Positions 1-44,111 of a stretch of DNA of 44,111 bases are shown piece by piece (positions within the stretch are counted from its first letter, which is position 1; the number at the start of each line of letters is the position of its first letter). Made by a program: the position numbers and the translations under genes. Source of the DNA: a virus; the IMG/VR virus record IMGVR_UViG_3300028892_001354; one strand, given 5' to 3'. The notes under the pieces are model-generated. The model worked only from the letters and a program-made list of their open reading frames with translations. It ran no database searches and was not told the DNA's origin.

Positions 1-144
1 GATGGAGAGTTTAATAATAGATTAGATCCAACTTTCCGGTGGCACAGAGATTATCATGGTATGAATATTGTATCTTTTAACCGTAAGGGTGAAGCATTTA
101 AAACTAATGTGATAAAAGTTAGAAATTAAACAAAATCGTTATTT
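1..144. repeat. Terminal direct repeat, copy 1 (identical to 43968..44111). Circular-assembly overlap or terminal redundancy
   Basis: Direct comparison: bases 1-144 equal bases 43968-44111. Implies a 43,967-bp circular unit. Bases 1-129 duplicate the 3' end of the CDS that starts at 43866. Confidence 0.95.
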
Positions 145-555
145 CATAGCAAACAAAAAAGAGCACACATGTAAGTATGCTCTTTAACAAGAAAGGTAGA
201 TTTCTATGAATGGATGCCTCCATACAATAACATATGCTTGTCCAGTTAAAAGGTAAAAAGTTTTTAAAGAAATTATAATTTAAATAAAAGAAACCCCGTT
301 TATCTACGGGGCTTCTAAGGGTAAATGTCAAGTAATGACGTACTCGACTAATTAACCATATCATGAATTTATTGGTAAAAATACTGGTAAATGCGTCCAA
401 TTAGTATGGTCATCAACTTGAATAAAAAGGTTATTTTAGTTGTAGTTTAACAAAAAGGACCCGCTATAAATAGCAGGCCTTTTCCTAAAATGGCAAAGAG
501 TAACTCTTACCTTACTCTTCTACTATATAATACACCATATTTGACTGTTTGTGTA

Positions 556-570
556 GAAAAATGTCGAAAT
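556..570 (+). promoter_or_regulatory. 15-mer GAAAAATGTCGAAAT (copy 1), candidate promoter element
   Basis: Exact second copy at 2572..2586. Both sit at the start of rightward transcription units. Further ATGTCGA cores at 583, 1538 and 2770. Confidence 0.4.
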
Positions 571-659
571 ATGCAATATTTCATGTCGATTATAAGAAAA
601 CGAAGAAGTGAGACCGATAATTGAATAAAAACGCTATTTGGGTAGAAAAGGGGATGGAT

Positions 660-863
660 ATGAAAATTCCTTGGAATGAACGTATATATGCTCTATATAA
701 AGGGGAACAGTTTTTGGTAGATGGAACCATTTTAGAAATCAGTAAAGGGACGAATAAAAGCTTAGATTGGCTTAGGTATATGCTGACACCATCGTATGAT
801 AAAAAGCGTGAAAACAGCATGAATTACCTCAGGTTGATTCAATTAGATGATGATGAAGAATAA
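660..863 (+). CDS. Hypothetical small acidic-tailed protein
   Basis: ORF 621..863. An ATG at 660 follows the RBS GAAAAGGGG (645-653). First gene after the junction-proximal intergenic region. Confidence 0.55.
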   Translation: MKIPWNERIYALYKGEQFLVDGTILEISKGTNKSLDWLRYMLTPSYDKKRENSMNYLRLIQLDDDEE

Positions 864-902
864 TATGAAAATTTCATTTTGCAGAAAAGTGAGGTTAGGA
901 GA

Positions 903-1025
903 ATGACAAAACGTAAGAAACAAAAAATCAAAAAATATATTAAGCGGCGTGCTAAACAATTCGAGAAACATAGAGTAGATGCAGCGTGGCTAAACATATT
1001 TAAAAAGCGTGGAGTTATTAAATAG
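903..1025 (+). CDS. Hypothetical 40-aa highly basic protein (MTKRKKQKIKKYIKRRAKQ...)
   Basis: Below the ORF-track cutoff. RBS GAGGTTAGGAGA lies 4-6 nt upstream of the ATG at 903; stop TAG at 1023-1025. Confidence 0.45.
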   Translation: MTKRKKQKIKKYIKRRAKQFEKHRVDAAWLNIFKKRGVIK

Positions 1026-1041
1026 AAAGAGAGGAAGCAGC

Positions 1042-1572
1042 ATGGGTTACGCAAATAGAGGAATGGCATTTGAGTTACTTTTAACCAATACATGTCGTAT
1101 GTATAAGGCAGCAAATGTAGGAGTATTTAATAAACGTCCTACCCCGATAAAAGTTATAAAAACGGATAAGAAAGGCAGTATTCTCAAAAGTGCTTGGAGC
1201 AGTAAATCTACAGTGGACTATGACGGTGTATATAAGGGAAGAGCAGTATACTTTGAAGCGAAGTCTACAAAGGAAACAACAAATTTCCCCTTAGATAAAA
1301 TAAGTAGACATCAAATTGATTATTTAAAAGATACATCGGAACATGGAGCGATATGTTTCTTCTTAATAGAATTTAGAACAGATCATGTAATTTATTTCGT
1401 TCCTATCTCATTAGTAGCAGAATATTATGAAGCTATGCTATATGATGGTGGCCGTAAATCCATTCCAAGAAAAGCATTTGAGGAACGTGCTTATATAGTA
1501 GAGCAAACAAACCGCGTTCCAGTTGATTACTTATTACATGTCGATAAATTAGAATGGCAAAGTATTAGTTAA
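1042..1572 (+). CDS. recU: RecU-type Holliday junction resolvase
   Basis: Matches RecU hallmarks recalled from B. subtilis RecU: KRPTPIKV, STVDYDGVYKGRAVYFEAKSTKE..FPL, HQIDYL, HGAICFFLIEF, GGRKSIP. RBS GAGAGGAAG precedes the ATG at 1042. Confidence 0.85.
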   Translation: MGYANRGMAFELLLTNTCRMYKAANVGVFNKRPTPIKVIKTDKKGSILKSAWSSKSTVDYDGVYKGRAVYFEAKSTKETTNFPLDKISRHQIDYLKDTSEHGAICFFLIEFRTDHVIYFVPISLVAEYYEAMLYDGGRKSIPRKAFEERAYIVEQTNRVPVDYLLHVDKLEWQSIS

Positions 1573-1591
1573 AATAATAGAGGGTGAAGAT

Positions 1592-1915
1592 ATGAATGCT
1601 AAAGGTGTACGTATCAAAATTCTAAACTTGCAGGAACAACATTGTAAAAATTGTGAGTACCGGTATCAGCAACTAGATCATTGTCGTTTTGATTGCACCA
1701 TAGGAAAACAAATAATTGAACTAGGTGTGTTGTTAGGTGGCAAAGAAGAAGCCAAAAAACGAATAAGAAAGACAAAAGGGGAATGGGATAGGATTTGTGT
1801 GAAAGCTGCAGCTATGAGAGAAGACGGAATGACATATATATCTATAGCTAAATTCTTTGGTATGTCAGACGGAAAAAGAGTAGCAGAACAGCTGAGAAAA
1901 AGAGGGTTAATTTAA
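1592..1915 (+). CDS. Cys-rich (CxxC...C...C) N-terminal Zn-finger protein with a C-terminal HTH-like segment
   Basis: CKNCEYRYQQLDHCRFDC motif, then ...MTYISIAKFFGMSDGKRVAEQLRKRG. RBS AGAGGGTGAAG. Confidence 0.6.
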   Translation: MNAKGVRIKILNLQEQHCKNCEYRYQQLDHCRFDCTIGKQIIELGVLLGGKEEAKKRIRKTKGEWDRICVKAAAMREDGMTYISIAKFFGMSDGKRVAEQLRKRGLI

Positions 1916-1935
1916 AATTTCACATACCGTATTAA
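1915..1935 (+). promoter_or_regulatory. 21-bp motif AAATTTCACATACCGTATTAA (copy A), upstream of the sigma-like gene
   Basis: Exact reverse-complement copy at 31989..32009. Core ATAC-C-GTAT is palindromic. Confidence 0.5.
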
Positions 1936-2061
1936 AAAGATAAATAAAAATTAATGAAAATAATAGTCCACATTCAGAGGGCGTTGATTATGTGTAGGAA
2001 AGTGATTCTTCCTATATATAATTCAGCGTCCTCTTTTTATATAAGAGGAGGAACCTGGCTG

Positions 2062-2562
2062 ATGAAAAATTTAATGCAGCAGTATACAGATACAAGAAAG
2101 GAATTAGAAAAATCTAAGGTAGGTGCAACAGAAAAGGATATAAGTATTATCAATGGAATGATTAGTGATATTAATTATGCTCTGGAATGGATGCGTACTG
2201 CTAAACAGCCAGGGAAGACAAGAGGGATTGAACGTAGAGCGGCGTATGAACGCGAGAAGCCATGTGACCCATTATTAATGCAAAGATATGTGCGTAGTAC
2301 TGTAATGCCAGTATATGAATGGGATACAGCAGCAAAAGAAAGTGTTATCTCTGAATGGGACCGTACACAGTTAGAAGATGCATTATCGACTTTAACAGAT
2401 AGAGAAAAGGAAATATATGTAATGTCTAGAGGGCACGGGCTAACAATGGAAAAGATATCCAATTATTTAGAAGTGAAAAAAACTACTGTTCAAAATCATT
2501 TAGAAAGAGCGGATAAAAAGATTGGAAAAAGAATAAATGAAAGTCTCTTCTGCATGTTTTAA
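2062..2562 (+). CDS. Sigma-70 region-4-type late transcription activator (Xpf/ArpU-like positive control factor)
   Basis: C-terminal LTDREKEIYVMSRGHGLTMEKISNYLEVKKTTVQNHLERADKKI is a typical sigma region 4.2 HTH. RBS GGAGGAAC precedes the ATG at 2062. Sits just before the late genes. Confidence 0.7.
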   Translation: MKNLMQQYTDTRKELEKSKVGATEKDISIINGMISDINYALEWMRTAKQPGKTRGIERRAAYEREKPCDPLLMQRYVRSTVMPVYEWDTAAKESVISEWDRTQLEDALSTLTDREKEIYVMSRGHGLTMEKISNYLEVKKTTVQNHLERADKKIGKRINESLFCMF

Positions 2563-2571
2563 TTTTCCTGC

Positions 2572-2586
2572 GAAAAATGTCGAAAT
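2572..2586 (+). promoter_or_regulatory. 15-mer GAAAAATGTCGAAAT (copy 2), candidate promoter element
   Basis: Identical to 556..570. Lies 10 nt after the sigma-like gene stop, at the 5' edge of the structured non-coding locus. Confidence 0.4.
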
Positions 2587-3296
2587 TTGTGGTACAAATG
2601 CCCCCTATATATGACAGGTTTAAAATTAATAATGACATATTCCAGCGTGACGGGTGCAAGTTGCTCGCATTCGTCACGCTGTTTCTAATTTGTATCTATC
2701 ATCCATAATGTAATTATTCACCTTTTTATGTTATGGAAATGGATATAAATAAATCCATTTTTGTCCTGTATGTCGATTTCTAAGAATGGGGATGGTTTTC
2801 ATGATTGAATGAAAATTATTCTGGTACTTAAAAATTGCCAAAACTTGATTCTGCTGTATACGTTACCTGATGATCGTTCATATAGTAATTTCTCGCGATT
2901 CTTACTACATGGGCGTGTAGTCAGGGTGTAAAGAGACTAGTCACCTCTTTACTACAGCCAATATACATCCTGTCGTGTAATCCCCTTTTCACGATACGTC
3001 CCCTATATTGGTTGTAGTAAGGCGGTGGAAAAAGGTAATAACCGTCTTATAGATTATAAAGATTGATTCCCTTTATATTCGACAATATAAAAATGGTGTT
3101 TGTATCACCGACTCCACGGAGGATAAACGAGAAGATTCTTAGTCTTCTCTCAGTCACCGAACGTAAAGCGCGTAGCTAAAATACGGAAATACGAAAATGC
3201 GGTGACTGAGAGAAGGTTGAGAGTGATCTTGACCTTTGATTCACATGAACATATCCCCTTATGTTTAGAACGTGAATTTCTCCTACCCCCTTTTAG

Positions 3297-3325
3297 AGCT
3301 GTCACTTCGGTGATGGCTTTTTTGT
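3297..3325 (+). terminator. Rho-independent terminator (9-bp stem, UUCG tetraloop, T6 run)
   Basis: AGCTGTCAC-TTCG-GTGATGGCT followed by TTTTTTG. Confidence 0.8.
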
Positions 3326-3457
3326 TTGTTGTATAGAAATTACATATTAAACATACAAGTGAACCTTATATACCCATGTAATACATTAGCAGATGTGCAG
3401 TTATATAAGTATTGTGCAATTAGACAAATTGGACACCTAAAAAGAGAGGTGATTGTA

Positions 3458-3631
3458 ATGGGATGGTTAGATTTCTTTATTGGAAGTTGTGTAGGTTCAT
3501 TATCCGGAATAATATTCTGTTCTTGGTTAGAGAAGAGGAGCAAACGGGAACGAGATCTAGATATTGATAGATCAGTGCGAAAAGAAATGGAACAATTTAG
3601 AGCAATGGAAAGACGAAAAGGGGTGAAATGA
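3458..3631 (+). CDS. Small membrane protein (57 aa; one TM segment plus a charged tail)
   Basis: RBS AAAGAGAGGTG precedes the ATG at 3458. MGWLDFFIGSCVGSLSGIIFCSWL is hydrophobic. Confidence 0.6.
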   Translation: MGWLDFFIGSCVGSLSGIIFCSWLEKRSKRERDLDIDRSVRKEMEQFRAMERRKGVK

Positions 3632-3637
3632 TTAGAT

Positions 3638-3967
3638 ATGGATATACAGGAGTTTATTCGTGTTAATGGTATATGCATTGAAAACTGGGTATTTGATGTA
3701 ATTAAAGTAGTTGAAAAAGAACTACAAGCAAATAGCGGAAAAACGCTTTACATGGAAAAACAGAGAGAATTATTACAAAATATTGCTACAGAAGTTGTTA
3801 AAATTGGAACAGCAGTTAATATACCTTGGATTCAAAGTAGTGTTGGTAGTACAAGCAGCATAATGAATCAAATTAACAACTGTGGTCAATGTGGAAGTAT
3901 TGTTCCAAAACCGTATGGTAAATTTGAAATTGCTATTTGTAAGTGTGGAGAGCACTTCAAAGAATAA
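3638..3967 (+). CDS. Hypothetical protein with a C-terminal CxxC...CxC Zn-ribbon-like motif
   Basis: ORF with NNCGQCGS...ICKCGEHF. Tightly packed after the previous gene. Confidence 0.6.
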   Translation: MDIQEFIRVNGICIENWVFDVIKVVEKELQANSGKTLYMEKQRELLQNIATEVVKIGTAVNIPWIQSSVGSTSSIMNQINNCGQCGSIVPKPYGKFEIAICKCGEHFKE

Positions 3968-3993
3968 TCCTAACAAAGCAGAGGTGAGATTTT

Positions 3994-4200
3994 ATGGATT
4001 CTAACGTTACTTTTACTATGGAAATGAATGGGGAGAGTAAAGATGCATCTTCCTATGTAAAAGGGATTGCAAATGTTGCTATTTTCCTATTAGCTAATAC
4101 AGATGAAAAAGTAATTAATAACTTATTATCTCAAGTTGGTGAAGGAGAGAAAATATTTATTAAAACTGCGTTGGCAGGGATACAATTACATAAAAAATAA
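3994..4200 (+). CDS. Hypothetical protein (68 aa)
   Basis: RBS AGAGGTGAG precedes the ATG at 3994. Confidence 0.55.
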   Translation: MDSNVTFTMEMNGESKDASSYVKGIANVAIFLLANTDEKVINNLLSQVGEGEKIFIKTALAGIQLHKK

Positions 4201-4320
4201 TGTCTCAAAAACATTTGATTGTGATACATTCAATCTCTTATTCATAAAGCCTATAAAATCAATATGTAAAACGTCTCAAAACTATGTATCGAAAACAATT
4301 GAATTTGAGACAGGAAATTG
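4201..4320. promoter_or_regulatory. Candidate res/recombination site for the adjacent serine recombinase
   Basis: GTCTCAAAA at 4202 and 4273 (direct) and TTTGAGAC at 4304 (inverted). GATACA(A/T)T at 4223 and 4320. Immediately upstream of the recombinase gene. Confidence 0.5.
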
Positions 4321-4357
4321 ATACAATTAAACCATCAAAGATAAAGGGTGATGGTGC

Positions 4358-4930
4358 ATGGTATTCGGTTATGCCAGAGTTTCAACAAAAAAGCAAAGTT
4401 TAGATATGCAATTAGACGAATTAAATCGTTACGGATGCGAGGAAATAGTAACAGAAAAAGAAAGTGGCGCTAAGAAGAATAGGAAAGAACTACAGCTGCT
4501 TCTTGGTAAACTTCGTAAAGGCGATAAATTAGTTGTTTATAAGTTAGATCGATTAGGTAGAACTATGCACCAACTTGCTAACTTATTACAAGAATTTAAC
4601 GAAAAAGGCATTAACTTTGTATCTATTAAAGATGGTATTGATACATCTACTACAATGGGACAATTTCTATTTCATATATTTGGGGCAGTGGCTGAAATGG
4701 AACGTTCTATTATTAATGAACGTGTAGTTAGTGGTGTAGCTGCTGCAAAGCAAAGAGGTAAGCAAGGTGGACGTAAAAAAGCACATACTGTTCAGCAAAT
4801 TGAGAGTATGATGGAAGCTGTAGAAATGGGTAGAACAAAGATAGAAATTTGCGAGATATATAATGTATCAAGAGCAACTTTGTACCGTTACATAAAGGAA
4901 CATGAAGCAAATAAGAAAGAATTAAAGTAG
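4358..4930 (+). CDS. Small serine recombinase (resolvase/invertase family)
   Basis: N-terminal MVFGYARVSTKKQSLDMQ catalytic-serine motif, DRLGR, and a C-terminal HTH (VSRATLYRYIKE). 190 aa. Confidence 0.9.
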   Translation: MVFGYARVSTKKQSLDMQLDELNRYGCEEIVTEKESGAKKNRKELQLLLGKLRKGDKLVVYKLDRLGRTMHQLANLLQEFNEKGINFVSIKDGIDTSTTMGQFLFHIFGAVAEMERSIINERVVSGVAAAKQRGKQGGRKKAHTVQQIESMMEAVEMGRTKIEICEIYNVSRATLYRYIKEHEANKKELK

Positions 4931-4950
4931 CGAATCCGCTGCTTTTTTAT
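4927..4950 (+). terminator. Rho-independent terminator after the recombinase gene
   Basis: GTAGCG-AATC-CGCTGC followed by T6. Confidence 0.6.
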
Positions 4951-4973
4951 TTTTTTAAACGGGAGTTGAAGTG

Positions 4974-5159
4974 ATGGAAGAGTTAAAAAGAATTGTTGTA
5001 GAAGATAGAGGGGATGGAACGCAAGTAACAAGACTTCCTAACAATGAAGAAATGATGAATAAAATCAATGAAATAATTAGATATACAAAAAGACTTGAAA
5101 AAAACAAACAAAACAAACAAAACAAACCAATTTTACCAGCAGGTAAGGTGATTAGATAA
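4974..5159 (+). CDS. Hypothetical protein containing an in-frame (AAAACAAAC)x3 repeat (NKQ x3)
   Basis: RBS GGGAG precedes the ATG at 4974. The track ORF begins at the GTG at 4971. Confidence 0.5.
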   Translation: MEELKRIVVEDRGDGTQVTRLPNNEEMMNKINEIIRYTKRLEKNKQNKQNKPILPAGKVIR

Positions 5160-5193
5160 AAATAAATTAAGATATTATCGTGAGGTGGTGGTT

Positions 5194-5703
5194 ATGGCCA
5201 AAGGTAAGGTGCAAGCATGGCTGACAAAAGAAGGGTTGCTAAAAATAGAAGGTTGGGCGCGTGATGGTCTTGTAGATGAACAAATTGCAAAGAACATTGG
5301 TGTAAGTCGTGCCACACTTAGTAACTGGAAAAATAAACACCCACTAATTACAAGAGCGTTAGCAAAAGGTAAAGAAGTAGTAGATCGTGAAGTGGAAAAT
5401 GCTCTTATAAAAAAGGCACTTGGATACACATATGAAGAAGTTATTGTTATGCGACAAGAAATTTCAGAAGATGTGTTTGAAGATGTTGAAGTGAAGCGTA
5501 TAAAAAAACAAGTGCCGCCTGATACAACTGCCATTATCTTTTGGTTGAAGAATAGAAAACCTGATACTTGGCGTGACCGTAAAGAATTTGATCATACTGG
5601 TGAAATGAAACAAACAGTAGAACATACAACAGATTTAAGTCAGTATACGGTAGAGGAGCTGAAACAACTTGAAAACATCATTAAAAAACCTACCGTCACT
5701 TGA
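5194..5703 (+). CDS. terS: Terminase small subunit
   Basis: N-terminal HTH (IAKNIGVSRATLSNWKNKH) and PPDTTAIIFWLKNRKPDTWRDR. Directly upstream of and overlapping TerL. RBS GAGGTGG. Confidence 0.8.
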   Translation: MAKGKVQAWLTKEGLLKIEGWARDGLVDEQIAKNIGVSRATLSNWKNKHPLITRALAKGKEVVDREVENALIKKALGYTYEEVIVMRQEISEDVFEDVEVKRIKKQVPPDTTAIIFWLKNRKPDTWRDRKEFDHTGEMKQTVEHTTDLSQYTVEELKQLENIIKKPTVT

Positions 5704-7087
5704 TTCTATTAAGAGAGAGCTTGCTCGTCGCTCATTCGCTGAGTATGTGGAATACGTTCATTTCGGTAATTACAGGCACTTTAGACATACTAGATTAATA
5801 TGTGACACGCTACAGCGTATTGCAGATGGTGAGCAATTATATGTACTGATTGAGATGCCACCACGGCATGGTAAATCGATGACTACGACGGAATCATTCC
5901 CGTCTTTTTTTATTGGTAAAAATCCAGAAAAACGTGTAATTGCTGCTTCATATTCAGACAATCTTGCCCGAAAGTTCGGTCGTTTAAATAAACAGAAGAT
6001 AGAAAACTTTGGTGAAGAATTATTCGGCTACAGATTATCAGACGACAATGCAGCAAAGAATGACTGGTCACTACAGGATCATAAAGGCGGAATGATTGCT
6101 ACTGGTATTGGTGGTTCTATTACTGGACAAGGTGCCGATTTACTTATCATAGATGACCCTTTTAAGAATGCAGAAGAGGCAAACTCTCCTACTATTCGTG
6201 AAAAAGTTTGGGATGAATGGGAATCCACTCTTTCTACACGTCTTCATAAAGGAGCTTCTGTCATCGTTATTATGACGCGTTGGCATGAAGATGATATTAT
6301 TGGTCGTTTATTAGAGAGAAGCCCTCACGATTGGATTAGGCTCCGTTTACCTGCTATTGCAGAAGATGAAGATGATTTATTAGGTCGTGAAATTGGTGAA
6401 CCTTTATGTCCAGAGCTTGGATATGACATAGAATGGGCGAAAAATAAGAAAATTGAGGTCGGTACTCGTACATGGTCCTCATTGTTTCAACAAAGACCAA
6501 GCCCAGGAGAAGGTGCAATCTTTAAACGACCATGGTTTGTTAAGTTTTATACAGTAATTCCATCTGATATAAGTGAACAAATGCAGTCTTGGGATTGTAC
6601 TTTTAAAGATACAGCAGCTAGTGATTTCGTAGTTGGGCAAGTGTGGGGCAAACGAGGTGCTGATAAGTATTTATTAGACCAAGTAAGAGACAGAATGGAC
6701 TTTCCTGCTACATTAAGAGCAATACGGTCATTAACAGCTAAATGGCCACGTGCAGGTGTGAAGTTAATAGAAGATAAGGCAAACGGTTCTGCAGTTATAC
6801 AAACGTTACAAAGGGAGATACCTGGCATTATAGGTGTAAATCCAGAGGGTGGAAAAATTGCAAGGGCGCAAGCTGCTGCGCCGCAATTTGAAGCAGGTAA
6901 TGTATATTTACCGGATCCATCTATCGCTCCATGGATTCATGATTTCATTGAAGAATTTATTGTGTTCCCATCGGGTAAAAATGATGACCAGGTTGATGGT
7001 GCATCCCAAGCATTAAACAGATGGAATATACCGCAGGAGATGAACTATGTTGTTTCTCCTGTAATAGCAGGAATTAAGAGGGGGTGA
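5669..7087 (+). CDS. terL: Terminase large subunit (ATPase plus nuclease)
   Basis: Walker A PPRHGKS, Walker B LLIIDDP, coupling motif MTRWHEDD, C-terminal nuclease motif GKNDDQVDGASQAL. The TTG start at 5669 is uncertain. Confidence 0.9.
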   Translation: MKTSLKNLPSLDSIKRELARRSFAEYVEYVHFGNYRHFRHTRLICDTLQRIADGEQLYVLIEMPPRHGKSMTTTESFPSFFIGKNPEKRVIAASYSDNLARKFGRLNKQKIENFGEELFGYRLSDDNAAKNDWSLQDHKGGMIATGIGGSITGQGADLLIIDDPFKNAEEANSPTIREKVWDEWESTLSTRLHKGASVIVIMTRWHEDDIIGRLLERSPHDWIRLRLPAIAEDEDDLLGREIGEPLCPELGYDIEWAKNKKIEVGTRTWSSLFQQRPSPGEGAIFKRPWFVKFYTVIPSDISEQMQSWDCTFKDTAASDFVVGQVWGKRGADKYLLDQVRDRMDFPATLRAIRSLTAKWPRAGVKLIEDKANGSAVIQTLQREIPGIIGVNPEGGKIARAQAAAPQFEAGNVYLPDPSIAPWIHDFIEEFIVFPSGKNDDQVDGASQALNRWNIPQEMNYVVSPVIAGIKRG

Positions 7088-9354
7088 TTCATATAGGTGT
7101 GCGAGATTGGTTCTCTAGAAAATCAAAGAAAAAAGATACATTACGAGCAAATGTTTCTGCAGCTGTTCGTTCTTCTTTTAAAGGACTGCAAGGCGGTAAA
7201 CAATCGCAGAATAAATGGGAACGTCAATTTATGTGGTATGACGGACCGATAAAACGGTCTGAATATCGTACAAAAGATATTATGGAAAGTCTTCGTATGA
7301 TACGTGATATTGACCCAGATGCAAGTATGGCAATATGGAACTTTATTCGATTGGGTAATAGTGGCCATGAATTGGAATGTTTAAAACCAACTGGTAAACC
7401 CGATAAACAAGCGCAAGAAATTCTTAATGATATTGCCAAGCGAGTGGGAAAAATGTATGGAGGCGGTACTGATCAATTGATAGGCGTATTATTCCTTACT
7501 GCCATTACTCAAGGAGCAATTGCTTTAGAGGTGGAATTAACAGAAGGCATAGATGGCGTAGTTGATTTTCATGCAATAGATCCTTCTACATTGGACTTCC
7601 AATTCAATAAAGAGGAGAAGGAACTAGAACTGGTACAGAAGCAGGATAATGGAGAATACAAAGTACTCAATCAAGAACAAGTATTCTATTTCCCACTTGA
7701 TCCAGATGTAAATGATCCATACGGACGTTCTCCTATACTGCCTATACTGCAAATCATCTTCTTCCAAGTGCAAGTATTAAGCGACTTACAGAAGGTTGTA
7801 CACCATCAAGGGCATGCGCGTTTTGATATTTCAGTAGTAGAAGAAGCAATTATGAAGAATATACCACCTCATATACAAGGTGACGCTGCTGCAGTACAAC
7901 AATATGTTTCAAATTATATAAATGAAGTCCAAAAGATGATGAGCGAATTAGAACCAGATGATGATTTCTTTCATACTGATAGCGTTACGGTGGAAATGAC
8001 AGGTGGTATACAAGGAAAATCAATGGACATTACAAAAGTTATTGATGTAATTAACCAACGGGTAACCACTGCATTGAAGCAATTGCCGATTTTATTAGGT
8101 AGAAATGAGGGTACTACGGAAACACATGGTACGATTCAGTGGCAAATCTATGTAGCAGGTATAGAAAACATGCAACGTGGTATTAAACGTTTATTAGAAC
8201 GTGCATATAATGTCGCTCTGCAAGTACATGGTAAACAATCCAAGGCAAGGCTTACTTTTAATTCTATTCGTGTAAATGACCGCGAAAAAGAAGCAAATGC
8301 TGAAAACATTGAAACGATGACCAAACAAGCGCAAGTTATGGCAGGATGGATTGATAACAATGAAGCAGCGCAGCATATGGTTGGCCATGATGCAGTAGCA
8401 GAACCGCAAATGCTCTCTGCTCCACCTACAGTTGAAAGAAGTAAGCGCAGGCAGATGAAAAAGGAAAGTAAAATGCGTGCTGATACTGAGGAAGATGAGT
8501 ATGTAAAAGAAATAGATTTACCCTGGTCTTCTGAGATTGCAAAGATCACAACAAAAGCTCGTGATGAAATGCATGATTTATTAAAAAAGCAGTTAGAAAG
8601 ATATATTAATAAGTTAGAAGAAGCGCCAGAAGTTCCTACTCGTATGATGATAGAAATACATCGTATGCCAAAAGAAGAACGTATTTTAGAACCGATTAAA
8701 GCTTTTATTGATTGGGTTCGTAAACATATTCTTGGTGATTCTACTCAAGAAGTAGAAGAATGGAACGAATTAGCATATAAGTGGTCTGAAAAAGCTGGAA
8801 TAGTAGCAGGAGAAGAAAACTTATTCGAGATAGATCCAGAAATCAATTTTGATTATACAGATGAGAATCTACTCCGATGGCTTGCAAATCGTGCGTATAG
8901 TAGCGCAGAACTTATACAAGGTACAACAGATGAATCGGTTATTATGACTCTTTGGGATGTAGCAGCAGAGGGAGATTATACAATACAGAAGTTTTCAGAT
9001 GCACTACAAGATTCTTTTGAATTCAGTCATACAAGAGCAACTACCATTGCACGTACAGAAGTAATAAATGCTTCTCGTTCAGGACAGTTTCATTCAGATG
9101 AACAAAGTGGAATGGTAATTGGTAAGGAATGGCGTTCTGCTCGACAACCAGATAGAACTCGTCCTGGTCATTATGATGCGGATGGGCAAATACAACCATT
9201 TGATAAACCTTTTGAGGTAAATAATGCCCAAGGGAGTGCAGAACAATTAATGTTTCCCGGTGATCATTCACATGGCGCTACTGCAAGCAATTTGATTTGT
9301 TGCCGTTGTTGGTATAAACGCATTCTGCAGGGTGAGGAGGATAAATTAAAATGA
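7084..9354 (+). CDS. Portal protein fused to a MuF/SPP1-gp7-like head morphogenesis domain
   Basis: 756 aa, directly after TerL (GTGA overlap). The C-terminal third carries the MuF-like motif RATTIARTEVINASRSG...GKEWRSARQPDRTRPGH...NLICCRC. Confidence 0.8.
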   Translation: MIHIGVRDWFSRKSKKKDTLRANVSAAVRSSFKGLQGGKQSQNKWERQFMWYDGPIKRSEYRTKDIMESLRMIRDIDPDASMAIWNFIRLGNSGHELECLKPTGKPDKQAQEILNDIAKRVGKMYGGGTDQLIGVLFLTAITQGAIALEVELTEGIDGVVDFHAIDPSTLDFQFNKEEKELELVQKQDNGEYKVLNQEQVFYFPLDPDVNDPYGRSPILPILQIIFFQVQVLSDLQKVVHHQGHARFDISVVEEAIMKNIPPHIQGDAAAVQQYVSNYINEVQKMMSELEPDDDFFHTDSVTVEMTGGIQGKSMDITKVIDVINQRVTTALKQLPILLGRNEGTTETHGTIQWQIYVAGIENMQRGIKRLLERAYNVALQVHGKQSKARLTFNSIRVNDREKEANAENIETMTKQAQVMAGWIDNNEAAQHMVGHDAVAEPQMLSAPPTVERSKRRQMKKESKMRADTEEDEYVKEIDLPWSSEIAKITTKARDEMHDLLKKQLERYINKLEEAPEVPTRMMIEIHRMPKEERILEPIKAFIDWVRKHILGDSTQEVEEWNELAYKWSEKAGIVAGEENLFEIDPEINFDYTDENLLRWLANRAYSSAELIQGTTDESVIMTLWDVAAEGDYTIQKFSDALQDSFEFSHTRATTIARTEVINASRSGQFHSDEQSGMVIGKEWRSARQPDRTRPGHYDADGQIQPFDKPFEVNNAQGSAEQLMFPGDHSHGATASNLICCRCWYKRILQGEEDKLK

Positions 9355-9611
9355 TAATCAAAAAAATGATTTCATATTTAAAAATTCGTAGGGAAAGAAA
9401 ATATAGGTATGAATTGTTGCGTGAGATTCGTCAAGAACGTGATTACAATATTGGAAAGCTACAGTTCGCAAATAGGCCTTATTCAAGACCTACACTATCA
9501 CCAAATGGAACGCGAGAAGTATTAACGACGAGCAAGTTTATTCTAAGATTGTTGAATAATGGCGTACTGAAAAATGAAGGAGGCAAATTGGATGGGATGT
9601 ACAGTCATTAG
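9351..9611 (+). CDS. Hypothetical protein (86 aa)
   Basis: ATGA overlap with the portal stop. Basic N-terminus. Confidence 0.5.
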   Translation: MIIKKMISYLKIRRERKYRYELLREIRQERDYNIGKLQFANRPYSRPTLSPNGTREVLTTSKFILRLLNNGVLKNEGGKLDGMYSH

Positions 9612-9831
9612 TGACATGCGATTAGTTGGAAGCTCAACAGGATTTATGGAATGTAGCGACGATGATTTTACAGATGAATTGAAAAAGGTTTTAGAACTAC
9701 AAATCAAAGACCGAAAAGAATTATTACCAATAGTTCATCAAGTTGTCCCGAGAAAATCAGCAAACATTAATGTTGAAGGTGTTCTCATTGAGATAACCAG
9801 TTACATTGTTGTTATTCATCTTTATGATTAA
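9592..9831 (+). CDS. Hypothetical protein (79 aa)
   Basis: RBS GAAGGAGG precedes the ATG at 9592. Confidence 0.5.
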   Translation: MGCTVISDMRLVGSSTGFMECSDDDFTDELKKVLELQIKDRKELLPIVHQVVPRKSANINVEGVLIEITSYIVVIHLYD

Positions 9832-9854
9832 CAGAGAAGGGAGGTGAATGATTT

Positions 9855-11063
9855 ATGAGTGAAGCAGCACAGGTTTTACATCTACCTGTTCGTTTAAGTC
9901 TAGAACAGAATCAAGATGTTGATTTAGAACTTATTAATAGGCATACTATTGAGCCTGTTACTATGGAAGACATATTTACGTTTAGTGGTAACTGCTCCAA
10001 TGACAGATTAGATTCATATTTTACAAGAATGGATCCAACTACTACTTTACGAAACTATGCAGAGGATTTAAAAAGTGGAGTTTCATTACTTAATGGCCAT
10101 GATGTTTCTTTAATCCCATATGGTCGTAGTTATGATGGTACCCTTGTCCCTGCTGCAGATGATGCAAATAGTTTCAATGCCGTTAGAGGTCACTGGTATA
10201 TTATGCGAGGACTTACGTTAAATGGCGAGAATACAGATGACACTATTAAAGCAATGAAAGCTGGCATTATTCGAGATATGTCGGTTGGATTTGGTGGAGA
10301 TAAAATGTCATACCGATGCGGTTCATGTGGCCGTGATTTATGGGACTGGGAATGTCCTCATATTCCTGGTTTAGAAGATGAAAATGGTCGCATGTCATTT
10401 TCATGGATTGTAGATGCTCATTTAAGAGAAGTATCCACCGTATATAAAGGAGCTACACCAGGAGCTTATATTGATAAAGCTCGCGAGTATATGCAGCAAG
10501 GACAACTTTCACAACAAAATATCGAAAGACTAGAACGCCAGTTCCAAGTTCGCTTGGATGACAATAAGCGTTCATTTTTTATGTCTAAAAATTCAAAGGG
10601 GGCACGTAGTGTGGGACTATTACAACAAATTACAGATGCTATTAGAGAAAACAAAGTCGAGAAACGAGAAATTTATAAATTACTTGGTGAAGAGGGAGAC
10701 ACTTTCCGTCAGCCAGATGATATTGCTATTCGTAATGAGCTTGGTGATAATGCCACCGTAGATGGTGTTAAACAATTAAAAGAAGAAGCGGAGCAAGGTC
10801 GTACTTATGCTGCAGATATGATTAATAACGCAGTTGAAGCTCGTACAAGAGCACAAGGCGACAAATTCGACGCTGAAAAGTATCGTCAAATGTTAGTTCG
10901 CGCTGCAGATTTAGATTTCGTTAAAGAAGAAGTTGAGACTTATGAAGCAATGGCTAAAGAACGATTTACTGGTGGTCGTCAAGCTGGTGGAGACCCATTA
11001 GGTGGAGCAGATCCAGAAGATGATGTAATTGTTTCAGAACGATTTGAAGGAGGTAACAAATAA
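9855..11063 (+). CDS. Prohead serine protease (HK97/S78-like) fused to a coiled-coil scaffold region
   Basis: LLNGHD and MSVGFGG motifs fit the His/Ser pair of the prohead protease family. An embedded CGSCG...CPH Zn-ribbon-like insert is present. The charged helical C-terminal half sits before the capsid gene. Confidence 0.7.
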   Translation: MSEAAQVLHLPVRLSLEQNQDVDLELINRHTIEPVTMEDIFTFSGNCSNDRLDSYFTRMDPTTTLRNYAEDLKSGVSLLNGHDVSLIPYGRSYDGTLVPAADDANSFNAVRGHWYIMRGLTLNGENTDDTIKAMKAGIIRDMSVGFGGDKMSYRCGSCGRDLWDWECPHIPGLEDENGRMSFSWIVDAHLREVSTVYKGATPGAYIDKAREYMQQGQLSQQNIERLERQFQVRLDDNKRSFFMSKNSKGARSVGLLQQITDAIRENKVEKREIYKLLGEEGDTFRQPDDIAIRNELGDNATVDGVKQLKEEAEQGRTYAADMINNAVEARTRAQGDKFDAEKYRQMLVRAADLDFVKEEVETYEAMAKERFTGGRQAGGDPLGGADPEDDVIVSERFEGGNK

Positions 11064-11452
11064 TGTTTAACAAAGTAGGCGGTATTGTACCGGATAGTTA
11101 TGGTTTATCACTCACAGTTTTCGCACAAGATGCTACTGCAGAAAGTCCTGTTAAAGCAGGTACACCTTTAAAATTCGCTACTACAGGGGCATATCACGCT
11201 AAAAAAGCAGTTGCAGATGATGCAATTGTTATGACCGCTAAACATACAGTCACTTCTAAGGATGCTCCTTTAGGTGTTCATGTATATGGTTATTCACGTA
11301 ATGCAGAGTTTCCTTATAGTGGAGCAATTGCTATTGGTGATTCAGTTGCTGCTGATGGTAATGGTGGAGTTAAAAAGGCAGCTGCAGCAAATGGATCATA
11401 TGTTTATTTAGTTAACAGCACGAAAAAAACAGTAGAAGTACTTCTACCTTAA
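11063..11452 (+). CDS. DUF2190-like head decoration/capsid accessory protein
   Basis: 129 aa, Ala/Gly-rich, located between the protease and the major capsid gene. Confidence 0.5.
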   Translation: MFNKVGGIVPDSYGLSLTVFAQDATAESPVKAGTPLKFATTGAYHAKKAVADDAIVMTAKHTVTSKDAPLGVHVYGYSRNAEFPYSGAIAIGDSVAADGNGGVKKAAAANGSYVYLVNSTKKTVEVLLP

Positions 11453-11465
11453 TGGAGGGAATAAA

Positions 11466-12563
11466 ATGACTCTTAAATTTAAACATAAAATTAAAAATAG
11501 TCGTGGTGAAGTTATCGAACTAGCAAACGGTTCGGAATTAACAAGTGCCATTAGAGAGGCATCCGCTAAAAATGGCCGTATTGCAGGGCAGGCAGGAGAT
11601 TTAATTAGTAAAAATAGTTCTGCTACTTTCCGTTCTTACCTTAATGAACAAGGTATTACGTTAAAAGATGCTATTCGTGCATTAGGAATAAATGATGTAG
11701 GTTCTCAAGAAGTACGTGCATTATACCAAAACGATAATACAAAACCATTATTCAATGCTGTATTAGAGGATGGATTCCGTGAAGGCTACCTTGCAGCAGG
11801 TCGTGCATCTGAATTAGTAGGACAAGTAATTCCAATGGATCAAATGTCATACCAGTACTACACACTAGATAATAAAGATGATGATGATCTGGATTTAAGT
11901 TTCATTGGACAAGGTGCTCCAATTCCGGTTGTAGCAATTAAGTTAGATACAGACCACACAATCTATGTATATAAACGCGGTAACGGAATTGAGATTACTG
12001 ACGAGGCGAAATCAATGAAATTTGATATGCTCGCTTTACATCTACGTAAACGTGGTATGCAAATTGGTCGTACTGATGAGAAACTAGCAATTCATCGTTT
12101 ATTAAATGGTTACTTTAAAGACGGAACAGATGCTGCTCCAACATTAGGTGTAAAAACTGCGAATGATTGGAAAATCTCGGATATTTGGTATGCTACACAA
12201 TATGCGAATCAAAAATACGGATTCACTTACAACCGAAGTGTTATGAACTTAAAGACTGCAGAACAATGGGCGACTCAAAAAGAAGCAAATGGTAATTTAA
12301 TCTTCTTAAACGAATTAAAGAATGGAAGTATGCCAGATGTATTAAATACAACACCATTCATTTCAGAAGATGTACCAGATGGCCGTATTATGTTGGTAGA
12401 TACAAGATTTGCACTGGCTGAATATCAGTACAAACCATTCTCTGTTGAAAGCGACCGAAGTGTTAAAACGCAGGTAGATGGCTCATATGCAACTGTTACT
12501 TCTGACTTTGTTCCATTTGATCCAAATGCACGTATGATTCTAACGCTTGATAAAGCTCGCTAA
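11466..12563 (+). CDS. Major capsid protein
   Basis: 365 aa, strong RBS, canonical position after the protease/decoration genes. Confidence 0.8.
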   Translation: MTLKFKHKIKNSRGEVIELANGSELTSAIREASAKNGRIAGQAGDLISKNSSATFRSYLNEQGITLKDAIRALGINDVGSQEVRALYQNDNTKPLFNAVLEDGFREGYLAAGRASELVGQVIPMDQMSYQYYTLDNKDDDDLDLSFIGQGAPIPVVAIKLDTDHTIYVYKRGNGIEITDEAKSMKFDMLALHLRKRGMQIGRTDEKLAIHRLLNGYFKDGTDAAPTLGVKTANDWKISDIWYATQYANQKYGFTYNRSVMNLKTAEQWATQKEANGNLIFLNELKNGSMPDVLNTTPFISEDVPDGRIMLVDTRFALAEYQYKPFSVESDRSVKTQVDGSYATVTSDFVPFDPNARMILTLDKAR

Positions 12564-12578
12564 TAAGGAGTGTTATAC

Positions 12579-12878
12579 ATGGCTAAAAAAGATTTAATCG
12601 CAGAGATTGTTGAAGAAAATCCTTCTTTGGATCCAAAACAATTAGATGATAATTATACGGTTCCTCAATTAGAAGCATTACAGCAAGAATTACGAACAGA
12701 AATAGAAATTCCAGAGCAAGTTAAATACCGATTGAAAGACCCTAACACACAATATGCAGAATGCTATGCGGAAGGGTCTTTTACTTTGGCTGGAAATCAA
12801 GAAAAGGAACTACCTGCAGCACCTTCAAAAACTTTATTAGAACGAATTGAATATGGTTTCATTGTTGAGGTGAAGTAA
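12579..12878 (+). CDS. Hypothetical head-associated protein
   Basis: RBS TAAGGAG precedes the ATG at 12579. Confidence 0.5.
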   Translation: MAKKDLIAEIVEENPSLDPKQLDDNYTVPQLEALQQELRTEIEIPEQVKYRLKDPNTQYAECYAEGSFTLAGNQEKELPAAPSKTLLERIEYGFIVEVK

Positions 12879-13322
12879 ATGTATGCTTCTCCTGCAGATG
12901 TGAAAGAAAGGACCTCTTTTATGGAGGTTTCTTTTCTTCCTGATGAAAAAATACAGTTATATATAGACCGTGCTGCTTCGTGGATTCATAGAGAAGTGAA
13001 ACGTACATTTGAAAATGAGACGAATAAACTGACTCTCTCAGACCTTCTTATTGCGACTGTATTGCTCGTTGAGTATCTTTGGTACCAAGACCACCCAGAA
13101 ACGAAAGAAGCGCAATTGAGTACGGCTTCCAGTGAGAAAATAGGTAACTATTCTTATACATTACGCGATGCATTAGGTGGGAATACAGCAGATGAAATGA
13201 AATTCGGTGCAAGCAGGACAGGTATTAAAGAATTAGATTTAATCCTGGACTCATTACGATCGCAGAATATAATCACTGGATTTAATTTCTTTTCTGTATC
13301 TGGACCATCGAGGGTGAGCTGA
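12879..13322 (+). CDS. Head-tail connector (gp6-like adaptor)
   Basis: Synteny and size. N-terminal ...ADVKERT...EKIQLYIDRAASWI resembles the connector family. Confidence 0.6.
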   Translation: MYASPADVKERTSFMEVSFLPDEKIQLYIDRAASWIHREVKRTFENETNKLTLSDLLIATVLLVEYLWYQDHPETKEAQLSTASSEKIGNYSYTLRDALGGNTADEMKFGASRTGIKELDLILDSLRSQNIITGFNFFSVSGPSRVS

Positions 13323-13684
13323 TGAGATTCGAAAGTTTACTAGTCCATCGATGCACGTTCATAAAGCAGAATGTTGTTATTGGGCAAGATGATTATGGCC
13401 GAGATGAATATGGTCAAGATGAAATACCAGACATTCATTGTCGTTTTGACCAAATAGAAAAACGAGTAACCAAAAATGATAACAGTATTGATACTATTAT
13501 CCAACCTATCCTGTATTTAGCTGCTTCCCAAGAAATTGAAGAGACTCTGCAGATAAAGGATATACGCGATAAAGAAAATAACTCCTTATTACCTGGTATA
13601 TATGGAGTTAAGAAAATATCTCGTGAATACAGCAGAATAAGATTACATCATTATGAAGTAGAGCTTAAAAAGGAGCGTGATTAA
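13322..13684 (+). CDS. Head closure / head-tail adaptor protein
   Basis: Synteny. ATGA overlap. LVHRCTF...GQDDYGRDEYG motif is typical of the head-tail joining family. Confidence 0.6.
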   Translation: MRFESLLVHRCTFIKQNVVIGQDDYGRDEYGQDEIPDIHCRFDQIEKRVTKNDNSIDTIIQPILYLAASQEIEETLQIKDIRDKENNSLLPGIYGVKKISREYSRIRLHHYEVELKKERD

Positions 13685-14113
13685 ATGGGAATTAACATTA
13701 AGGTTCAGTTAGATCCACAAGCACGCCAATTCGCTAGACAAATACCAGGAAAGTTGAAAGAAGCTCGCCAAAAAGCAGTAGAAGCAGCTGGAATGGTATG
13801 GGCCGATGAAGCAAAAGAAGTAACTCAAGAGGATAATCATATTGATACTTCTCTTTACATTAACTCTATCGGTTATTTAACTAACATCCCGTATACCGAT
13901 AAAAGTGGTAAAGGGGAACGTAATGCTACGGAAGCAGATGTTATTCATGAATTGACTGAGGAAGAGACAAAAACAACGTTAGAATTAGGTTCTGATGTTG
14001 CTTATGCGTCTCATTTAGAGAACAGATATAACATTATGGCCAGAGCATTAGATAGAGCGGAACCACGTATGCAGCAGGTAGCTGAAACGCAAGTTCGCTT
14101 AATTCTAGAATAG
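13685..14113 (+). CDS. HK97 gp10-like tail-neck protein
   Basis: Synteny and size (142 aa). Confidence 0.55.
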   Translation: MGINIKVQLDPQARQFARQIPGKLKEARQKAVEAAGMVWADEAKEVTQEDNHIDTSLYINSIGYLTNIPYTDKSGKGERNATEADVIHELTEEETKTTLELGSDVAYASHLENRYNIMARALDRAEPRMQQVAETQVRLILE

Positions 14114-14125
14114 GAGGGGTTCGAT

Positions 14126-14482
14126 TTGATTGATTATGTAGATCCAATCCCTCACATTGTACGTTTCTTTAAAATATTCGGTGTTACATGCTATGGGAAT
14201 ACATTCCCCTTAAATGCTAAATATCCGTCTATATGTGTAAAAGTAGCAGGTGGCAGAGGTTTTACAAGGTTACAAGTCACTTCACGTTCTGAAAAAGACG
14301 ATATTGAAGCTATGAATGTATTGGTCAATGCCGTAAATATATTAGAACGTCATACAGCGTCCATTACAGGACTGCAGGTTGAATGGTGTGAAAAAGAGGG
14401 TAATCCTACTCCTTCATTTGACGCAGAAGCGAATAAATACCAAGGTTGGTGCTATATGCGCTTAGAACACTTGGAAGCATAG
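14126..14482 (+). CDS. Tail completion/terminator protein
   Basis: Synteny. TTG start after the RBS GGAGGGG. Confidence 0.5.
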   Translation: MIDYVDPIPHIVRFFKIFGVTCYGNTFPLNAKYPSICVKVAGGRGFTRLQVTSRSEKDDIEAMNVLVNAVNILERHTASITGLQVEWCEKEGNPTPSFDAEANKYQGWCYMRLEHLEA

Positions 14483-14493
14483 AGGTGAATGTA

Positions 14494-14706
14494 GTGGCTG
14501 AAAAAAGGACAACAAAACAGAAGATTTTATGTGAAGGTCCCGTTGAAGGTAACGGGGCTTTATTTTATAGATTGCGTTCTGGCTTAGATATTATGCCAGG
14601 GCAACTATTAGAAGTCGGTAATGGTAAAAATCAAACAATTACAAAAGAGGAAGCAGAATTATTACTTGCTGCTCCTTCTTGGAAATTTAGAGAGGTGGCT
14701 GAATAA
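14494..14706 (+). CDS. Hypothetical small structural-module protein (70 aa)
   Basis: A GTG at 14494 follows the RBS AGAGGTGAA. The track ORF extends upstream to 14446. Confidence 0.45.
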   Translation: MAEKRTTKQKILCEGPVEGNGALFYRLRSGLDIMPGQLLEVGNGKNQTITKEEAELLLAAPSWKFREVAE

Positions 14707-15518
14707 TGAGTAATTTATATAAGGTTAATGCAAGTAATATCATCGGTGGGGCAGGTCGTTTAGTATGGGTGCCTTATGGTGCTGCTGCTGCACCAACAAA
14801 GATTGCAGATGTAATGGACACATCCACATTTGAATTAAAATCTACTTGGAAGGACTTAGGTGCAACAACAGAAGGTATTGAAGTTACACGTGGATTTGAA
14901 ACGGAAGATTTTGAAGTTGACCAAGTAAAAGGTGCGATTGATACAGAAATTACAAATTGGACGCACAATATCAACACCCAACTAGCTGAGAATACAGTGG
15001 AAAATCGACAACTAGCCTTAATTGGTAGCCCAATCATTGAAACGCCACCAGAACTAGGAACAGGCGTTGATTCAAGTGGAGAATTAGCGATAAATGCTAC
15101 AATCGTAACATTTGCAGCTGCTCCTGGTGCTGATTTTAAAGAAGGTGGATATTTAAAAATCGGTACTGAAGTTCTAAAAATCAATAAAGTTTCTGGGAAC
15201 TCTATCTACCTAGCAGAGCCAGTAAAACAAGCCAAACCTACAGGAACGAAAGTATTTCCTGTAAAATCCTTGGGAAGTAAACGTATTGGTTATGGTGCAG
15301 TAGGTAACGTTCCGGAAATTATGTTAGCTAATATCAGCCAAAAGAAAGATGGCAGTTTATATATGGCCGTATTCCGTAAATGCAAAGTAAGCGGAGATGA
15401 GAAAACACAAACATTCAGCAAAGCAAAACGTGTTTTACCACTTGGTTTACAGGCATTTTCTGTAGAGGATGTTGCAGAAAACGAAAACGTTTATTACGAA
15501 ATTGAAGAAGTACGCTAA
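14706..15518 (+). CDS. Major tail protein
   Basis: 270 aa, immediately upstream of the chaperone pair and the tape measure gene. Confidence 0.75.
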   Translation: MSNLYKVNASNIIGGAGRLVWVPYGAAAAPTKIADVMDTSTFELKSTWKDLGATTEGIEVTRGFETEDFEVDQVKGAIDTEITNWTHNINTQLAENTVENRQLALIGSPIIETPPELGTGVDSSGELAINATIVTFAAAPGADFKEGGYLKIGTEVLKINKVSGNSIYLAEPVKQAKPTGTKVFPVKSLGSKRIGYGAVGNVPEIMLANISQKKDGSLYMAVFRKCKVSGDEKTQTFSKAKRVLPLGLQAFSVEDVAENENVYYEIEEVR

Positions 15519-15546
15519 TTAGCGATATTTAAGGAGGAAGAATACT

Positions 15547-16098
15547 ATGGAAAACATTTTAAATTCAATTGATACAGATAAGCATATTGGGGTAGTTACA
15601 TTAATAAACGGGAAGCAGTTACAGCTTCCTAGACTTTCAAACTTTAAAGTTATTCGTATTGTAAAGTTCATCGGAATCGATGGAATTCGCATTTATGACC
15701 AGGCACGTGCAATTTTATTAGATGATACTTTAGAAGGATTTGAGCGCTTTGCTCTTATCATAGAATCGTTGAAGGAAGAACAATTGATTCGTATTTTATC
15801 AATTTTACTTGAAGTTTCTGATGAGGAAGCTCTGGGGCTAGATCCGAACGACACATTAGAAATCTTAATTGAATACGCAGATAAAACAAACCTTGGAAAA
15901 ACTTTTACTCAAGTCCGTCAGCTAGTGAAGAAAATGTTCAAGAAAGAGCTGCCGGACTTCAAAACACTTCTGGATCAATGGTTCCCGAAAGTGGAAATGG
16001 AAGATATTCCAGTTGGAGAGAATTTTTCAGAGAAAACGACGCTGCCAAATTTAGAGAAGGTATCAACAGAATCGGAAAGCAACTCATCGATTCTATAA
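15547..16098 (+). CDS. Tail assembly chaperone (gpG analogue)
   Basis: Positioned between the major tail and tape measure genes. Overlapped by a -1 frame ORF. Confidence 0.8.
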   Translation: MENILNSIDTDKHIGVVTLINGKQLQLPRLSNFKVIRIVKFIGIDGIRIYDQARAILLDDTLEGFERFALIIESLKEEQLIRILSILLEVSDEEALGLDPNDTLEILIEYADKTNLGKTFTQVRQLVKKMFKKELPDFKTLLDQWFPKVEMEDIPVGENFSEKTTLPNLEKVSTESESNSSIL

Positions 16099-16403
16099 GC
16101 TTTATTGCACGTCACTATTCTTATACCGAGGAGTATGTATTAGAGCATACTCCTGAGTGGTCAAAGCGAAAGTTTGATGATGCATTAAAACAGCAGTATA
16201 CCGATTATAAAGAGAATGTATATGGTCAATTCCAAAGTCTATTGTTATTTATGGACCAATTACTCAATGAAGGGAAAAACTTTGAAAGTATTCTTCCTCC
16301 TACTTATGAAGATGCTATTGCTGCAAATACAGAGTCACCAAAAGAAAAACAAAATAGCCAGTTCAAACAAGGAACATGGTGGAAGCCTGAGCAGAACGCT
16401 TAG
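15547..16403 (+). CDS. Tail assembly chaperone frameshift product (gpGT analogue; -1 slip at 16047-16053)
   Basis: ORF 15978..16403 is in the -1 frame relative to 15547. The heptamer A_AAT_TTA is in the correct zero-frame phase (CCA AAT TTA). Post-slip reading gives KFREGINRIGKQ. Confidence 0.7.
16047..16053 (+). promoter_or_regulatory. Candidate -1 programmed frameshift slippery heptamer AAATTTA
   Basis: X_XXY_YYZ pattern in phase with the upstream ORF, inside the 120-nt overlap. Confidence 0.6.
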
Positions 16404-16436
16404 GCTTCTTTATTTTTGAGGGAAGGAGGAAAATAC

Positions 16437-19400
16437 ATGGGAAATGCAGGACGTTCTACAATAGACATTACTGCAGATGATAGACAAGCCAGAAGGACGT
16501 ATGAAAGGTTTTTTGACTTTGTAGAAGGTACTGGGAGAAGAACACAGCGAAGAATGCGTGATTTCAACCCTATGGAGGGGATTGAACGCGGAATGCGCTC
16601 TTTTAGTCCTTCTGAAATTTTAGATCAAGAAATGCGACGCATGGAGAACCGATTAAGTCGGTTTAGTCCTGAGAGACAGATGGAATATCAAATGAGGCGT
16701 ATGGCGCGAAGTGTAGCGCGTCCGATTCAAAATTTACCAGATCATCTAAGACCATTTCGAGATGATTTAATTCGAACACGTTTTGAAATTCAGCGTATGG
16801 GTATGGTTGGTACGGAATCACTGGATCAATTAGCGGATGCGGCAATTCGTTCGCAAGTACCATTGGAACGCATGATGAGTGCAACTAGTAGCGGTAAAGC
16901 TGCAGCAAGAGCTATTCAAGAATTAGGTGATACAACAAGAACAACACAACTAGCTGTTTTAGGCTTATCTCGTGATGGTAAAGTGCGCGTTTCTACAGAA
17001 GAAGCGCAGCAACAAATGAGACGTTTTAACGAACATGTTGTACAAACAAGACAACGTTTAGAGCAATTACGAGATGCTGGCGATATGGCATCTTATCATG
17101 AAGGTATGCGACAACTTGAGCGACAAATGCAACAAGTAGATAGGGCTATGCGCGCGGCTGCTCAAGGTGGAACAGCTTATACAAGTATGTTAGACCAATT
17201 GGGTATCCATACTGCTAACGCTGCTAATAGAGCCGCTATAGCGATGGAGAGAATGCGTCCTAGTTTCATGCGGTCAATAGAACATATGAACGCTATGAAA
17301 ACACAATCACAAAAAATGATGGACGCTTTAGGTGATACTAGCCGTATACAGCGAATTGATAGGGCTTTTCTTCAAGTTGGCGACAGATTGGAAAGAATGG
17401 CGCGTCAAGGTTCAGCTGCAAATATTGCTTTACGACAATTAGGACCTAACGCTAGCATGAAAGATTTAATGGACCGTATCCGTTTAATTAATACTGGTTT
17501 AATGCGTATGCAACAAGTCGCATTAGCTACAGGTATTGTATTAACTGGCTTTACAGTCGTAATGGCCAAGGCGGCACATGGACCAGATCCAGCAGAAATT
17601 AGACAACAACAAGCCGAAATTACCAAAGTATATGAAGATGCATTAAAGAGTCGCACTGAGGCGATTTACAATGCTACAAATCTATTTAAAGAAATGAAAA
17701 TAGAACCTGTTAAATCTGAGACTTTAATGAAAAACTTAGATGAACAAGTAGGCATTTATAAGCGTTGGGTGGACAATATGAAAAACCTTTCAGCGCGAAT
17801 CCCTGTAGAGATGAAAGAAGAACTCTACAAAATGGGTCCAGAAGCTGCAGGGGAAATTAAAGCCTTGAGTAATATGTCAGAACCAGAACTTGCTCGTTAT
17901 GTTGAACTTTGGAGAGAGAAGCATAGATTAGCAAGGGAAGCTGCTTTAGATGAACTAGGAAGATTAAAGGAAGAAACAAAAGCAAAAATCAAAGAATTAC
18001 AAGCCAGTCTGAAACCACTTGGTATAGCGTGGGAAAAATTCAAATCCACATGGGCAGAAGCTCTTGCTCCATTTGTAGAAATCTGGGGCAAAATTGCAGC
18101 AGTTGTAGTCGATGCAGGTACCGCGGTTGGCGAATTTGTAAATAAGCTTAACGAGTTAAATCCTGACATTGTAAAACTTATTGGGATGTTCACATACTTG
18201 TTTACAGCAATGACACTAATACTTGCACCTATGGCAATTGGTATTGGACGAGCTGCCGGTATGAGGGCGGCATTCCATGCTCTCTGGATGGTAATTAGTC
18301 CTGTTGTTCTTGGATTCTTAAGAATAGCTGGCATGGCCTCCATAGTATCTGCAGCTCTAGTCATTCTCGGCGGAACAATCATGAAGTTATGGAAGCATTC
18401 TGAAACGTTTCGTAATTCCATTATAAACGGATGGAATGATATAAAATCCACAATTTTAGGTGCCATAGAGCCAATAATTCCAAAACTAGAAGAATTATGG
18501 CAGTCTTTTCTTAAACTGATCAACGTTCTTGTCGGTAGTGAAGGAAGCAGTACGCAGAGTTTTTGGAAGGGATTAGGTGATGCAATAGGTACAGTCATAA
18601 ATTTACTTATGAAACTACTTATTCCGACCATTAAATTAGTGGCTACTGCCTTTGCTAATGATTTAGGTATAGCAATTGATATTCTAACACTCATAGTTAA
18701 AGGTTTGACATTTGTCATTCAAAAAGTAAAAGAATTCTCATCTGCTATAGCAGCAATTTGGAGTGGAGACAAGGCAACAGCTACTTCAATTTTAGAAAAA
18801 ATGGGCTTTTCCCCAAAAGCTATTAACGACATTATCAGTAGTGTAGAAAACATTAAGAAAAACGTAACGGACTTATATAATACGATTCAAAAAGGTGCAG
18901 AAACCGCACAAAAATATGTAAAAGCTTTATTTGCATCTTTCAAAGGGGATAATGTTCAAGCGGTTAAGTTGCTAGAATCATTAGGGTTCTCTGATAAAGA
19001 AATAGATCGCTTTTTAAGAGCTATTGAAAACGTGAAAAAGGCTTTTAATAGCTATGTTAAATTTTTAAAAGATGAAATATTACCAAACTACTTAGATTTC
19101 TTTAAAGAATTTTCTAGAATCGCAGGAGATTTATTAGGAGTATTCTTTAAATTACTTGATGGTATAACACAATTTTTAACTGCGTTACTTGCTGGAGATT
19201 GGGATGGTGTCGTAGAAGGAATAAAAACTATATTTTCAGCATTATCTGATGCAGCAAAATTGCAAATGGAACTTGCAATTTCTGTTCTAAAATTACTCTT
19301 TAAAAATCTATGGGCTCTTTTACCAGATAGTATGACAGAACCAATAGAAAAGTCCCTAAAGAACTTACAACAATGGTATAACGACACAATTAAATTCTTT

Positions 19401-21164
19401 AAGGATCTTCCTGGTAATACAAAAGCATTATTGAACGAATGGGGTAAGTCAATTGAAACATTCTTCAATGAACTTCCTGGAAAAGCAAAAAAACAATTAG
19501 ATACATGGAAAAAAGAAATCTCCACATGGTTTTCAGATAAAGCTAGTGACATCAAGAAAGATTTAGATACTTGGTGGACAGAAATGAGTAACTGGTTTGA
19601 TTCTATCCCAGGGAAAATGAAATCCAAGCTTATCAGTTGGAAAGAAGCGATTGCTCAATGGTTTAGAGAACAAGATGAAGAGAACACTCGTTTCTACAAT
19701 CAATTGTGGAATTCAATGTCTGAGTGGTTTTCATCTATTCCTAGCAAAATGCAATCGAAGTTAAGTGAATGGGGTACTGCTATTTCTTCATGGTTCGATG
19801 AAACTGTTTCTTCATGGAGTGAAAACCTTGAAAAATGGTGGACTGGTATTTCTACTTGGTTTGATGAAACCACTTCTCGTTGGGGTGAACAGTTTGAAAA
19901 GTGGTGGGCCTCTGTAGTTACGTGGTGGACCACTCTCCCAGAACGTATGTGGGAACAACTCGAATTATGGTGGAATTCTATTTCTACTTGGTTTGATGAA
20001 ACTACAACTAGATGGGGAGAAAACCTTGAGAAATGGTGGGCTTCTATCGTTACATGGTGGACTACTTTACCTGATCGTATGTGGGAACAACTCGAATTAT
20101 GGTGGAATTCTATTTCTACTTGGTTTGACGAAACCACTACACGTTGGGGCGAGAACCTAGAAAAATGGTGGAACTCTATAGTCACATGGTGGACTACTCT
20201 TCCAGAACGTACAATGGAGCAACTTGAATTATGGTGGGATTCCATTGCTAATTGGTTTACTGAAACTGCAGCAAATTGGGATGCAGCCTTAGAACAATGG
20301 TGGGATTCCATCGCTAATTGGTTTAATAGTCTATCTTCCAAACCAGAAATAAAAGATTCTGCTAAGAAATCCATGGACGAAATGAAAAAAGGTTTCGAGG
20401 AGAAAAAGCCTGAGCTAATTGACAAATTAGGTGAAATTATAGTTGATGCGTTTGTTGCTCTTTTAGCAGCCGCTGGTATTATCGCTCTAGCAGTCGGACG
20501 TGAATTGTTAAAACGGTTTATTAATGGTATGGCAGGGGAACAGAAAAATGCTGAAATCACTGCGGATACTATTGGTAAAGCAGTCTTAAATATGCTCGAA
20601 AAAATTCCGCTATTTGGTGCTGCTGTAAAAGTTATAAAAGAATTTTCAAAAGGGCTTGATGATGGATTTAAAGATGCACGCGAAACTGTGAGTGGATGGA
20701 TAGAAAAGATTAAAGGGCTTTTCGATTTTAAACTCCAACTTCCAGAAATCACAATTCCGAAACTGCCACGGTTACCTCAACCTAAAATAAGCGGTAGTTT
20801 TAGTTTGAATCCACCATCTGTACCAAGCCTTGAATGGCATGCGAACGGTGGTTTCTTCGACAAAGCATCAATTATTGGTATTGGTGAAAAAGGACGAGAA
20901 GCAGCAGTTCCTCTTGTTGGTCGTCGGATGGATCCATTTGCTGATGCTGTATTCGGACGATTCGCTGAACAGTTTGGCAATATGTTTAGCGCAGCCGCTC
21001 CTGCTTCTGCAGATATGATGAGTGGATATACAGGACAACCAATCGTCTTACAAGTAATACTTAACAGCAAAATTCTTGCAGAAGAAACAGTTGATGATAT
21101 GAGTGTATTACTTGATCAGAAAGCAAACGCAACTGGGAGGAGGAATGGGGTAGTACGATGGTAA
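16437..21164 (+). CDS. Tape measure protein (1575 aa)
   Basis: Size and position. Central hydrophobic segments. Trp-rich periodic repeats. RBS GGAAGGAGG precedes the ATG at 16437. Confidence 0.9.
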   Translation: MGNAGRSTIDITADDRQARRTYERFFDFVEGTGRRTQRRMRDFNPMEGIERGMRSFSPSEILDQEMRRMENRLSRFSPERQMEYQMRRMARSVARPIQNLPDHLRPFRDDLIRTRFEIQRMGMVGTESLDQLADAAIRSQVPLERMMSATSSGKAAARAIQELGDTTRTTQLAVLGLSRDGKVRVSTEEAQQQMRRFNEHVVQTRQRLEQLRDAGDMASYHEGMRQLERQMQQVDRAMRAAAQGGTAYTSMLDQLGIHTANAANRAAIAMERMRPSFMRSIEHMNAMKTQSQKMMDALGDTSRIQRIDRAFLQVGDRLERMARQGSAANIALRQLGPNASMKDLMDRIRLINTGLMRMQQVALATGIVLTGFTVVMAKAAHGPDPAEIRQQQAEITKVYEDALKSRTEAIYNATNLFKEMKIEPVKSETLMKNLDEQVGIYKRWVDNMKNLSARIPVEMKEELYKMGPEAAGEIKALSNMSEPELARYVELWREKHRLAREAALDELGRLKEETKAKIKELQASLKPLGIAWEKFKSTWAEALAPFVEIWGKIAAVVVDAGTAVGEFVNKLNELNPDIVKLIGMFTYLFTAMTLILAPMAIGIGRAAGMRAAFHALWMVISPVVLGFLRIAGMASIVSAALVILGGTIMKLWKHSETFRNSIINGWNDIKSTILGAIEPIIPKLEELWQSFLKLINVLVGSEGSSTQSFWKGLGDAIGTVINLLMKLLIPTIKLVATAFANDLGIAIDILTLIVKGLTFVIQKVKEFSSAIAAIWSGDKATATSILEKMGFSPKAINDIISSVENIKKNVTDLYNTIQKGAETAQKYVKALFASFKGDNVQAVKLLESLGFSDKEIDRFLRAIENVKKAFNSYVKFLKDEILPNYLDFFKEFSRIAGDLLGVFFKLLDGITQFLTALLAGDWDGVVEGIKTIFSALSDAAKLQMELAISVLKLLFKNLWALLPDSMTEPIEKSLKNLQQWYNDTIKFFKDLPGNTKALLNEWGKSIETFFNELPGKAKKQLDTWKKEISTWFSDKASDIKKDLDTWWTEMSNWFDSIPGKMKSKLISWKEAIAQWFREQDEENTRFYNQLWNSMSEWFSSIPSKMQSKLSEWGTAISSWFDETVSSWSENLEKWWTGISTWFDETTSRWGEQFEKWWASVVTWWTTLPERMWEQLELWWNSISTWFDETTTRWGENLEKWWASIVTWWTTLPDRMWEQLELWWNSISTWFDETTTRWGENLEKWWNSIVTWWTTLPERTMEQLELWWDSIANWFTETAANWDAALEQWWDSIANWFNSLSSKPEIKDSAKKSMDEMKKGFEEKKPELIDKLGEIIVDAFVALLAAAGIIALAVGRELLKRFINGMAGEQKNAEITADTIGKAVLNMLEKIPLFGAAVKVIKEFSKGLDDGFKDARETVSGWIEKIKGLFDFKLQLPEITIPKLPRLPQPKISGSFSLNPPSVPSLEWHANGGFFDKASIIGIGEKGREAAVPLVGRRMDPFADAVFGRFAEQFGNMFSAAAPASADMMSGYTGQPIVLQVILNSKILAEETVDDMSVLLDQKANATGRRNGVVRW
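19848..20243 (+). repeat. Three tandem 132-bp (44-aa) repeats inside the tape measure gene
   Basis: Unit starts at 19848, 19980 and 20112; a degenerate fourth at 20244. A ~50-bp perfectly identical segment occurs at both internal junctions (19944-19997 and 20076-20129). Confidence 0.9.
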
Positions 21165-21976
21165 TTACATTAGATGGAATAAAACCAAAAGAACTAGGAT
21201 TTATGGTAGTACGTGGAACGGATGCTCCCATTCTTCCGAAAACACGTAATAGTGGTAATACAAAAGTTATGCCAGGTAGACATGGGCAAATAAGGTACGG
21301 TAAAACGTACCTTGATGCTCTTGAATGGGAATTACCATGTAAAGTATTGCGACAAGAAGACTTTTATAAGCTGCAGATGCGCGCACGCGATATTGCTAAT
21401 TTTTTCACTGACGATTACGGGAATCCAAGGCAGGTTAAACTTATTTTCGATTACGAACCTGACAGATATTATATGGTGCAATATGAAGGTTTTATCCCAC
21501 TACAGAGATTGGTGACGTATGGAAAATTCATTTTGCCTTTAGTCGCAGATGATCCACATGCTCATTCAATTGTAGAAAGTACGAAAGGTATAAAATGGGG
21601 CGATCGTATCCCTTGGATGTCTCAAATACCTATTGGTATTGGTAGGACATCCTATACAATTAGCAGCCCTCAAACTTTATCAATTAATAATTATGGATCG
21701 CTTGTTGTAAGACCAGTTATAGAAATATCAGGTAGTGCAACTTCATTAACTCTCACTATAAAAGGTGAGAGTTTTTCTATTGGAACTTTTACAAATTCAA
21801 CAATTTTAATAGACGCAGAAAGATACGCAGCTATTAAAAATGGTCAGAACTTCTTGTTTCAGCTACAAGGAAACTTAGAAAAATTAGAGTTAATGCCAGG
21901 CGCTAATGCAATACAAATAGGCGGTTCTAATCTAAATATCAACATTGCATTCAAATACCGCGCTAAATATATGTAA
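21158..21976 (+). CDS. Distal tail protein (Dit)
   Basis: Immediately follows the tape measure gene with overlap. 272 aa. Confidence 0.7.
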   Translation: MVITLDGIKPKELGFMVVRGTDAPILPKTRNSGNTKVMPGRHGQIRYGKTYLDALEWELPCKVLRQEDFYKLQMRARDIANFFTDDYGNPRQVKLIFDYEPDRYYMVQYEGFIPLQRLVTYGKFILPLVADDPHAHSIVESTKGIKWGDRIPWMSQIPIGIGRTSYTISSPQTLSINNYGSLVVRPVIEISGSATSLTLTIKGESFSIGTFTNSTILIDAERYAAIKNGQNFLFQLQGNLEKLELMPGANAIQIGGSNLNINIAFKYRAKYM

Positions 21977-21989
21977 GGTGGTGGAAATT

Positions 21990-23735
21990 ATGGCTGACGC
22001 GCCTAAGTTAAATGGTAATGAATTTATTGATGAGAGTTATTGGAAAATCAATAAATCAATTGATAATTCGAATGAAGCATTAAGGATAGCAAACGAACCA
22101 GTTACAGTACAAAAATTAGCTAGGGATTCGGTTTCGACAGAAAAAATAGTTGATAATTCAGTAACGGGATCTAAAACGGATTTTTTAGAAAAAACACTAA
22201 ATATATTCAATAAAAATGAGGTTATTTACGGAAAGTATTATTCCGGAGCGACACTTGTAAGTAGTAGTTCGTATAATACAACCGGATTAACTAAAGTTCT
22301 TCCGAATGGAGTATATTACTTTAATTCATACAGTTCTAATAATATTTCGTTTTTTGATGAAAAAATGGTCTATATAAGTTCAATTAGTGGAAGCGCTTGG
22401 AAGAATTCCTTTGTCGTCCCTTCTAATTCGTACTACGTGGCAATTGCTTTTGCCGCTTCTGATGATGTTAATAAGTTAATGCTTGTAAAAGATATAATGC
22501 CATCTGAATATGTGGAATTTGGATATATTTTAGATCATAAGAAAGTTGGTTTCTCACAAGATACAAAAGACAAACTCGTCATGGATAAAGATCTAGAGTA
22601 CGGAAATATAAGTAAAAATTTATTTAATAAAGAAAAGGTAAAGCAAGGTTACGAGGTATATACTAACGGTAGTCTGCAAAAGGAAGCTAATTCAATGGTT
22701 AGTGATTACATTATTGTTAAAGGGTTAGATAATATAAATATAAGTGGATTAACAGCTTATGCGGGGTTCGAAAGATACTGTTATTTTTATGATGATTATA
22801 AGAATCCTATAGGAACAAAATTGGGATTAAGTAATTCATTAATTGAAGGACGATTCCCGGTCCCGCAAAACGCAGCGTATTTTGTTATGTCCATTTATCA
22901 ACGTAAAACAAGTTCAGAAACGATAAATCTAGACACTATACAAATAGAAAAAGGGATTAGTAAAACTTCATATGAACCTTATAAACAAGGAATAACTAAA
23001 ATAAAGGGTTACGGTTTAGCTACTCCTTCGTCTAGTGTTGAATCATCTTCTGTAAAAACGAAAGGAAAAAGTCTTCTTGGATTTGGAGACAGCATTACTG
23101 AAACAGCTACGATATCTGACGATGGATCGCAATATACGGAAGGGGTAAGGAGTAACTGGCCGGCCTTCACCAAATACGATTTACAAGTTTCGCAAATGTG
23201 GAATTATGCAAAATCAGGGGCTACATATAAAGATAGAGAAATTAACGGCACGACTGTAGTCCCTAGACAACTAATAAGTACACAGATTAACACAGCAATT
23301 GCTAATAACAGACCAGGGGATATTATTGTTGTGTCTATGGGTACTAATGATGGCGCTAGTAATTTAGGCAGTTACGAAACAGCAATGTCAAAAGCTACAT
23401 TAGAGGATTTAGATCGAACAAAGTTATATGAAGCGATAAGATGGGCATTCTGGAAATTACGAACAAATTATCCGAATGCTTTTTGTTATGCAGCAACTCC
23501 AATTCAGAGGGTTAGCAACGAGCAACCACAAGAGTTGATAGATGCTATTACAAAGATGGCTAAGAGATACAACTTTATTATCATTGATGCGCACAATGAA
23601 AGTGGTATAGTACGAGATTTTGAAGTACCAAATGGACAAGGAAGATATTTATATGATGGGCTACATCCAAACGTAAATGGACAGGAGCTAATGTCTAAAC
23701 TATATAGTCGAGTTATTCTTAACACATATCGATAA
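21990..23735 (+). CDS. Tail-associated protein with a C-terminal SGNH/GDSL esterase domain
   Basis: Block I LLGFGDSITE, block III VSMGTNDG, block V YDGLHPN. RBS AAGGTGGTGG precedes the ATG at 21990. Confidence 0.75.
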   Translation: MADAPKLNGNEFIDESYWKINKSIDNSNEALRIANEPVTVQKLARDSVSTEKIVDNSVTGSKTDFLEKTLNIFNKNEVIYGKYYSGATLVSSSSYNTTGLTKVLPNGVYYFNSYSSNNISFFDEKMVYISSISGSAWKNSFVVPSNSYYVAIAFAASDDVNKLMLVKDIMPSEYVEFGYILDHKKVGFSQDTKDKLVMDKDLEYGNISKNLFNKEKVKQGYEVYTNGSLQKEANSMVSDYIIVKGLDNINISGLTAYAGFERYCYFYDDYKNPIGTKLGLSNSLIEGRFPVPQNAAYFVMSIYQRKTSSETINLDTIQIEKGISKTSYEPYKQGITKIKGYGLATPSSSVESSSVKTKGKSLLGFGDSITETATISDDGSQYTEGVRSNWPAFTKYDLQVSQMWNYAKSGATYKDREINGTTVVPRQLISTQINTAIANNRPGDIIVVSMGTNDGASNLGSYETAMSKATLEDLDRTKLYEAIRWAFWKLRTNYPNAFCYAATPIQRVSNEQPQELIDAITKMAKRYNFIIIDAHNESGIVRDFEVPNGQGRYLYDGLHPNVNGQELMSKLYSRVILNTYR

Positions 23736-23758
23736 TTTTCATGTGAGGTGATACATTA

Positions 23759-25831
23759 TTGCTAAAACTCTACAACAAACAAATGCAACTCAAACAATAC
23801 CTTGAGAATGCACATAATATAAAATTCGACCTGCCTCACAACGAATTATGGAGTGCAGGTTTTTCTATGCCATTTGGTGATCCGAAAATTGATGAAATTG
23901 AAGCATATGATTTCGTGGAAATGTTTGATAATGGTAAACGCGTTGGTATGTTTCGTGTACTAGACAATGATTTGGAACGTAATGGCGAAGAAATAAATAT
24001 AAAGTATGAATGTGAGCATGTCTTATCTACTCTGTTAGATGGCATGCTTTTAAATTTCCACCAAAGAACAAACCGTCCAACACGTGAAAATATAGAATAT
24101 GTTCTTAGTTACCAATATGTAAAGCATTGGGTATTAGGTATATGTGAGTTTACACGTTATTTCCACTATGGATGGGAAAATGAAAATACCCTGTTAGGCC
24201 CCTTATTTAGCATACCGAAGCAGTTCAATGAAAGTTATCAATGGACATTTGATGATTCTGTATATCCTTGGGTATTAAACATTGTAAAAGTAACAGATGA
24301 AATTACTGCAGAAATTCGTTATAAAAAAAATATGCTCGGAATAAGAAGGCGTATAGATCCTAAAGGAGTTATCACACGTATAGCACCAAAAGGATATGGT
24401 GAAGGGGTCAATCAGCTTAATATCAAAAAGGTAAATCCAACTGGTAAAGAATATATAGATGCACCACAGGGTATTATTGATAAATTCGGCATCATCGCAT
24501 TCCCTTGGGTTGATAGAAAATTTAAACATGCGGATTCACTTTATAATTCTGGTTACGCGCTACTAATGGAACGCTGCATACCTAAAGTGACCTATGAAGT
24601 AGATGCAATAGATTACGAGCTCATAGATCCATATAAATTAGAGAAATTTGAAAATGGGAAGTTAGTTCGTGTAATAGATGAGGATCTAGGCATTCATATA
24701 GATGTACGTGTATTAAATCGCTCAAAACCAGATTCAGATGGTGATCCGTTAAATGTAAAACTGGTATTAGGAAATAAAAAAGAAGATTTAGGAACTACAC
24801 AAGCTGATTTGGAAAAACGACAGCAAATTAATGAGGTCTACTCTCAAGGTAGTACCAACCTGCTGGCTTACAGTTACAATGATAATGCGGACAGTATGAA
24901 TCCTGCTGTAATTCGATTCTTTGTACCTGGAGATATGATTAATGTGAATACATTGGATTTAACCTTTGAGGTTGAGGAATTTAGGAATTACTTAAGAGTG
25001 ACGCAAGGCGGCGGAGCTACGGTTCAAAGTACCGGAGGAGGCGGAGCTATTGTGGCCAGTACAGGCGCAGGCGGTGGGACTGTTCAAAGTACTGGCGGTG
25101 GCGGTGGGACTGTCCAGAGTACTGGTGGCGGCGGAGCCCAAGTTAGTACGAGTACTTCTGGTGGCGAAGTATCAAAGTCCACCGAGAGTGGCGGCGGTTC
25201 CAGTCAGACGAGCGGCGGCGGTGGCGGTACAACACAAACTACATCATCGAAAATTTTTGGTGAATTAGTAATTGAATGCGAAGAGCCTGGACCGTTTACA
25301 AATATAGAACATCATAGGCACGTTACAAAGTTTACGGACCAATTCGATCATTTACATCAAATAACAATTGGTTCTCATACGCATACGGTACTGATTCCAG
25401 CTCATTCGCATAATTTCAATGTACCGTCACACAGCCACCAAATCACATTGAATGAGCACACCCATCAGATAGTCCTAAATGAGCATACCCACCAGATAGT
25501 CCTAAATGATCATATACACCAGATAGAACTTAAGGATCATGTACACGAGATTATCCTGCCGGATCATGTTCACGAAGTTGAGCATGGTATATATCGTCTT
25601 TCAAGAAGACCATCTAAGGTAACAATAAAGGTTGATGGGAATCTTGTTCCATTTGATTCTACATCTGGGCAAAATATTGACTTAATATCGTATCTTTCTA
25701 AAGATGATGAAGGGAAAATTGAAAGGAATAAATTCCACGAAATAACAATTACTCCTGATGACTTAGGAAGAGTAAACGCAAATATTATTACACGCTTGTT
25801 TATCAGCTCAACTGAAGGTGGAAATTTCTAA
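23759..25831 (+). CDS. Tal-like tail tip/fibre protein (prophage-tail N-terminal domain; Gly-rich and HxH repeat C-terminal region)
   Basis: N-terminus typical of siphovirus minor structural/tail endopeptidase-type proteins. TTG start after GAGGTGA. Repeats described in the findings. Confidence 0.75.
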   Translation: MLKLYNKQMQLKQYLENAHNIKFDLPHNELWSAGFSMPFGDPKIDEIEAYDFVEMFDNGKRVGMFRVLDNDLERNGEEINIKYECEHVLSTLLDGMLLNFHQRTNRPTRENIEYVLSYQYVKHWVLGICEFTRYFHYGWENENTLLGPLFSIPKQFNESYQWTFDDSVYPWVLNIVKVTDEITAEIRYKKNMLGIRRRIDPKGVITRIAPKGYGEGVNQLNIKKVNPTGKEYIDAPQGIIDKFGIIAFPWVDRKFKHADSLYNSGYALLMERCIPKVTYEVDAIDYELIDPYKLEKFENGKLVRVIDEDLGIHIDVRVLNRSKPDSDGDPLNVKLVLGNKKEDLGTTQADLEKRQQINEVYSQGSTNLLAYSYNDNADSMNPAVIRFFVPGDMINVNTLDLTFEVEEFRNYLRVTQGGGATVQSTGGGGAIVASTGAGGGTVQSTGGGGGTVQSTGGGGAQVSTSTSGGEVSKSTESGGGSSQTSGGGGGTTQTTSSKIFGELVIECEEPGPFTNIEHHRHVTKFTDQFDHLHQITIGSHTHTVLIPAHSHNFNVPSHSHQITLNEHTHQIVLNEHTHQIVLNDHIHQIELKDHVHEIILPDHVHEVEHGIYRLSRRPSKVTIKVDGNLVPFDSTSGQNIDLISYLSKDDEGKIERNKFHEITITPDDLGRVNANIITRLFISSTEGGNF

Positions 25832-25896
25832 AAAATCAAACATTATCCCTTAAAGTTTGTGGTAAAATGTAGTAAAAATAATAAGGGGATACGAGG

Positions 25897-26400
25897 ATGA
25901 AAAAGAGAATAACTCTAGCTTTAGCAATGGCATTATGTATTAGTAGTTTAACAGCGTGCGGAGATAAGGATAAAACTGCTACAACAGAAACAAAACAAGC
26001 AAGTGCTGATGTGAAACCGTCTACTGAAGAAAAAAAGATACCTACTAAAAGAACAGTTGAAATAAAAGCTGTTGATCCTTACCCATGGAAGGGTCTTATG
26101 ATTGGTGAAGCAGATAAACTTATAGAACAAGGTGAAGTTGTTTATTTAATGAGTGATTTGGAACCATACGAAAAATCGTTTGTGGAATCTATTGATTTGG
26201 ACCTCATTAAAAATGGTGGCGATCCTCAAAAAAATAAACAACGTACTGATCAGTTAGTAAAACAGTTAAAACCATTAGATCCAAAAATGAAAGGTTATTT
26301 TGATAAATTAACTGAAGCAGGAAATGCTGTAGCAGCAAAAGATTACGATGGTGCAAAAGCAAAAATTGAAGAGGCCAAGAAATTAAGAGAGGCGAAATAA
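25897..26400 (+). CDS. Secreted lipoprotein (moron)
   Basis: Signal peptide with lipobox LTAC-G (MKKRITLALAMALCISSLTACG). Own extended -10 (TGGTAAAAT at 25860-25868) and own terminator. Confidence 0.8.
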   Translation: MKKRITLALAMALCISSLTACGDKDKTATTETKQASADVKPSTEEKKIPTKRTVEIKAVDPYPWKGLMIGEADKLIEQGEVVYLMSDLEPYEKSFVESIDLDLIKNGGDPQKNKQRTDQLVKQLKPLDPKMKGYFDKLTEAGNAVAAKDYDGAKAKIEEAKKLREAK

Positions 26401-26417
26401 TCGCTTCTTTTTTTATT
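26388..26417 (+). terminator. Rho-independent terminator after the lipoprotein gene
   Basis: 8-bp stem AGAGGCGA/TCGCTTCT, 5-nt loop, long T run. Confidence 0.7.
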
Positions 26418-26433
26418 TTAAGGAGGAATTTAT

Positions 26434-26598
26434 TTGAAAATAAGAGATTGGTTAATTAAAAAATTAGTTGGTAATAAACCAATTATTATGAATGTTACTT
26501 TAGTGTTAGATCAAGAAGTTAAGGCTGCGTCTCCAGTTGGAATTTATGATAAATGCAGCATTACTTATAGCGAAAGATTACAAAAGGAGATGAACTAA
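26434..26598 (+). CDS. Hypothetical 54-aa protein
   Basis: Below the track cutoff. RBS AGGAGGAA precedes the TTG at 26434. Stops 2 nt before the next gene. Confidence 0.5.
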   Translation: MKIRDWLIKKLVGNKPIIMNVTLVLDQEVKAASPVGIYDKCSITYSERLQKEMN

Positions 26599-26599
26599 T

Positions 26600-27106
26600 A
26601 TGAAAACAATTGAAGTGTATACAAATAACGGAAGTGAAAAATTAGTAGTGCAAACAGAAGAATATAATCCGGTGTTACTTAACCAACAACTAAACGATGG
26701 CGAGATTACTACTGTTCTAATTGGTGATAATATTTATGCTCGTTTTGACATCAAAAGAGTTACTGTTCAAACAGAACCTGCTAATACTTCTTCTAAGAAA
26801 GTAAAAGTATTATTAAAGAATGGACAAGCTGTAGAAGTTCCAGTAGATGAAGATTTTGACATGAAGTTTTTAAATGCACAATTAAATAGCGCTTCCGTAA
26901 CTACAGTTTTGATTGGACATAACATTTATCAAAAATTTGAAGTTTCACAGGTTTCTTTAATTAAAGAAGAACCTAAAGAACCAGAGCAACCGACAGACCC
27001 AATTGAACCACCAGTGACAGAACCGCCGACAACTGAAGAACCACCAGAAGGAACAGGCGAAGGTGGTACGACGGTTAGTCAAACGAAACCTAAAGAGCAG
27101 CAGTAA
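26600..27106 (+). CDS. Hypothetical protein with an internal duplicated ~45-aa domain and a Pro/Glu/Thr-rich tail
   Basis: LLNQQLNDGEITTVLIGDNIYARFDIKRV versus FLNAQLNSASVTTVLIGHNIYQKFEVSQV. Confidence 0.65.
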   Translation: MKTIEVYTNNGSEKLVVQTEEYNPVLLNQQLNDGEITTVLIGDNIYARFDIKRVTVQTEPANTSSKKVKVLLKNGQAVEVPVDEDFDMKFLNAQLNSASVTTVLIGHNIYQKFEVSQVSLIKEEPKEPEQPTDPIEPPVTEPPTTEEPPEGTGEGGTTVSQTKPKEQQ

Positions 27107-27138
27107 GCTGCTTTTTATTTTGGAAAGGAGGTGATTCT

Positions 27139-27627
27139 TTGGAACGCGTTCATGAAATTCTAAAGAGTATAAATATCATTAGTGTAATTACTTCTGCTCA
27201 ATTCAAAGAAGGTTCGCTAATAAGTGGTGGAGTTGGTACAATTCTAAGCCTACTATACGGAAAAACAAACCTAATTTGGATTTTCATTTTAATGCTGGTT
27301 GTATCATTAGATTGGATTACTGGTAGTAAAGCATCAAAACTTGATGGAACATATTCTTCACAATACGGAATTGAAGGCATCGCACGAACCGTGGTGCTTT
27401 TTTTGTTGCCTTGTTTAGCCCATATGTTCGATGTTGCCTTTAAATTACCAGATTTCTTCTTTTTTATGGTTACAGGCGGATTGTCTTATCACATTTTCAA
27501 TAGTTTCACAGCAAATTGTGTACGTGTTGGATGGGATAAATGGATTCCTACTAGGTTATTAGAAAGTGTATCTTCTGAAATTGAAGCGAAAATAAATCGC
27601 TCTAATTCAAGAAAAAGGAGGAAGTAA
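27139..27627 (+). CDS. Holin (phage_holin_4-like, multi-TM)
   Basis: Several TM segments. SLDWITGSKASKLDG...GIEGIARTVVLFLLP resembles the toxin-secretion/lysis holin family. Precedes the endolysin gene. Confidence 0.7.
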   Translation: MERVHEILKSINIISVITSAQFKEGSLISGGVGTILSLLYGKTNLIWIFILMLVVSLDWITGSKASKLDGTYSSQYGIEGIARTVVLFLLPCLAHMFDVAFKLPDFFFFMVTGGLSYHIFNSFTANCVRVGWDKWIPTRLLESVSSEIEAKINRSNSRKRRK

Positions 27628-27629
27628 CA

Positions 27630-27839
27630 ATGAAAGATAAATTTAAAAACCGTGGGTTATGGATAGCTCTATTTTCCTTGATAGGAATGGTGCTAATGGA
27701 TACGATTCCACACTTTAATGCAGGAAGATATCAAGAATACGTAAACATCATTCTAGTAATCTTAATCGCTGCAGGCGTTGTTTCTGACCCTACAAGCGGA
27801 AAATGGTTCACTGATAATAAAGACACACAAAACAAATAA
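27630..27839 (+). CDS. Second small holin/antiholin-like membrane protein (SPP1-holin-like)
   Basis: 69 aa, two TM segments, SDPTSGKWFTD motif. Confidence 0.6.
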   Translation: MKDKFKNRGLWIALFSLIGMVLMDTIPHFNAGRYQEYVNIILVILIAAGVVSDPTSGKWFTDNKDTQNK

Positions 27840-27920
27840 AAACATTGTACGAGCTTAAGAGCGCCTTTAAATGAGGTCGCTCTTTTATTTTTCAAATAAA
27901 AAGAAAAGAGGTAATTAAAT

Positions 27921-28754
27921 ATGGGACAAATTATCGATATTTCGAAATGGAATGCAGGTTCAATAAAATGGGATGTACTCGGTCCGCAATTAGATTTATG
28001 TATTTGCCGTGTACAATACGGTTCTAATATGATAGATCAATATTATAATGGATATGTAAAAGAATTAGAGAAACGAAATATTCCCCACGCTGCTTATGCA
28101 TATGGTTGTTTTGTAAGTGTAAATGATGCGATTAAAGAAGCAGATGACTTTATGGCTCGTGTTAGTCCTAATGCTAAATTCTTAGTTTTAGATACTGAAG
28201 ACGATACATTGAAATCATGTGGAGAGCAAAAGATAGCGGAAGCATCACAAGCCTTCATTAATCGTTGTAAGTCTAAAGGGTGGAAAGTTGGTTTTTATGT
28301 AAGTCACCACATGTATAATAAATACGGATTAAGCAATGTAAAAGCTGATTTCCTTTGGATTCCGCGATATGGCGGACCTAGACCTAAATACCCTTGCGAT
28401 ATTTGGCAATATGCAGACGGAGAAACAGGTGGATGGCTTGATGGAATCGGAAAGGTTGATTTAAATTCTTTAATTGGAAACAAATCTTTGTATTGGTTTA
28501 TCGGAAATGAACAACCTGTTTCTAATGGCGGTTATCAATATGTTAAATCTGGTGAATTCGGTGCTAACTTAATTGAAGAAGCTATCCAAGCGATGAACGA
28601 AAGAGGAACAAAGGGGAAAGTGATTGTTAATCCATTAACAGGTCTTGCTCATATCGAAACAGAGGTTTTACCTAATCCAGAATTAGACAAGATTACCTGG
28701 TGGATGGATACTAGACCTGAAGGTAAATGGTTTTACGAGTACTTTAAAAAATAA
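27921..28754 (+). CDS. Endolysin: GH25 muramidase with a C-terminal wall-binding region
   Basis: IIDISKWNAGSIKWDVL and LVLDTEDD (D-x-E) match GH25 signatures. Last gene of the late operon. Confidence 0.8.
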   Translation: MGQIIDISKWNAGSIKWDVLGPQLDLCICRVQYGSNMIDQYYNGYVKELEKRNIPHAAYAYGCFVSVNDAIKEADDFMARVSPNAKFLVLDTEDDTLKSCGEQKIAEASQAFINRCKSKGWKVGFYVSHHMYNKYGLSNVKADFLWIPRYGGPRPKYPCDIWQYADGETGGWLDGIGKVDLNSLIGNKSLYWFIGNEQPVSNGGYQYVKSGEFGANLIEEAIQAMNERGTKGKVIVNPLTGLAHIETEVLPNPELDKITWWMDTRPEGKWFYEYFKK

Positions 28755-28760
28755 ACAGTG

Positions 28761-28790
28761 AAAGCCGTCCTGTTGGGCGGCTTTTTTTAT
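28761..28790. terminator. Bidirectional rho-independent terminator between the endolysin and the leftward module
   Basis: AAAGCCGTCC-TGTT-GGGCGGCTTT flanked by an A run and a T run. Confidence 0.8.
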
Positions 28791-29024
28791 TTACATCCAA
28801 AAATCATCATAATGTACATCTTTATTAGTTAGCTTCTTCAATGTCTTTATAATCTTTTGTGCATTCTTCATGGTTGGTGAAAACTTATCTCCTTGGCATA
28901 CACGACTAATTGTGGACTTACTGACACCACTTCTTTCTGCTAATTCTTGTTGAGTAATTTTGTTTTTCTCCAGAAAATTGGAGAGCTTTGACTTTCTCCC
29001 TTTGCCAGATATAAGCCATCCCAT
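28791..29024 (-). CDS. XRE-family HTH regulator (77 aa)
   Basis: ITQQELAERSGVSKSTISRVCQG HTH. RBS GGAGTG precedes the ATG at 29024. Confidence 0.75.
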   Translation of the reverse strand: MGWLISGKGRKSKLSNFLEKNKITQQELAERSGVSKSTISRVCQGDKFSPTMKNAQKIIKTLKKLTNKDVHYDDFWM

Positions 29025-29111
29025 CGTAATCACTCCTGTTTCTAAGTTCTTAGTACAAGAGTGGGCAAAAATTTCATTTTTTAAACATCCCGAAAATAGG
29101 AATTTAAAACA

Positions 29112-29642
29112 TCATGAAAACCTACGTTTCAATAAGGAGAGCTTCTTTCCTGGTTCTTCAGCGTAATACTTCATGTAATCGCACATTAGAATATTAATCA
29201 GTTTATCCGCTGTGTAACCGTGTAAAGGGAATGAATGAGCCATATCAGAGAAAAACACTTCAATCCGTCTTAATGTTCTTCTATCAATCTTTACATCAAT
29301 CGTTCCATACCGTTCATCATTCTCATTAAATTCTAATTCGTAATCCGTATAGTGTTTCTTGCTCTCTAAAATTTGATATAGCTGTTCCATACTGTTCTTG
29401 GACCTTATATGTTCAAGAAAGTCTTCAACAAGTATTTCAGCTAGATCACTAGCATTACACTCATAATCCTCTTCTTCCATATCTTCGATAATAATATTCA
29501 TGCGGAATAAGTAAATTTTGAGCATCTTCACTTCAAAACGGTATTTCTCTTTTAATTTCCATTCGATTTTAGTTCGTTCCCACCAACTATCGGCACTCAT
29601 TAACTGTATTTCTTTTGTCATCACATCGTATTTACTGTACAT
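29112..29642 (-). CDS. Hypothetical acidic 176-aa protein
   Basis: RBS GAGAGGTGA precedes the ATG at 29642. No recognisable motif. Confidence 0.6.
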   Translation of the reverse strand: MYSKYDVMTKEIQLMSADSWWERTKIEWKLKEKYRFEVKMLKIYLFRMNIIIEDMEEEDYECNASDLAEILVEDFLEHIRSKNSMEQLYQILESKKHYTDYELEFNENDERYGTIDVKIDRRTLRRIEVFFSDMAHSFPLHGYTADKLINILMCDYMKYYAEEPGKKLSLLKRRFS

Positions 29643-29653
29643 GCTGTCACCTC

Positions 29654-30034
29654 TCACATTGTGCGTAATGCAAAGCATAAAATACGTGTTGCAGCTGCTC
29701 TTTGTGAAACTCCCCATTCAATCGCTAATTGGACAAGCTTATAATGTGTTTCCTGCTCCAATTTCGCATGGATGTACTTCTTAGTGTCTTTATATTCATA
29801 CGCATGTATTTCACTTATATAATCAATTCTGAGATGTTCTGTAATTAATTTGGACATATATTGTGTAGTAGTTATACTTTGTTGGAATGCTGAGGACCTT
29901 ATTAATTGTCTTTGTATTTCATTTACGGGGATTTTAACGTCTTTCTTTTTGTCAGAACGAATTTTACGAGGTTGTATGTTTGTTATTGTAGTAGATTTTT
30001 TTGAAGGATTAAACATTGGGTTAACATTACTCAT
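29654..30034 (-). CDS. Tandem ribbon-helix-helix DNA-binding protein
   Basis: Two beta-helix-helix units (VKIPVNEIQRQLIRSS...YMSKLITEHL and YIHAKLEQETHYKLVQLAIEWGVSQRAAATRIL). RBS AGAGGGGA. Confidence 0.55.
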   Translation of the reverse strand: MSNVNPMFNPSKKSTTITNIQPRKIRSDKKKDVKIPVNEIQRQLIRSSAFQQSITTTQYMSKLITEHLRIDYISEIHAYEYKDTKKYIHAKLEQETHYKLVQLAIEWGVSQRAAATRILCFALRTM

Positions 30035-30174
30035 GCTGCTCCCCTCTTTCAAAAATTAACCTCCTCTCTCTTGTTTATCTTAGGGACACTTTTCCATAAT
30101 TCCAATATTCCATGAAACAATGGTTGCAAGAGAGGAAGGAGGTTATATTTTTCTTAAATAACTATTGATTCATG

Positions 30175-30525
30175 TTATTCGTAATTAATCATACCTGCAA
30201 AGTCATCAAGATTAATCTCTTCTTTAACTTCTTTTACAGGTGTGTCTTCAACGCCTATCAAAGATTTAATAAATGCTTCAAGAGCTTTAACAGCCATTGG
30301 ATTAAGTAATTGCTCTTTTTCATCTGTTGTTAATGAAAAACCAAGAGGTATAGTGATTTCTGTGTGATTATCCTTCTTGGCTTCCTTGTCTAATATCCAA
30401 TAAACAAGTTTATTTCTTGAAATATCTCTGTTTTTATTCAAAAAATCTAAGGTTTGTTGTTCTGCATCAACTGGAACTTTAACAGTAAAAGTTTTACCAG
30501 GCTGAACATCTTTTATTTTTTTCAT
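30175..30525 (-). CDS. ParR-like centromere-binding adaptor
   Basis: Small protein immediately downstream of the actin-like ATPase in the same operon. N-terminal beta-strand KTFTVKVPVD is RHH-like. Confidence 0.55.
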   Translation of the reverse strand: MKKIKDVQPGKTFTVKVPVDAEQQTLDFLNKNRDISRNKLVYWILDKEAKKDNHTEITIPLGFSLTTDEKEQLLNPMAVKALEAFIKSLIGVEDTPVKEVKEEINLDDFAGMINYE

Positions 30526-30537
30526 GTATACCACCCA

Positions 30538-31644
30538 CTAATTAAGGCTTAATTCCTTCTGTTTGGCGATAACCAGTAATAACTTATAGTAAGCTTTAGC
30601 AATACTCCAAATGCTTTCTTCTGTATCTAAGAAGTGCATCTCGAATTGATTTTCATTTTTGTTGATATCTTCTAAAAATGATTTAACAATTGCTGCTGAA
30701 CCACCAACATTATGAATACTGTGTAAATCTCCAACTTCTTTCCATTTATCCACTAAATCAGCGTATTCTCTTACGGCAAATTCTTTTAAATGTTTCTCTG
30801 CAATTTCATAATAAGAAACTGGTTTACCATGCGGCCTAATAATATAAGCTTCATGTTTTGCAGTCATATTTTCAACAAGTTGCCTTCTTGATTTAAATAC
30901 ATCTACACGATAAGTAGTAAATACTTCTTTACGAATTGCATCTAAATACTCACCTATGCCTAAAGGGGAACCACTAGAATATTCGTTGTCAATTTGCCCC
31001 ATACGAATTACTGCTTTGTCAGTAGTGTTACCACCCATATCATTAATTAAGATGTTCTTTTGTCTTAACTCCGAATTTTGAGGCTTTAAATCTTCGCTGA
31101 TTGTTAAATTAATCATTGCTGCGAATCCTTCAACGTTTACAAAGATATCTTTAAACGAGATACGTACTTTTTTTCCTTCTAAATGAGGTGTTTTCTTAAA
31201 TTCAACAACATGAGTACCATCTAAAAGTTTTTTCTTAAACCCAGCGCGTTTTTCTTCTTTAACTTCGTCAACTGGAAGACCAGTAGATAGTAAGAATTCT
31301 GCATCAATTATATTTTTATCACTATTAGAAGCTGCTTCATAAGCTAATGCAGTTAACATTAAGATAGTTGTTTGGTCTGATTCGCTTTTTAAATCAGTAG
31401 CAGGAATTTGAGCGCTTTGTTTTTCCTTAGCAGCAAGAGTACCTACTGCATATGTTGCTGATTTTTTTAATGCTGAGGATGTGATATGTACATGCAATTC
31501 CTTTAATGGATCGTCACCTAATTCGATCACTTGTCTAGATTCCATTTCTTTAACCACGTTAGGAATGTATAATTTGTTTTCAAATCCATTAAACAAAGCT
31601 TTTAAAGCATCGTTTCCGGCATCAATAGCGGCTGTTATTAACAT
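30538..31644 (-). CDS. Actin-like plasmid segregation ATPase (ParM/Alp family)
   Basis: Phosphate-1 IDAGNDALK, phosphate-2 NDMGGNTTD, adenosine motif NVGGSAAIV. The ATG at 31644 is better spaced from the RBS GGGAGAG than the ATG at 31650. Confidence 0.85.
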   Translation of the reverse strand: MLITAAIDAGNDALKALFNGFENKLYIPNVVKEMESRQVIELGDDPLKELHVHITSSALKKSATYAVGTLAAKEKQSAQIPATDLKSESDQTTILMLTALAYEAASNSDKNIIDAEFLLSTGLPVDEVKEEKRAGFKKKLLDGTHVVEFKKTPHLEGKKVRISFKDIFVNVEGFAAMINLTISEDLKPQNSELRQKNILINDMGGNTTDKAVIRMGQIDNEYSSGSPLGIGEYLDAIRKEVFTTYRVDVFKSRRQLVENMTAKHEAYIIRPHGKPVSYYEIAEKHLKEFAVREYADLVDKWKEVGDLHSIHNVGGSAAIVKSFLEDINKNENQFEMHFLDTEESIWSIAKAYYKLLLVIAKQKELSLN

Positions 31645-31681
31645 TTTCATCTCTCCCTTTATTAATCAATATACCTAAATA

Positions 31682-31852
31682 GTAACACTAAGGTGTTACC
31701 TTTTCAATACATAGTATTACTTTGGTGACACCTTTATGACTAACACCTTATAAAAGCACTAAACTTATTAACCCTAATCGTATTACTGTGACACCTTTAT
31801 GACTAACACCTTATAAAAGCACTAAACTTATTAACCCTAATCGTATTACTGT
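31682..31852. repeat. parC-like centromere: 18-bp palindrome plus 2.1 tandem copies of a 63-bp unit
   Basis: GTAACAC-TAAG-GTGTTAC at 31682-31699. Identical 63-bp units at 31725-31787 and 31788-31850. Six (T/G)(A/G)ACAC(C/T) half-sites. Directly upstream of the parM-like operon. Confidence 0.8.
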
Positions 31853-31988
31853 TTGCCATTCCATATACTTGGCAAACGTGCTCCTATATATTCAGAAAAA
31901 CACTTATAGCGAGGTAGGGAAGGCATAGGCTTGTCCTCCCTAAAATTCTTTAAAATCCCTTATATACTGAGTTTTTAAAAATATAAAA

Positions 31989-32009
31989 TTAATACGGTAT
32001 GTGAAATTT
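31989..32009 (-). promoter_or_regulatory. 21-bp motif AAATTTCACATACCGTATTAA (copy B, on the minus strand), upstream of parC/parM
   Basis: Exact reverse complement of 1915..1935. Confidence 0.5.
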
Positions 32010-32079
32010 AAACAACCTAACACATTATTTTTCACGGAAGAAAATCTATTTTTAAAATAGCTAAAATAGCAACCACGAG

Positions 32080-32733
32080 CTATTGTTCATTTGCATAACC
32101 TAATTCAAATGAATAATATTTTTCTAAGGACGCTGCAGCCCCTACATAAGTTAAAATCAAAGGAACTTCTTCTAACGATTGGTAATTAATAGTTTTTAAA
32201 TTTGTCTTTTTTCTCTCTAATTGTATAGTCTTTATATTTACACCTAGTTGTTCATGTAAATGCTCGTTAATACGACGTAATATAGGTTCAGATCCATAAA
32301 TTCTTAATCGTGCTGAGAAATATGGGCCACGTCTACCTTTAGTCTTCTTTCTATTCAAATCATGACGATATCCAATATACGCTTTTATAAAAGCAGAATC
32401 ATTAAATTCTCCTCGAGGGTACTCACGCTCATAACGAGAACCAGATTCCCATCCCATTTTTATTATCTCTTGTATAAATGGATGTTTTAATCCCACGGAG
32501 CAATACCATTCTGATGAATTCCGCTCCTTTTCTTCACTAGTACGAACTACACTATTAATCAATGTTGAAAATTCATATACAAGTTCATAAGAGTTATCTT
32601 GAAAAATAAAACTCCCAGAGCTTTCATGTCCATTTCTCCATACGAATGCTAACGCCTTTGCAAATTCATCTGACTTCCTAAATTCATTGAACCACTTTTG
32701 TTCTGACGTTTGTACAACTAACGATTTACGCAT
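32080..32733 (-). CDS. Hypothetical protein, possibly a degenerate LAGLIDADG-like fold
   Basis: Two pseudo-repeats (ALAFVWRNGHESSGSFIF and FIKAYIGYRHDL...ARLRIYGSEPILRRINEHL) resemble LAGLIDADG helices and strands but lack clear acidic catalytic residues. Confidence 0.3.
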   Translation of the reverse strand: MRKSLVVQTSEQKWFNEFRKSDEFAKALAFVWRNGHESSGSFIFQDNSYELVYEFSTLINSVVRTSEEKERNSSEWYCSVGLKHPFIQEIIKMGWESGSRYEREYPRGEFNDSAFIKAYIGYRHDLNRKKTKGRRGPYFSARLRIYGSEPILRRINEHLHEQLGVNIKTIQLERKKTNLKTINYQSLEEVPLILTYVGAAASLEKYYSFELGYANEQ

Positions 32734-32771
32734 ATTCTAATCCCCCTGTGAAGAACTAATCTTATATATTT

Positions 32772-33914
32772 TTATTGTTCTAACCAGTTATAGAATAAAA
32801 GAGTACCTTCAAATTTTGTTTTATTTTCATGAATAAATGATTTTGCCAATTCAACAGTGTTTTCTCTTTCGATAACCATTGTAAGTCGTCCGGCGTAATA
32901 TATAGCAGGAACTTGAATAGGATCTGATGTTTGACTACGTTCATGTATATCTTGTAAGAATTCACTAATTGACTTGTCCACTTGATTCATAGTTCCAATA
33001 CGTACATCTTTGTTTTGCAATGTCTTTAATACATCAAGAAATTCGCTTCGTTTTGTAAATACATTTTTTTCTTTTAATCTTTCAACAACAGATTGATAGA
33101 ATAAATGAGACATTTGATTTATATATTCTTCTTCCTCGTCATTTTCTAAATCTAGAGCATCCACTATATTATGTAATTTATCTAATTTAGAAGAAGAGGA
33201 ATAATTACTCTTTGCTGTATTCTGTGTGGGAGTCTCTGTGGAATTCTCTGTTAAAGATTTAACGGATTCGTTAGAGCTAATTCCCGATTCAGTGATAGCA
33301 TTTTCACTATTTGGTATTTCCGTTTTAACGGATTCGTTAAAACCATTGTTTTCAATACTTTCTGGTGTAATTTCGTTTTCACCATTTGGTAAAAACGATG
33401 AGCCTAAAGGGTTTGCAGGTAATAATGGTTCTTGGAATGAATATTGCTGCTGATCCTGATTTTTTTTATTTTCTTCTGCTTGTTTTTCTTTTTCTTTTTG
33501 TAATTGACGTTCATATTCTTCGCGAACTTTTTTGTTTAAAAGTTTTAAAAATACATCTGTATGTAAGTGTATATGGACCATAGGGTCACCATTAAACTTA
33601 TACACTTTTTTAGTTATGATTTTTTGGTCTACTAAAATCTTGCTAGCACGATCAAACTGACGAGGGCCAATTCGAATTTCATCCCACCAATCTGTACGAC
33701 CTTTAGCCAACCATAATTTTTTATCTTTCCAGATACGTAGCTTTGTAATGTTAGTGTCTTTAGATGGCAGATGCCAATAAACAATTTGGGATAGTAATAA
33801 ACCTGCGACAACATCTTCATCAGCCACGTCTACATATACTTTTTTGAAATCAATAGTATCGGTTGTTGCACGTTCCCACATTAAAAATTCTTGAAAGTTA
33901 TTAAATCCGTTCAT
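32772..33914 (-). CDS. Putative replication initiator (Rep) with a low-complexity central linker
   Basis: Adjacent to an AT-rich region with DnaA boxes and upstream of the par operon. N-terminal domain VAGLLLSQIVYWHLP...WWDEIRIGPRQFDRASKIL looks like a winged-helix replication-organizer. RBS GGAGGA precedes the ATG at 33914. Confidence 0.55.
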   Translation of the reverse strand: MNGFNNFQEFLMWERATTDTIDFKKVYVDVADEDVVAGLLLSQIVYWHLPSKDTNITKLRIWKDKKLWLAKGRTDWWDEIRIGPRQFDRASKILVDQKIITKKVYKFNGDPMVHIHLHTDVFLKLLNKKVREEYERQLQKEKEKQAEENKKNQDQQQYSFQEPLLPANPLGSSFLPNGENEITPESIENNGFNESVKTEIPNSENAITESGISSNESVKSLTENSTETPTQNTAKSNYSSSSKLDKLHNIVDALDLENDEEEEYINQMSHLFYQSVVERLKEKNVFTKRSEFLDVLKTLQNKDVRIGTMNQVDKSISEFLQDIHERSQTSDPIQVPAIYYAGRLTMVIERENTVELAKSFIHENKTKFEGTLLFYNWLEQ

Positions 33915-34146
33915 AAAAAAATCCTCCAATTTTTTACCCCGACTAAAAAATGGGTATAAGAAATTAGAGGATTGTTATTCATATTTTTTTATGCTATCAT
34001 ATTAATAGAAATAGCACTTTTGAATATGTGATAACAAACCTCGTGTTCCAATTTTCATCGGTTGTAGTAGGCGGCCAAACTTACAGAACCTTTGAAAATT
34101 TCGTCGGGGTTTTTTTATTTTTATAATTTATATGAAAAATTTACAT

Positions 34147-34176
34147 TTGCAATTTATATATCTACCACTTTATGAT
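34147..34176 (+). promoter_or_regulatory. Candidate sigma-A promoter (TTGCAA-18-TATGAT) for a short + strand RNA in the origin region
   Basis: Hexamers at 34147-34152 and 34171-34176. A strong terminator lies ~40 nt downstream and there is no ORF between them. Confidence 0.35.
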
Positions 34177-34183
34177 AGCAGAA

Positions 34184-34242
34184 CTTTGTTGAAAAAAGAA
34201 GAGTAAAAGCGAAGACCGTCAAATAATTGACGGTCTTTTTTG
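34184..34242 (+). ncRNA. Candidate ~60-nt small RNA (possible copy-control countertranscript)
   Basis: Bounded by the candidate promoter and the terminator AAGACCGTCAA-ATAA-TTGACGGTCTT plus T6 (34212-34242). No + strand CDS is upstream to terminate. Confidence 0.35.
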
Positions 34243-34264
34243 TGGATAAGTAAGGTTATCCACA
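34241..34264. promoter_or_regulatory. Two perfect DnaA boxes in inverted orientation (TGTGGATAA ... TTATCCACA)
   Basis: Exact 9/9 matches to the TTATCCACA consensus at 34241-34249 (complement) and 34256-34264. Next to an AT-rich stretch at 34105-34165. Confidence 0.6.
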
Positions 34265-34380
34265 GCGTTGAATGAATAAATAAAAAGAGAGAGCAATTCG
34301 CTCCCTTACCACAATTGGTAAAATTATGTAAAATTTTACCACTGGTCAATGGAAAAGATTTCTTTTATTATGAAATCAAA

Positions 34381-34725
34381 TCACAGTATTTCGTGGTTCT
34401 CACCTAAGAATCGTACATAATGGTCAAGCTGTTTACAAAAGTTCTCTTTTTGGATTTCAGAAAGCGCTGCATACGTTTTTTGAACACCAAATAGAGTATT
34501 ATGTAGCATTTCATCATCTGTAGCGTCAGTTCGCCCAGTAAGCACATCTAATGTTACGTTGAAATAGGAGGCGAGACGAAACAACGTCGCAAGATCTGGC
34601 TCAGAAAAACTATTTTCATAATTGTTGATTTGGCTTCTGCTGAGATTAAGGTCGTGTGCTAAATCCGCTTGTCTTAACGAACGACTTTTTCTAAGTTTTT
34701 TTAAAGTATCACCTAAAGTTTTCAT
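34381..34725 (-). CDS. XRE-family HTH repressor (114 aa)
   Basis: LRQADLAHDLNLSRSQINNYENS HTH. The ATG at 34725 (MKTLGDT) is preferred over the longer track ORF. Divergent from aimR. Confidence 0.8.
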   Translation of the reverse strand: MKTLGDTLKKLRKSRSLRQADLAHDLNLSRSQINNYENSFSEPDLATLFRLASYFNVTLDVLTGRTDATDDEMLHNTLFGVQKTYAALSEIQKENFCKQLDHYVRFLGENHEIL

Positions 34726-34754
34726 ACTATTAGTATAGTTACTGTAATATCTAT

Positions 34755-34791
34755 ATACTATAAATGATAGGTATATTGTCATTTATAGTAT
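34755..34791. promoter_or_regulatory. 13-bp-arm inverted repeat, candidate operator upstream of the XRE repressor
   Basis: ATACTATAAATGA-N11-TCATTTATAGTAT. Confidence 0.45.
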
Positions 34792-35234
34792 AATGATTTA
34801 TTATTAATCTTTTTTTGGAAATAAATATAAGAACTTATGTTCTAATTTTGTTTAATTGGTGGTAATATATGCATATAAGATCTTGAAATACGCAAATAAA
34901 TGATTGTATATTTTTATCCGTGAAACACAAGAAACGTTGATATGTAAAGGTTTCTCAACTTTCTCAACTATTATCTGATAATCGTAGGACTGAATATTGG
35001 GAAATTTGTGGTATCATGAGGGTAACTAAAAACGGACGCAAAGAAAAGACCCACGGTATAAATGGTGTTGATCGCACCATTTATACTGCCTCCCTAGTCA
35101 TGGTAGGGAAACATTGTCGCGAGTCTTGTACACACTTATTATAACACAACTTAGAGTTTAAGTGACGCGTTTTCCTTTATATGTAAGAAGTTGCGGAGTT
35201 GACGTGTCTTTTTGTCCAAAGGAGGACAAATTTC

Positions 35235-36443
35235 ATGGAAGTTGTATTGGATTTGAAAGACATGAAGCAAAAATTGGAATCGAACGGTTACACAAATCGT
35301 AAATTAGCAACGCGTTTCAAAGTGACTCATACAACGGTAAATAGTTATTTTAACAAACAAGGAAAATTTGATTTTATGCATTTTGTTGACTCTTTAAGAT
35401 TATATGAACCTAAGGATGTTAAATTTAGAAGAGAATGCATTAAAGAAATAATTCCTACATTATCACATAGAAATTTAAAATTAGCCCTTGAAGTATTGGA
35501 TATGTTTGGTGAATATGATCTGCAAGAATTAGTAATTGAAAGGATAATGAATTCAAACGAGAAAAAAGATGAAAAAAAGAAAGGTAATTCATTAACTGTA
35601 CGGACAAATATAAGGCTTGCTAAATTTTATCAACTTCTGAGAAAAAGAAGTGAAGGTAATATTACAGCAAATGATTTCTTTGAAGAAGTGGATAAGAAAA
35701 GAAAATCACAAAAGAATACAGAAAATGACTTAATGATTGTCTCTGATTTTAGTGCGATGTATTCTTACTTAGATTTCAGTAACTACACAAAAGTTAACGA
35801 GTATATTCAAAGTGTGTTGCCACGAATCGAGCAGGTTAGTAAGCATACAAATCAAAATTCATTTTCACTTCGAATTAAAGAAATGCAAATTTCTATCAAA
35901 ATGCATAGTGAAGGTAATATTAATGGAGCTAGAGATATTTGTTTAGAAATATTAAATGATCCATACAATTATTATATAAGCACAAAAGCAATCGCTTATT
36001 GTAAACTAGGTGAAAGCTATGCATTAACCGATTACGAAAAAGCTAAAGATTATATTTATACTGCACTTGAGATTCTGGGTAATCCAACAAATAAAAAATT
36101 GAAAATTAGAAAAGAAAGAATACTTAATGTGCTATTATTTCTAAAGATTTATCATGGGAAAGACCTAGATACAATTGATCGAACGAAACTTGATTTAGCG
36201 GAACTTGCATTCTTTTATATTAAAACAGGTAAGAAGGGTGAAGCCTTAGAGATACTACGTGGTCTTAAACGACAGAATGGTTATCTAAGTAGTTTTCAAT
36301 TGTATTACATGGGGATTGCAATTGGAGGCGCTGAAGGTAAAAAATATTTAGAAATGTCCATAGAAAGTTTTTCTAAAACAGGCGATAATTTCTATATTTC
36401 ACTACCTATTAATGAATTGAAATGTTATAATAAGGTTATCTAA
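35235..36443 (+). CDS. aimR: AimR-like arbitrium peptide receptor (HTH plus TPR, RRNPP family)
   Basis: N-terminal HTH (NRKLATRFKVTHTTVNSYF) and a long helical repeat body. The C-terminus SIESFSKTGDNFYISLPINELKCYN resembles, as I recall it, the phi3T AimR C-terminus SIEYFKKSNDKFLIRLPLLELQKMG. Followed by a short secreted-peptide gene. Confidence 0.8.
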   Translation: MEVVLDLKDMKQKLESNGYTNRKLATRFKVTHTTVNSYFNKQGKFDFMHFVDSLRLYEPKDVKFRRECIKEIIPTLSHRNLKLALEVLDMFGEYDLQELVIERIMNSNEKKDEKKKGNSLTVRTNIRLAKFYQLLRKRSEGNITANDFFEEVDKKRKSQKNTENDLMIVSDFSAMYSYLDFSNYTKVNEYIQSVLPRIEQVSKHTNQNSFSLRIKEMQISIKMHSEGNINGARDICLEILNDPYNYYISTKAIAYCKLGESYALTDYEKAKDYIYTALEILGNPTNKKLKIRKERILNVLLFLKIYHGKDLDTIDRTKLDLAELAFFYIKTGKKGEALEILRGLKRQNGYLSSFQLYYMGIAIGGAEGKKYLEMSIESFSKTGDNFYISLPINELKCYNKVI

Positions 36444-36462
36444 GCAAGGGGTGGTGGAATGT

Positions 36463-36603
36463 TTGAAGTCTAAGTTATTTAAAGTTATTTTAACAATTGC
36501 GGCAGCTGCAACTTTTACATTTGCACCAGCTACAAAGCAGGAGAAAGTTAAAAATGTAGACGCGCCAGTAATGTATATGGACCCAAATCCGGGTGGCGGT
36601 TGA
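36463..36603 (+). CDS. aimP: AimP-like signalling pre-pro-peptide (46 aa)
   Basis: Not in the ORF track (<60 aa, TTG start). RBS AAGGGGTGGTGG lies 6 nt upstream. MKSKLFKVILTIAAAATFTFAPA is a signal peptide. C-terminus ...VMYMDPNPGGG. Starts 20 nt after the aimR stop. Confidence 0.7.
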   Translation: MKSKLFKVILTIAAAATFTFAPATKQEKVKNVDAPVMYMDPNPGGG

Positions 36604-36623
36604 TTTTTATAAATAATAATATT

Positions 36624-36659
36624 AGAAATGACACTATCAAATTTGATAGTGTCATTTCT
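36624..36659. promoter_or_regulatory. 36-bp perfect palindrome; candidate AimR operator and/or aimP terminator
   Basis: AGAAATGACACTATCAAA|TTTGATAGTGTCATTTCT, with no mismatch. Confidence 0.6.
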
Positions 36660-36767
36660 GCTTTATAGAGAATGGAAACTTTTTTGATGAAACAATATAA
36701 AAAACGACAAAAACTTTCCATCTTAGATGATGTACATAAAATAAAGAGGATGTAGGGGGAATTAATA

Positions 36768-36929
36768 ATGAATGTAGCAGTAGCTCAGGATAAAAATACT
36801 TTAGAGAAAAATGACTTATCTACTAATCTATGGGAATTATTAAAGAAAGGAGAAACGGATGGAGGAGCTAGGAATCATATCGATGCAATTAAGGAGTCAC
36901 TTAAAAGAAGAAAAAAAAATGATTGTTAG
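36768..36929 (+). CDS. 53-aa ORF in the aimX-equivalent position
   Basis: RBS GTAGGGGGA precedes the ATG at 36768. Followed by the hairpin GATTGTTAGC-GCTCAT-GCTAACAATC, shared with the convergent repressor gene. Confidence 0.45.
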   Translation: MNVAVAQDKNTLEKNDLSTNLWELLKKGETDGGARNHIDAIKESLKRRKKNDC

Positions 36930-36948
36930 CGCTCATGCTAACAATCAT

Positions 36949-37287
36949 TTACTTACTATCTGGGCTTAATCCAGCCTTTATCCATTTTAAATACATTTCT
37001 TGTTCTGCTTCTGGCATATTTTGCAACATCTCATAAATTTCATCAAATTCTTGTTTTAGTTTAGAATGCTGTACCCTATTTAATTGTGGATCGTCTGAAA
37101 ATCCAAGTAAATAGTCAGATGTACACCCTAAAACTTCTGCAAATACGGAAACGGACCGCTCGCTTCGATCTCGTTTATTATTTTCTATTAATGATATAGT
37201 GGCCTTTTTTAAACCTACGGCTTCTCCAAGTTCATCTTGGTTCCAACCTTTTAATTTCCTCAGTTGTTTTACCCTATCTCCACGCAT
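36949..37287 (-). CDS. CI-like XRE-family repressor (112 aa)
   Basis: WNQDELGEAVGLKKATISLIENNKR HTH with a C-terminal helical tail. Divergent from the cro-like gene, with an operator-rich intergenic region between them. Confidence 0.85.
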   Translation of the reverse strand: MRGDRVKQLRKLKGWNQDELGEAVGLKKATISLIENNKRDRSERSVSVFAEVLGCTSDYLLGFSDDPQLNRVQHSKLKQEFDEIYEMLQNMPEAEQEMYLKWIKAGLSPDSK

Positions 37288-37329
37288 AAATTATCCACTC
37301 TTTTCTATAAAATGATTTCACTTATAGTC

Positions 37330-37373
37330 AGTTAAGTTATATTCAGTTAACTTAAGTTAATGTTAGTTAAGTT
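37330..37373. promoter_or_regulatory. Operator family 1: AGTTAAGTT x3, including the 14-bp palindrome TTAACTTAAGTTAA
   Basis: Sites at 37330-37338, 37347-37360 and 37365-37373, proximal to the cI-like gene. Confidence 0.6.
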
Positions 37374-37402
37374 GATGTGTAATTAAGTACATTCTATTAC
37401 AA

Positions 37403-37499
37403 AAGTTTGATAGAATCAAACTTTTGTAATAGTTAGAACCAGCTGCAAATGACGAAAAAAGAAAAAAATTTAAATAAAAAGTTTACATTTTGCAAACTT
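37403..37499. promoter_or_regulatory. Operator family 2 (AAGTTT-N9-AAACTT): sites O1 (37403-37423) and O2 (37479-37499)
   Basis: O1 lies within an 18-bp-arm perfect palindrome (37394-37432). O2 overlaps the candidate promoter TTTACA-17-TAAAAT (37482-37510) of the cro-like gene. Confidence 0.6.
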
Positions 37500-37544
37500 C
37501 TTGATAAAATTCAAAGTGTAAAGTATAAGCGAGGTGAAATTAAA

Positions 37545-37748
37545 ATGAAATTTGACAGCGAGAAAGTGTCAACTTTGCTTAGAAAGAGGAAAATGAAACA
37601 AATAGACCTAGCATCCGCTATAGATCGTGCACCTTCGACTGTTTCATTGTATTTAAGTGGGAAAAGTGAACCAGGAAGAAAGGCCCTGATTGCAATGTCA
37701 GAAGTTCTAGATACTCCAATAAGTGATTTTTTGAAATCAGATAATTAA
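37545..37748 (+). CDS. Cro-like XRE-family HTH protein (67 aa)
   Basis: MKQIDLASAIDRAPSTVSLYLSGKSEP HTH. RBS GAGGTGAAA precedes the ATG at 37545. Confidence 0.8.
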   Translation: MKFDSEKVSTLLRKRKMKQIDLASAIDRAPSTVSLYLSGKSEPGRKALIAMSEVLDTPISDFLKSDN

Positions 37749-37797
37749 TGCACCATGACATAAAATCGAATTTTATCGGTTTATTTTTTTAAACTAA

Positions 37798-37864
37798 AAG
37801 TTTGCAAAATGAAAACTTAAATAAATTACAAAATGAAATTTAAAAGTTTGCGAAAAATAAACTT
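37798..37864. promoter_or_regulatory. Operator family 2: sites O3 (37798-37818) and O4 (37844-37864), upstream of the antirepressor gene
   Basis: Both are AAGTTT-N9-AAACTT. O4 ends 13 nt before the ATG at 37878. Confidence 0.55.
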
Positions 37865-37877
37865 AGGAGGGTTTGCG

Positions 37878-38552
37878 ATGAGTCAACTACAAGCAATACA
37901 GCATCCAGTTAGTCACTTGGTATTCGTAGAAGGAAATGAACTTGTTACTGATAGTTTAAAGGTTGCACAGGTTTTCGATAAACGTCATGCAGATGTGCTA
38001 AAAAGTATTGAATCCTTAAACTGTACCCAAGATTTTAGCGAACGAAATTTTTCGTCGGCTGAATATAAGGATACCCAACAGAAGTCGAGACCTAAATATT
38101 TACTTAAACGCGATGGTTTGATGTTTCTAGTTATGGGATATACGGGTGAAAAAGCAGCTCATATGAAAGAAAGTTACATAAATGAATTTAACCGTATGGA
38201 ACAACACATCAAACAAAGCATGCACCCGTTACAAATGATTAACATCATGACAACAGAAATGATGAGTCAGGGTGATCGCTTAGGGAAGTTAGAACATGCT
38301 GTACAAGAACGCATGACAGTCGATTATAGTCAACAATCAGCGCTTAGAAATGCAGTTAATCGCAGAATATGTAAGCTCTGGGATGCAGGGACATATAATG
38401 TCGCAGTACACGATAGTAAAAATAAACTATTTGCAGCGATTTGGAAAGATGTTAAAAATTCATTTGCTGTAAATAGTTATCGCAACATTCGCCAAAGGGA
38501 ATTTGATGAGGCGATTAGCTACATTAAAGCATGGCGTCCAAGATTAGTTTAA
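37878..38552 (+). CDS. Rha-family phage regulatory protein / antirepressor
   Basis: VFVEGNELVTDSLKVAQVFDKRHADVLKSI...RPKYLLKRDGLMFLVMGYTGEKAAHMKESYINEFNRME matches the Phage_pRha signature. Confidence 0.85.
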   Translation: MSQLQAIQHPVSHLVFVEGNELVTDSLKVAQVFDKRHADVLKSIESLNCTQDFSERNFSSAEYKDTQQKSRPKYLLKRDGLMFLVMGYTGEKAAHMKESYINEFNRMEQHIKQSMHPLQMINIMTTEMMSQGDRLGKLEHAVQERMTVDYSQQSALRNAVNRRICKLWDAGTYNVAVHDSKNKLFAAIWKDVKNSFAVNSYRNIRQREFDEAISYIKAWRPRLV

Positions 38553-38567
38553 CAAGGGGGAAGAAAG

Positions 38568-38912
38568 ATGATTGACTTAAATTCATTTGCTAATGGAGCG
38601 TTAGCAGAACAATTTAATAGTGAATTTCAAAAAGTAATGGAAAATATGTCTGATATAAATACTGATCCAAAAAAGGTAAGAAAAATTGTCCTAACACTTT
38701 CAATTACAGGTAATGACAAACGTGATGTGTGTGCTTGTAAAGTACAAACTAAATCAACTTTAGTGCCAGCAGATGAAGTTGAGTCAAAAATCTTAATTAA
38801 CCATGATGGTAGTGGAAATGTAACTGGAAAAGAGCTACTTTCTGGAGTTAAAGGACAAATGTTTATAAGTGCTGAGGGAGAAATTTTAAATGATGTAGGG
38901 GGGAGGTCTTAA
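38568..38912 (+). CDS. Hypothetical early protein (114 aa)
   Basis: RBS AAGGGGGAAG. Confidence 0.6.
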   Translation: MIDLNSFANGALAEQFNSEFQKVMENMSDINTDPKKVRKIVLTLSITGNDKRDVCACKVQTKSTLVPADEVESKILINHDGSGNVTGKELLSGVKGQMFISAEGEILNDVGGRS

Positions 38913-38916
38913 TAAA

Positions 38917-39096
38917 ATGGATATTTCATTAGTTGAGAATACCAATGCCGTTTGTATCTTTGGTTTAGGGTTCGCATTACTAGTGTTAGGAATATACAAA
39001 GGCGGCAGCTGTATCGAGGTAAAACTCGATGCAGCTGAACACAAACAAGAACAGGAAGTGAATGTAATTGGGAATAAGAGACAGAGTGCTTCCTGA
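38917..39096 (+). CDS. 59-aa single-pass membrane protein
   Basis: Below the track cutoff. RBS GGGGGAGG precedes the ATG at 38917. AVCIFGLGFALLVLGIY is a TM segment. Confidence 0.5.
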   Translation: MDISLVENTNAVCIFGLGFALLVLGIYKGGSCIEVKLDAAEHKQEQEVNVIGNKRQSAS

Positions 39097-39142
39097 GCAT
39101 GTACAAAGAGCTGCACTTTTAGAGGAGAAACTTCGGGAATAC

Positions 39143-39415
39143 ATGATGAATCGTAAATTATTACTCTCTCAATGTGAAAGGACAATGAATTCTGGTGAGT
39201 ACACAGCTGCTCAAGAATTAAAGAAACTTAGTGATAAACAATCTGAGGAAGTATATGAAGTTGAAATGGAACTTATAGATCTGTACATGAAAAAACAGAA
39301 GAGTAATCAAAGCTTTAGAAATAAAGAAAGAAAAGAAGTTTTGAAGGTTGCTAAACAACTAGAGGCAGTTAGCGGAAGTTCAAAAGTAGTAGAAGAAATC
39401 GAAAAAAGTGTATAA
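39143..39415 (+). CDS. Hypothetical coiled-coil protein (90 aa)
   Basis: RBS AGAGGAGAAA precedes the ATG at 39143. Confidence 0.5.
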   Translation: MMNRKLLLSQCERTMNSGEYTAAQELKKLSDKQSEEVYEVEMELIDLYMKKQKSNQSFRNKERKEVLKVAKQLEAVSGSSKVVEEIEKSV

Positions 39416-39561
39416 AAAAATACCCATTTGCGAGATGGGTAGTTAAGAAATAATTTACATTTGCAATTATAACACATTAGAACACAGAAACGTACTAGCG
39501 GCCATGCAATAAGTACGTTAAATATAAACGATTAAAAATTAAAAACAGGGAGCTGAAAATA

Positions 39562-40062
39562 ATGAATGTTTTGTTGTTCGATAATAGTGAATGGTGTGAT
39601 ATCTGTAGTGCTGTAATTCCAGATGTTGAAGTGAAAAATATGCATATTGAGGGATGCGAAAAAACGCTTTGTAAATCTTGTCGTGGTGAAATGGAGCTTA
39701 AATTAAAAGTAGTTGAAACGTTAGTAATCAAAGATATGCTAACGGCTCTTACAAAGGGATACGGAATGAAGTTTGTGCGACAATTCAATTTGATTAAAGC
39801 TGAACAGTATGTGAAAGAAAATGATATAACTTTAGAAATTGAAAAACGCGGTGGGAAGTTTAATCAGGAAAAGCTAGGTGAATTTGTATCCCTTTCTACA
39901 AATGAAATTGTATCGATTCTACAATACTTACAAAAAAAGTTTGGTACTCATTTATGGATGAATGCAGTTGTTGGCGCGTTATTAGATAAAGGACTTGTAT
40001 ACACTCTGCAGTTAGAAGAAGGTGAGCGCCATGACCGAACAACTAGCATTAGTACTGAGTGA
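39562..40062 (+). CDS. Hypothetical protein with an N-terminal CxxC...C...CxxC Zn-finger
   Basis: WCDICSAV...GCEKTLCKSCRGE. RBS CAGGGAGC. Confidence 0.6.
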   Translation: MNVLLFDNSEWCDICSAVIPDVEVKNMHIEGCEKTLCKSCRGEMELKLKVVETLVIKDMLTALTKGYGMKFVRQFNLIKAEQYVKENDITLEIEKRGGKFNQEKLGEFVSLSTNEIVSILQYLQKKFGTHLWMNAVVGALLDKGLVYTLQLEEGERHDRTTSISTE

Positions 40063-40435
40063 TTCCATAGCACAACCTTCTATTGTGGAAAGTACACCTT
40101 TTGAAATAAGAAAAGCACATGTGAAAAATCGACCTGGACTCGTGAGCTTCGCAGATGTCTTGGCAATCATTCCTTGCGATGTCTGGAGCGCGGACGAGCT
40201 GCCGCGCTCTACAAAACAAGATAATCACTTTGATATGTATATGGATTATGCAACAGCGATATGGCGCTATAGAAGAAGCGAGGACAAGCATTTCGCTTGG
40301 GATACCGCAGAGGAGATTTGCTGTGCGGCAAGGGAATCGCAAGAACCGCAACCATTAAGGATTTACTTGGATAGCGGATTTAAACCGCAATATGTAGTGG
40401 AATACCAAATTGATATATGGAGGAACAAAATATGA
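40031..40435 (+). CDS. Hypothetical protein (134 aa)
   Basis: RBS GAAGGTGAG precedes the ATG at 40031. Confidence 0.55.
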   Translation: MTEQLALVLSDSIAQPSIVESTPFEIRKAHVKNRPGLVSFADVLAIIPCDVWSADELPRSTKQDNHFDMYMDYATAIWRYRRSEDKHFAWDTAEEICCAARESQEPQPLRIYLDSGFKPQYVVEYQIDIWRNKI

Positions 40436-40899
40436 AAATTGCTGTAGCGATTGTAAAGGTACCACAATTTATCAAAACGCCATTTGAAGTGGGTGAATGG
40501 GTAGTGTTTGAAGGTGAAGATTACACAACGTATGCAGAGGTGCAAGGTATTGATATCAATCCTCAAAACGGTCGTATCAAAGTGTTAGGTACTTGGGGCA
40601 ATGAATTGGTTATAAACGTAGGGGATAAAGGATGGCAATTTGCTGATCAGTGTCGTAAAGCAACGGAAGACGAACAGTATCGGGAAGAGCGTCGCAGAGT
40701 ATTTGCTGCTAAAGGTAGAAAAAATAATGAATTTCATTCGTGTGATTTTGTAAGTAATGATAAGGCGGTTCTAACTGTACAGCACCAAGATACCGAAACC
40801 GGTCTTGTAACAGTATTAGTAAACAATTCAGATGAAAGTTTTCCGATAGATCCTAAAGAGCTAGAAATCATATTTTTCGCGGAAGACATGGCAGGTTAA
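40432..40899 (+). CDS. Hypothetical protein (155 aa)
   Basis: RBS TGGAGGAAC precedes the ATG at 40432. ATGA-type overlap with the upstream gene. Confidence 0.6.
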   Translation: MKIAVAIVKVPQFIKTPFEVGEWVVFEGEDYTTYAEVQGIDINPQNGRIKVLGTWGNELVINVGDKGWQFADQCRKATEDEQYREERRRVFAAKGRKNNEFHSCDFVSNDKAVLTVQHQDTETGLVTVLVNNSDESFPIDPKELEIIFFAEDMAG

Positions 40900-41166
40900 T
40901 CCATCATGGATAAGGATACATTAATTGTTTTTGTAATATTCAGTCTTATAACAGCTATAGCAATTAGGGTATTCAATAAGATTCAAAAGTAAAACAGGTA
41001 AGGCAGCAGGTGAACCAAGCAATTGCAGAAACAAAAAATGATAAATCGGTTAATAGATTCGAAGTGCTACAGACTTAAAGACCGTCAATTGTGGGAATTG
41101 GACGAGCTAGAATTGACGGTCTTATTGATAGTGACAACTATAAAACAGCTAAAGGGGATAAATAAT

Positions 41167-41463
41167 ATGAAGTTTGAAATTAAATGTTCATGTGGAATGA
41201 ATGTACTGGCTAGTTTGGTTGAAAAAGAATTTGAAAATGAAGCCCCAGTTACAACTGTGTTGCCAATCATTGCGACGGAAGATAATGGTATTGGTGGGAT
41301 TATGGTAAATGCAGAAGAAAAAGCAATTCATGTGAAATGCACTAATTGTAATAAAACGGCGCGATTCTTATTAGAAATACCTTTAGAAGTGGATAACTCA
41401 GAAGAGGTACCGGAAATGGATTGGTCAAAAGTTTCCTTTGCTGAACAGGAGGGAAACCGATGA
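41167..41463 (+). CDS. Hypothetical Zn-ribbon protein (98 aa; CSCG...CTNC)
   Basis: The ATG at 41167 follows AAAGGGGA. The upstream part of the track ORF contains a 13-bp-arm hairpin and is probably non-coding. Confidence 0.5.
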   Translation: MKFEIKCSCGMNVLASLVEKEFENEAPVTTVLPIIATEDNGIGGIMVNAEEKAIHVKCTNCNKTARFLLEIPLEVDNSEEVPEMDWSKVSFAEQEGNR

Positions 41464-41912
41464 ACAGCCCTACATACAAGTATCATATTTCAACAGTCTT
41501 TCCGCAGTGGAGATGTGATCATATTGTTGTTAAGGAAAGTGAAGAAAAAGCAAAATACCACTATTACAAACAATTTAAGAAACAACATTTTATAGATATG
41601 CCATATGAACAGTTTGAAAGATTCATTACTTGTAAGTATTTAGGAATAGTCGATATAACTACACTGTTTGGAAAAGAAGTACCATTTCGAAAAATGTGTA
41701 ACCAAAGAAGAATTCCCTTTGCAAAACGTGGTATGCGTGTCGAAGCACAGGGGAGATTAGGGACGATCGTCGGGAATTGTAAAAATGATTTGTTCATTGT
41801 ATTGGATGATAACCCTTATAAATTCAGATTCAATCCCCATTGGGAAATTGTTTACTTTAATGAAGATGGAACTATTATTAAAGATTTTCGTAAAGGAGTA
41901 AATGCACAATGA
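41460..41912 (+). CDS. Hypothetical protein (150 aa)
   Basis: ATGA overlap. RBS CAGGAGGGAAA. Confidence 0.6.
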   Translation: MNSPTYKYHISTVFPQWRCDHIVVKESEEKAKYHYYKQFKKQHFIDMPYEQFERFITCKYLGIVDITTLFGKEVPFRKMCNQRRIPFAKRGMRVEAQGRLGTIVGNCKNDLFIVLDDNPYKFRFNPHWEIVYFNEDGTIIKDFRKGVNAQ

Positions 41913-42490
41913 GACATACATTTAACTTGCATATCATTACTAAAGAAGAGACGGGCCAAACATTTGATATTAGTGAATTAATGGAAATGCAAAGGGCACT
42001 TGATAAGCGTATTGGTTATAAAGGTAATGACAAATTAGACATGTTGTTCCGTGCGTTGATGGTGGAGATAGGTGAGGCTTGGAATGAAACAAGGGCATTC
42101 AAAATGTGGAGTGTAGGGTTTGGGACTCCCAAAGATGGCTTATTAGTGGAATTAGTTGATGGGTTCCATTTCCTTATGAACATTGTAATTGAATTAGATC
42201 GTTATACATTAAAACGAAGAATCGCATCAACGTTTTGTGAGCAGTACATTATGAAGAAAAACATATTAAATGTGAACATGTTGTTTGAATGGTATATGCA
42301 GGATATTTTAACTGCAAAGCGTGCATGGTGCCAATATAGGGACTTAAATGTAACTCTAACACATTTACATAAGGCTTTCGGTATTTTCTTCCGTCTTTGC
42401 TATTTGTACGGATATACCTATGAGGATATTGTACGGGCGTATAAAGAAAAGAATAAAGAAAATTTTGATCGCCAGGAAAGCGGTTATTGA
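41909..42490 (+). CDS. dut: Dimeric (all-alpha) dUTPase-family protein
   Basis: MEMQRALDKRIGY..., ALMVEIGEAWNETRAFKMWS and LLVELVDGFHFLMNIVIEL match the dUTPase_2 family pattern. Confidence 0.7.
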   Translation: MRHTFNLHIITKEETGQTFDISELMEMQRALDKRIGYKGNDKLDMLFRALMVEIGEAWNETRAFKMWSVGFGTPKDGLLVELVDGFHFLMNIVIELDRYTLKRRIASTFCEQYIMKKNILNVNMLFEWYMQDILTAKRAWCQYRDLNVTLTHLHKAFGIFFRLCYLYGYTYEDIVRAYKEKNKENFDRQESGY

Positions 42491-42491
42491 T

Positions 42492-42653
42492 ATGTATAAG
42501 TTTGTTATCACTTATGAAATACCACCAATGCAAGGAACATTAAATGTAGATATAAATGCAAAAGACGCAGATGAAGCTTTATATATTGCTAGAAACTTTT
42601 TACCGCGTGCTGCTACAGTGCGCGGCGCTAAACCAAAGTATTTTCAAATTTGA
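42492..42653 (+). CDS. Hypothetical 53-aa protein
   Basis: The ATG lies 1 nt after the dUTPase stop. Confidence 0.45.
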   Translation: MYKFVITYEIPPMQGTLNVDINAKDADEALYIARNFLPRAATVRGAKPKYFQI

Positions 42654-42680
42654 ATTTTGTACAAAAGTGAGGGATAAGGG

Positions 42681-42884
42681 ATGGAACAATGTGAGTATTG
42701 TACTGGAAATTCGTATAAACGAAAGCCACTGATGCAAAACGGTAAAGGCGATTATTACGTCTCTATAAACAGTTGTAATTATTTAGAGGATAGTGAAGTT
42801 GGAGATAGAAACGTTAAGTTTTCTTTATTTGGAGAAAGAATAAATTTCTGTCCTATGTGTGGCAGGGAATTAAAAGAAAACTAA
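42681..42884 (+). CDS. Zn-ribbon protein (CEYC...CPMCG)
   Basis: RBS GTGAGGGATAAGGG. Confidence 0.6.
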   Translation: MEQCEYCTGNSYKRKPLMQNGKGDYYVSINSCNYLEDSEVGDRNVKFSLFGERINFCPMCGRELKEN

Positions 42885-42923
42885 ACAAAAGCGTTATTTG
42901 AAAATAAATTGGGGGAATGAGAA

Positions 42924-43292
42924 ATGGCTAGAAAACAAAAGGATAAAATCGTACGAGTTCAATTTGCGGAAAATCATGTAATGATGTTTGGTAATTCATA
43001 TAAAGCTTGGGAAGAACAACTGGATGAATACTTATGGTTATTAAAACGAGATGGGGAGCTACATTCCGTAAAAAGGGTAACTGTATCAGATAGCAAGTGG
43101 ATTTCGTGGGGCGGATTGAAGTGGTGCCCAGAAGAAAGGTTTCAACATCATTTAAATCGCGAAGGGTGTCAATCTGATGAATTAGACAATCCGAATCCAA
43201 GACAATATAAAGATATGAATTTCTATGAAGATATTACTATTACAAGAAAAGTGAATAAAGCCGTGTCTAATTATAAAAAAGGGATTTATTAA
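42924..43292 (+). CDS. Hypothetical protein (122 aa)
   Basis: RBS TGGGGGAATGAG. Confidence 0.6.
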   Translation: MARKQKDKIVRVQFAENHVMMFGNSYKAWEEQLDEYLWLLKRDGELHSVKRVTVSDSKWISWGGLKWCPEERFQHHLNREGCQSDELDNPNPRQYKDMNFYEDITITRKVNKAVSNYKKGIY

Positions 43293-43363
43293 TCCGACAG
43301 AGGGAAATTGGATACTTAAAATCATAATAAAATAGTTATTCGAATAAGAAAAGAGGAGCGGCG

Positions 43364-43510
43364 ATGAAGAAACAAAGATGGAGAAAAACAAAAGTTAAAA
43401 CTTGTTACTTATGTGACAAGAAATTAAATATAAACCAGATCCGAGGCATAAATGATTGGAGTTATAAAAACAAAATTTTGTATTGGTGTGAGGATTGCGT
43501 AGAGTATTAA
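43364..43510 (+). CDS. 48-aa Zn-ribbon protein (CYLC...CEDC)
   Basis: Below the track cutoff. RBS AAGAGGAG precedes the ATG at 43364. Confidence 0.5.
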   Translation: MKKQRWRKTKVKTCYLCDKKLNINQIRGINDWSYKNKILYWCEDCVEY

Positions 43511-43542
43511 AACAAAATTCTTATTGTATGACCAAAAATAAA

Positions 43543-43572
43543 AGAACCCGTTTGCTATAAACGGATTCTTCT
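43543..43572 (+). terminator. Hairpin/terminator ending the early rightward operon
   Basis: AGAACCCGTTT-GCTAT-AAACGGATTCT (one mismatch). Weak T tract. Confidence 0.45.
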
Positions 43573-43698
43573 CTCAAGGTCTGCAAGAAATTCAAGGTAA
43601 CTGGACCAGAGCACCATATTGAATTTCTTATGATATTAATGTATTCAAAGAAATCTAAAAGATGAATGGGAATTAAATAAAATCTTTATTTGGAAAGA

Positions 43699-43734
43699 AT
43701 TCAGCCCCTAACGGTGCGCTGTTAGGGGCTGAAT
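43699..43734. terminator. Strong 14-bp GC-rich hairpin
   Basis: ATTCAGCCCCTAAC-N8-GTTAGGGGCTGAAT. Confidence 0.5.
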
Positions 43735-43865
43735 CTCGAGAACTTTTATTAAAATTACATGAGGTTGATCAGTGAATGTAACTATCGATCTCTCGAATTA
43801 TAGCACTAAGTAAATTAAATTTACAACTTAATATTTACACTTAGTGATAAAAGATATGGAGGGGA

Positions 43866-44096
43866 ATGGAACGGATGAGACATACAAGAAATAGACAAAT
43901 GACAAAAATAGGTGAAGAAAATTTTATGGGAATGAAGAATATCAAAATTTCAACGATACGAAAGTTTGATGGAGAGTTTAATAATAGATTAGATCCAACT
44001 TTCCGGTGGCACAGAGATTATCATGGTATGAATATTGTATCTTTTAACCGTAAGGGTGAAGCATTTAAAACTAATGTGATAAAAGTTAGAAATTAA
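43866..44096 (+). CDS. Hypothetical 76-aa basic protein in an isolated transcription unit spanning the circular junction
   Basis: RBS GGAGGGGA precedes the ATG at 43866. Its 3' part is duplicated at 1..129. Flanked by hairpins on both sides. Confidence 0.55.
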   Translation: MERMRHTRNRQMTKIGEENFMGMKNIKISTIRKFDGEFNNRLDPTFRWHRDYHGMNIVSFNRKGEAFKTNVIKVRN

Positions 44097-44111
44097 ACAA
44101 AATCGTTATTT
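43968..44111. repeat. Terminal direct repeat, copy 2
   Basis: Identical to 1..144. Confidence 0.95.

What the first reader, a model, noticed from the sequence alone, without database searches (positions are those of the whole stretch)
2563..3325. ~760-nt ORF-free, highly structured + strand locus between the late sigma-like gene and the late genes: candidate large ncRNA or antitermination leader
**Structure seen in the sequence**
- No plausible ORF on either strand. The only one is a 64-aa antisense ORF overlapping the sigma gene end.
- Hairpin 2643-2681 has a 10-bp stem.
- Hairpin 2737-2760 is followed by TTTTTG.
- A 24-position helix pairs 2942-2965 with 3004-3027. It has 21 Watson-Crick pairs, 2 G.U pairs and 1 mismatch, and encloses hairpin 2971-2996.
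- A perfect 16-bp helix pairs 3144-3159 with 3200-3215 around a 40-nt loop.
- A composite hairpin lies at 3239-3277.
- A terminator with a UUCG tetraloop and T6 lies at 3297-3325.

**Evidence for selection at the RNA level**
- Every non-Watson-Crick pair I found in these helices except one is G.U on the + strand. These would be A.C clashes on the - strand, which argues for selection on a + strand RNA rather than on DNA cruciforms.
- The segment CTCTTTAC (2945-2952) can pair either with GTAAAGAG (2928-2935) or with the distal arm. This is a mutually exclusive fold typical of regulatory leaders.
- CCCC(C) runs occur five times: 2601, 2982, 3000, 3255 and 3286. By rough composition only ~0.6 would be expected in 760 nt.
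- Where I could fold the RNA, these runs sit in loops or bulges. This is reminiscent of the C-rich anti-SD loops of RoxS/RsaE-type sRNAs.
- The exact 15-mer shared with the other rightward unit start (556-570) sits at the 5' edge.

**Hypotheses**
- A cis leader with serial terminators that requires antitermination for late gene expression.
- A stable large phage ncRNA of the ornate class seen in Firmicute prophages.
- A multi-site C-rich regulatory or sponge RNA.

I cannot place it in a known family from memory.
Basis: partly seen in the sequence, partly recalled or inferred. Interest (0 to 1): 0.8.

Follow-up and report, generated by a model that had tools for sequence, protein, structure and literature searches.

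The report
Phage RNA carrying a RoxS-like tail
This gene-free stretch encodes a roughly 730-base, heavily folded RNA found in many Bacillus cereus-group phages, and its last 90 bases resemble RsaE/RoxS, a small RNA that bacteria use to control central metabolism, so the phage may be copying a host regulator.

Summary

- **Family.** The locus belongs to a large unannotated family in B. cereus-group phages and phage-plasmids: 22 phage records, 165 plasmid records and more than 100 IMG/VR contigs. In 47 of 52 loci it lies just downstream of the ArpU or sigma-like late-regulator gene.
- **Structure.** In 16 full-length relatives, 97.7% of cells pair. 34 pairs show compensatory changes, against 16.2 in shuffles and 2-5 in slid controls. 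There are 341 G.U cells against 20 A.C cells, so selection acts on a + strand RNA.
- **Not coding.** No small ORF is conserved.
- **Rfam.** No family reaches its gathering score. The 3' ~90 nt match RsaE/RoxS at 28 bits in the window and 47-52 bits (E about 1e-7) in relatives. Most relatives carry its signature UUUCUCCCAUCCCCUU.

Best reading: an independently transcribed, multi-site C-rich regulatory RNA with a RoxS-like 3' module. Its function is inferred, not shown. A read-through leader is less likely, because a conserved promoter-like motif follows the terminator in about half of relatives.

The parts
2557..2586 (+). Promoter-like element TTTTAA-17 nt-TCGAAA. It contains the 15-mer GAAAAATGTCGAAAT (2572-2586) that is shared with 556-570.
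   Evidence: Exact 15-mer at only two sites. The 556 copy has the same geometry (TTGACT-17-TCGAAA, read). The relatives' motif TTGTAG-17-TCGAAT lies 16-37 nt after the terminator in 35 of 76 relatives. Promoter function is inferred.
2593..3325 (+). Whole inferred RNA, about 730 nt. The 5' end is inferred at the conserved GTACAA. The 3' end is the intrinsic terminator.
   Evidence: Fold z -9.7. 131 pairs are 97.7% kept in 16 relatives, 34 of them with compensatory changes. The + strand is favoured. No ORF is conserved.
2601..2605 (+). C-rich motif a (GCCCCCUAUAU), near the inferred 5' end.
   Evidence: The 9-mer CCCCTATAT recurs at 3000-3008 (read). This stretch belongs to the first ~110 nt of the finding, which BMBtp3-type phages share at 87.6% identity.
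2643..2681 (+). Conserved 17-bp 5' hairpin, rich in G.U pairs, followed by UUUCUAAUUU.
   Evidence: It lies in the best-conserved 5' segment of the family, 80-91% identity. 99.3% of cells pair, and 6 pairs are G.U in most sequences. Flagged as terminator-like in relatives L012 and L007 but not in the window.
2690..2748 (+). Compound hairpin: helix 2690-2698/2740-2748 enclosing helix 2703-2713/2726-2736.
   Evidence: 3 of 9 pairs and 7 of 11 pairs show compensatory changes.
2788..2812 (+). The only G-track (GGGGAUGG), followed by a small hairpin (2798-2801/2806-2809) that holds AUG AUU GAA UGA.
   Evidence: A G-track is present in 40 of 46 relatives. The hairpin co-varies. The 3-codon ORF is present in only 33 of 56. 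Pairing with the 3' C-rich region is weak.
2865..2927 (+). Helix 2865-2868/2924-2927 enclosing hairpin 2883-2888/2902-2907.
   Evidence: 100% of cells pair, with one compensatory pair in each helix.
2928..2952 (+). Alternative hairpin GUAAAGAG/CUCUUUAC. It cannot form at the same time as the base of the 24-bp helix.
   Evidence: 100% paired in 16 sequences. 3 pairs (16 cells) are compensatory. One of them involves position 2946, which is the mismatch in the long helix.
2941..3028 (+). Long helix 2941-2965/3004-3028 (24 pairs). Its cap is hairpin 2971-2996 with loop AAUCCCCUUUU (motif b, 2982-2985), followed by single-stranded GUCCCCUAU (motif c, 3000-3003).
   Evidence: 12 of 24 pairs are compensatory and 99.5% of cells pair. 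A helix of 23-29 bp enclosing 1-2 C-runs recurs across the family.
3111..3122 (+). Small hairpin CUCC-ACGG-GGAG.
   Evidence: Conserved, with one compensatory pair.
3144..3215 (+). Perfect 16-bp helix 3144-3159/3200-3215 with a 40-nt cap that contains a small co-varying hairpin.
   Evidence: In most relatives of the family a helix of about 17-32 bp ends about 90-125 nt from the 3' end.
3214..3235 (+). Hairpin GGUUGAGA-GUGA-UCUUGACC.
   Evidence: 4 of its 6 pairs show compensatory changes in 57 sequences.
3236..3323 (+). RsaE/RoxS-like module. It comprises hairpin 3239-3277 with a CCCC loop (motif d, 3255-3258), the single strand UUUCUCCUACCCCCUUUU (motif e, 3286-3290), and the terminator.
   Evidence: Rfam RF01820 gives 28.2 bits, E 0.025. 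Relatives score 52.4 bits (E 1.5e-7) and 47.4 bits (E 1.4e-6). The gathering score is 79.
3295..3325 (+). Intrinsic terminator: 11-bp stem, UUCG loop, U6.
   Evidence: Terminator scan. Family members found without selecting on this sequence have different stems that still pair.

Best explanation
The locus encodes a + strand, non-coding, highly structured RNA of about 730 nt.

**Transcription unit (inferred).** It probably starts near 2593, downstream of a phage-specific promoter-like element (TG-TCGAAA, 2578-2585). It ends at the intrinsic terminator at 3295-3325.

**Family.** It belongs to a modular family of 590-900 nt found in temperate siphophages and phage-plasmids of the Bacillus cereus group. 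The element always lies just downstream of the late-regulator gene (ArpU or sigma-like).

**Architecture.** The RNA is a chain of long hairpins that display four to five unpaired C-rich motifs with consensus (A/U)UCCCCUU. Its last ~90 nt are a diverged homologue of the Firmicute riboregulator RsaE/RoxS. They comprise a hairpin with a CCCC loop, a single-stranded CUCC-UA-CCCCC stretch and a terminator.

**Proposed mechanism (inferred, not shown).** The C-rich motifs pair with G-rich Shine-Dalgarno regions of host mRNAs, as RoxS does, or possibly of phage mRNAs. This would block translation and expose the mRNAs to RNases. The phage would thereby impose a RoxS-like programme on host central and redox metabolism during lytic growth.

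The two long helices (16-25 bp) that bracket the C-rich modules may be RNase III processing sites that release smaller C-rich RNAs. The conserved alternative hairpin at 2928-2952 may gate folding of the internal module. Both ideas are speculation.
For: **Shown**
- Strong fold: z -9.7.
- Covariation: 131 pairs in 16 relatives are 97.7% kept. 34 pairs have changes on both sides, against 16.2 +/- 2.2 in shuffles (0/500) and 2-5 in slid controls.
- Strand: 341 G.U cells against 20 A.C cells. Only 82.3% of cells would pair on the - strand.
- Not coding: window ORFs are not conserved.
- RsaE/RoxS is the top hit by bit score in the window (28.2 bits) and clearly significant in relatives (52.4 bits, E 1.5e-7; 47.4 bits). 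No other C-rich sRNA family was listed in those searches.
- The RsaE signature UUUCUCCCAUCCCCUU is nearly invariant in the family.
- C-runs are enriched. Across 56 elements there are 139 CCCC against 58 GGGG, mostly unpaired in the minimum-energy folds.
- 40 of 46 elements have CCCC in the cap of the long helix, and 43 of 46 have it in the 3' tail.
- Synteny with ArpU or the sigma-like gene holds in 47 of 52 loci.
- The unit has its own promoter-like motif and terminator, and a further promoter-like motif follows the terminator in 35 of 76 relatives.

**From the literature**
- RoxS/RsaE acts through C-rich regions on SD sequences. CRR2 and CRR3 are separated by two nucleotides (PMC4409812).
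Against: - No transcript data exist for this locus.
- The window's RsaE score (28 bits) is far below Rfam's gathering score of 79, and so are the relatives' scores.
- The window's CRR2 is degenerate (CUCC-UA instead of UCCC-AU), and the small hairpin before the terminator is missing.
- No sigma-A promoter or ResD-type promoter precedes the RsaE-like module, so it is not a stand-alone roxS gene.
- In most ArpU-type relatives the first hairpin loop is UUGCCAUUU, not C-rich.
- A scan of the phage's own translation-initiation regions gave no pairing better than shuffled C-rich probes.
- Host targets could not be examined.
- About 600 nt of conserved structure upstream of the RoxS-like tail has no explained role.
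Confidence: 0.5

Rival explanations
1. Cis-acting leader or attenuator of the late operon. Transcription starts at about 2593 and must pass the 5' hairpin with its U-rich tail and then the strong terminator at 3295-3325. A phage factor or the RNA itself would allow this, as with lambda PR'-tR'/Q or HK022 put. The structure would exist to control read-through into the packaging genes.
For: - The locus sits between the late regulator and the late genes on the same strand.
- The conserved 5' hairpin is flagged as terminator-like in relatives.
- The 3' terminator is strong.
- A conserved two-state fold exists.
- No canonical sigma-70-type promoter lies between the terminator and the first downstream ORF in the window.
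Against: - The motif TGTCGAA[AT], in a -35/-10-like geometry, lies 16-37 nt after the terminator in 35 of 76 relatives (background 0.008 per 150 nt). The same motif precedes the RNA in the window. This implies separate transcription units.
- The two-state fold is not at a terminator.
- The 2737-2760 'terminator' is not conserved.
- This model does not explain the RsaE homology or the conserved unpaired C-rich motifs.
- No known antitermination RNA matched in Rfam.
Confidence: 0.2
2. A structured RNA whose main job is not base-pairing regulation. It could be a long 3' UTR and processing region of the regulator operon, with RNase III sites that set mRNA stability. It could also be a protein-binding scaffold or sponge, or an anti-defence RNA. 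In these cases the RoxS-like tail would be an inherited terminator module.
For: - No terminator lies between the sigma-gene stop (2562) and 3295, so upstream transcripts would run through the locus.
- Four to five helices of 17-30 bp, typical double-stranded RNase substrates, are conserved family-wide.
- The most conserved piece is the 5' hairpin, not a C-rich motif.
- Some family members have lost CCCC runs, for example L043 with none.
Against: - C-rich motifs are retained in unpaired positions in most members, even where the surrounding sequence is replaced.
- The RsaE similarity extends beyond the terminator into the seed regions.
Confidence: 0.2
3. A DNA-level element, such as a pac/cos site, a replication origin or cruciform protein-binding sites.
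For: - There are many inverted repeats.
- The - strand also folds better than its shuffles (z -8.2).
Against: - 16% of paired cells are G.U on the + strand and would be A.C on the other strand. Only 82% of cells would pair on the - strand.
- Inverted repeats in double-stranded DNA would be strand-symmetric.
- terS begins about 1.9 kb downstream.
- In the phage records, which presumably start near the packaging genes, the element lies 2-3 kb from a record end.
Confidence: 0.03
4. A conserved micro-ORF explains the conservation, for example AUG AUU GAA UGA at 2801-2812, which sits behind the GGGGAUGG SD-like track.
For: The G-track followed by CATGRTTGARTGA is present in 33 of 56 elements.
Against: - It is absent from 23 of 56 elements.
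- The sequence forms a hairpin that co-varies (CUCA/UGAG, UCCA/UGGA, UUCA/UGAA), and some variants lose the AUG.
- It covers only 12 nt of about 730.
- All longer ORFs are broken in relatives.
Confidence: 0.03

Closest known systems
RsaE / RoxS (Rfam RF01820), the conserved Firmicute riboregulator of central and redox metabolism
   Same: - The 3' ~90 nt align end to end with the model.
- Shared features are a hairpin with a CCCC loop, a single-stranded C-rich stretch and a Rho-independent terminator.
- The single-stranded stretch reads UUUCUCCCAUCCCCUU in most relatives, identical to the family consensus.
- Scores are 28 bits in the window and 47-52 bits (E about 1e-7) in relatives.
   Different: - Scores are below the gathering score of 79.
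- The module is phage-borne, not at the chromosomal roxS locus.
- It has no promoter of its own and forms the tail of a 590-900 nt structured RNA.
- The window copy has a degenerate CRR2 and lacks the small hairpin before the terminator.
- Many relatives replace the CCCC loop with UUGCCAUUU.
Other multi-C-rich sRNAs of Firmicutes: FsrA and CsfG in B. subtilis, and from my own knowledge the LhrC family in Listeria, some copies of which are tandemly arranged
   Same: Several unpaired UCCC/CCCC seed motifs per RNA are predicted to pair with G-rich ribosome-binding sites. PMC4409812 notes this class for FsrA and CsfG.
   Different: - None of these families was listed in the Rfam E-value searches.
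- Those RNAs are about 100 nt each, not one 730-nt molecule.
Large structured RNAs associated with Firmicute phages and prophages (GOLLD, ROOL; from my own knowledge)
   Same: Size range, many co-varying helices, and phage or prophage location.
   Different: - No Rfam match at gathering score in the window or in 20 relatives.
- No adjacent tRNA genes.
- The architecture is a linear chain of long hairpins rather than a compact multi-junction fold.
Lambda PR'-tR' 6S leader with Q antitermination, and HK022 put RNA (from my own knowledge)
   Same: A short transcription unit that ends at a strong terminator and sits between the late-regulator gene and the late genes.
   Different: - Those leaders are 70-200 nt and carry no sRNA-like seed motifs.
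- Here a separate promoter-like motif follows the terminator in many relatives.
- The regulators here are activator or sigma-like proteins, not Q or N.
Prophage-encoded RNAs that interfere with host sRNA networks, such as the anti-sRNAs AgvB and AsxR of EHEC (from my own knowledge)
   Same: A phage-encoded non-coding RNA that plugs into a conserved host riboregulatory circuit.
   Different: Those RNAs mimic mRNA targets in order to sponge host sRNAs. This RNA resembles the host sRNA itself.

Membership tests
RsaE/RoxS (RF01820) | Covariance-model score at or above Rfam's gathering score (79 bits) | tested here: not met
   Window 3236-3323 scores 28.2 bits, E 0.025. The best relatives score 52.4 and 47.4 bits. 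The match is significant but below threshold.
RsaE/RoxS (RF01820) | 5' hairpin with a CCCC run in its apical loop (CRR1) | tested here: met
   Hairpin 3239-3277 has the loop UAUCCCCUUAU.
RsaE/RoxS (RF01820) | Single-stranded CRR2 (CCC) and CRR3 (CCCC) separated by two nucleotides (PMC4409812) | tested here: inconclusive
   The window has CUCC-UA-CCCCC: CRR3 is present and CRR2 is degenerate. Most relatives have the exact UCUCCCAUCCCCUU.
RsaE/RoxS (RF01820) | Rho-independent terminator at the 3' end | tested here: met
   3295-3320 plus U6.
RsaE/RoxS (RF01820) | Stand-alone gene of about 100-115 nt with its own conserved -35/extended -10 promoter and ResD site (PMC4409812) | tested here: not met
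   No sigma-70-like promoter lies on the + strand in 1900-3700. The module is continuous with co-varying upstream helices.
RsaE/RoxS (RF01820) | Represses TCA-cycle and redox mRNAs by SD pairing | not testable with these tools
   No host genome or expression data were available.
Known large phage-associated RNAs (GOLLD, ROOL, HEARO, OLE and similar) in Rfam 15 | Match to the family covariance model | tested here: not met
   No hits at gathering score in the window or in 20 relatives, apart from an unrelated RAGATH-18. No such family appeared in the E-value searches.
Cis antitermination or attenuation leader | Serial conserved terminators between the promoter and the regulated genes, with no independent promoter downstream | tested here: inconclusive
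   - The 3' terminator is conserved.
- The 5' hairpin is terminator-like in relatives.
- The 2737-2760 hairpin is not conserved.
- A promoter-like motif follows the terminator in 35 of 76 relatives, though not in the window itself.
Protein-coding or micro-ORF locus | Reading frame conserved among relatives | tested here: not met
   Six of the seven frames tested are interrupted by stops or frameshifts in relatives. The seventh (2640-2708) has few stops but is shifted by indels in most relatives. The 3-codon ORF is present in only 33 of 56 elements.

The most novel reading that the evidence does not exclude
A previously undescribed class of large (0.6-0.9 kb), modular phage RNAs. They would act as multi-headed mimics, or RNase III-processed precursors, of the host riboregulator RoxS/RsaE. 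Several C-rich seeds sit on long helical stalks, and a conserved conformational switch is present. Bacillus cereus-group temperate phages and phage-plasmids would use them to take over the host RoxS regulon (TCA cycle and redox balance) during lytic development.
Probability: 0.3. Interest if true: 0.85.

Novelty: new variant of a known kind. Interest (0 to 1): 0.72.

Why it matters
[quoted passage not shown] It controls central metabolism.
- A phage-borne copy embedded in a much larger structured RNA would be a clear case of a virus copying a core host riboregulator. I found no report of this in the searchable literature.
- The family is common in B. cereus, B. thuringiensis and B. anthracis-group phages and phage-plasmids, including the extrachromosomal prophage of the anthrax-like strain G9241. 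It is unannotated in almost all records examined (a few list hypothetical proteins there) and absent from Rfam.
- It offers a directly testable system: more than 100 natural variants, clear seed motifs, and a switch supported by covariation. It could show how phages reprogramme host metabolism post-transcriptionally and how large RNAs are assembled from modules.

Tried and rejected
- **Rfam at gathering score**, on the window and on 20 relatives: nothing relevant.
- **tRNA/tmRNA scan:** none.
- **Direct repeats within 2400-3500:** none in the locus, so the C-rich modules are not recent duplicates.
- **The search for related loci with the sigma-like protein in genome contigs:** As a result the B. 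cereus chromosomal roxS could not be fetched for comparison.
- **Conserved-ORF test:** negative.
- **Phage-internal target scan.** The best hit pairs the SD of the gene at 660 (GAAAAGGGGAU) with loop 2979-2989 at -23.9 kcal/mol. Shuffled C-rich probes reach the same energies, so I rejected it as evidence.
- **G-track (2788-2795) pairing with the 3' C-rich region.** RNAalifold predicts it, but there is no covariation and only a modest energy gain: -14.6 against -10.7 kcal/mol family-wide, and -11.6 against -9.7 in the window. It is left open.
- **Extension of the 16-bp helix to 3135-3140/3219-3224**. I rejected it in favour of hairpin 3214-3235, which co-varies in 57 sequences.
- **Apparent invariance of the terminator** in the first 57-sequence set. 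This was an artefact of having searched with that exact 20-mer. An independent search shows variable, compensating stems.
- **Literature searches** for a phage RoxS/RsaE, for ncRNAs in phage 0105phi7-2 and in pBFH_1, and in one of the Breaker-lab genome surveys: nothing.
Full report
**1. Checking the observation.**

- The 24-position helix 2942-2965/3004-3027 has 21 Watson-Crick pairs, 2 G.U pairs and 1 mismatch.
- The helix 3144-3159/3200-3215 is 16 perfect pairs.
- CCCC(C) runs lie at 2601, 2982, 3000, 3255 and 3286, against a single GGGG at 2788.
- The 15-mer GAAAAATGTCGAAAT occurs at 556 and 2572 only.
- The terminator scan finds one + strand terminator in 1900-3700, at 3295-3320 followed by T6.

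These features exceed chance.
- The + strand folds at -260 kcal/mol (z -9.7), against -206 kcal/mol for the - strand.
- There are five C-runs, against 1.73 +/- 1.09 in 5000 dinucleotide-preserving shuffles (33/5000). The density is 18-fold higher than in the rest of the window.

Three corrections apply.
- Hairpin 2643-2681 has 17 pairs, not 10.
- Several 31-51 aa ORFs exist on both strands.
- The 2737-2760 hairpin plus TTTTTG is specific to the window and one close relative.

**2. The locus belongs to a large, unannotated family.**

blastn found related DNA in 22 phage records, including BMBtp3, Waukesha92, phi4J1, phiS58, TP21-T, IEBH, phage 250 and 0105phi7-2. It also found 165 plasmid records, all from the B. 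cereus group. Almost every match lies under no annotated feature; a few records list hypothetical proteins there.

Seven annotated relatives show the same layout: an ArpU-family or sigma-like regulator gene, sometimes one small gene, then 0.6-1 kb without a gene, then small hypothetical genes.

An exact-pattern scan of IMG/VR returned 80 more loci. A second scan with a different pattern returned about 28 further members.

In 47 of 52 loci with enough upstream sequence, an ArpU (46) or sigma-like (1) gene lies upstream on the same strand. The median distance from gene end to terminator is 1039 nt.

In the window the flanking genes are as follows.
- Upstream: a RecU-type resolvase, a regulator (phrog_3910) and a sigma factor (Sigma70_r4_2; phrog_1190, E 1e-62).
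- Downstream: small ORFs, a serine recombinase, and terS at 5185.

The family is modular.
- The 5' hairpin (window 2627-2701) is conserved at 80-91% identity.
- The 3' domain (3107-3329) is conserved at about 75%.
- A middle section of about 400 nt is variable.
- Total lengths range from 587 to 900 nt.

Most ArpU-type members also carry an extra 5' domain of about 140 nt that the window lacks.

**3. It is an RNA, read from the + strand, and it does not code for protein.**

I aligned 16 full-length relatives (A2) and counted pairs on the RNAalifold structure.
- It has 131 pairs in 15 helices, and 97.7% of cells form standard pairs.
- 34 pairs have changes on both sides, against 16.2 +/- 2.2 in column shuffles (0/500) and 2-5 when partners are slid by 1-3 columns.
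- The 24-bp helix has 12 compensatory pairs.
- Helix 2703-2713/2726-2736 has 7 compensatory pairs out of 11.

In a 57-sequence alignment of the 3' domain, the 16-bp helix and the next hairpin (3214-3235) together have 9 compensatory pairs.

341 paired cells (16%) are G.U on the + strand, against 20 A.C cells. The same pairs read on the - strand would be only 82.3% paired.

Six of the seven ORF frames tested are broken by stops or frameshifts in relatives. The seventh, a short stretch at 2640-2708, has few stops but is shifted by indels in most relatives.

**4. The alternative fold is real.**

The hairpin GUAAAGAG/CUCUUUAC (2928-2935/2945-2952) competes with the base of the 24-bp helix.
- It is paired in 100% of cells in all 16 sequences.
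- Three of its pairs (16 cells) are compensatory.
- Position 2946 is the single mismatch in the long helix, yet it co-varies with 2934 in the alternative hairpin (A-U 9, G-C 7).
- Position 2945 co-varies with both of its possible partners.

A base that co-varies with two mutually exclusive partners is the signature of a conserved two-state fold. This could be a co-transcriptional folding intermediate or a regulated switch. What flips it is unknown.

**5. The 3' end is a RoxS/RsaE-like module.**

Rfam has no hit at gathering score. In the E-value search, the hit with the highest bit score is RsaE/RoxS (RF01820) at 3236-3323: 28.2 bits, E 0.025, full model length.

In relatives the same position scores 52.4 bits (E 1.5e-7, L051) and 47.4 bits (E 1.4e-6, L095, a 41,486-nt contig the same length as phage phi4J1). 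The family gathering score is 79.

The alignments share UCACA, ACAU, CCCCUU, GAACGUGAA and the 16-mer UUCUCCCAUCCCCUUU with the consensus. This goes well beyond mere C-richness. No other C-rich sRNA family was listed in these searches.

UUUCUCCCAUCCCCUU is nearly invariant across the family. This is the CRR2-two nucleotides-CRR3 arrangement described for RoxS (PMC4409812).

The window copy is more diverged.
- Its hairpin 3239-3277 keeps the CCCC loop.
- Its single strand reads UUUCUCCUACCCCCUUUU.
- The small hairpin before the terminator is deleted.

No promoter precedes the module, and it is continuous with co-varying upstream helices. It is therefore the tail of the long RNA, not a stand-alone roxS gene.

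**6. C-rich motifs are the recurring theme.**

Across 56 distinct elements there are 139 CCCC runs against 58 GGGG. Their consensus context is (A/U)UCCCCUU, and most are unpaired in the minimum-energy folds.

The cap of the long central helix contains CCCC in 40 of 46 elements where it could be anchored. This holds even though the cap sequence differs between subfamilies. The 3' tail contains CCCC in 43 of 46.

The cap repeats the RsaE arrangement: a hairpin with a C-rich loop followed by a single-stranded C-run. In some relatives it even reads CAUCCCCUUGAAAA.

Most family members share the following architecture.
- A 17-18 bp 5' hairpin.
- A 22-28 bp hairpin.
- A 23-29 bp helix carrying the internal C-rich module.
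- A helix of about 17-32 bp ending 90-125 nt from the 3' end.
- The RsaE-like tail.

One conserved G-track (AAUGGGG[A/G]UGG; window 2788-2795) is complementary to CCAUCCCC. Its pairing with the 3' motif has no covariation support and only modest energy.

**7. Transcription unit.**

The two copies of the 15-mer have the same geometry.
- TTGACT-17 nt-TCGAAA at 541-569.
- TTTTAA-17 nt-TCGAAA at 2557-2585.

In 35 of 76 distinct relatives, TGTCGAA[AT] lies 16-37 nt after the terminator stem. There it usually reads TTGTAG-17 nt-TCGAAT. The background rate of the motif is 0.008 per 150 nt.

I infer a phage-specific promoter type, because C at position -11 is not what sigma-A prefers. In the window it drives both the 556 operon and this RNA, with a start near 2592-2594 at the conserved GTACAA. 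In many relatives it drives the genes after the terminator.

Two consequences follow. The RNA appears to be its own transcription unit. The downstream genes, at least in those relatives, do not depend on reading through the terminator.

Against this, three points remain.
- Upstream transcription can also enter the locus, because no terminator lies between 2562 and 3295.
- The conserved 5' hairpin with its UUUCUAAUUU tail is flagged as terminator-like in two relatives.
- The window itself has a different conserved sequence after its terminator and no detectable sigma-70-type promoter there.

**8. Mechanism.**

| Status | Statement |
|---|---|
| Shown | A conserved + strand RNA structure; RsaE/RoxS-like 3' module; conserved unpaired C-rich motifs; a conserved two-state fold; synteny with the late regulator |
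| Inferred | The start site; independence from the downstream genes |
| Hypothesis | C-rich motifs pair with G-rich ribosome-binding sites of host (RoxS-regulon) or phage mRNAs, as RoxS/RsaE do |
| Speculation | The long helices are RNase III sites that release smaller C-rich RNAs |

I could not test host targets. A scan of the phage's own initiation regions was no better than shuffled probes.

The rivals are a late-operon leader or attenuator (0.2), a processing or scaffold RNA with an inherited tail (0.2), a DNA element (0.03) and a micro-ORF (0.03).

**9. Comparison with known families, and novelty.**

The module works like RsaE/RoxS and is probably homologous to it. It fails two membership tests, however: the gathering score and the stand-alone gene with its own promoter. 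I therefore do not file it as a member.

The long RNA matches no Rfam family, including the large phage-associated classes. Literature searches found no description of it or of any phage-encoded RsaE/RoxS.

I rate it a new variant of a known kind: a RoxS-type C-rich regulator carried inside a large, modular phage RNA. There is a real chance, about 0.3, that the whole molecule is a new class of multi-headed sRNA mimic or precursor.

Noticed in passing
window 541-570 and 2557-2586; relatives, 16-37 nt after the terminator (e.g. L011, L013, L026): A shared promoter-like geometry: TTGACT, TTTTAA or TTGTAG, then 17 nt, then TCGAA(A/T), always preceded by TG. TGTCGAA[AT] follows the terminator in 35 of 76 distinct relatives, against a background of 0.008 per 150 nt. 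It may be the late-type promoter recognised by the phage sigma-like or ArpU factor.
   Followed up: partly
relatives only, e.g. L012 about 1340-1500 and L007 about 1370-1505: Most ArpU-type family members carry an extra conserved 5' domain of about 140 nt (...GAAGAGGAUUAGUACACC...GGGCGGGCAAGGCGGUAAGAACCCGCG...) just upstream of the conserved 5' hairpin. The window lacks it. It has no Rfam match. CCCGC could pair either with the upstream GCGGG or with the hairpin's GCGGGU, which looks like a possible attenuator.
   Followed up: partly
L012:1513-1552 and L007:1519-1558 (window equivalent 2643-2681): The terminator scan flags the conserved 18-bp 5' hairpin with its UUUCUAAUUU tail as terminator-like in relatives. 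If it works as a terminator, a short 5' RNA carrying the first CCCCC motif (about 95 nt in the window) could be made as well as the full-length RNA.
   Followed up: partly
window 2788-2812: The only G-track (GGGGAUGG, identical to the SD of the gene at 660) sits 5 nt before AUG AUU GAA UGA. This looks like a decoy ribosome-binding site. The AUG lies in a small co-varying hairpin, and the 3-codon ORF is present in 33 of 56 relatives.
   Followed up: partly
window 647-657 versus 2979-2989: The ribosome-binding region of the first gene of the 556 operon (phrog_803, 'host nuclease inhibitor') is GAAAAGGGGAU. It is perfectly complementary over 11 nt to the loop AUCCCCUUUUC of the internal C-rich hairpin. 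The match is not better than shuffled controls.
   Followed up: partly
L051:3957-4066 and L095:10806-10916, minus strand: The Rfam 'ylbH leader' model (RF00516) hits the reverse strand of the RsaE-like module at 23.9 and 31.8 bits. From memory, that Bacillus motif overlaps roxS on the opposite strand, which would fit a Bacillus-type origin of the module.
   Followed up: no
L115 about 2300-2346: A family member in which the 5' arm of the long 3' helix (CUCUUCUCCCA) is joined directly to ...UCCCCUUUAAU. This looks like a deletion between the two UUCUCCCA copies. That arm and the C-rich motif share the same 8-mer, so the 3' arm (UGGAGAAG) could in principle also pair with the C-rich motif.
   Followed up: no
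L010:158-219: A RAGATH-18 RNA (75.4 bits) lies next to a TnpB gene inserted upstream of ArpU in a B. mycoides linear plasmid. It is unrelated to the finding.
   Followed up: no
window 1592-1915: A 107-aa Cys-rich protein (CxxC...CxxxC plus a C-terminal helix-turn-helix-like region; phrog_3910, 'transcriptional regulator') is encoded just upstream of the sigma-like gene. It is a second candidate late regulator.
   Followed up: no

Follow-up and report, generated by a model that had tools for sequence, protein, structure and literature searches.

The closest described systems are phages that persist as plasmids. The groups to which the relatives of the element studied here belong have been published as plasmid prophages (PMC8026635; PMC6669507). 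Among them, the Bacillus thuringiensis plasmid prophages phiS58, Waukesha92, TP21-T and pBMB46 form Group 4 of Piligrimova et al. 2021 (PMC8026635), and phage B83 is reported to be capable of a circular plasmid state in host cells (PMC6669507). This class of prophages carries ParM with an RHH adaptor, a replication initiator, RecU and an Xer-type or small serine recombinase (PMC8026635). Here, we analyzed a 44,111-nucleotide stretch of viral DNA (the window), the closest relatives of which are Waukesha92, phiS58, TP21-T and the B83-like pBTHD521-2, which have been recorded as phages and also as circular Bacillus plasmids. With a unit length of 43,967 bp, the window represents the complete genome of a temperate, siphovirus-like Bacillus cereus-group phage. 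Because it has its own replication, partition and dimer-resolution genes and no integrase, its gene content suggests that the prophage is most likely, and in our view very probably, kept as a low-copy circular plasmid and not integrated, a lifestyle already well described for its relatives.

The circle is closed by one feature:

1-144, no strand: terminal overlap, a copy of 43968-44111, which makes a circle of 43,967 bp

The two copies are 100% identical (repeat family D3), and the first-pass annotation had also listed this 144-bp closing overlap; by itself, the overlap fits a plasmid and a circularly permuted, headful-packaged virion genome alike. Pfam searches identified the phage genes TerL (the terminase being of the T4-like type), portal/MuF, capsid, tail and endopeptidase-tail proteins, holin and a GH25 lysin, while helicase, primase and polymerase genes were not found among the annotated ORFs of the window. 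The element was found again as ∼10 contigs of the unit-length class (20 to 50 kb). Five contigs that were read (43,987 to 44,111 bp, the window among them) come from separate JGI metagenome samples and have no host flanks or genes on either side. Their starts are not random but cluster at window positions 42,670-497, a 1.8-kb region that is probably a hypervariable spot.

The maintenance genes form a leftward block at 28.8-34.8 kb:

28791-29033, minus: XRE-family HTH regulator, 77-80 aa (Pfam HTH_3, 8.9e-13), conserved in relatives
29112-30052, minus: two conserved genes of uncharacterized function (phrog_5875, ∼176 aa, 8e-119; phrog_5779, 132 aa, 9e-75)
30175-30525, minus: ParR-like centromere-binding adaptor, 116 aa (position directly 3' of parM; family alignment)
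30538-31650, minus: actin-like partition ATPase of the ParM/Alp7A-like type, 368-370 aa (Pfam ALP_N, 1e-15; Alp7A_like_C, 1e-9)
32080-32733, minus: 217-aa protein (phrog_6640, 5e-63)
32772-33914, minus: replication initiator candidate, 380 aa, true start ATG at 33914 (context, weak PHROG matches, fold)
34381-34782, minus: XRE-family HTH regulator, 133 aa (Pfam HTH_3, 5e-15), with syntenic HTH genes in all relatives

The contiguity of this block and its XRE regulators, both claimed by the first-pass annotation, are borne out, and every element that it listed lies at or near the position given. The 133-aa regulator heads the block, divergent from aimR, and the smaller one is its right-hand border and adjoins the lysin terminator. 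The phrog_5875/phrog_5779 pair accompanies the block across numerous phages and plasmids of the B. cereus group, and its DNA is 86-90% identical to that of IEBH, phage 250, PfNC7401 and plasmids. The gene order AimR/AimP, XRE-rep-217-aa gene-parM-adaptor-...-XRE, lysin is common to Waukesha92, phiS58, TP21-T and BMBtp3 and also occurs in circular plasmids of ∼45-52 kb in closed Bacillus genomes. Synteny extends to the HD-1 46.6-kb plasmid, pJ10_2, p52 and pBTHD521-2.

The 380-aa protein is called an initiator because of its context, weak PHROG matches (DnaD-like loader, 3.7e-7; O-like, 4.9e-4) and fold. In the AF2 model, a winged-helix N-domain (residues 1-118; pLDDT >90) is followed by a long helix (119-158), a disordered linker rich in Ser, Glu and Asn (162-256) and a helical C-domain (259-363). 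Its fold matches are generic wHTH proteins (4pql, 4pt7, 5kbj and 2v79 among them) with E values of 0.014 or higher, and it matched no family in Pfam, NCBIfam or PDB; homologues are annotated as "phage replication protein" and contain HTH_36 or DnaB_2. The gene and the DnaA boxes beside it stand as first annotated, whereas the label "Rep-like" has no counterpart in these family databases. In pJ10_2 and Waukesha92, this slot is taken by a RepA_N + DnaB_2 initiator. That the initiator is not of the RepA_N type of its relatives, yet lies behind the same ∼350-bp DnaA-box/leader cassette, is a new detail. The 217-aa protein is always encoded 3' of rep, irrespective of Rep type, with 34-37% identity to the pJ10_2 and p52 versions. 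It belongs to a family with an uncharacterized domain (131 representatives, some fused to N-terminal HTH domains) that matched nothing in Pfam and PDB. A short repeated element lies downstream of this gene:

31989-32012, minus: 24-bp element with an inverted copy at 1912-1935 (I4, 96% complementary)

The two copies have equal orientation relative to their own downstream genes; the element overlaps a weak promoter-like site (32005-31978), and related copies lie just 3' of the 216/221-aa gene in p52 and pJ10_2.

Five features in and upstream of rep bear on the origin of replication:

33258-33391, no strand: internal repeats in the linker-coding part of rep (repeats D2, D3)
33915-34125, minus: conserved rep leader (alignment, RNAalifold)
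34110-34161, no strand: AT-richest 50 bp (92% A+T by base composition) of the whole 28.7-35.2 kb block
34212-34237, no strand: hairpin (11-bp stem), flanked on both strands by T runs, that separates the DnaA boxes from the AT-rich stretch
34241-34264, no strand: inverted pair of perfect DnaA boxes, TGTGGATAA-N6-TTATCCACA, 327 bp 5' of the rep ATG

The DnaA boxes of the first-pass annotation were recovered at 34241-34249 (minus) and 34256-34264 (plus), 6 bp apart, and are the only perfect TTATCCACA matches in the 44 kb. In pJ10_2, in p52 and in two assemblies of B. cereus, the pair is kept at the same distance; Waukesha92 has one degenerate box. Between the DnaA boxes and the rep ATG, five elements are 81-90% identical, while the DNA just upstream is 26-35% identical. 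The AT-rich stretch is a candidate DNA-unwinding element, and the hairpin looks like a bidirectional terminator. In the leader, pairing is predicted between AAUCCUCU and the Shine-Dalgarno sequence of rep farther downstream, GGAGGAUU; RNAalifold gives 52 pairs, 4 with compensatory changes and most invariant, and the leader matched no Rfam family at threshold. On this model, the leader is a candidate for translational copy control. Within the linker-coding DNA of rep, the palindrome-containing 16-mer TTTAACGGATTCGTTA occurs twice, 66 bp apart, 25-nt repeats occur twice, 75 bp apart, and a hairpin lies at 33322-33343. This region is 93% conserved among three relatives, and its repeats are candidate iterons that would place the origin within rep.

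Two perfect DnaA boxes beside the AT-richest 50 bp of the block are a classical origin signature. Nevertheless, it is quite possible, if somewhat short of an even chance, that the DnaA-box pair and the 350-bp cassette are not the origin but a transcription-control/leader module for rep, made up of an operator bound by DnaA or a repressor, a bidirectional terminator and a leader masking the ribosome-binding site, and that the true origin lies inside rep. The cassette is common to elements with unrelated initiators and is, thus, easier to explain as a promoter/leader than as initiator-specific iterons, and a hairpin terminator and an anti-Shine-Dalgarno pairing are both present. In RepA_N plasmids, the origin is located within rep; the RepA_N Rep of pJ10_2 and Waukesha92 is also internally repeated (GDLNNFSH, twice), as the rep linker-coding DNA here has repeats and palindromes. 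However, these repeats double as a coding sequence for the protein repeat NESVK (residues 193 and 215) and are kept only in part in p52. We infer two alternative locations for the origin, namely the repeats in the DNA that codes for the Rep linker or the DnaA boxes farther upstream together with the 92% A+T stretch.

The partition locus is completed by a noncoding element upstream of parM:

31682-31850, minus: parC-like centromere and operator (repeat and palindrome searches)

ParM matches phrog_691 ("partition protein", 3e-56) and, among PDB sequences, 4xe7 (5.8e-14) and pCBH ParM. Its ATP motifs are intact, i.e., phosphate-1 IDAGNDALK (9-17), phosphate-2 DMGGNTTD (204-211) and VGGSA (315-319). 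Homologues are 74% identical on ∼50-kb B. cereus-group plasmids and 41-52% identical on other Bacillales plasmids. The adaptor matched no curated family; a low-confidence AF2 model (pLDDT 42) predicts two successive beta-alpha-alpha units, after which comes a C-terminal tail, G(M/L)INYE, that is conserved. The centromere contains two perfect 63-bp units (31725-31850), and AAGGTGT occurs twice in each unit; of the nine copies of this motif in the window, five fall within 31690-31812. The palindrome GTAACAC-CTTA-GTGTTAC (31682-31699) overlaps a TTGAAA-17-TACTAT promoter ∼30 bp 5' of parM. One copy of the element from a metagenome has an identical array. The first-pass annotation had proposed an actin-like ParM ATPase, which the Pfam, PHROG and PDB matches and the motifs confirm, with a ParR-like partner and a parC repeat array. 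An adaptor does follow parM directly and repeats do precede it; the RHH calls, however, are predictions only, and the array is small.

Far from this block lie the recombinase and its putative site:

4201-4325, plus: res-like recombination and autoregulation site (half-site map; 5-6 half-sites related to TGTCTCA/TGAGACA)
4358-4930, plus: small serine recombinase, 190 aa (Pfam Resolvase, 2.7e-46; HTH_7, 4.9e-8)

The catalytic Ser9 of the enzyme is set by a YARVS motif, and its HTH is C-terminal. Orthologues with 80-88% identity hold the equivalent slot in Bacillus plasmids, before the terminase genes and, in those for which the upstream flank was read, behind the gene for the late sigma factor. 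That this is the sole recombinase and that a tyrosine or large serine integrase is lacking, both stated previously, held up in several searches. Pfam gave no other site-specific recombinase among ORFs of at least 150 aa other than the 1582-aa tape-measure-like ORF (16416-21164), and the pJ10_2 integrase had no tblastn match in the window. In the 639 six-frame stop-to-stop ORFs of the circularized genome, no tyrosine or large serine recombinase was found; tyrosine-recombinase queries returned only noise (best E 0.14 with phmmer and 0.39 with an HMM built from the enzymes of three relatives), as did a phmmer search for a second resolvase (best E 0.45).

The res-like cluster lies 33-157 bp 5' of the recombinase start codon and contains two dyads, one of 28 bp (TGTCTCA-N14-TGATACA) at 4201-4228 and another at 4285-4312. 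A genome-wide search for the dyad pattern gave a single occurrence (0.01 expected), and the blocks are kept in pJ10_2, p52 and pBc53, i.e., in four elements including the window. This cluster is a new detail. Because the multi-half-site cluster is conserved and present only once in the genome, we propose that the enzyme acts as a plasmid dimer resolvase; the multimer-resolution role suggested by the first-pass annotation is supported to this extent, although the sequence is nearer to Gin-type enzymes. Indeed, the best solved-structure match is Gin (6.3e-45 versus 9.3e-31 for gamma-delta resolvase), the top PHROG is "DNA invertase," the pBc53 orthologue is annotated "Min," and pJ10_2 has a tyrosine recombinase besides the small serine enzyme. 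We nevertheless consider it unlikely that the enzyme is a DNA invertase of the Gin/Hin/Min type or a mere regulator, with dimers left to host XerCD/RipX-CodV or RecU. The genome has a single site cluster and, therefore, no inverted partner site, and a repeat search of the window showed tail-fibre genes without flanking inverted repeats. Moreover, hix and gix are 26-bp sites, whereas the res, six and resH sites of Tn3/gamma-delta, beta recombinase and Sin consist of multiple half-sites, and 5-6 half-sites across ∼125 bp directly 5' of the gene correspond to the latter layout. Finally, the window has no Xer-type enzyme of its own, unlike Waukesha92 and B83.

Altogether, gene content, synteny with circular plasmids and the published plasmid prophages support the plasmid-prophage lifestyle that had been suggested for this element. 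The genes active in the prophage would be those of the leftward block, which lies together with the lysogeny genes. The two-domain winged-helix initiator and its invariable 217-aa partner would start theta replication, host DnaA and the host helicase-loading machinery would carry out the rest, and the conserved leader may limit Rep synthesis by sequestering the rep ribosome-binding site. The adaptor would bind the repeat/palindrome centromere over the parM promoter and capture ParM filaments, which would push sister copies apart, while the serine recombinase would convert replicon dimers to monomers at the single res-like site. Exit from the plasmid state would be decided by the arbitrium cassette and the CI/Rha switch.

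One close isolate relative, GCA_025518725.1, is 94-95% identical to the window in the rep and terminase regions, and its 56-kb contig passes from phage DNA into chromosomal genes, ending in DNA with 99.8% identity to chromosomal DNA; the junction falls within a YomQ-like gene that a prophage remnant on the chromosome also carries, and it could be an assembly chimera through this gene. This junction, the clustered break points of the contigs and a T4-like terminase that fits headful packaging, so that a circular assembly is expected from virion DNA too, would suit an element with no plasmid state, in which the contigs are virion or lytic-replication DNA, rep serves lytic replication only and lysogeny, if any, uses another integration route, e.g., homologous recombination with prophage remnants or host Xer; we regard this as very improbable, since a purely lytic or an integrated phage would have no use for an intact type II partition locus and centromere or for a res/recombinase pair, rep, par and regulators are grouped on the lysogeny strand, the syntenic relatives occur in finished genomes as closed circular plasmids and have been published as plasmid prophages, and the 639 ORFs include no integrase.

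Group 4 shares with the window the lysogeny/maintenance order (aimR-aimP, XRE-rep-∼220-aa gene-parM-adaptor-two conserved genes-XRE, lysin), the DnaA-box/leader cassette (81-87% identical) and RecU and the late sigma factor (87-89% DNA identity). By contrast, its Rep is RepA_N + DnaB_2, its ParM (344 aa) has no BLAST similarity to that of the window, an Xer-like tyrosine recombinase that the window lacks precedes the lysis genes, and the structural genes are mostly unlike. In vB_BtS_B83/pBTHD521-2 (Group 3; PMC6669507), ParM is 74% and the adaptor 48% identical, parM is preceded by the same promoter with the GTAACAC palindrome, and the maintenance genes of an arbitrium-controlled phage also run leftward; however, B83 has a DnaD/RepA-like initiator and two XerC/D-type recombinases where the window has an unclassified winged-helix initiator and a small serine recombinase. 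The window-type initiator (84-94% identity), followed by a 216-aa gene, occurs in p52 of B. mycoides and two B. cereus draft contigs, and the window-type serine recombinase (82-88%) with its upstream site cluster occupies the equivalent slot in pJ10_2, p52 and pBc53. These plasmids and drafts differ in their ParM/adaptor cassettes (337 and 407 aa), in accessory genes between XRE and rep and in their lysis genes; they are unpublished as phages.

Among partition systems, R1 ParMRC and pLS20 Alp7ARC (type II) have the same centromere-ATPase-adaptor order, the actin-fold nucleotide-binding motifs are those of type II ParMRC and of the solved ParMs 4xe7 and pCBH ParM (6ixw), and in type II systems the centromere likewise overlaps the operon promoter. 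R1 ParR, however, has no detectable similarity to the adaptor, and the R1 centromere has two blocks of five 11-bp iterons versus two 63-bp units and one palindrome here. The recombinase shares its catalytic domain and C-terminal HTH with Tn3/gamma-delta resolvase-res, Sin-resH, beta recombinase-six and Gin/Hin, and the res/resH/six systems also have a multi-half-site cluster directly 5' of the gene; Tn3-type resolvases are more distant in sequence than Gin-type invertases, and no characterized res site has so far been matched to the subsite spacing. Phage P1, with its RepA and iterons, ParA/ParB type I partition and tyrosine recombinase Cre acting at lox, has no sequence relationship to the window. 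P1, the archetypal phage-plasmid and cited in PMC6669507, shares the logic of the window, i.e., an initiator with DnaA boxes at the origin, active partition and a dedicated dimer-resolving recombinase.

The window combines a phage genome with plasmid-type replication and partition genes, i.e., an initiator candidate, ParM, and a candidate adaptor, and it is a new mosaic among the plasmid prophages of the Bacillus cereus group. The class considered is that of phage-plasmids, or plasmid prophages, in the sense of Pfeifer 2021 (PMC7969092) and Piligrimova 2021 (PMC8026635), and placement in this class is correct but ordinary. The ends of the window are identical (1-144 equals 43968-44111), giving a circle with a unit length of 43,967 bp; its G+C content is ∼35%, and all DNA and protein matches are to the B. 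cereus group. The rightward genes form a full tailed-phage set for packaging, morphogenesis, and lysis. The gene block, DnaA boxes, repeats, and lone recombinase listed in the first-pass annotation were all located in the window, the principal genes being the following:

4358-4930: small serine recombinase, 190 aa (Pfam Resolvase 2.7e-46, plus HTH_7)
5669-7087, rightward: large terminase TerL, T4-type
7084-9354, rightward: portal/MuF protein
11466-12563, rightward: capsid protein
Rightward: tail tube protein, Dit-like protein, and endopeptidase-tail protein
16416-21164, rightward: tape-measure-like ORF, 1582 aa
27139-27627, rightward: holin
27921-28754, rightward: GH25 lysin with PlyG-type wall-binding domain
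28791-34782, leftward: block with, in order, XRE regulator, initiator, 217-aa gene, ParM, adaptor, two conserved unknowns, and a second XRE regulator
34381-34782: XRE regulator heading the block
33914-32772, leftward: initiator candidate, 380 aa
30175-30525, leftward: adaptor, 116 aa, the next gene after ParM in the block

Further genes encode RecU, a late sigma-like factor, a dUTPase, a Rha antirepressor, and an AimR/AimP arbitrium pair. The arbitrium cassette (35199-36603) is divergent from the maintenance block and consists of an AimR receptor (Pfam AimR, 1.5e-40) and, after it, an AimP-like pre-peptide of 50 aa with the C-terminal sequence DPNPGGG. The tape-measure-like ORF contains five copies of a 66/132-bp repeat (19769-20336) encoding W-rich units.

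Several observations are consistent with maintenance of the element as an extrachromosomal plasmid, a lifestyle that is well documented for its clade. First, the syntenic relatives, which have been deposited as phages too, are present in finished genomes as closed circular plasmids. Second, according to Piligrimova et al. 2021 (PMC8026635), plasmid prophages of B. cereus s.l. carry exactly the same toolkit as the window, i.e., a ParM-like protein with an RHH adaptor, a replication initiator, RecU, and an Xer-type or small serine recombinase; for the phage B83, a circular plasmid state in the host has been described (PMC6669507). Third, about ten contigs of 20-50 kb carried the element in our look-ups, and no host genes were found in the flanks examined of the five unit-length contigs that were read with coordinates (43,987, 43,990, 44,051, 44,087, and 44,111 bp, including the window), which come from separate JGI metagenome samples. 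Headful-packaged virion DNA would be expected to give a circular assembly likewise. The starts of the contigs from independent metagenome copies all fall within 1.8 kb (42670-43967 plus 1-497 of the window), and the gene content right after the dUTPase gene varies between samples; this stretch is probably hypervariable and interrupts assemblies. A larger relative, a JGI 3300028612 contig of 63,582 bp, encodes the very same recombinase as the window and has packaging and head genes that are nearly identical; its early region is different and carries a glutaredoxin, a trimeric dUTPase, and an HNH gene.

One relative is joined to chromosomal DNA. In the closest isolate relative, GCA_025518725.1 (94-95% identity in the rep and terminase regions), the contig JAOPSZ010000016.1 is 56,088 bp long, and its last 5.3 kb are 99.8% identical to chromosomal DNA with thioredoxin, cation efflux, PAP2, and Spo0M genes and an integrase, the latter belonging to a resident prophage remnant. 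At this locus (15315-20651), the switch from phage to chromosome falls within a YomQ-like gene; by Pfam, no YomQ- or XkdX-like gene was found in the window. Either the phage DNA integrated there through homologous recombination or the assembly is chimeric.

In the partition locus, ParM has the Pfam domains ALP_N and Alp7A_like_C, matches phrog_691 (“partition protein”) and, in a PDB sequence search, the solved ParM sequences 4xe7 and pCBH ParM, and contains the nucleotide-binding motifs of an actin-like ATPase (IDAGNDALK 9-17, DMGGNTTD 204-211, and VGGSA 315-319). Homologues with ∼74% identity are encoded on ∼50-kb B. cereus-group plasmids, including the B83-type plasmid prophage pBTHD521-2, and homologues with 41-52% identity on many other Bacillales plasmids. 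For the adaptor, a set of 5.8 billion proteins contained only six clustered relatives, and there was no curated family match (Pfam, NCBIfam). The protein is 48% identical to the adaptor of pBTHD521-2, with a conserved C-terminal G(M/L)INYE tail, and the B83-type adaptor has been predicted to have an RHH fold (PMC6669507); the AF2 model of the adaptor in the window has beta-alpha-alpha twice, at low confidence (pLDDT 42). Its position and size fit a ParR-like product encoded directly downstream of parM. Upstream of parM are two perfect 63-bp repeats, and of the nine copies of AAGGTGT in the window, five are clustered within 123 bp (31690-31812). A GTAACAC-CTTA-GTGTTAC palindrome overlaps a TTGAAA-17-TACTAT promoter ∼30 bp 5' of parM, and parM of pBTHD521-2 is preceded by the same promoter and palindrome. 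The region upstream of parM is thus a candidate centromere overlapping the parM promoter, as in type II ParMRC systems. Judged from the sequence, the layout is parC-parM-parR, and the locus appears to be a B83-type type II ParMRC system. Among the labels of the first-pass annotation, ParM is backed by a family match, and “Rep” and “RHH” are kept as putative, having none.

The initiator candidate had no Pfam, NCBIfam, or PDB match (Pfam E ≤0.01; sequence and profile PDB searches), and its name is one that we infer rather than one given by a family match. Weak matches were to phrog_6493 (3.7e-7) and phrog_9773 (4.9e-4), and some distant homologues are named “phage replication protein” and carry HTH_36 or DnaB_2. 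The close homologues, with 94% and 84% identity (two B. cereus drafts and the B. mycoides plasmid p52), always have the same context. It did not match RepA_N (PF06970), and hhalign against the Reps of the related Bacillus plasmid pJ10_2 and the syntenic phage Waukesha92 gave a probability of 0.1; the pJ10_2 Rep matches RepA_N at 1e-16. In Waukesha92 and pJ10_2, the slot of the initiator is occupied by a RepA_N plus DnaB_2 initiator, for which no similarity to the initiator in the window was detectable. In an AlphaFold model based on 57 homologues, a confident winged-helix N-domain (residues 1-118) is followed by a long helix, a disordered linker (162-256), and a helical C-domain. Foldseek against the PDB returned only generic winged-helix matches (E ≥0.014), including 4pql (“N-Terminal domain of DNA binding protein”), 4pt7 (“Structure of initiator”), and 5kbj (“Structure of Rep-DNA complex”), which we take to be the N-domain of staphylococcal RepA, and also the DnaD-N structure 2v79. 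These data tie the protein only weakly to DnaD/O-like initiators. A scan of one genome per species gave only distant relatives of the N-domain and was uninformative on lifestyle.

The N-domain (33560-33914) is well conserved and has no Pfam model; conserved positions include F10, W13, E14, Y27, D29, LLSQIxYW at 40-47, W68, R73, and W76. It is also encoded by Nostoc, Brevibacillus, and Halobacillus plasmids and by contigs of Anaerolineae MAGs.

In every relative, and with both Rep types, the gene directly after rep is the 217-aa gene (32080-32733, leftward in the window). Its product is a member of a domain family that is uncharacterised and comprises 131 representatives when clustered at 50%. 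No Pfam, NCBIfam, or PDB match was found (sequence and profile PDB searches). Some members are longer, and in these an HTH_7, HTH_23, or sigma-70 region 4 domain is fused N-terminally. A LAGLIDADG-like fold, considered on the basis of the sequence pattern, was dropped, as neither the protein nor ten distant relatives had Pfam support for it. No helicase, primase, or polymerase genes were present among the scanned ORFs, and replication would, therefore, depend on host functions.

A conserved DNA cassette of ∼350 bp extends from the DnaA boxes to the rep ATG and is 81-90% identical in five elements; the DNA just upstream of it is 26-35% identical. Its elements are the pair of DnaA boxes, a hairpin flanked by T runs on each strand, an AT-rich stretch, and a leader. 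The boxes (34241-34264) are an inverted pair 6 bp apart and the sole perfect TTATCCACA matches in the window, and the AT-richest 50 bp of the whole block (92% A+T) lie ∼80 bp from them. With perfect boxes and an adjacent AT-rich stretch, the cassette is a candidate DnaA-assisted origin. In the leader, i.e., the rep-proximal part, base pairing is possible between AAUCCUCU and the Shine-Dalgarno sequence of rep; the pairs are mostly invariant, and 4/52 show compensatory changes. Rfam detected nothing in the window at gathering thresholds. At permissive thresholds, Phe_leader, SIB_RNA, and ctRNA_pT181 were returned for 33880-34400, all sub-threshold, and we regard them as chance matches. Within rep, the linker-coding DNA contains a palindromic 16-mer twice, 66 bp apart, and a second 25-nt repeat. 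These repeats are possible iterons of the kind known from lambda O or RepA_N replicons; because they also encode the protein repeat NESVK (residues 193 and 215), this reading is one that we infer.

The one moderately new point is this conserved DnaA-box/leader cassette with unrelated initiators, together with the unclassified initiator-partner pair. We tentatively advance two linked proposals, which we consider doubtful when taken jointly. In the first, the cassette would be a portable, host-DnaA-dependent origin and copy-control module, made up of the inverted pair of perfect DnaA boxes, a bidirectional terminator, the 92% A+T stretch, and an RBS-masking leader. The initiators that it serves would come from two or more unrelated families, namely, RepA_N (Waukesha92 and pJ10_2) and that of the unclassified winged-helix protein (the window). 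In the second, the initiator and its 217-aa partner would define an undescribed theta-replicon family of Bacillus phage-plasmids.

The first-pass annotation had noted a single recombinase and no integrase, and four types of search bear this out. Pfam identified no integrase or other site-specific recombinase in ORFs ≥150 aa, the 1582-aa tape-measure-like ORF aside; tblastn with the pJ10_2 tyrosine recombinase found no integrase; and a three-relative tyrosine-recombinase HMM and phmmer with the resolvase domain gave only noise across 639 stop-to-stop ORFs of the circularised genome. Absence of an integrase is not a requirement for the phage-plasmid class. The recombinase has an N-terminal catalytic domain with its Ser in a YARVS motif, a C-terminal HTH, and a length in the range of ∼180-200 aa, as expected for a small serine recombinase. 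Orthologues with 80-88% identity are found at the equivalent position in pJ10_2, p52, and the related plasmid pBc53, i.e., before the terminase genes and, in p52 and pBc53, where the upstream flank was read, after a late sigma-factor gene. In the window, the late sigma-like gene is separated from the small genes preceding the recombinase by an ORF-free stretch of ∼760 bp (2563-3325) with a 30-nt inverted repeat (3130-3159/3200-3229).

The conserved blocks in the 160 bp upstream of the recombinase gene are TGTCTCA/TGAGACA half-sites. Five to six of them form a res-like cluster (4201-4325), which is conserved across four elements and is unique in the genome; a 28-bp dyad within it has one genome occurrence versus 0.01 expected. 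A lone multi-dyad cluster adjoining the recombinase gene is typical of res, resH, and six sites. The accessory site in the window has this resolvase-type arrangement, and no second dyad or inverted partner site for inversion, as in hix/gix-type invertase systems, was found in the whole genome. These findings lend support to the earlier suggestion that the enzyme serves in multimer resolution. Because the enzyme resembles Gin (6.3e-45) more closely in sequence than it does gamma-delta resolvase (9.3e-31), we regard its role as a plasmid dimer resolvase as quite probable and not as settled. A 24-bp inverted repeat (23/24) is present 30 kb apart at 1912-1935 and 31989-32012, both copies being oriented alike relative to their own downstream genes, and related copies lie directly 3' of a 216/221-aa gene in p52 and pJ10_2. 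An invertase acting on this repeat was rejected, as the repeat is unrelated to the TGTCTCA half-sites and its copies are oriented like a shared promoter/operator; the element may be a shared promoter/operator or a module boundary.

Plasmid prophages of the B. cereus group are often deposited as “plasmids,” and their phage diversity is thereby hidden. The window is a well-delimited example in which initiator, partition cassette, and dimer-resolution enzyme are swapped independently around conserved cis-elements, and this swapping agrees with published accounts, in which the phage genes are conserved and the plasmid genes variable; existing knowledge of phage-plasmids is left unchanged. The block at 30.1-34.4 kb is a compact candidate mini-replicon and the recombinase/res unit (4201-4930) a testable dimer-resolution cassette, which would allow the unclassified initiator and the res system to be studied in Bacillus. 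Instead of the serine enzyme of the window, Waukesha92 and B83 have Xer-like tyrosine recombinases, and pJ10_2 has both types, serine and tyrosine. Compared with the RepA/ParAB/Cre-lox trio of P1, the block in the window would function in the same way but is built of unrelated parts.

Follow-up and report, generated by a model that had tools for sequence, protein, structure and literature searches.

An arbitrium peptide-signalling switch, very probably a five-gene extended module, on a plasmid-like phage of the Bacillus cereus group

Does the regulatory region of a viral genome carry an arbitrium communication system, and if it does, what kind of system is it and through which output would it act? 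The question is raised by IMG/VR record IMGVR_UViG_3300028892_001354, a virus, whose whole stretch of 44,111 nt is referred to here as the window. The original prediction, made from the sequence, was that an episomal temperate phage carries an aimR-aimP-small ORF cassette facing a convergent gene for a cI-like repressor. The ORFs, repeats and flanking regulators that it named are all present where it placed them, and its central reading is borne out by family HMMs, the predicted fold, peptide conservation, synteny and the literature. The locus is a genuine arbitrium peptide-signalling switch on a plasmid-like phage of the Bacillus cereus group. It very probably represents a complete five-gene "extended arbitrium" lysis-lysogeny module on a circular phage-plasmid of ~44 kb. 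Such a module consists of aimR-aimP-aimX, a convergent aimC and a divergent aimL (Kabel et al., bioRxiv 10.1101/2025.11.23.689978; Stokar-Avihail et al. 2019).

The genome is episomal. A 144-bp terminal direct repeat at the ends of the window indicates a circular assembly of ~44 kb, and the genes include those for capsid, tail, holin, lysin, ParM-like, RecU and sigma proteins. The window yielded neither a tyrosine integrase nor a large serine recombinase; the claim that the phage has no integrase holds for these two classes, and a small serine resolvase is present (Table 1). The closest relatives have been deposited as plasmids with PGAP-annotated AimR, and the relatives overall comprise both plasmids and phages. 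The carriage by a temperate phage or mobile element that is expected of arbitrium is thus found in this 44-kb circular contig. Chance does not account for the features: the aimP-aimX spacer folds more stably than its shuffles (below), and ~55 related loci keep both repeats as well as aimP and the small ORF. An episomal phage without an integrase, which had been put forward as a novelty, is not one: the arbitrium plasmid prophage B83 was published in 2019, and a Waukesha92-like phage-plasmid has already been tested.

Table 1. Coordinates of the features of the arbitrium region and of two genes elsewhere in the window
Feature	Position	Strand	Description
Small serine resolvase	4358-4930		
ParM/Alp-like partition gene	30538-31650		
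Upstream XRE repressor-like gene	34381-34782	-	HTH_3 E=5e-15; start probably at Met20 (34725)
LexA (Cheo)-like box	34830-34843		AGAACTTATGTTCT; XRE-aimR intergenic region
aimR	35235-36443	+	402 aa; ATG 35235, stop 36441-36443; AGGAGG 9 nt upstream
aimP	36463-36603	+	46 aa; TTG start; GGGGTGG Shine-Dalgarno; 19 nt after aimR stop
Predicted aimP terminator hairpin (TT)	36624-36659	+	perfect 18+18-nt palindrome, then U-rich tract CAUUUCUGCUUUAU
Candidate AimR operator	36673-36720		TGGAAA-N36-TTTCCA; starts 13 nt after hairpin
Possible sigma-A-like promoter	36715-36742	+	TTTCCA-16-TAAAAT; -35 is the right operator box
aimX candidate	36768-36929	+	53 aa; GGGGGA Shine-Dalgarno
aimC terminator hairpin with T-run	36917-36950	-	from terminator scan and sequence; overlaps aimX 3' end
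aimC	36949-37287	-	112 aa; cI-like, XRE; N-terminal HTH, helical C-terminal part
Promoter-like site	37419-37391	-	
Promoter-like site	37482-37510	+	
AAGTTT-N9-AAACTT palindromes (candidate AimC operators)	37403-37423, 37479-37499		overlap predicted aimC and aimL promoters
aimL	37545-37748	+	67 aa; cro-like HTH; first gene of early lytic operon; start probable
AAGTTT-N9-AAACTT palindromes (candidate AimC operators)	37798-37818, 37844-37864		start of Rha-family gene
Rha-family gene	37833-38552		TIGR02681 E=1.6e-30

The receptor belongs to the AimR family. Its product has an N-terminal HTH and a TPR-like helical body, and it matches the NCBIfam equivalog NF038310 lysogeny_AimR (E=6.5e-113; 377 bits, cutoff 70) and Pfam AimR PF22871 (E=1.5e-40). 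A profile of homologues matched phi3T AimR (5zvw) at E=7e-16, and a single-sequence phmmer search of the PDB returned no AimR at E<1; the likeness to the phi3T C-terminus that had been pointed out is seen in the profile alignment to 5zvw, although not in the single-sequence search. The HMM search and structure prediction that had been proposed as a check both lead to AimR. With an AlphaFold (AF2) model (pLDDT 83) as the query, the best 16 matches in the PDB were all AimR crystals, with TM scores of 0.60-0.76 when normalised by the query and 0.66-0.80 when normalised by the target, and the E-values dropped by ~10^4 after the sixteenth. HTH residues are invariant across AimR subgroups. Identity to known receptors is low, at ~25% for Waukesha92 AimR and ~20% for the SPbeta and phi3T proteins (19-21% in structural alignments). 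Judged by sequence and model, the ORF is an AimR peptide receptor and a predicted DNA-binding regulator. Other RRNPP receptors were also considered. No Pfam or NCBIfam family of Rap, NprR, PlcR, Rgg or PrgX was matched, and Rap (6t46) and NprR (5dbk) appeared in the fold search at E ~1e-2 with TM 0.37-0.41, far under the AimR matches.

The ORF that follows is AimP. It reads MKSKLFKVILTIAAAATFTFAPA and then TKQEKVKNVDAPVMYMDPNPGGG, the first part being a predicted signal peptide with a K-rich n-region, a hydrophobic core and an A-P-A cleavage motif (cleavage judged by eye). The protein matches phrog_2682 (E=1.4e-9). Its last seven residues, D40-G46 (DPNPGGG), are invariant in 10 AimP homologues (65-98% identical) and relatives, where the pro-region is variable, and pN/pS is 0.11 in comparison with pJ10_2. 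Across ~55 loci the peptide type tracks the AimR subgroup. The TTG-initiated ORF with a predicted signal peptide that had been noticed behind aimR is present as described, including its ending. An in-frame GTG at 36451 offers an alternative start. That a peptide ending in GGG is unusual did not stand up: endings of the form D/E-P...GG(G/W) are the norm in B. cereus-group arbitrium, where DPGPGGG, DPGAGGG, DPGGTGG, EPGGGGW and DPGGSVG occur. The SPbeta-like (clade 2) type was rejected for this locus, as the peptide ends in DPNPGGG with no GA hexapeptide (mostly xxxRGA in that type) and the AimR proteins are 19-21% identical.

How would AimR reach aimX? The aimP-aimX spacer has a regular anatomy, in which a covarying hairpin is followed 13 nt downstream by two inverted boxes. 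The boxes lie within an inverted repeat with 13-nt arms (36672-36684 and 36709-36721; 92% complementary, 24 nt apart). In every peptide subgroup the inspected loci have the same 13 nt between hairpin and hexamer. The spacer between the boxes is N24 in all DPGPGGG, DPGAGGG and DPGGTGG loci where it was measured, and N35-36 in the DPNPGGG loci that have the element. In SPbeta and phi3T the operator is laid out in the same way, as a 6-bp inverted repeat with a 25-bp spacer downstream of the TT. On this resemblance, TGGAAA-N36-TTTCCA is a candidate AimR operator, and a likelier one than the palindrome that precedes it. The half-sites of the DPNPGGG subgroup would then stand 12 bp, or about one helical turn, further apart than those of the sister groups and SPbeta. 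For SPbeta AimR in vitro, a 36-bp spacer is at the edge of the tolerated lengths. The geometry of AimR binding is uncertain here because the spacer exceeds the 25 bp of SPbeta, and such an operator would imply either a different AimR dimer geometry or a need for A-tract-bent DNA.

The right box also overlaps a promoter-like element, so that AimR might act on a promoter and not on a terminator. It would then activate or repress a promoter dedicated to aimX in the classical manner, in the same system and with the same logic, and antitermination would play no part; we regard this as possible, if rather unlikely. By eye, the DPNPGGG loci and most DPGPGGG loci have a -10-like hexamer 15-17 nt past TTTCCA, and in phi106 a LexA site between terminator and aimX implies that a promoter exists there. 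However, the sigma-A-like site matches the consensus weakly (9/12), and by eye the hexamer is absent from the 0105phi7-2-like loci and from the IEBH and DPGAGGG groups. In phi3T and SPbeta there is no promoter downstream of the site, and a change in the distance between TT and site abolishes function; the strict 13 nt seen here is what an antitermination mechanism predicts. The promoter is uncertain, and antitermination is the most likely way in which AimR would act on aimX, as in phi3T and SPbeta.

The next question is what aimX does. The small ORF is coding. Its product matches phrog_12565 (E=3.6e-8), its homologues are 66-91% identical, a pN/pS of 0.31-0.45 indicates purifying selection, and only two of the related loci lack a small ORF at this position. 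Across loci its type follows the AimC type and is independent of the AimR/AimP type. In extended modules aimX is an ORF of 29-80 aa downstream of aimP on the same strand that co-evolves with AimC, and the ORF here agrees in each of these respects. Antirepressor function has been demonstrated for AimX of Waukesha92-like, Wbeta, BMBtp14 and phi106 phages (Kabel et al., bioRxiv 10.1101/2025.11.23.689978). Since similarity to these experimentally tested AimX proteins is not detectable, the role assigned here rests on position and co-variation. The ORF is most likely a putative AimX antirepressor of AimC. Its earlier designation as the downstream aimX holds to the extent that a coding 53-aa ORF is in place; it is not of the phi3T/SPbeta kind, and antirepression of AimC is its best-supported role.

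The presumed target is the cI-like repressor, whose convergence with the cassette had been correctly noted. Its sole Pfam domain is HTH_3 (E=2e-11), there is no Pfam match to a peptidase S24 or autocleavage domain, and its matches to the DicA and RstR repressor subfamilies are weak. AimC proteins are defined by a length of 80-140 aa, a single HTH, the lack of autocleavage and convergent orientation, all of which apply to this protein; pN/pS is 0.09-0.14. On the other side of the switch, aimL (HTH_3, E=9e-8) is the second small HTH gene, divergent from aimC and at the head of the early operon, with the Rha-family gene and further same-strand genes behind it. A 99-aa aimL reading from 37449 is probably too long, and the plus-strand promoter-like site falls inside this longer ORF (37449-37748). 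The motif AAGTTT-N9-AAACTT occurs four times in the window against 0.01 expected, and 3-4 copies are found in the same relative places only in loci of the same AimC type. AimC binding between aimC and aimL has been demonstrated in relatives, and by analogy the four palindromes are candidate AimC operators.

A different output has been proposed for such loci. In the original model of Stokar-Avihail 2019, the output is antisense RNA; applied here, an AimR-dependent transcript would run through aimX into aimC and silence it, and the 53-aa ORF would be incidental. The two genes are indeed convergent with their stops 19 nt apart. Because the hairpin between them has its T-run on the aimC strand and no U-tract on the plus strand, transcription of aimX may plausibly run on along the plus strand as antisense to aimC, and RNA-seq in related phages shows transcripts that extend over the repressor gene. 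The experiments in relatives nevertheless speak against RNA as the output. In phi106 a recoded aimX is functional, and an aimX mutant in which the start codon was changed to a stop is without any response; AimX relieves AimC repression in trans in three B. cereus-group phages. The purifying selection on the ORF and its co-variation with AimC point the same way, and we consider the antisense reading improbable. The protein antirepressor is the reading retained here.

The palindrome upstream of the candidate operator had been proposed as the AimR site, and this is probably wrong. It dominates the fold of the aimP-aimX spacer, whose z-score is -4.9 against shuffles. In an alignment of 22 distinct relatives the hairpin is paired in 94% of cells, six of its 16 pairs carry changes on both sides, and none of 500 shuffles reached the covariation score; the loop varies in length by ~3 nt. 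These compensatory changes and the variable loop point to a terminator, and the hairpin takes the position of the phi3T/SPbeta TT. Its U-tract is interrupted and its stem AT-rich. AimR binding to the palindrome would account for its perfection and for a sequence that is strongly kept, beyond pairing, across AimR subgroups 46-100% identical; moreover, symmetric substitutions would preserve a dimer site as well as a stem. Against this, the gap between the arms is inconstant (0-5 nt in one set of compared loci, ~7-8 nt in loci L012 and L014), which is unfit for a dimeric HTH and fine for a hairpin loop. A U-rich tract follows at what is the terminator position in phi3T/SPbeta, known AimR operators consist of 6-bp boxes with a ~25-bp spacer, and the adjoining TGGAAA/TTTCCA boxes are N24 apart in sister groups. 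AimR binding at the palindrome is thus quite unlikely, and the element more likely behaves as the predicted aimP terminator. Least probable is that AimX does not act on a phage repressor and works as a MazE-like antitoxin on host MazF (phi3T) or as a regulatory RNA (SPbeta): the gene name and position are shared with phi3T/SPbeta aimX, and AimX families are too divergent for sequence to exclude functions, but these mechanisms are tied to clade 2 SPbeta-like phages with an sro/yop operon (~4% of systems), while the aimC and aimL neighbours here define the extended type and the AimR is just ~20% identical to clade-2 receptors.

With relatives as the guide for secretion, processing, peptide binding, antitermination and the AimX-AimC interaction, the switch would work as follows. 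aimR and aimP would be carried on one transcript. The signal peptide would direct AimP out of the cell, where trimming would leave its C-terminal 7-10 residues as a mature peptide with the invariant core DPNPGGG; the 10-mer MYMDPNPGGG would be analogous to the Waukesha92 peptide. Peptide-free AimR bound to the candidate operator past the hairpin would allow transcription to proceed into aimX, and AimX would bind AimC and keep it off the AAGTTT-N9-AAACTT operators. With AimC off these sites, repression of aimL and of the early lytic genes, the Rha-family gene among them, would end, and lysis would follow. As the peptide builds up and is re-imported, it would bind the AimR TPR domain and take AimR off the DNA; transcription would end at the hairpin, no AimX would be made, and AimC would keep the phage as a plasmid prophage.

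The region upstream of aimR suggests a further input. The two XRE repressors that flank the cassette (34381-34782 on the minus strand and 37449-37748 on the plus strand) are present as described; they are typical of B. cereus-group arbitrium, and so not unusual. The upstream one lies outside the five-gene module and is syntenic in phage-plasmid relatives. It is 46% identical to the "putative immunity repressor" of 0105phi7-2 and ~45% identical to the upstream XRE proteins of Waukesha92, IEBH and pJ10_2. Next to it is a LexA-like box, one of two perfect GAAC-N4-GTTC cores in 44 kb (0.39 expected). Of 61 related loci, 30 have such a core ~380-425 nt upstream of aimR, those of Waukesha92, IEBH, pJ10_2 and 0105phi7-2 among them, and the box is a candidate SOS input. 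If so, its location ~390 nt upstream of aimR would direct the SOS input to the aimR-aimP-aimX transcript or to the upstream XRE gene and not to aimX, and would bear on the question of how DNA damage is signalled to extended arbitrium systems whose aimX has no LexA site upstream. This SOS route was left open by Kabel et al. (bioRxiv 10.1101/2025.11.23.689978). Neither the N36 operator geometry nor a LexA box upstream of aimR is described in the arbitrium literature cited here. That the N36 operator and a LexA-box input are two hitherto undescribed features of DPNPGGG phage-plasmid arbitrium systems is a tentative proposal, and we hold it to be doubtful.

Comparison with known systems places the locus among extended modules of the Waukesha92 type. 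In Waukesha92 the genes have identical order and orientations, with an XRE gene upstream and a Rha-family gene downstream here as there. The two also have in common that the phage is episomal, that AimC is small and has no cleavage domain, that a small ORF separates aimP from aimC, and that the peptide is of the D/E-P...GG type. The sequences themselves are distant: AimR is 25% identical, AimC is ~29% identical over the HTH only, and AimX has no detectable similarity. The Waukesha92 peptide is (MMS)EPGGGGW, in place of DPNPGGG, and its operator boxes form a TTCGAAGTT-N14-AACTTCGAA repeat, in place of TGGAAA-N36-TTTCCA. Together with IMG/VR phage-plasmid contigs, the B. cereus plasmid pJ10_2 (NZ_AP022948) is among the closest sequenced relatives (AimR 75%, AimP 93%, AimX 68%, AimC 90% and AimL, a 67-aa protein, 96% identical), with the same DPNPGGG, hairpin and N36 operator. 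Its receptor is named "AimR family lysis-lysogeny pheromone receptor" in RefSeq, and in 0105phi7-2 both AimR and the peptide are already annotated. BVE2, phBC6A52 and 0105phi7-2 have AimR proteins 60-63% identical, the peptide DPGPGGG and an N24 operator; in IEBH and 250, AimR is 46% identical and the peptide is DPGGTGG. Several of these five phages are integrated prophages with an integrase adjoining aimR, and their AimX/AimC pairs are of other types than the pair here.

Among plasmid prophages, vB_BtS_B83 (Piligrimova et al. 2019, PMC6669507) is likewise circular, belongs to the B. cereus group and has its arbitrium genes among XRE, cI and cro-like genes. Cleavage of its 46-aa AimP was predicted after residue 23, and a relation to aimX was proposed for a small ORF downstream (PMC6669507). 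B83 differs in its AimR (25% identical), its peptide end (DPGGSVG) and its clade (7). SPbeta and phi3T (clade 2; Erez 2017; Gallego del Sol 2019; Zamora-Caballero 2024) share the receptor fold and aimP directly after aimR. Their order of terminator, operator and aimX, and their operator design, in which a long AT-rich spacer separates two inverted 6-bp boxes, are matched here by the predicted terminator and the candidate operator. They differ in sequence (~20% identity), in the xxxxGA peptide, in the 25-bp spacer and in the effector, which is MazF/phi3T_93 or RNA, as opposed to the AimX-on-AimC action proposed here; the SPbeta-like phage is a 130-kb integrated one, in contrast to a 44-kb episome. 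For AimX and AimC, SinI/SinR of Bacillus subtilis, in which a small helical protein keeps an HTH repressor from oligomerising, offers an analogy that is taken from Kabel et al. and is one of function, with no homology shown here.

In this setting the locus is an ordinary new member and no discovery, because its type has already been described, annotated automatically and studied experimentally in relatives. Its general significance is small: it adds one more AimR/AimP pair, with DPNPGGG, to a family of which thousands of members are already catalogued, which has its own NCBI naming model and for which crystal structures exist; for this exact arrangement a mechanism has been published from a related phage-plasmid. 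What it contributes are three small points, namely the 36-bp spacer of the candidate operator (24 bp in the sister groups), four candidate AimC operators and a conserved LexA-like box. Its practical value is that of a clean, fully annotated example, in which aimX, aimC and aimL are accompanied by a predicted terminator, a candidate AimR operator and the four candidate AimC sites. It could be used to ask how far an operator spacer can be stretched, whether antitermination operates outside SPbeta-like phages, and how SOS signals enter the arbitrium switch in phage-plasmids.

The 402-aa protein is AimR. It scores 377 bits (cutoff 70; E=6.5e-113) with NF038310 ('lysogeny_AimR'), the NCBIfam equivalog model by which PGAP names AimR proteins, and matches Pfam PF22871 with E=1.5e-40. 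The name 'AimR family lysis-lysogeny pheromone receptor' is already attached to more than 100 homologues of 58-80% identity, and almost every one of them is from the B. cereus group. A single-sequence search against PDB sequences returned nothing at E<1, and the link to the PDB comes solely from profile and fold searches. A profile of 19 homologues matches phi3T AimR (5zvw) over residues 132-397 (E=7e-16). The C-terminal motif S-I-x-x-F-x-K-x-x-D-x-[FY]-[YF]-I-x-L-P lies inside this alignment, which bears out an earlier remark that the C-terminus resembles that of phi3T AimR. The top 16 PDB fold matches of the AlphaFold2 model (pLDDT 83, pTM 0.79) are AimR crystals from SPbeta, phi3T, Katmira33 and ATCC13952, with query-normalised TM values of 0.60-0.76 and target-normalised values of 0.66-0.80. 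Generic TPR proteins follow at E ~1e-2, and Rap and NprR appear only at that level. The receptor assignment made in the original prediction is upheld by both HMM search and structure prediction.

The window begins and ends with the same 144 bases (1-144 and 43968-44111), an exact direct repeat that identifies it as a circular assembly, with a genome of ~43,967 bp. Its genes include those for phage head, tail and lysis functions, for RecU and a sigma factor, and for ParM/Alp-like partition. A 44,051-bp JGI metagenome contig encodes an identical AimR. The phage had been described as lacking an integrase. This holds for tyrosine integrases and large serine recombinases, neither of which was found in the window, but a small serine resolvase is encoded, whose role is more probably in plasmid multimer resolution or DNA inversion than in integration. 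By tblastn, the integrase, RepA and ParM of pJ10_2, a B. cereus plasmid (NZ_AP022948), have no counterpart in the window. Where pJ10_2 encodes 'replication initiator protein A' and a hypothetical protein, the window has genes at 32772-33929 (the presumed replication protein) and 32080-32733 (minus strand). Neither gene matches a Pfam or NCBIfam family, and tblastn shows no resemblance to pJ10_2 RepA, so the replication module appears to be of a different, uncharacterised type. No Rfam family was matched anywhere in the window.

All elements of the predicted cassette were found in place (see table). The genes run in the order XRE (minus), aimR, aimP, small ORF, XRE (minus), XRE (plus) and a Rha-family gene. 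Kabel et al. (bioRxiv 10.1101/2025.11.23.689978) describe an 'extended arbitrium system' in ~75% of ~9,300 AimR loci, comprising aimR, aimP, an aimX of 29-80 aa, a convergent aimC and a divergent cro-like aimL. AimC is a short repressor of 80-140 aa without a cleavage domain; it represses P_aimL and AimX relieves this repression, as shown for phi106, Wbeta, BMBtp14 and Waukesha92. Overexpression of AimX gave a 100-fold higher titre of a Waukesha92-like phage-plasmid, and the older antisense-RNA idea was considered probably not consequential.

Features of the arbitrium locus and the recombinase gene
Feature	Coordinates	Strand	Remarks
Small serine recombinase	4358-4930		Resolvase N-terminal domain E=2.7e-46 plus HTH_7; sole recombinase found
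XRE gene	34381-34782	-	
LexA/Cheo-like box	34830-34843		AGAACTTATGTTCT; perfect GAAC-N4-GTTC core; between upstream XRE gene and aimR
aimR, 402 aa	35235-36443	+	ATG start, AGGAGG 9 nt upstream
aimP, 46 aa	36463-36603	+	TTG start; product MKSKLFKVILTIAAAATFTFAPA/TKQEKVKNVDAPVMYMDPNPGGG
Perfect palindrome, 18+18 nt	36624-36659		
13-nt inverted repeat	36672-36684 and 36709-36721 (arms)		
Small ORF (probable aimX), 53 aa	36768-36929	+	
XRE gene (aimC), 112 aa	36949-37287	-	convergent
XRE gene	37449-37748	+	
AAGTTT-N9-AAACTT	37403-37423, 37479-37499		overlap predicted aimC and aimL promoters
AAGTTT-N9-AAACTT	37798-37818, 37844-37864		start of Rha-family gene

Alternative starts at TTG-35199 for aimR and GTG-36451 for aimP, and a 99-aa aimL from 37449, were dropped on the joint grounds of Shine-Dalgarno spacing, promoter position (for aimL, within the ORF) and annotated relatives. 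The aimL start is most likely 37545 (67 aa), because pJ10_2 is annotated in this way and the P_aimL-like site falls within the longer ORF.

AimP matches phrog_2682, a phage family of unknown function (E=1.4e-9). A signal peptide is predicted by inspection only, from a K-rich n-region, a hydrophobic core and A-P-A before the cleavage site; this parallels the 46-aa AimP of B83, for which cleavage is predicted after residue 23 (PMC6669507). Ten database homologues share 65-98% identity, with a variable pro-region and an invariant final DPNPGGG, and pN/pS against pJ10_2 is 0.11. The invariance of this block suggests that the mature peptide may be the 7-mer DPNPGGG. By analogy with MMSEPGGGGW, the active 10-mer reported for Waukesha92-like phages, the counterpart here would be MYMDPNPGGG. 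The comparative loci came from a scan of viral contigs; a scan of genome contigs gave 4 loci only. Across ~55 related loci, the peptide C-terminus sorts by AimR subgroup: AimR identity to that of the window is at least 72% in DPNPGGG loci, 58-63% in DPGPGGG loci, ~47% in DPGAGGG loci and ~46% in DPGGTGG loci (IEBH, phage 250). The GGG ending had been considered unusual. Remoter B. cereus-group systems have the endings EPGGGGW (Waukesha92), DPGGSVG (B83) and DPGGGGW (RBClin15), so a glycine-rich end after D/E-P is the rule in this host group and no oddity. A full-text literature search for the peptide C-terminal motifs returned no arbitrium paper, the 2019 clade catalogue being outside that search.

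We infer every regulatory site at the locus from conservation. The terminator behind aimP in phi3T and SPbeta precedes the AimR binding site, which consists of two 6-bp inverted boxes 25 bp apart; AimR antiterminates aimP transcription there, and function depends on how far the site lies from the terminator. The window reproduces this layout, with a putative terminator followed by spaced 6-bp inverted boxes. The 18+18-nt palindrome is the dominant hairpin of the aimP-aimX spacer (z = -4.9) and is followed by CATTTCTGCTTTAT. An alignment of 22 distinct relatives shows pairing in 94% of cells and two-sided changes at 6/16 pairs (such as ACTATC/GATAGT to AGTGTC/GACACT, C-G to G-C and A-T to G-C), a covariation score reached by 0/500 shuffles. 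Its centre varies from 0-5 nt between the arms in one set of loci to ~7-8 nt in two others (L012 and L014), which fits an RNA hairpin loop but does not fit a dimeric protein site. We assign this hairpin as the putative aimP terminator. The boxes TGGAAA (36673-36678) and TTTCCA (36715-36720) begin 13 nt past the hairpin, a distance constant in the loci inspected, and we assign them as the putative AimR operator; residues 18-39 of AimR, its HTH region, hardly differ between subgroups, consistent with invariant boxes. The original prediction had suggested the palindrome as the AimR site, and that suggestion is reversed here. An alternative to antitermination is classical activation of aimX, for which a weak promoter-like element, TTTCCA-16-TAAAAT (36715-36742), overlaps the right operator box.

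The spacer of the putative operator is 24 bp in all measured DPGPGGG, DPGAGGG and DPGGTGG loci (including the comparison of L001, L003-L005, L008-L010 and L017-L059) and 36 bp (35 in L012) in 9/9 DPNPGGG loci with the element, window included. The extra 12 bp, about one helical turn, sit in the AT-rich centre, where bending of DNA by phased A/T tracts is a speculation. SPbeta AimR binds equally at 23-28 bp spacers and progressively more weakly up to 35 bp, the longest tried, and the natural N36 form may be regarded as a modest variant of the AimR operator.

The small ORF has a Shine-Dalgarno sequence, a match to phrog_12565 (E=3.6e-8) and homologues of 66-91% identity, and its pN/pS is 0.31-0.45 as compared with 0.09-0.14 for aimC. 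By these sequence measures, aimX is coding yet fast-evolving, as Kabel et al. also report for AimX (bioRxiv 10.1101/2025.11.23.689978). The small-ORF type tracks the AimC type across loci, without tracking the AimR/AimP type. One locus (L038) joins a DPGPGGG-type AimR to a window-like AimX/AimC pair, two (L011, L012) join a DPNPGGG-type AimR to pairs of other types, and L039 has a Waukesha92-like AimC together with a Waukesha92-like AimX. Such modular co-inheritance would be expected from a direct AimX-AimC interaction. Set against the window, these four loci show exchange of aimR-aimP and aimX-aimC-aimL halves between phages, and the conserved terminator-operator segment sits at the junction of the halves. 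This suggests that the segment may serve as a recombination joint between 'signal' and 'immunity' modules. In a Bacillus toyonensis GXUN31-2 chromosomal locus (L007), AimR is 79% identical to that of the window and aimP ends in DPNPGGG-coding sequence; terminator and operator are missing, and an IEBH-type aimX ORF (MENLVVELLLMEKTEG...) directly follows the aimP stop. The locus could have arisen by recombination, or it could be a variant with constitutive read-through.

AimC has an HTH as its sole domain. The palindrome AAGTTT-N9-AAACTT occurs in 4 copies in the window (0.01 expected), and 3-4 copies at matching relative places are found only in loci of the same AimC type. These are good candidate AimC operators, and their positions suggest that AimC may also directly control the rha gene. 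At 36917-36950, a hairpin with a T-run on the minus strand only should stop the aimC, not the aimX, transcript. Three tandem, partly overlapping ~22-nt repeats (TTAAGTTA...AGTTAAGTT) lie at 37317-37373 in the aimC leader, between the predicted promoter and the start.

In phi106, a LexA box lies between the terminator and aimX; none was found in that position in the window. The GAAC-N4-GTTC core of the upstream LexA-like box occurs ~380-425 nt upstream of aimR in 30/61 related loci (L001 4908-4919, L002 8870-8881, L004 2100-2111, L006 2026-2037 and 26 further loci), and the annotated loci that carry it are those with the upstream XRE gene. The box could provide an SOS input for extended arbitrium systems in which aimX has no LexA site upstream, a question that Kabel et al. 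leave open (bioRxiv 10.1101/2025.11.23.689978). The ~390 nt of non-coding DNA between the box and the aimR start (34850-35200) contain only short, unconvincing ORFs and no Rfam match, and could represent either an extended 5' leader or a small RNA that lacks annotation.

A mechanism can be proposed from the gene identities and conserved anatomy documented here, with peptide processing, binding events and antitermination modelled on relatives. At low peptide levels, AimR would occupy TGGAAA-N36-TTTCCA, and transcription from the aimR/aimP promoter would run past the hairpin and produce AimX. AimX would sequester AimC, turning on aimL, rha and the early genes for lytic growth. At high peptide levels, AimR would be released and transcription would end at the hairpin; AimC would then repress the early genes and the genome would be kept as a partitioned plasmid prophage.

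The locus has each testable defining feature of arbitrium and of the extended module, with a putative terminator and AimR operator between aimP and aimX. Its gene order is identical to that of Waukesha92, pJ10_2, IEBH, 0105phi7-2 and BVE2, and the B83 circular plasmid prophage has the same arrangement (Piligrimova et al. 2019, PMC6669507). An arbitrium cassette beside cI/cro on an episomal phage had been taken as unusual; it was already known, because it had been published for B83 and addressed experimentally in a Waukesha92-like phage-plasmid by Kabel et al. 2025. In contrast to the SPbeta-like clade 2, the window has neither the peptide motif nor close receptor similarity. Waukesha92, the nearest characterised relative, shares only 25% AimR identity, and similarity between the AimX proteins is not recognisable. 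Automatic annotation already exists for the nearest sequenced relatives, pJ10_2 and IMG/VR contigs. The features that had attracted interest are standard for B. cereus-group hosts, and the DPNPGGG locus is one more uncharacterised arbitrium system of an already known sort.
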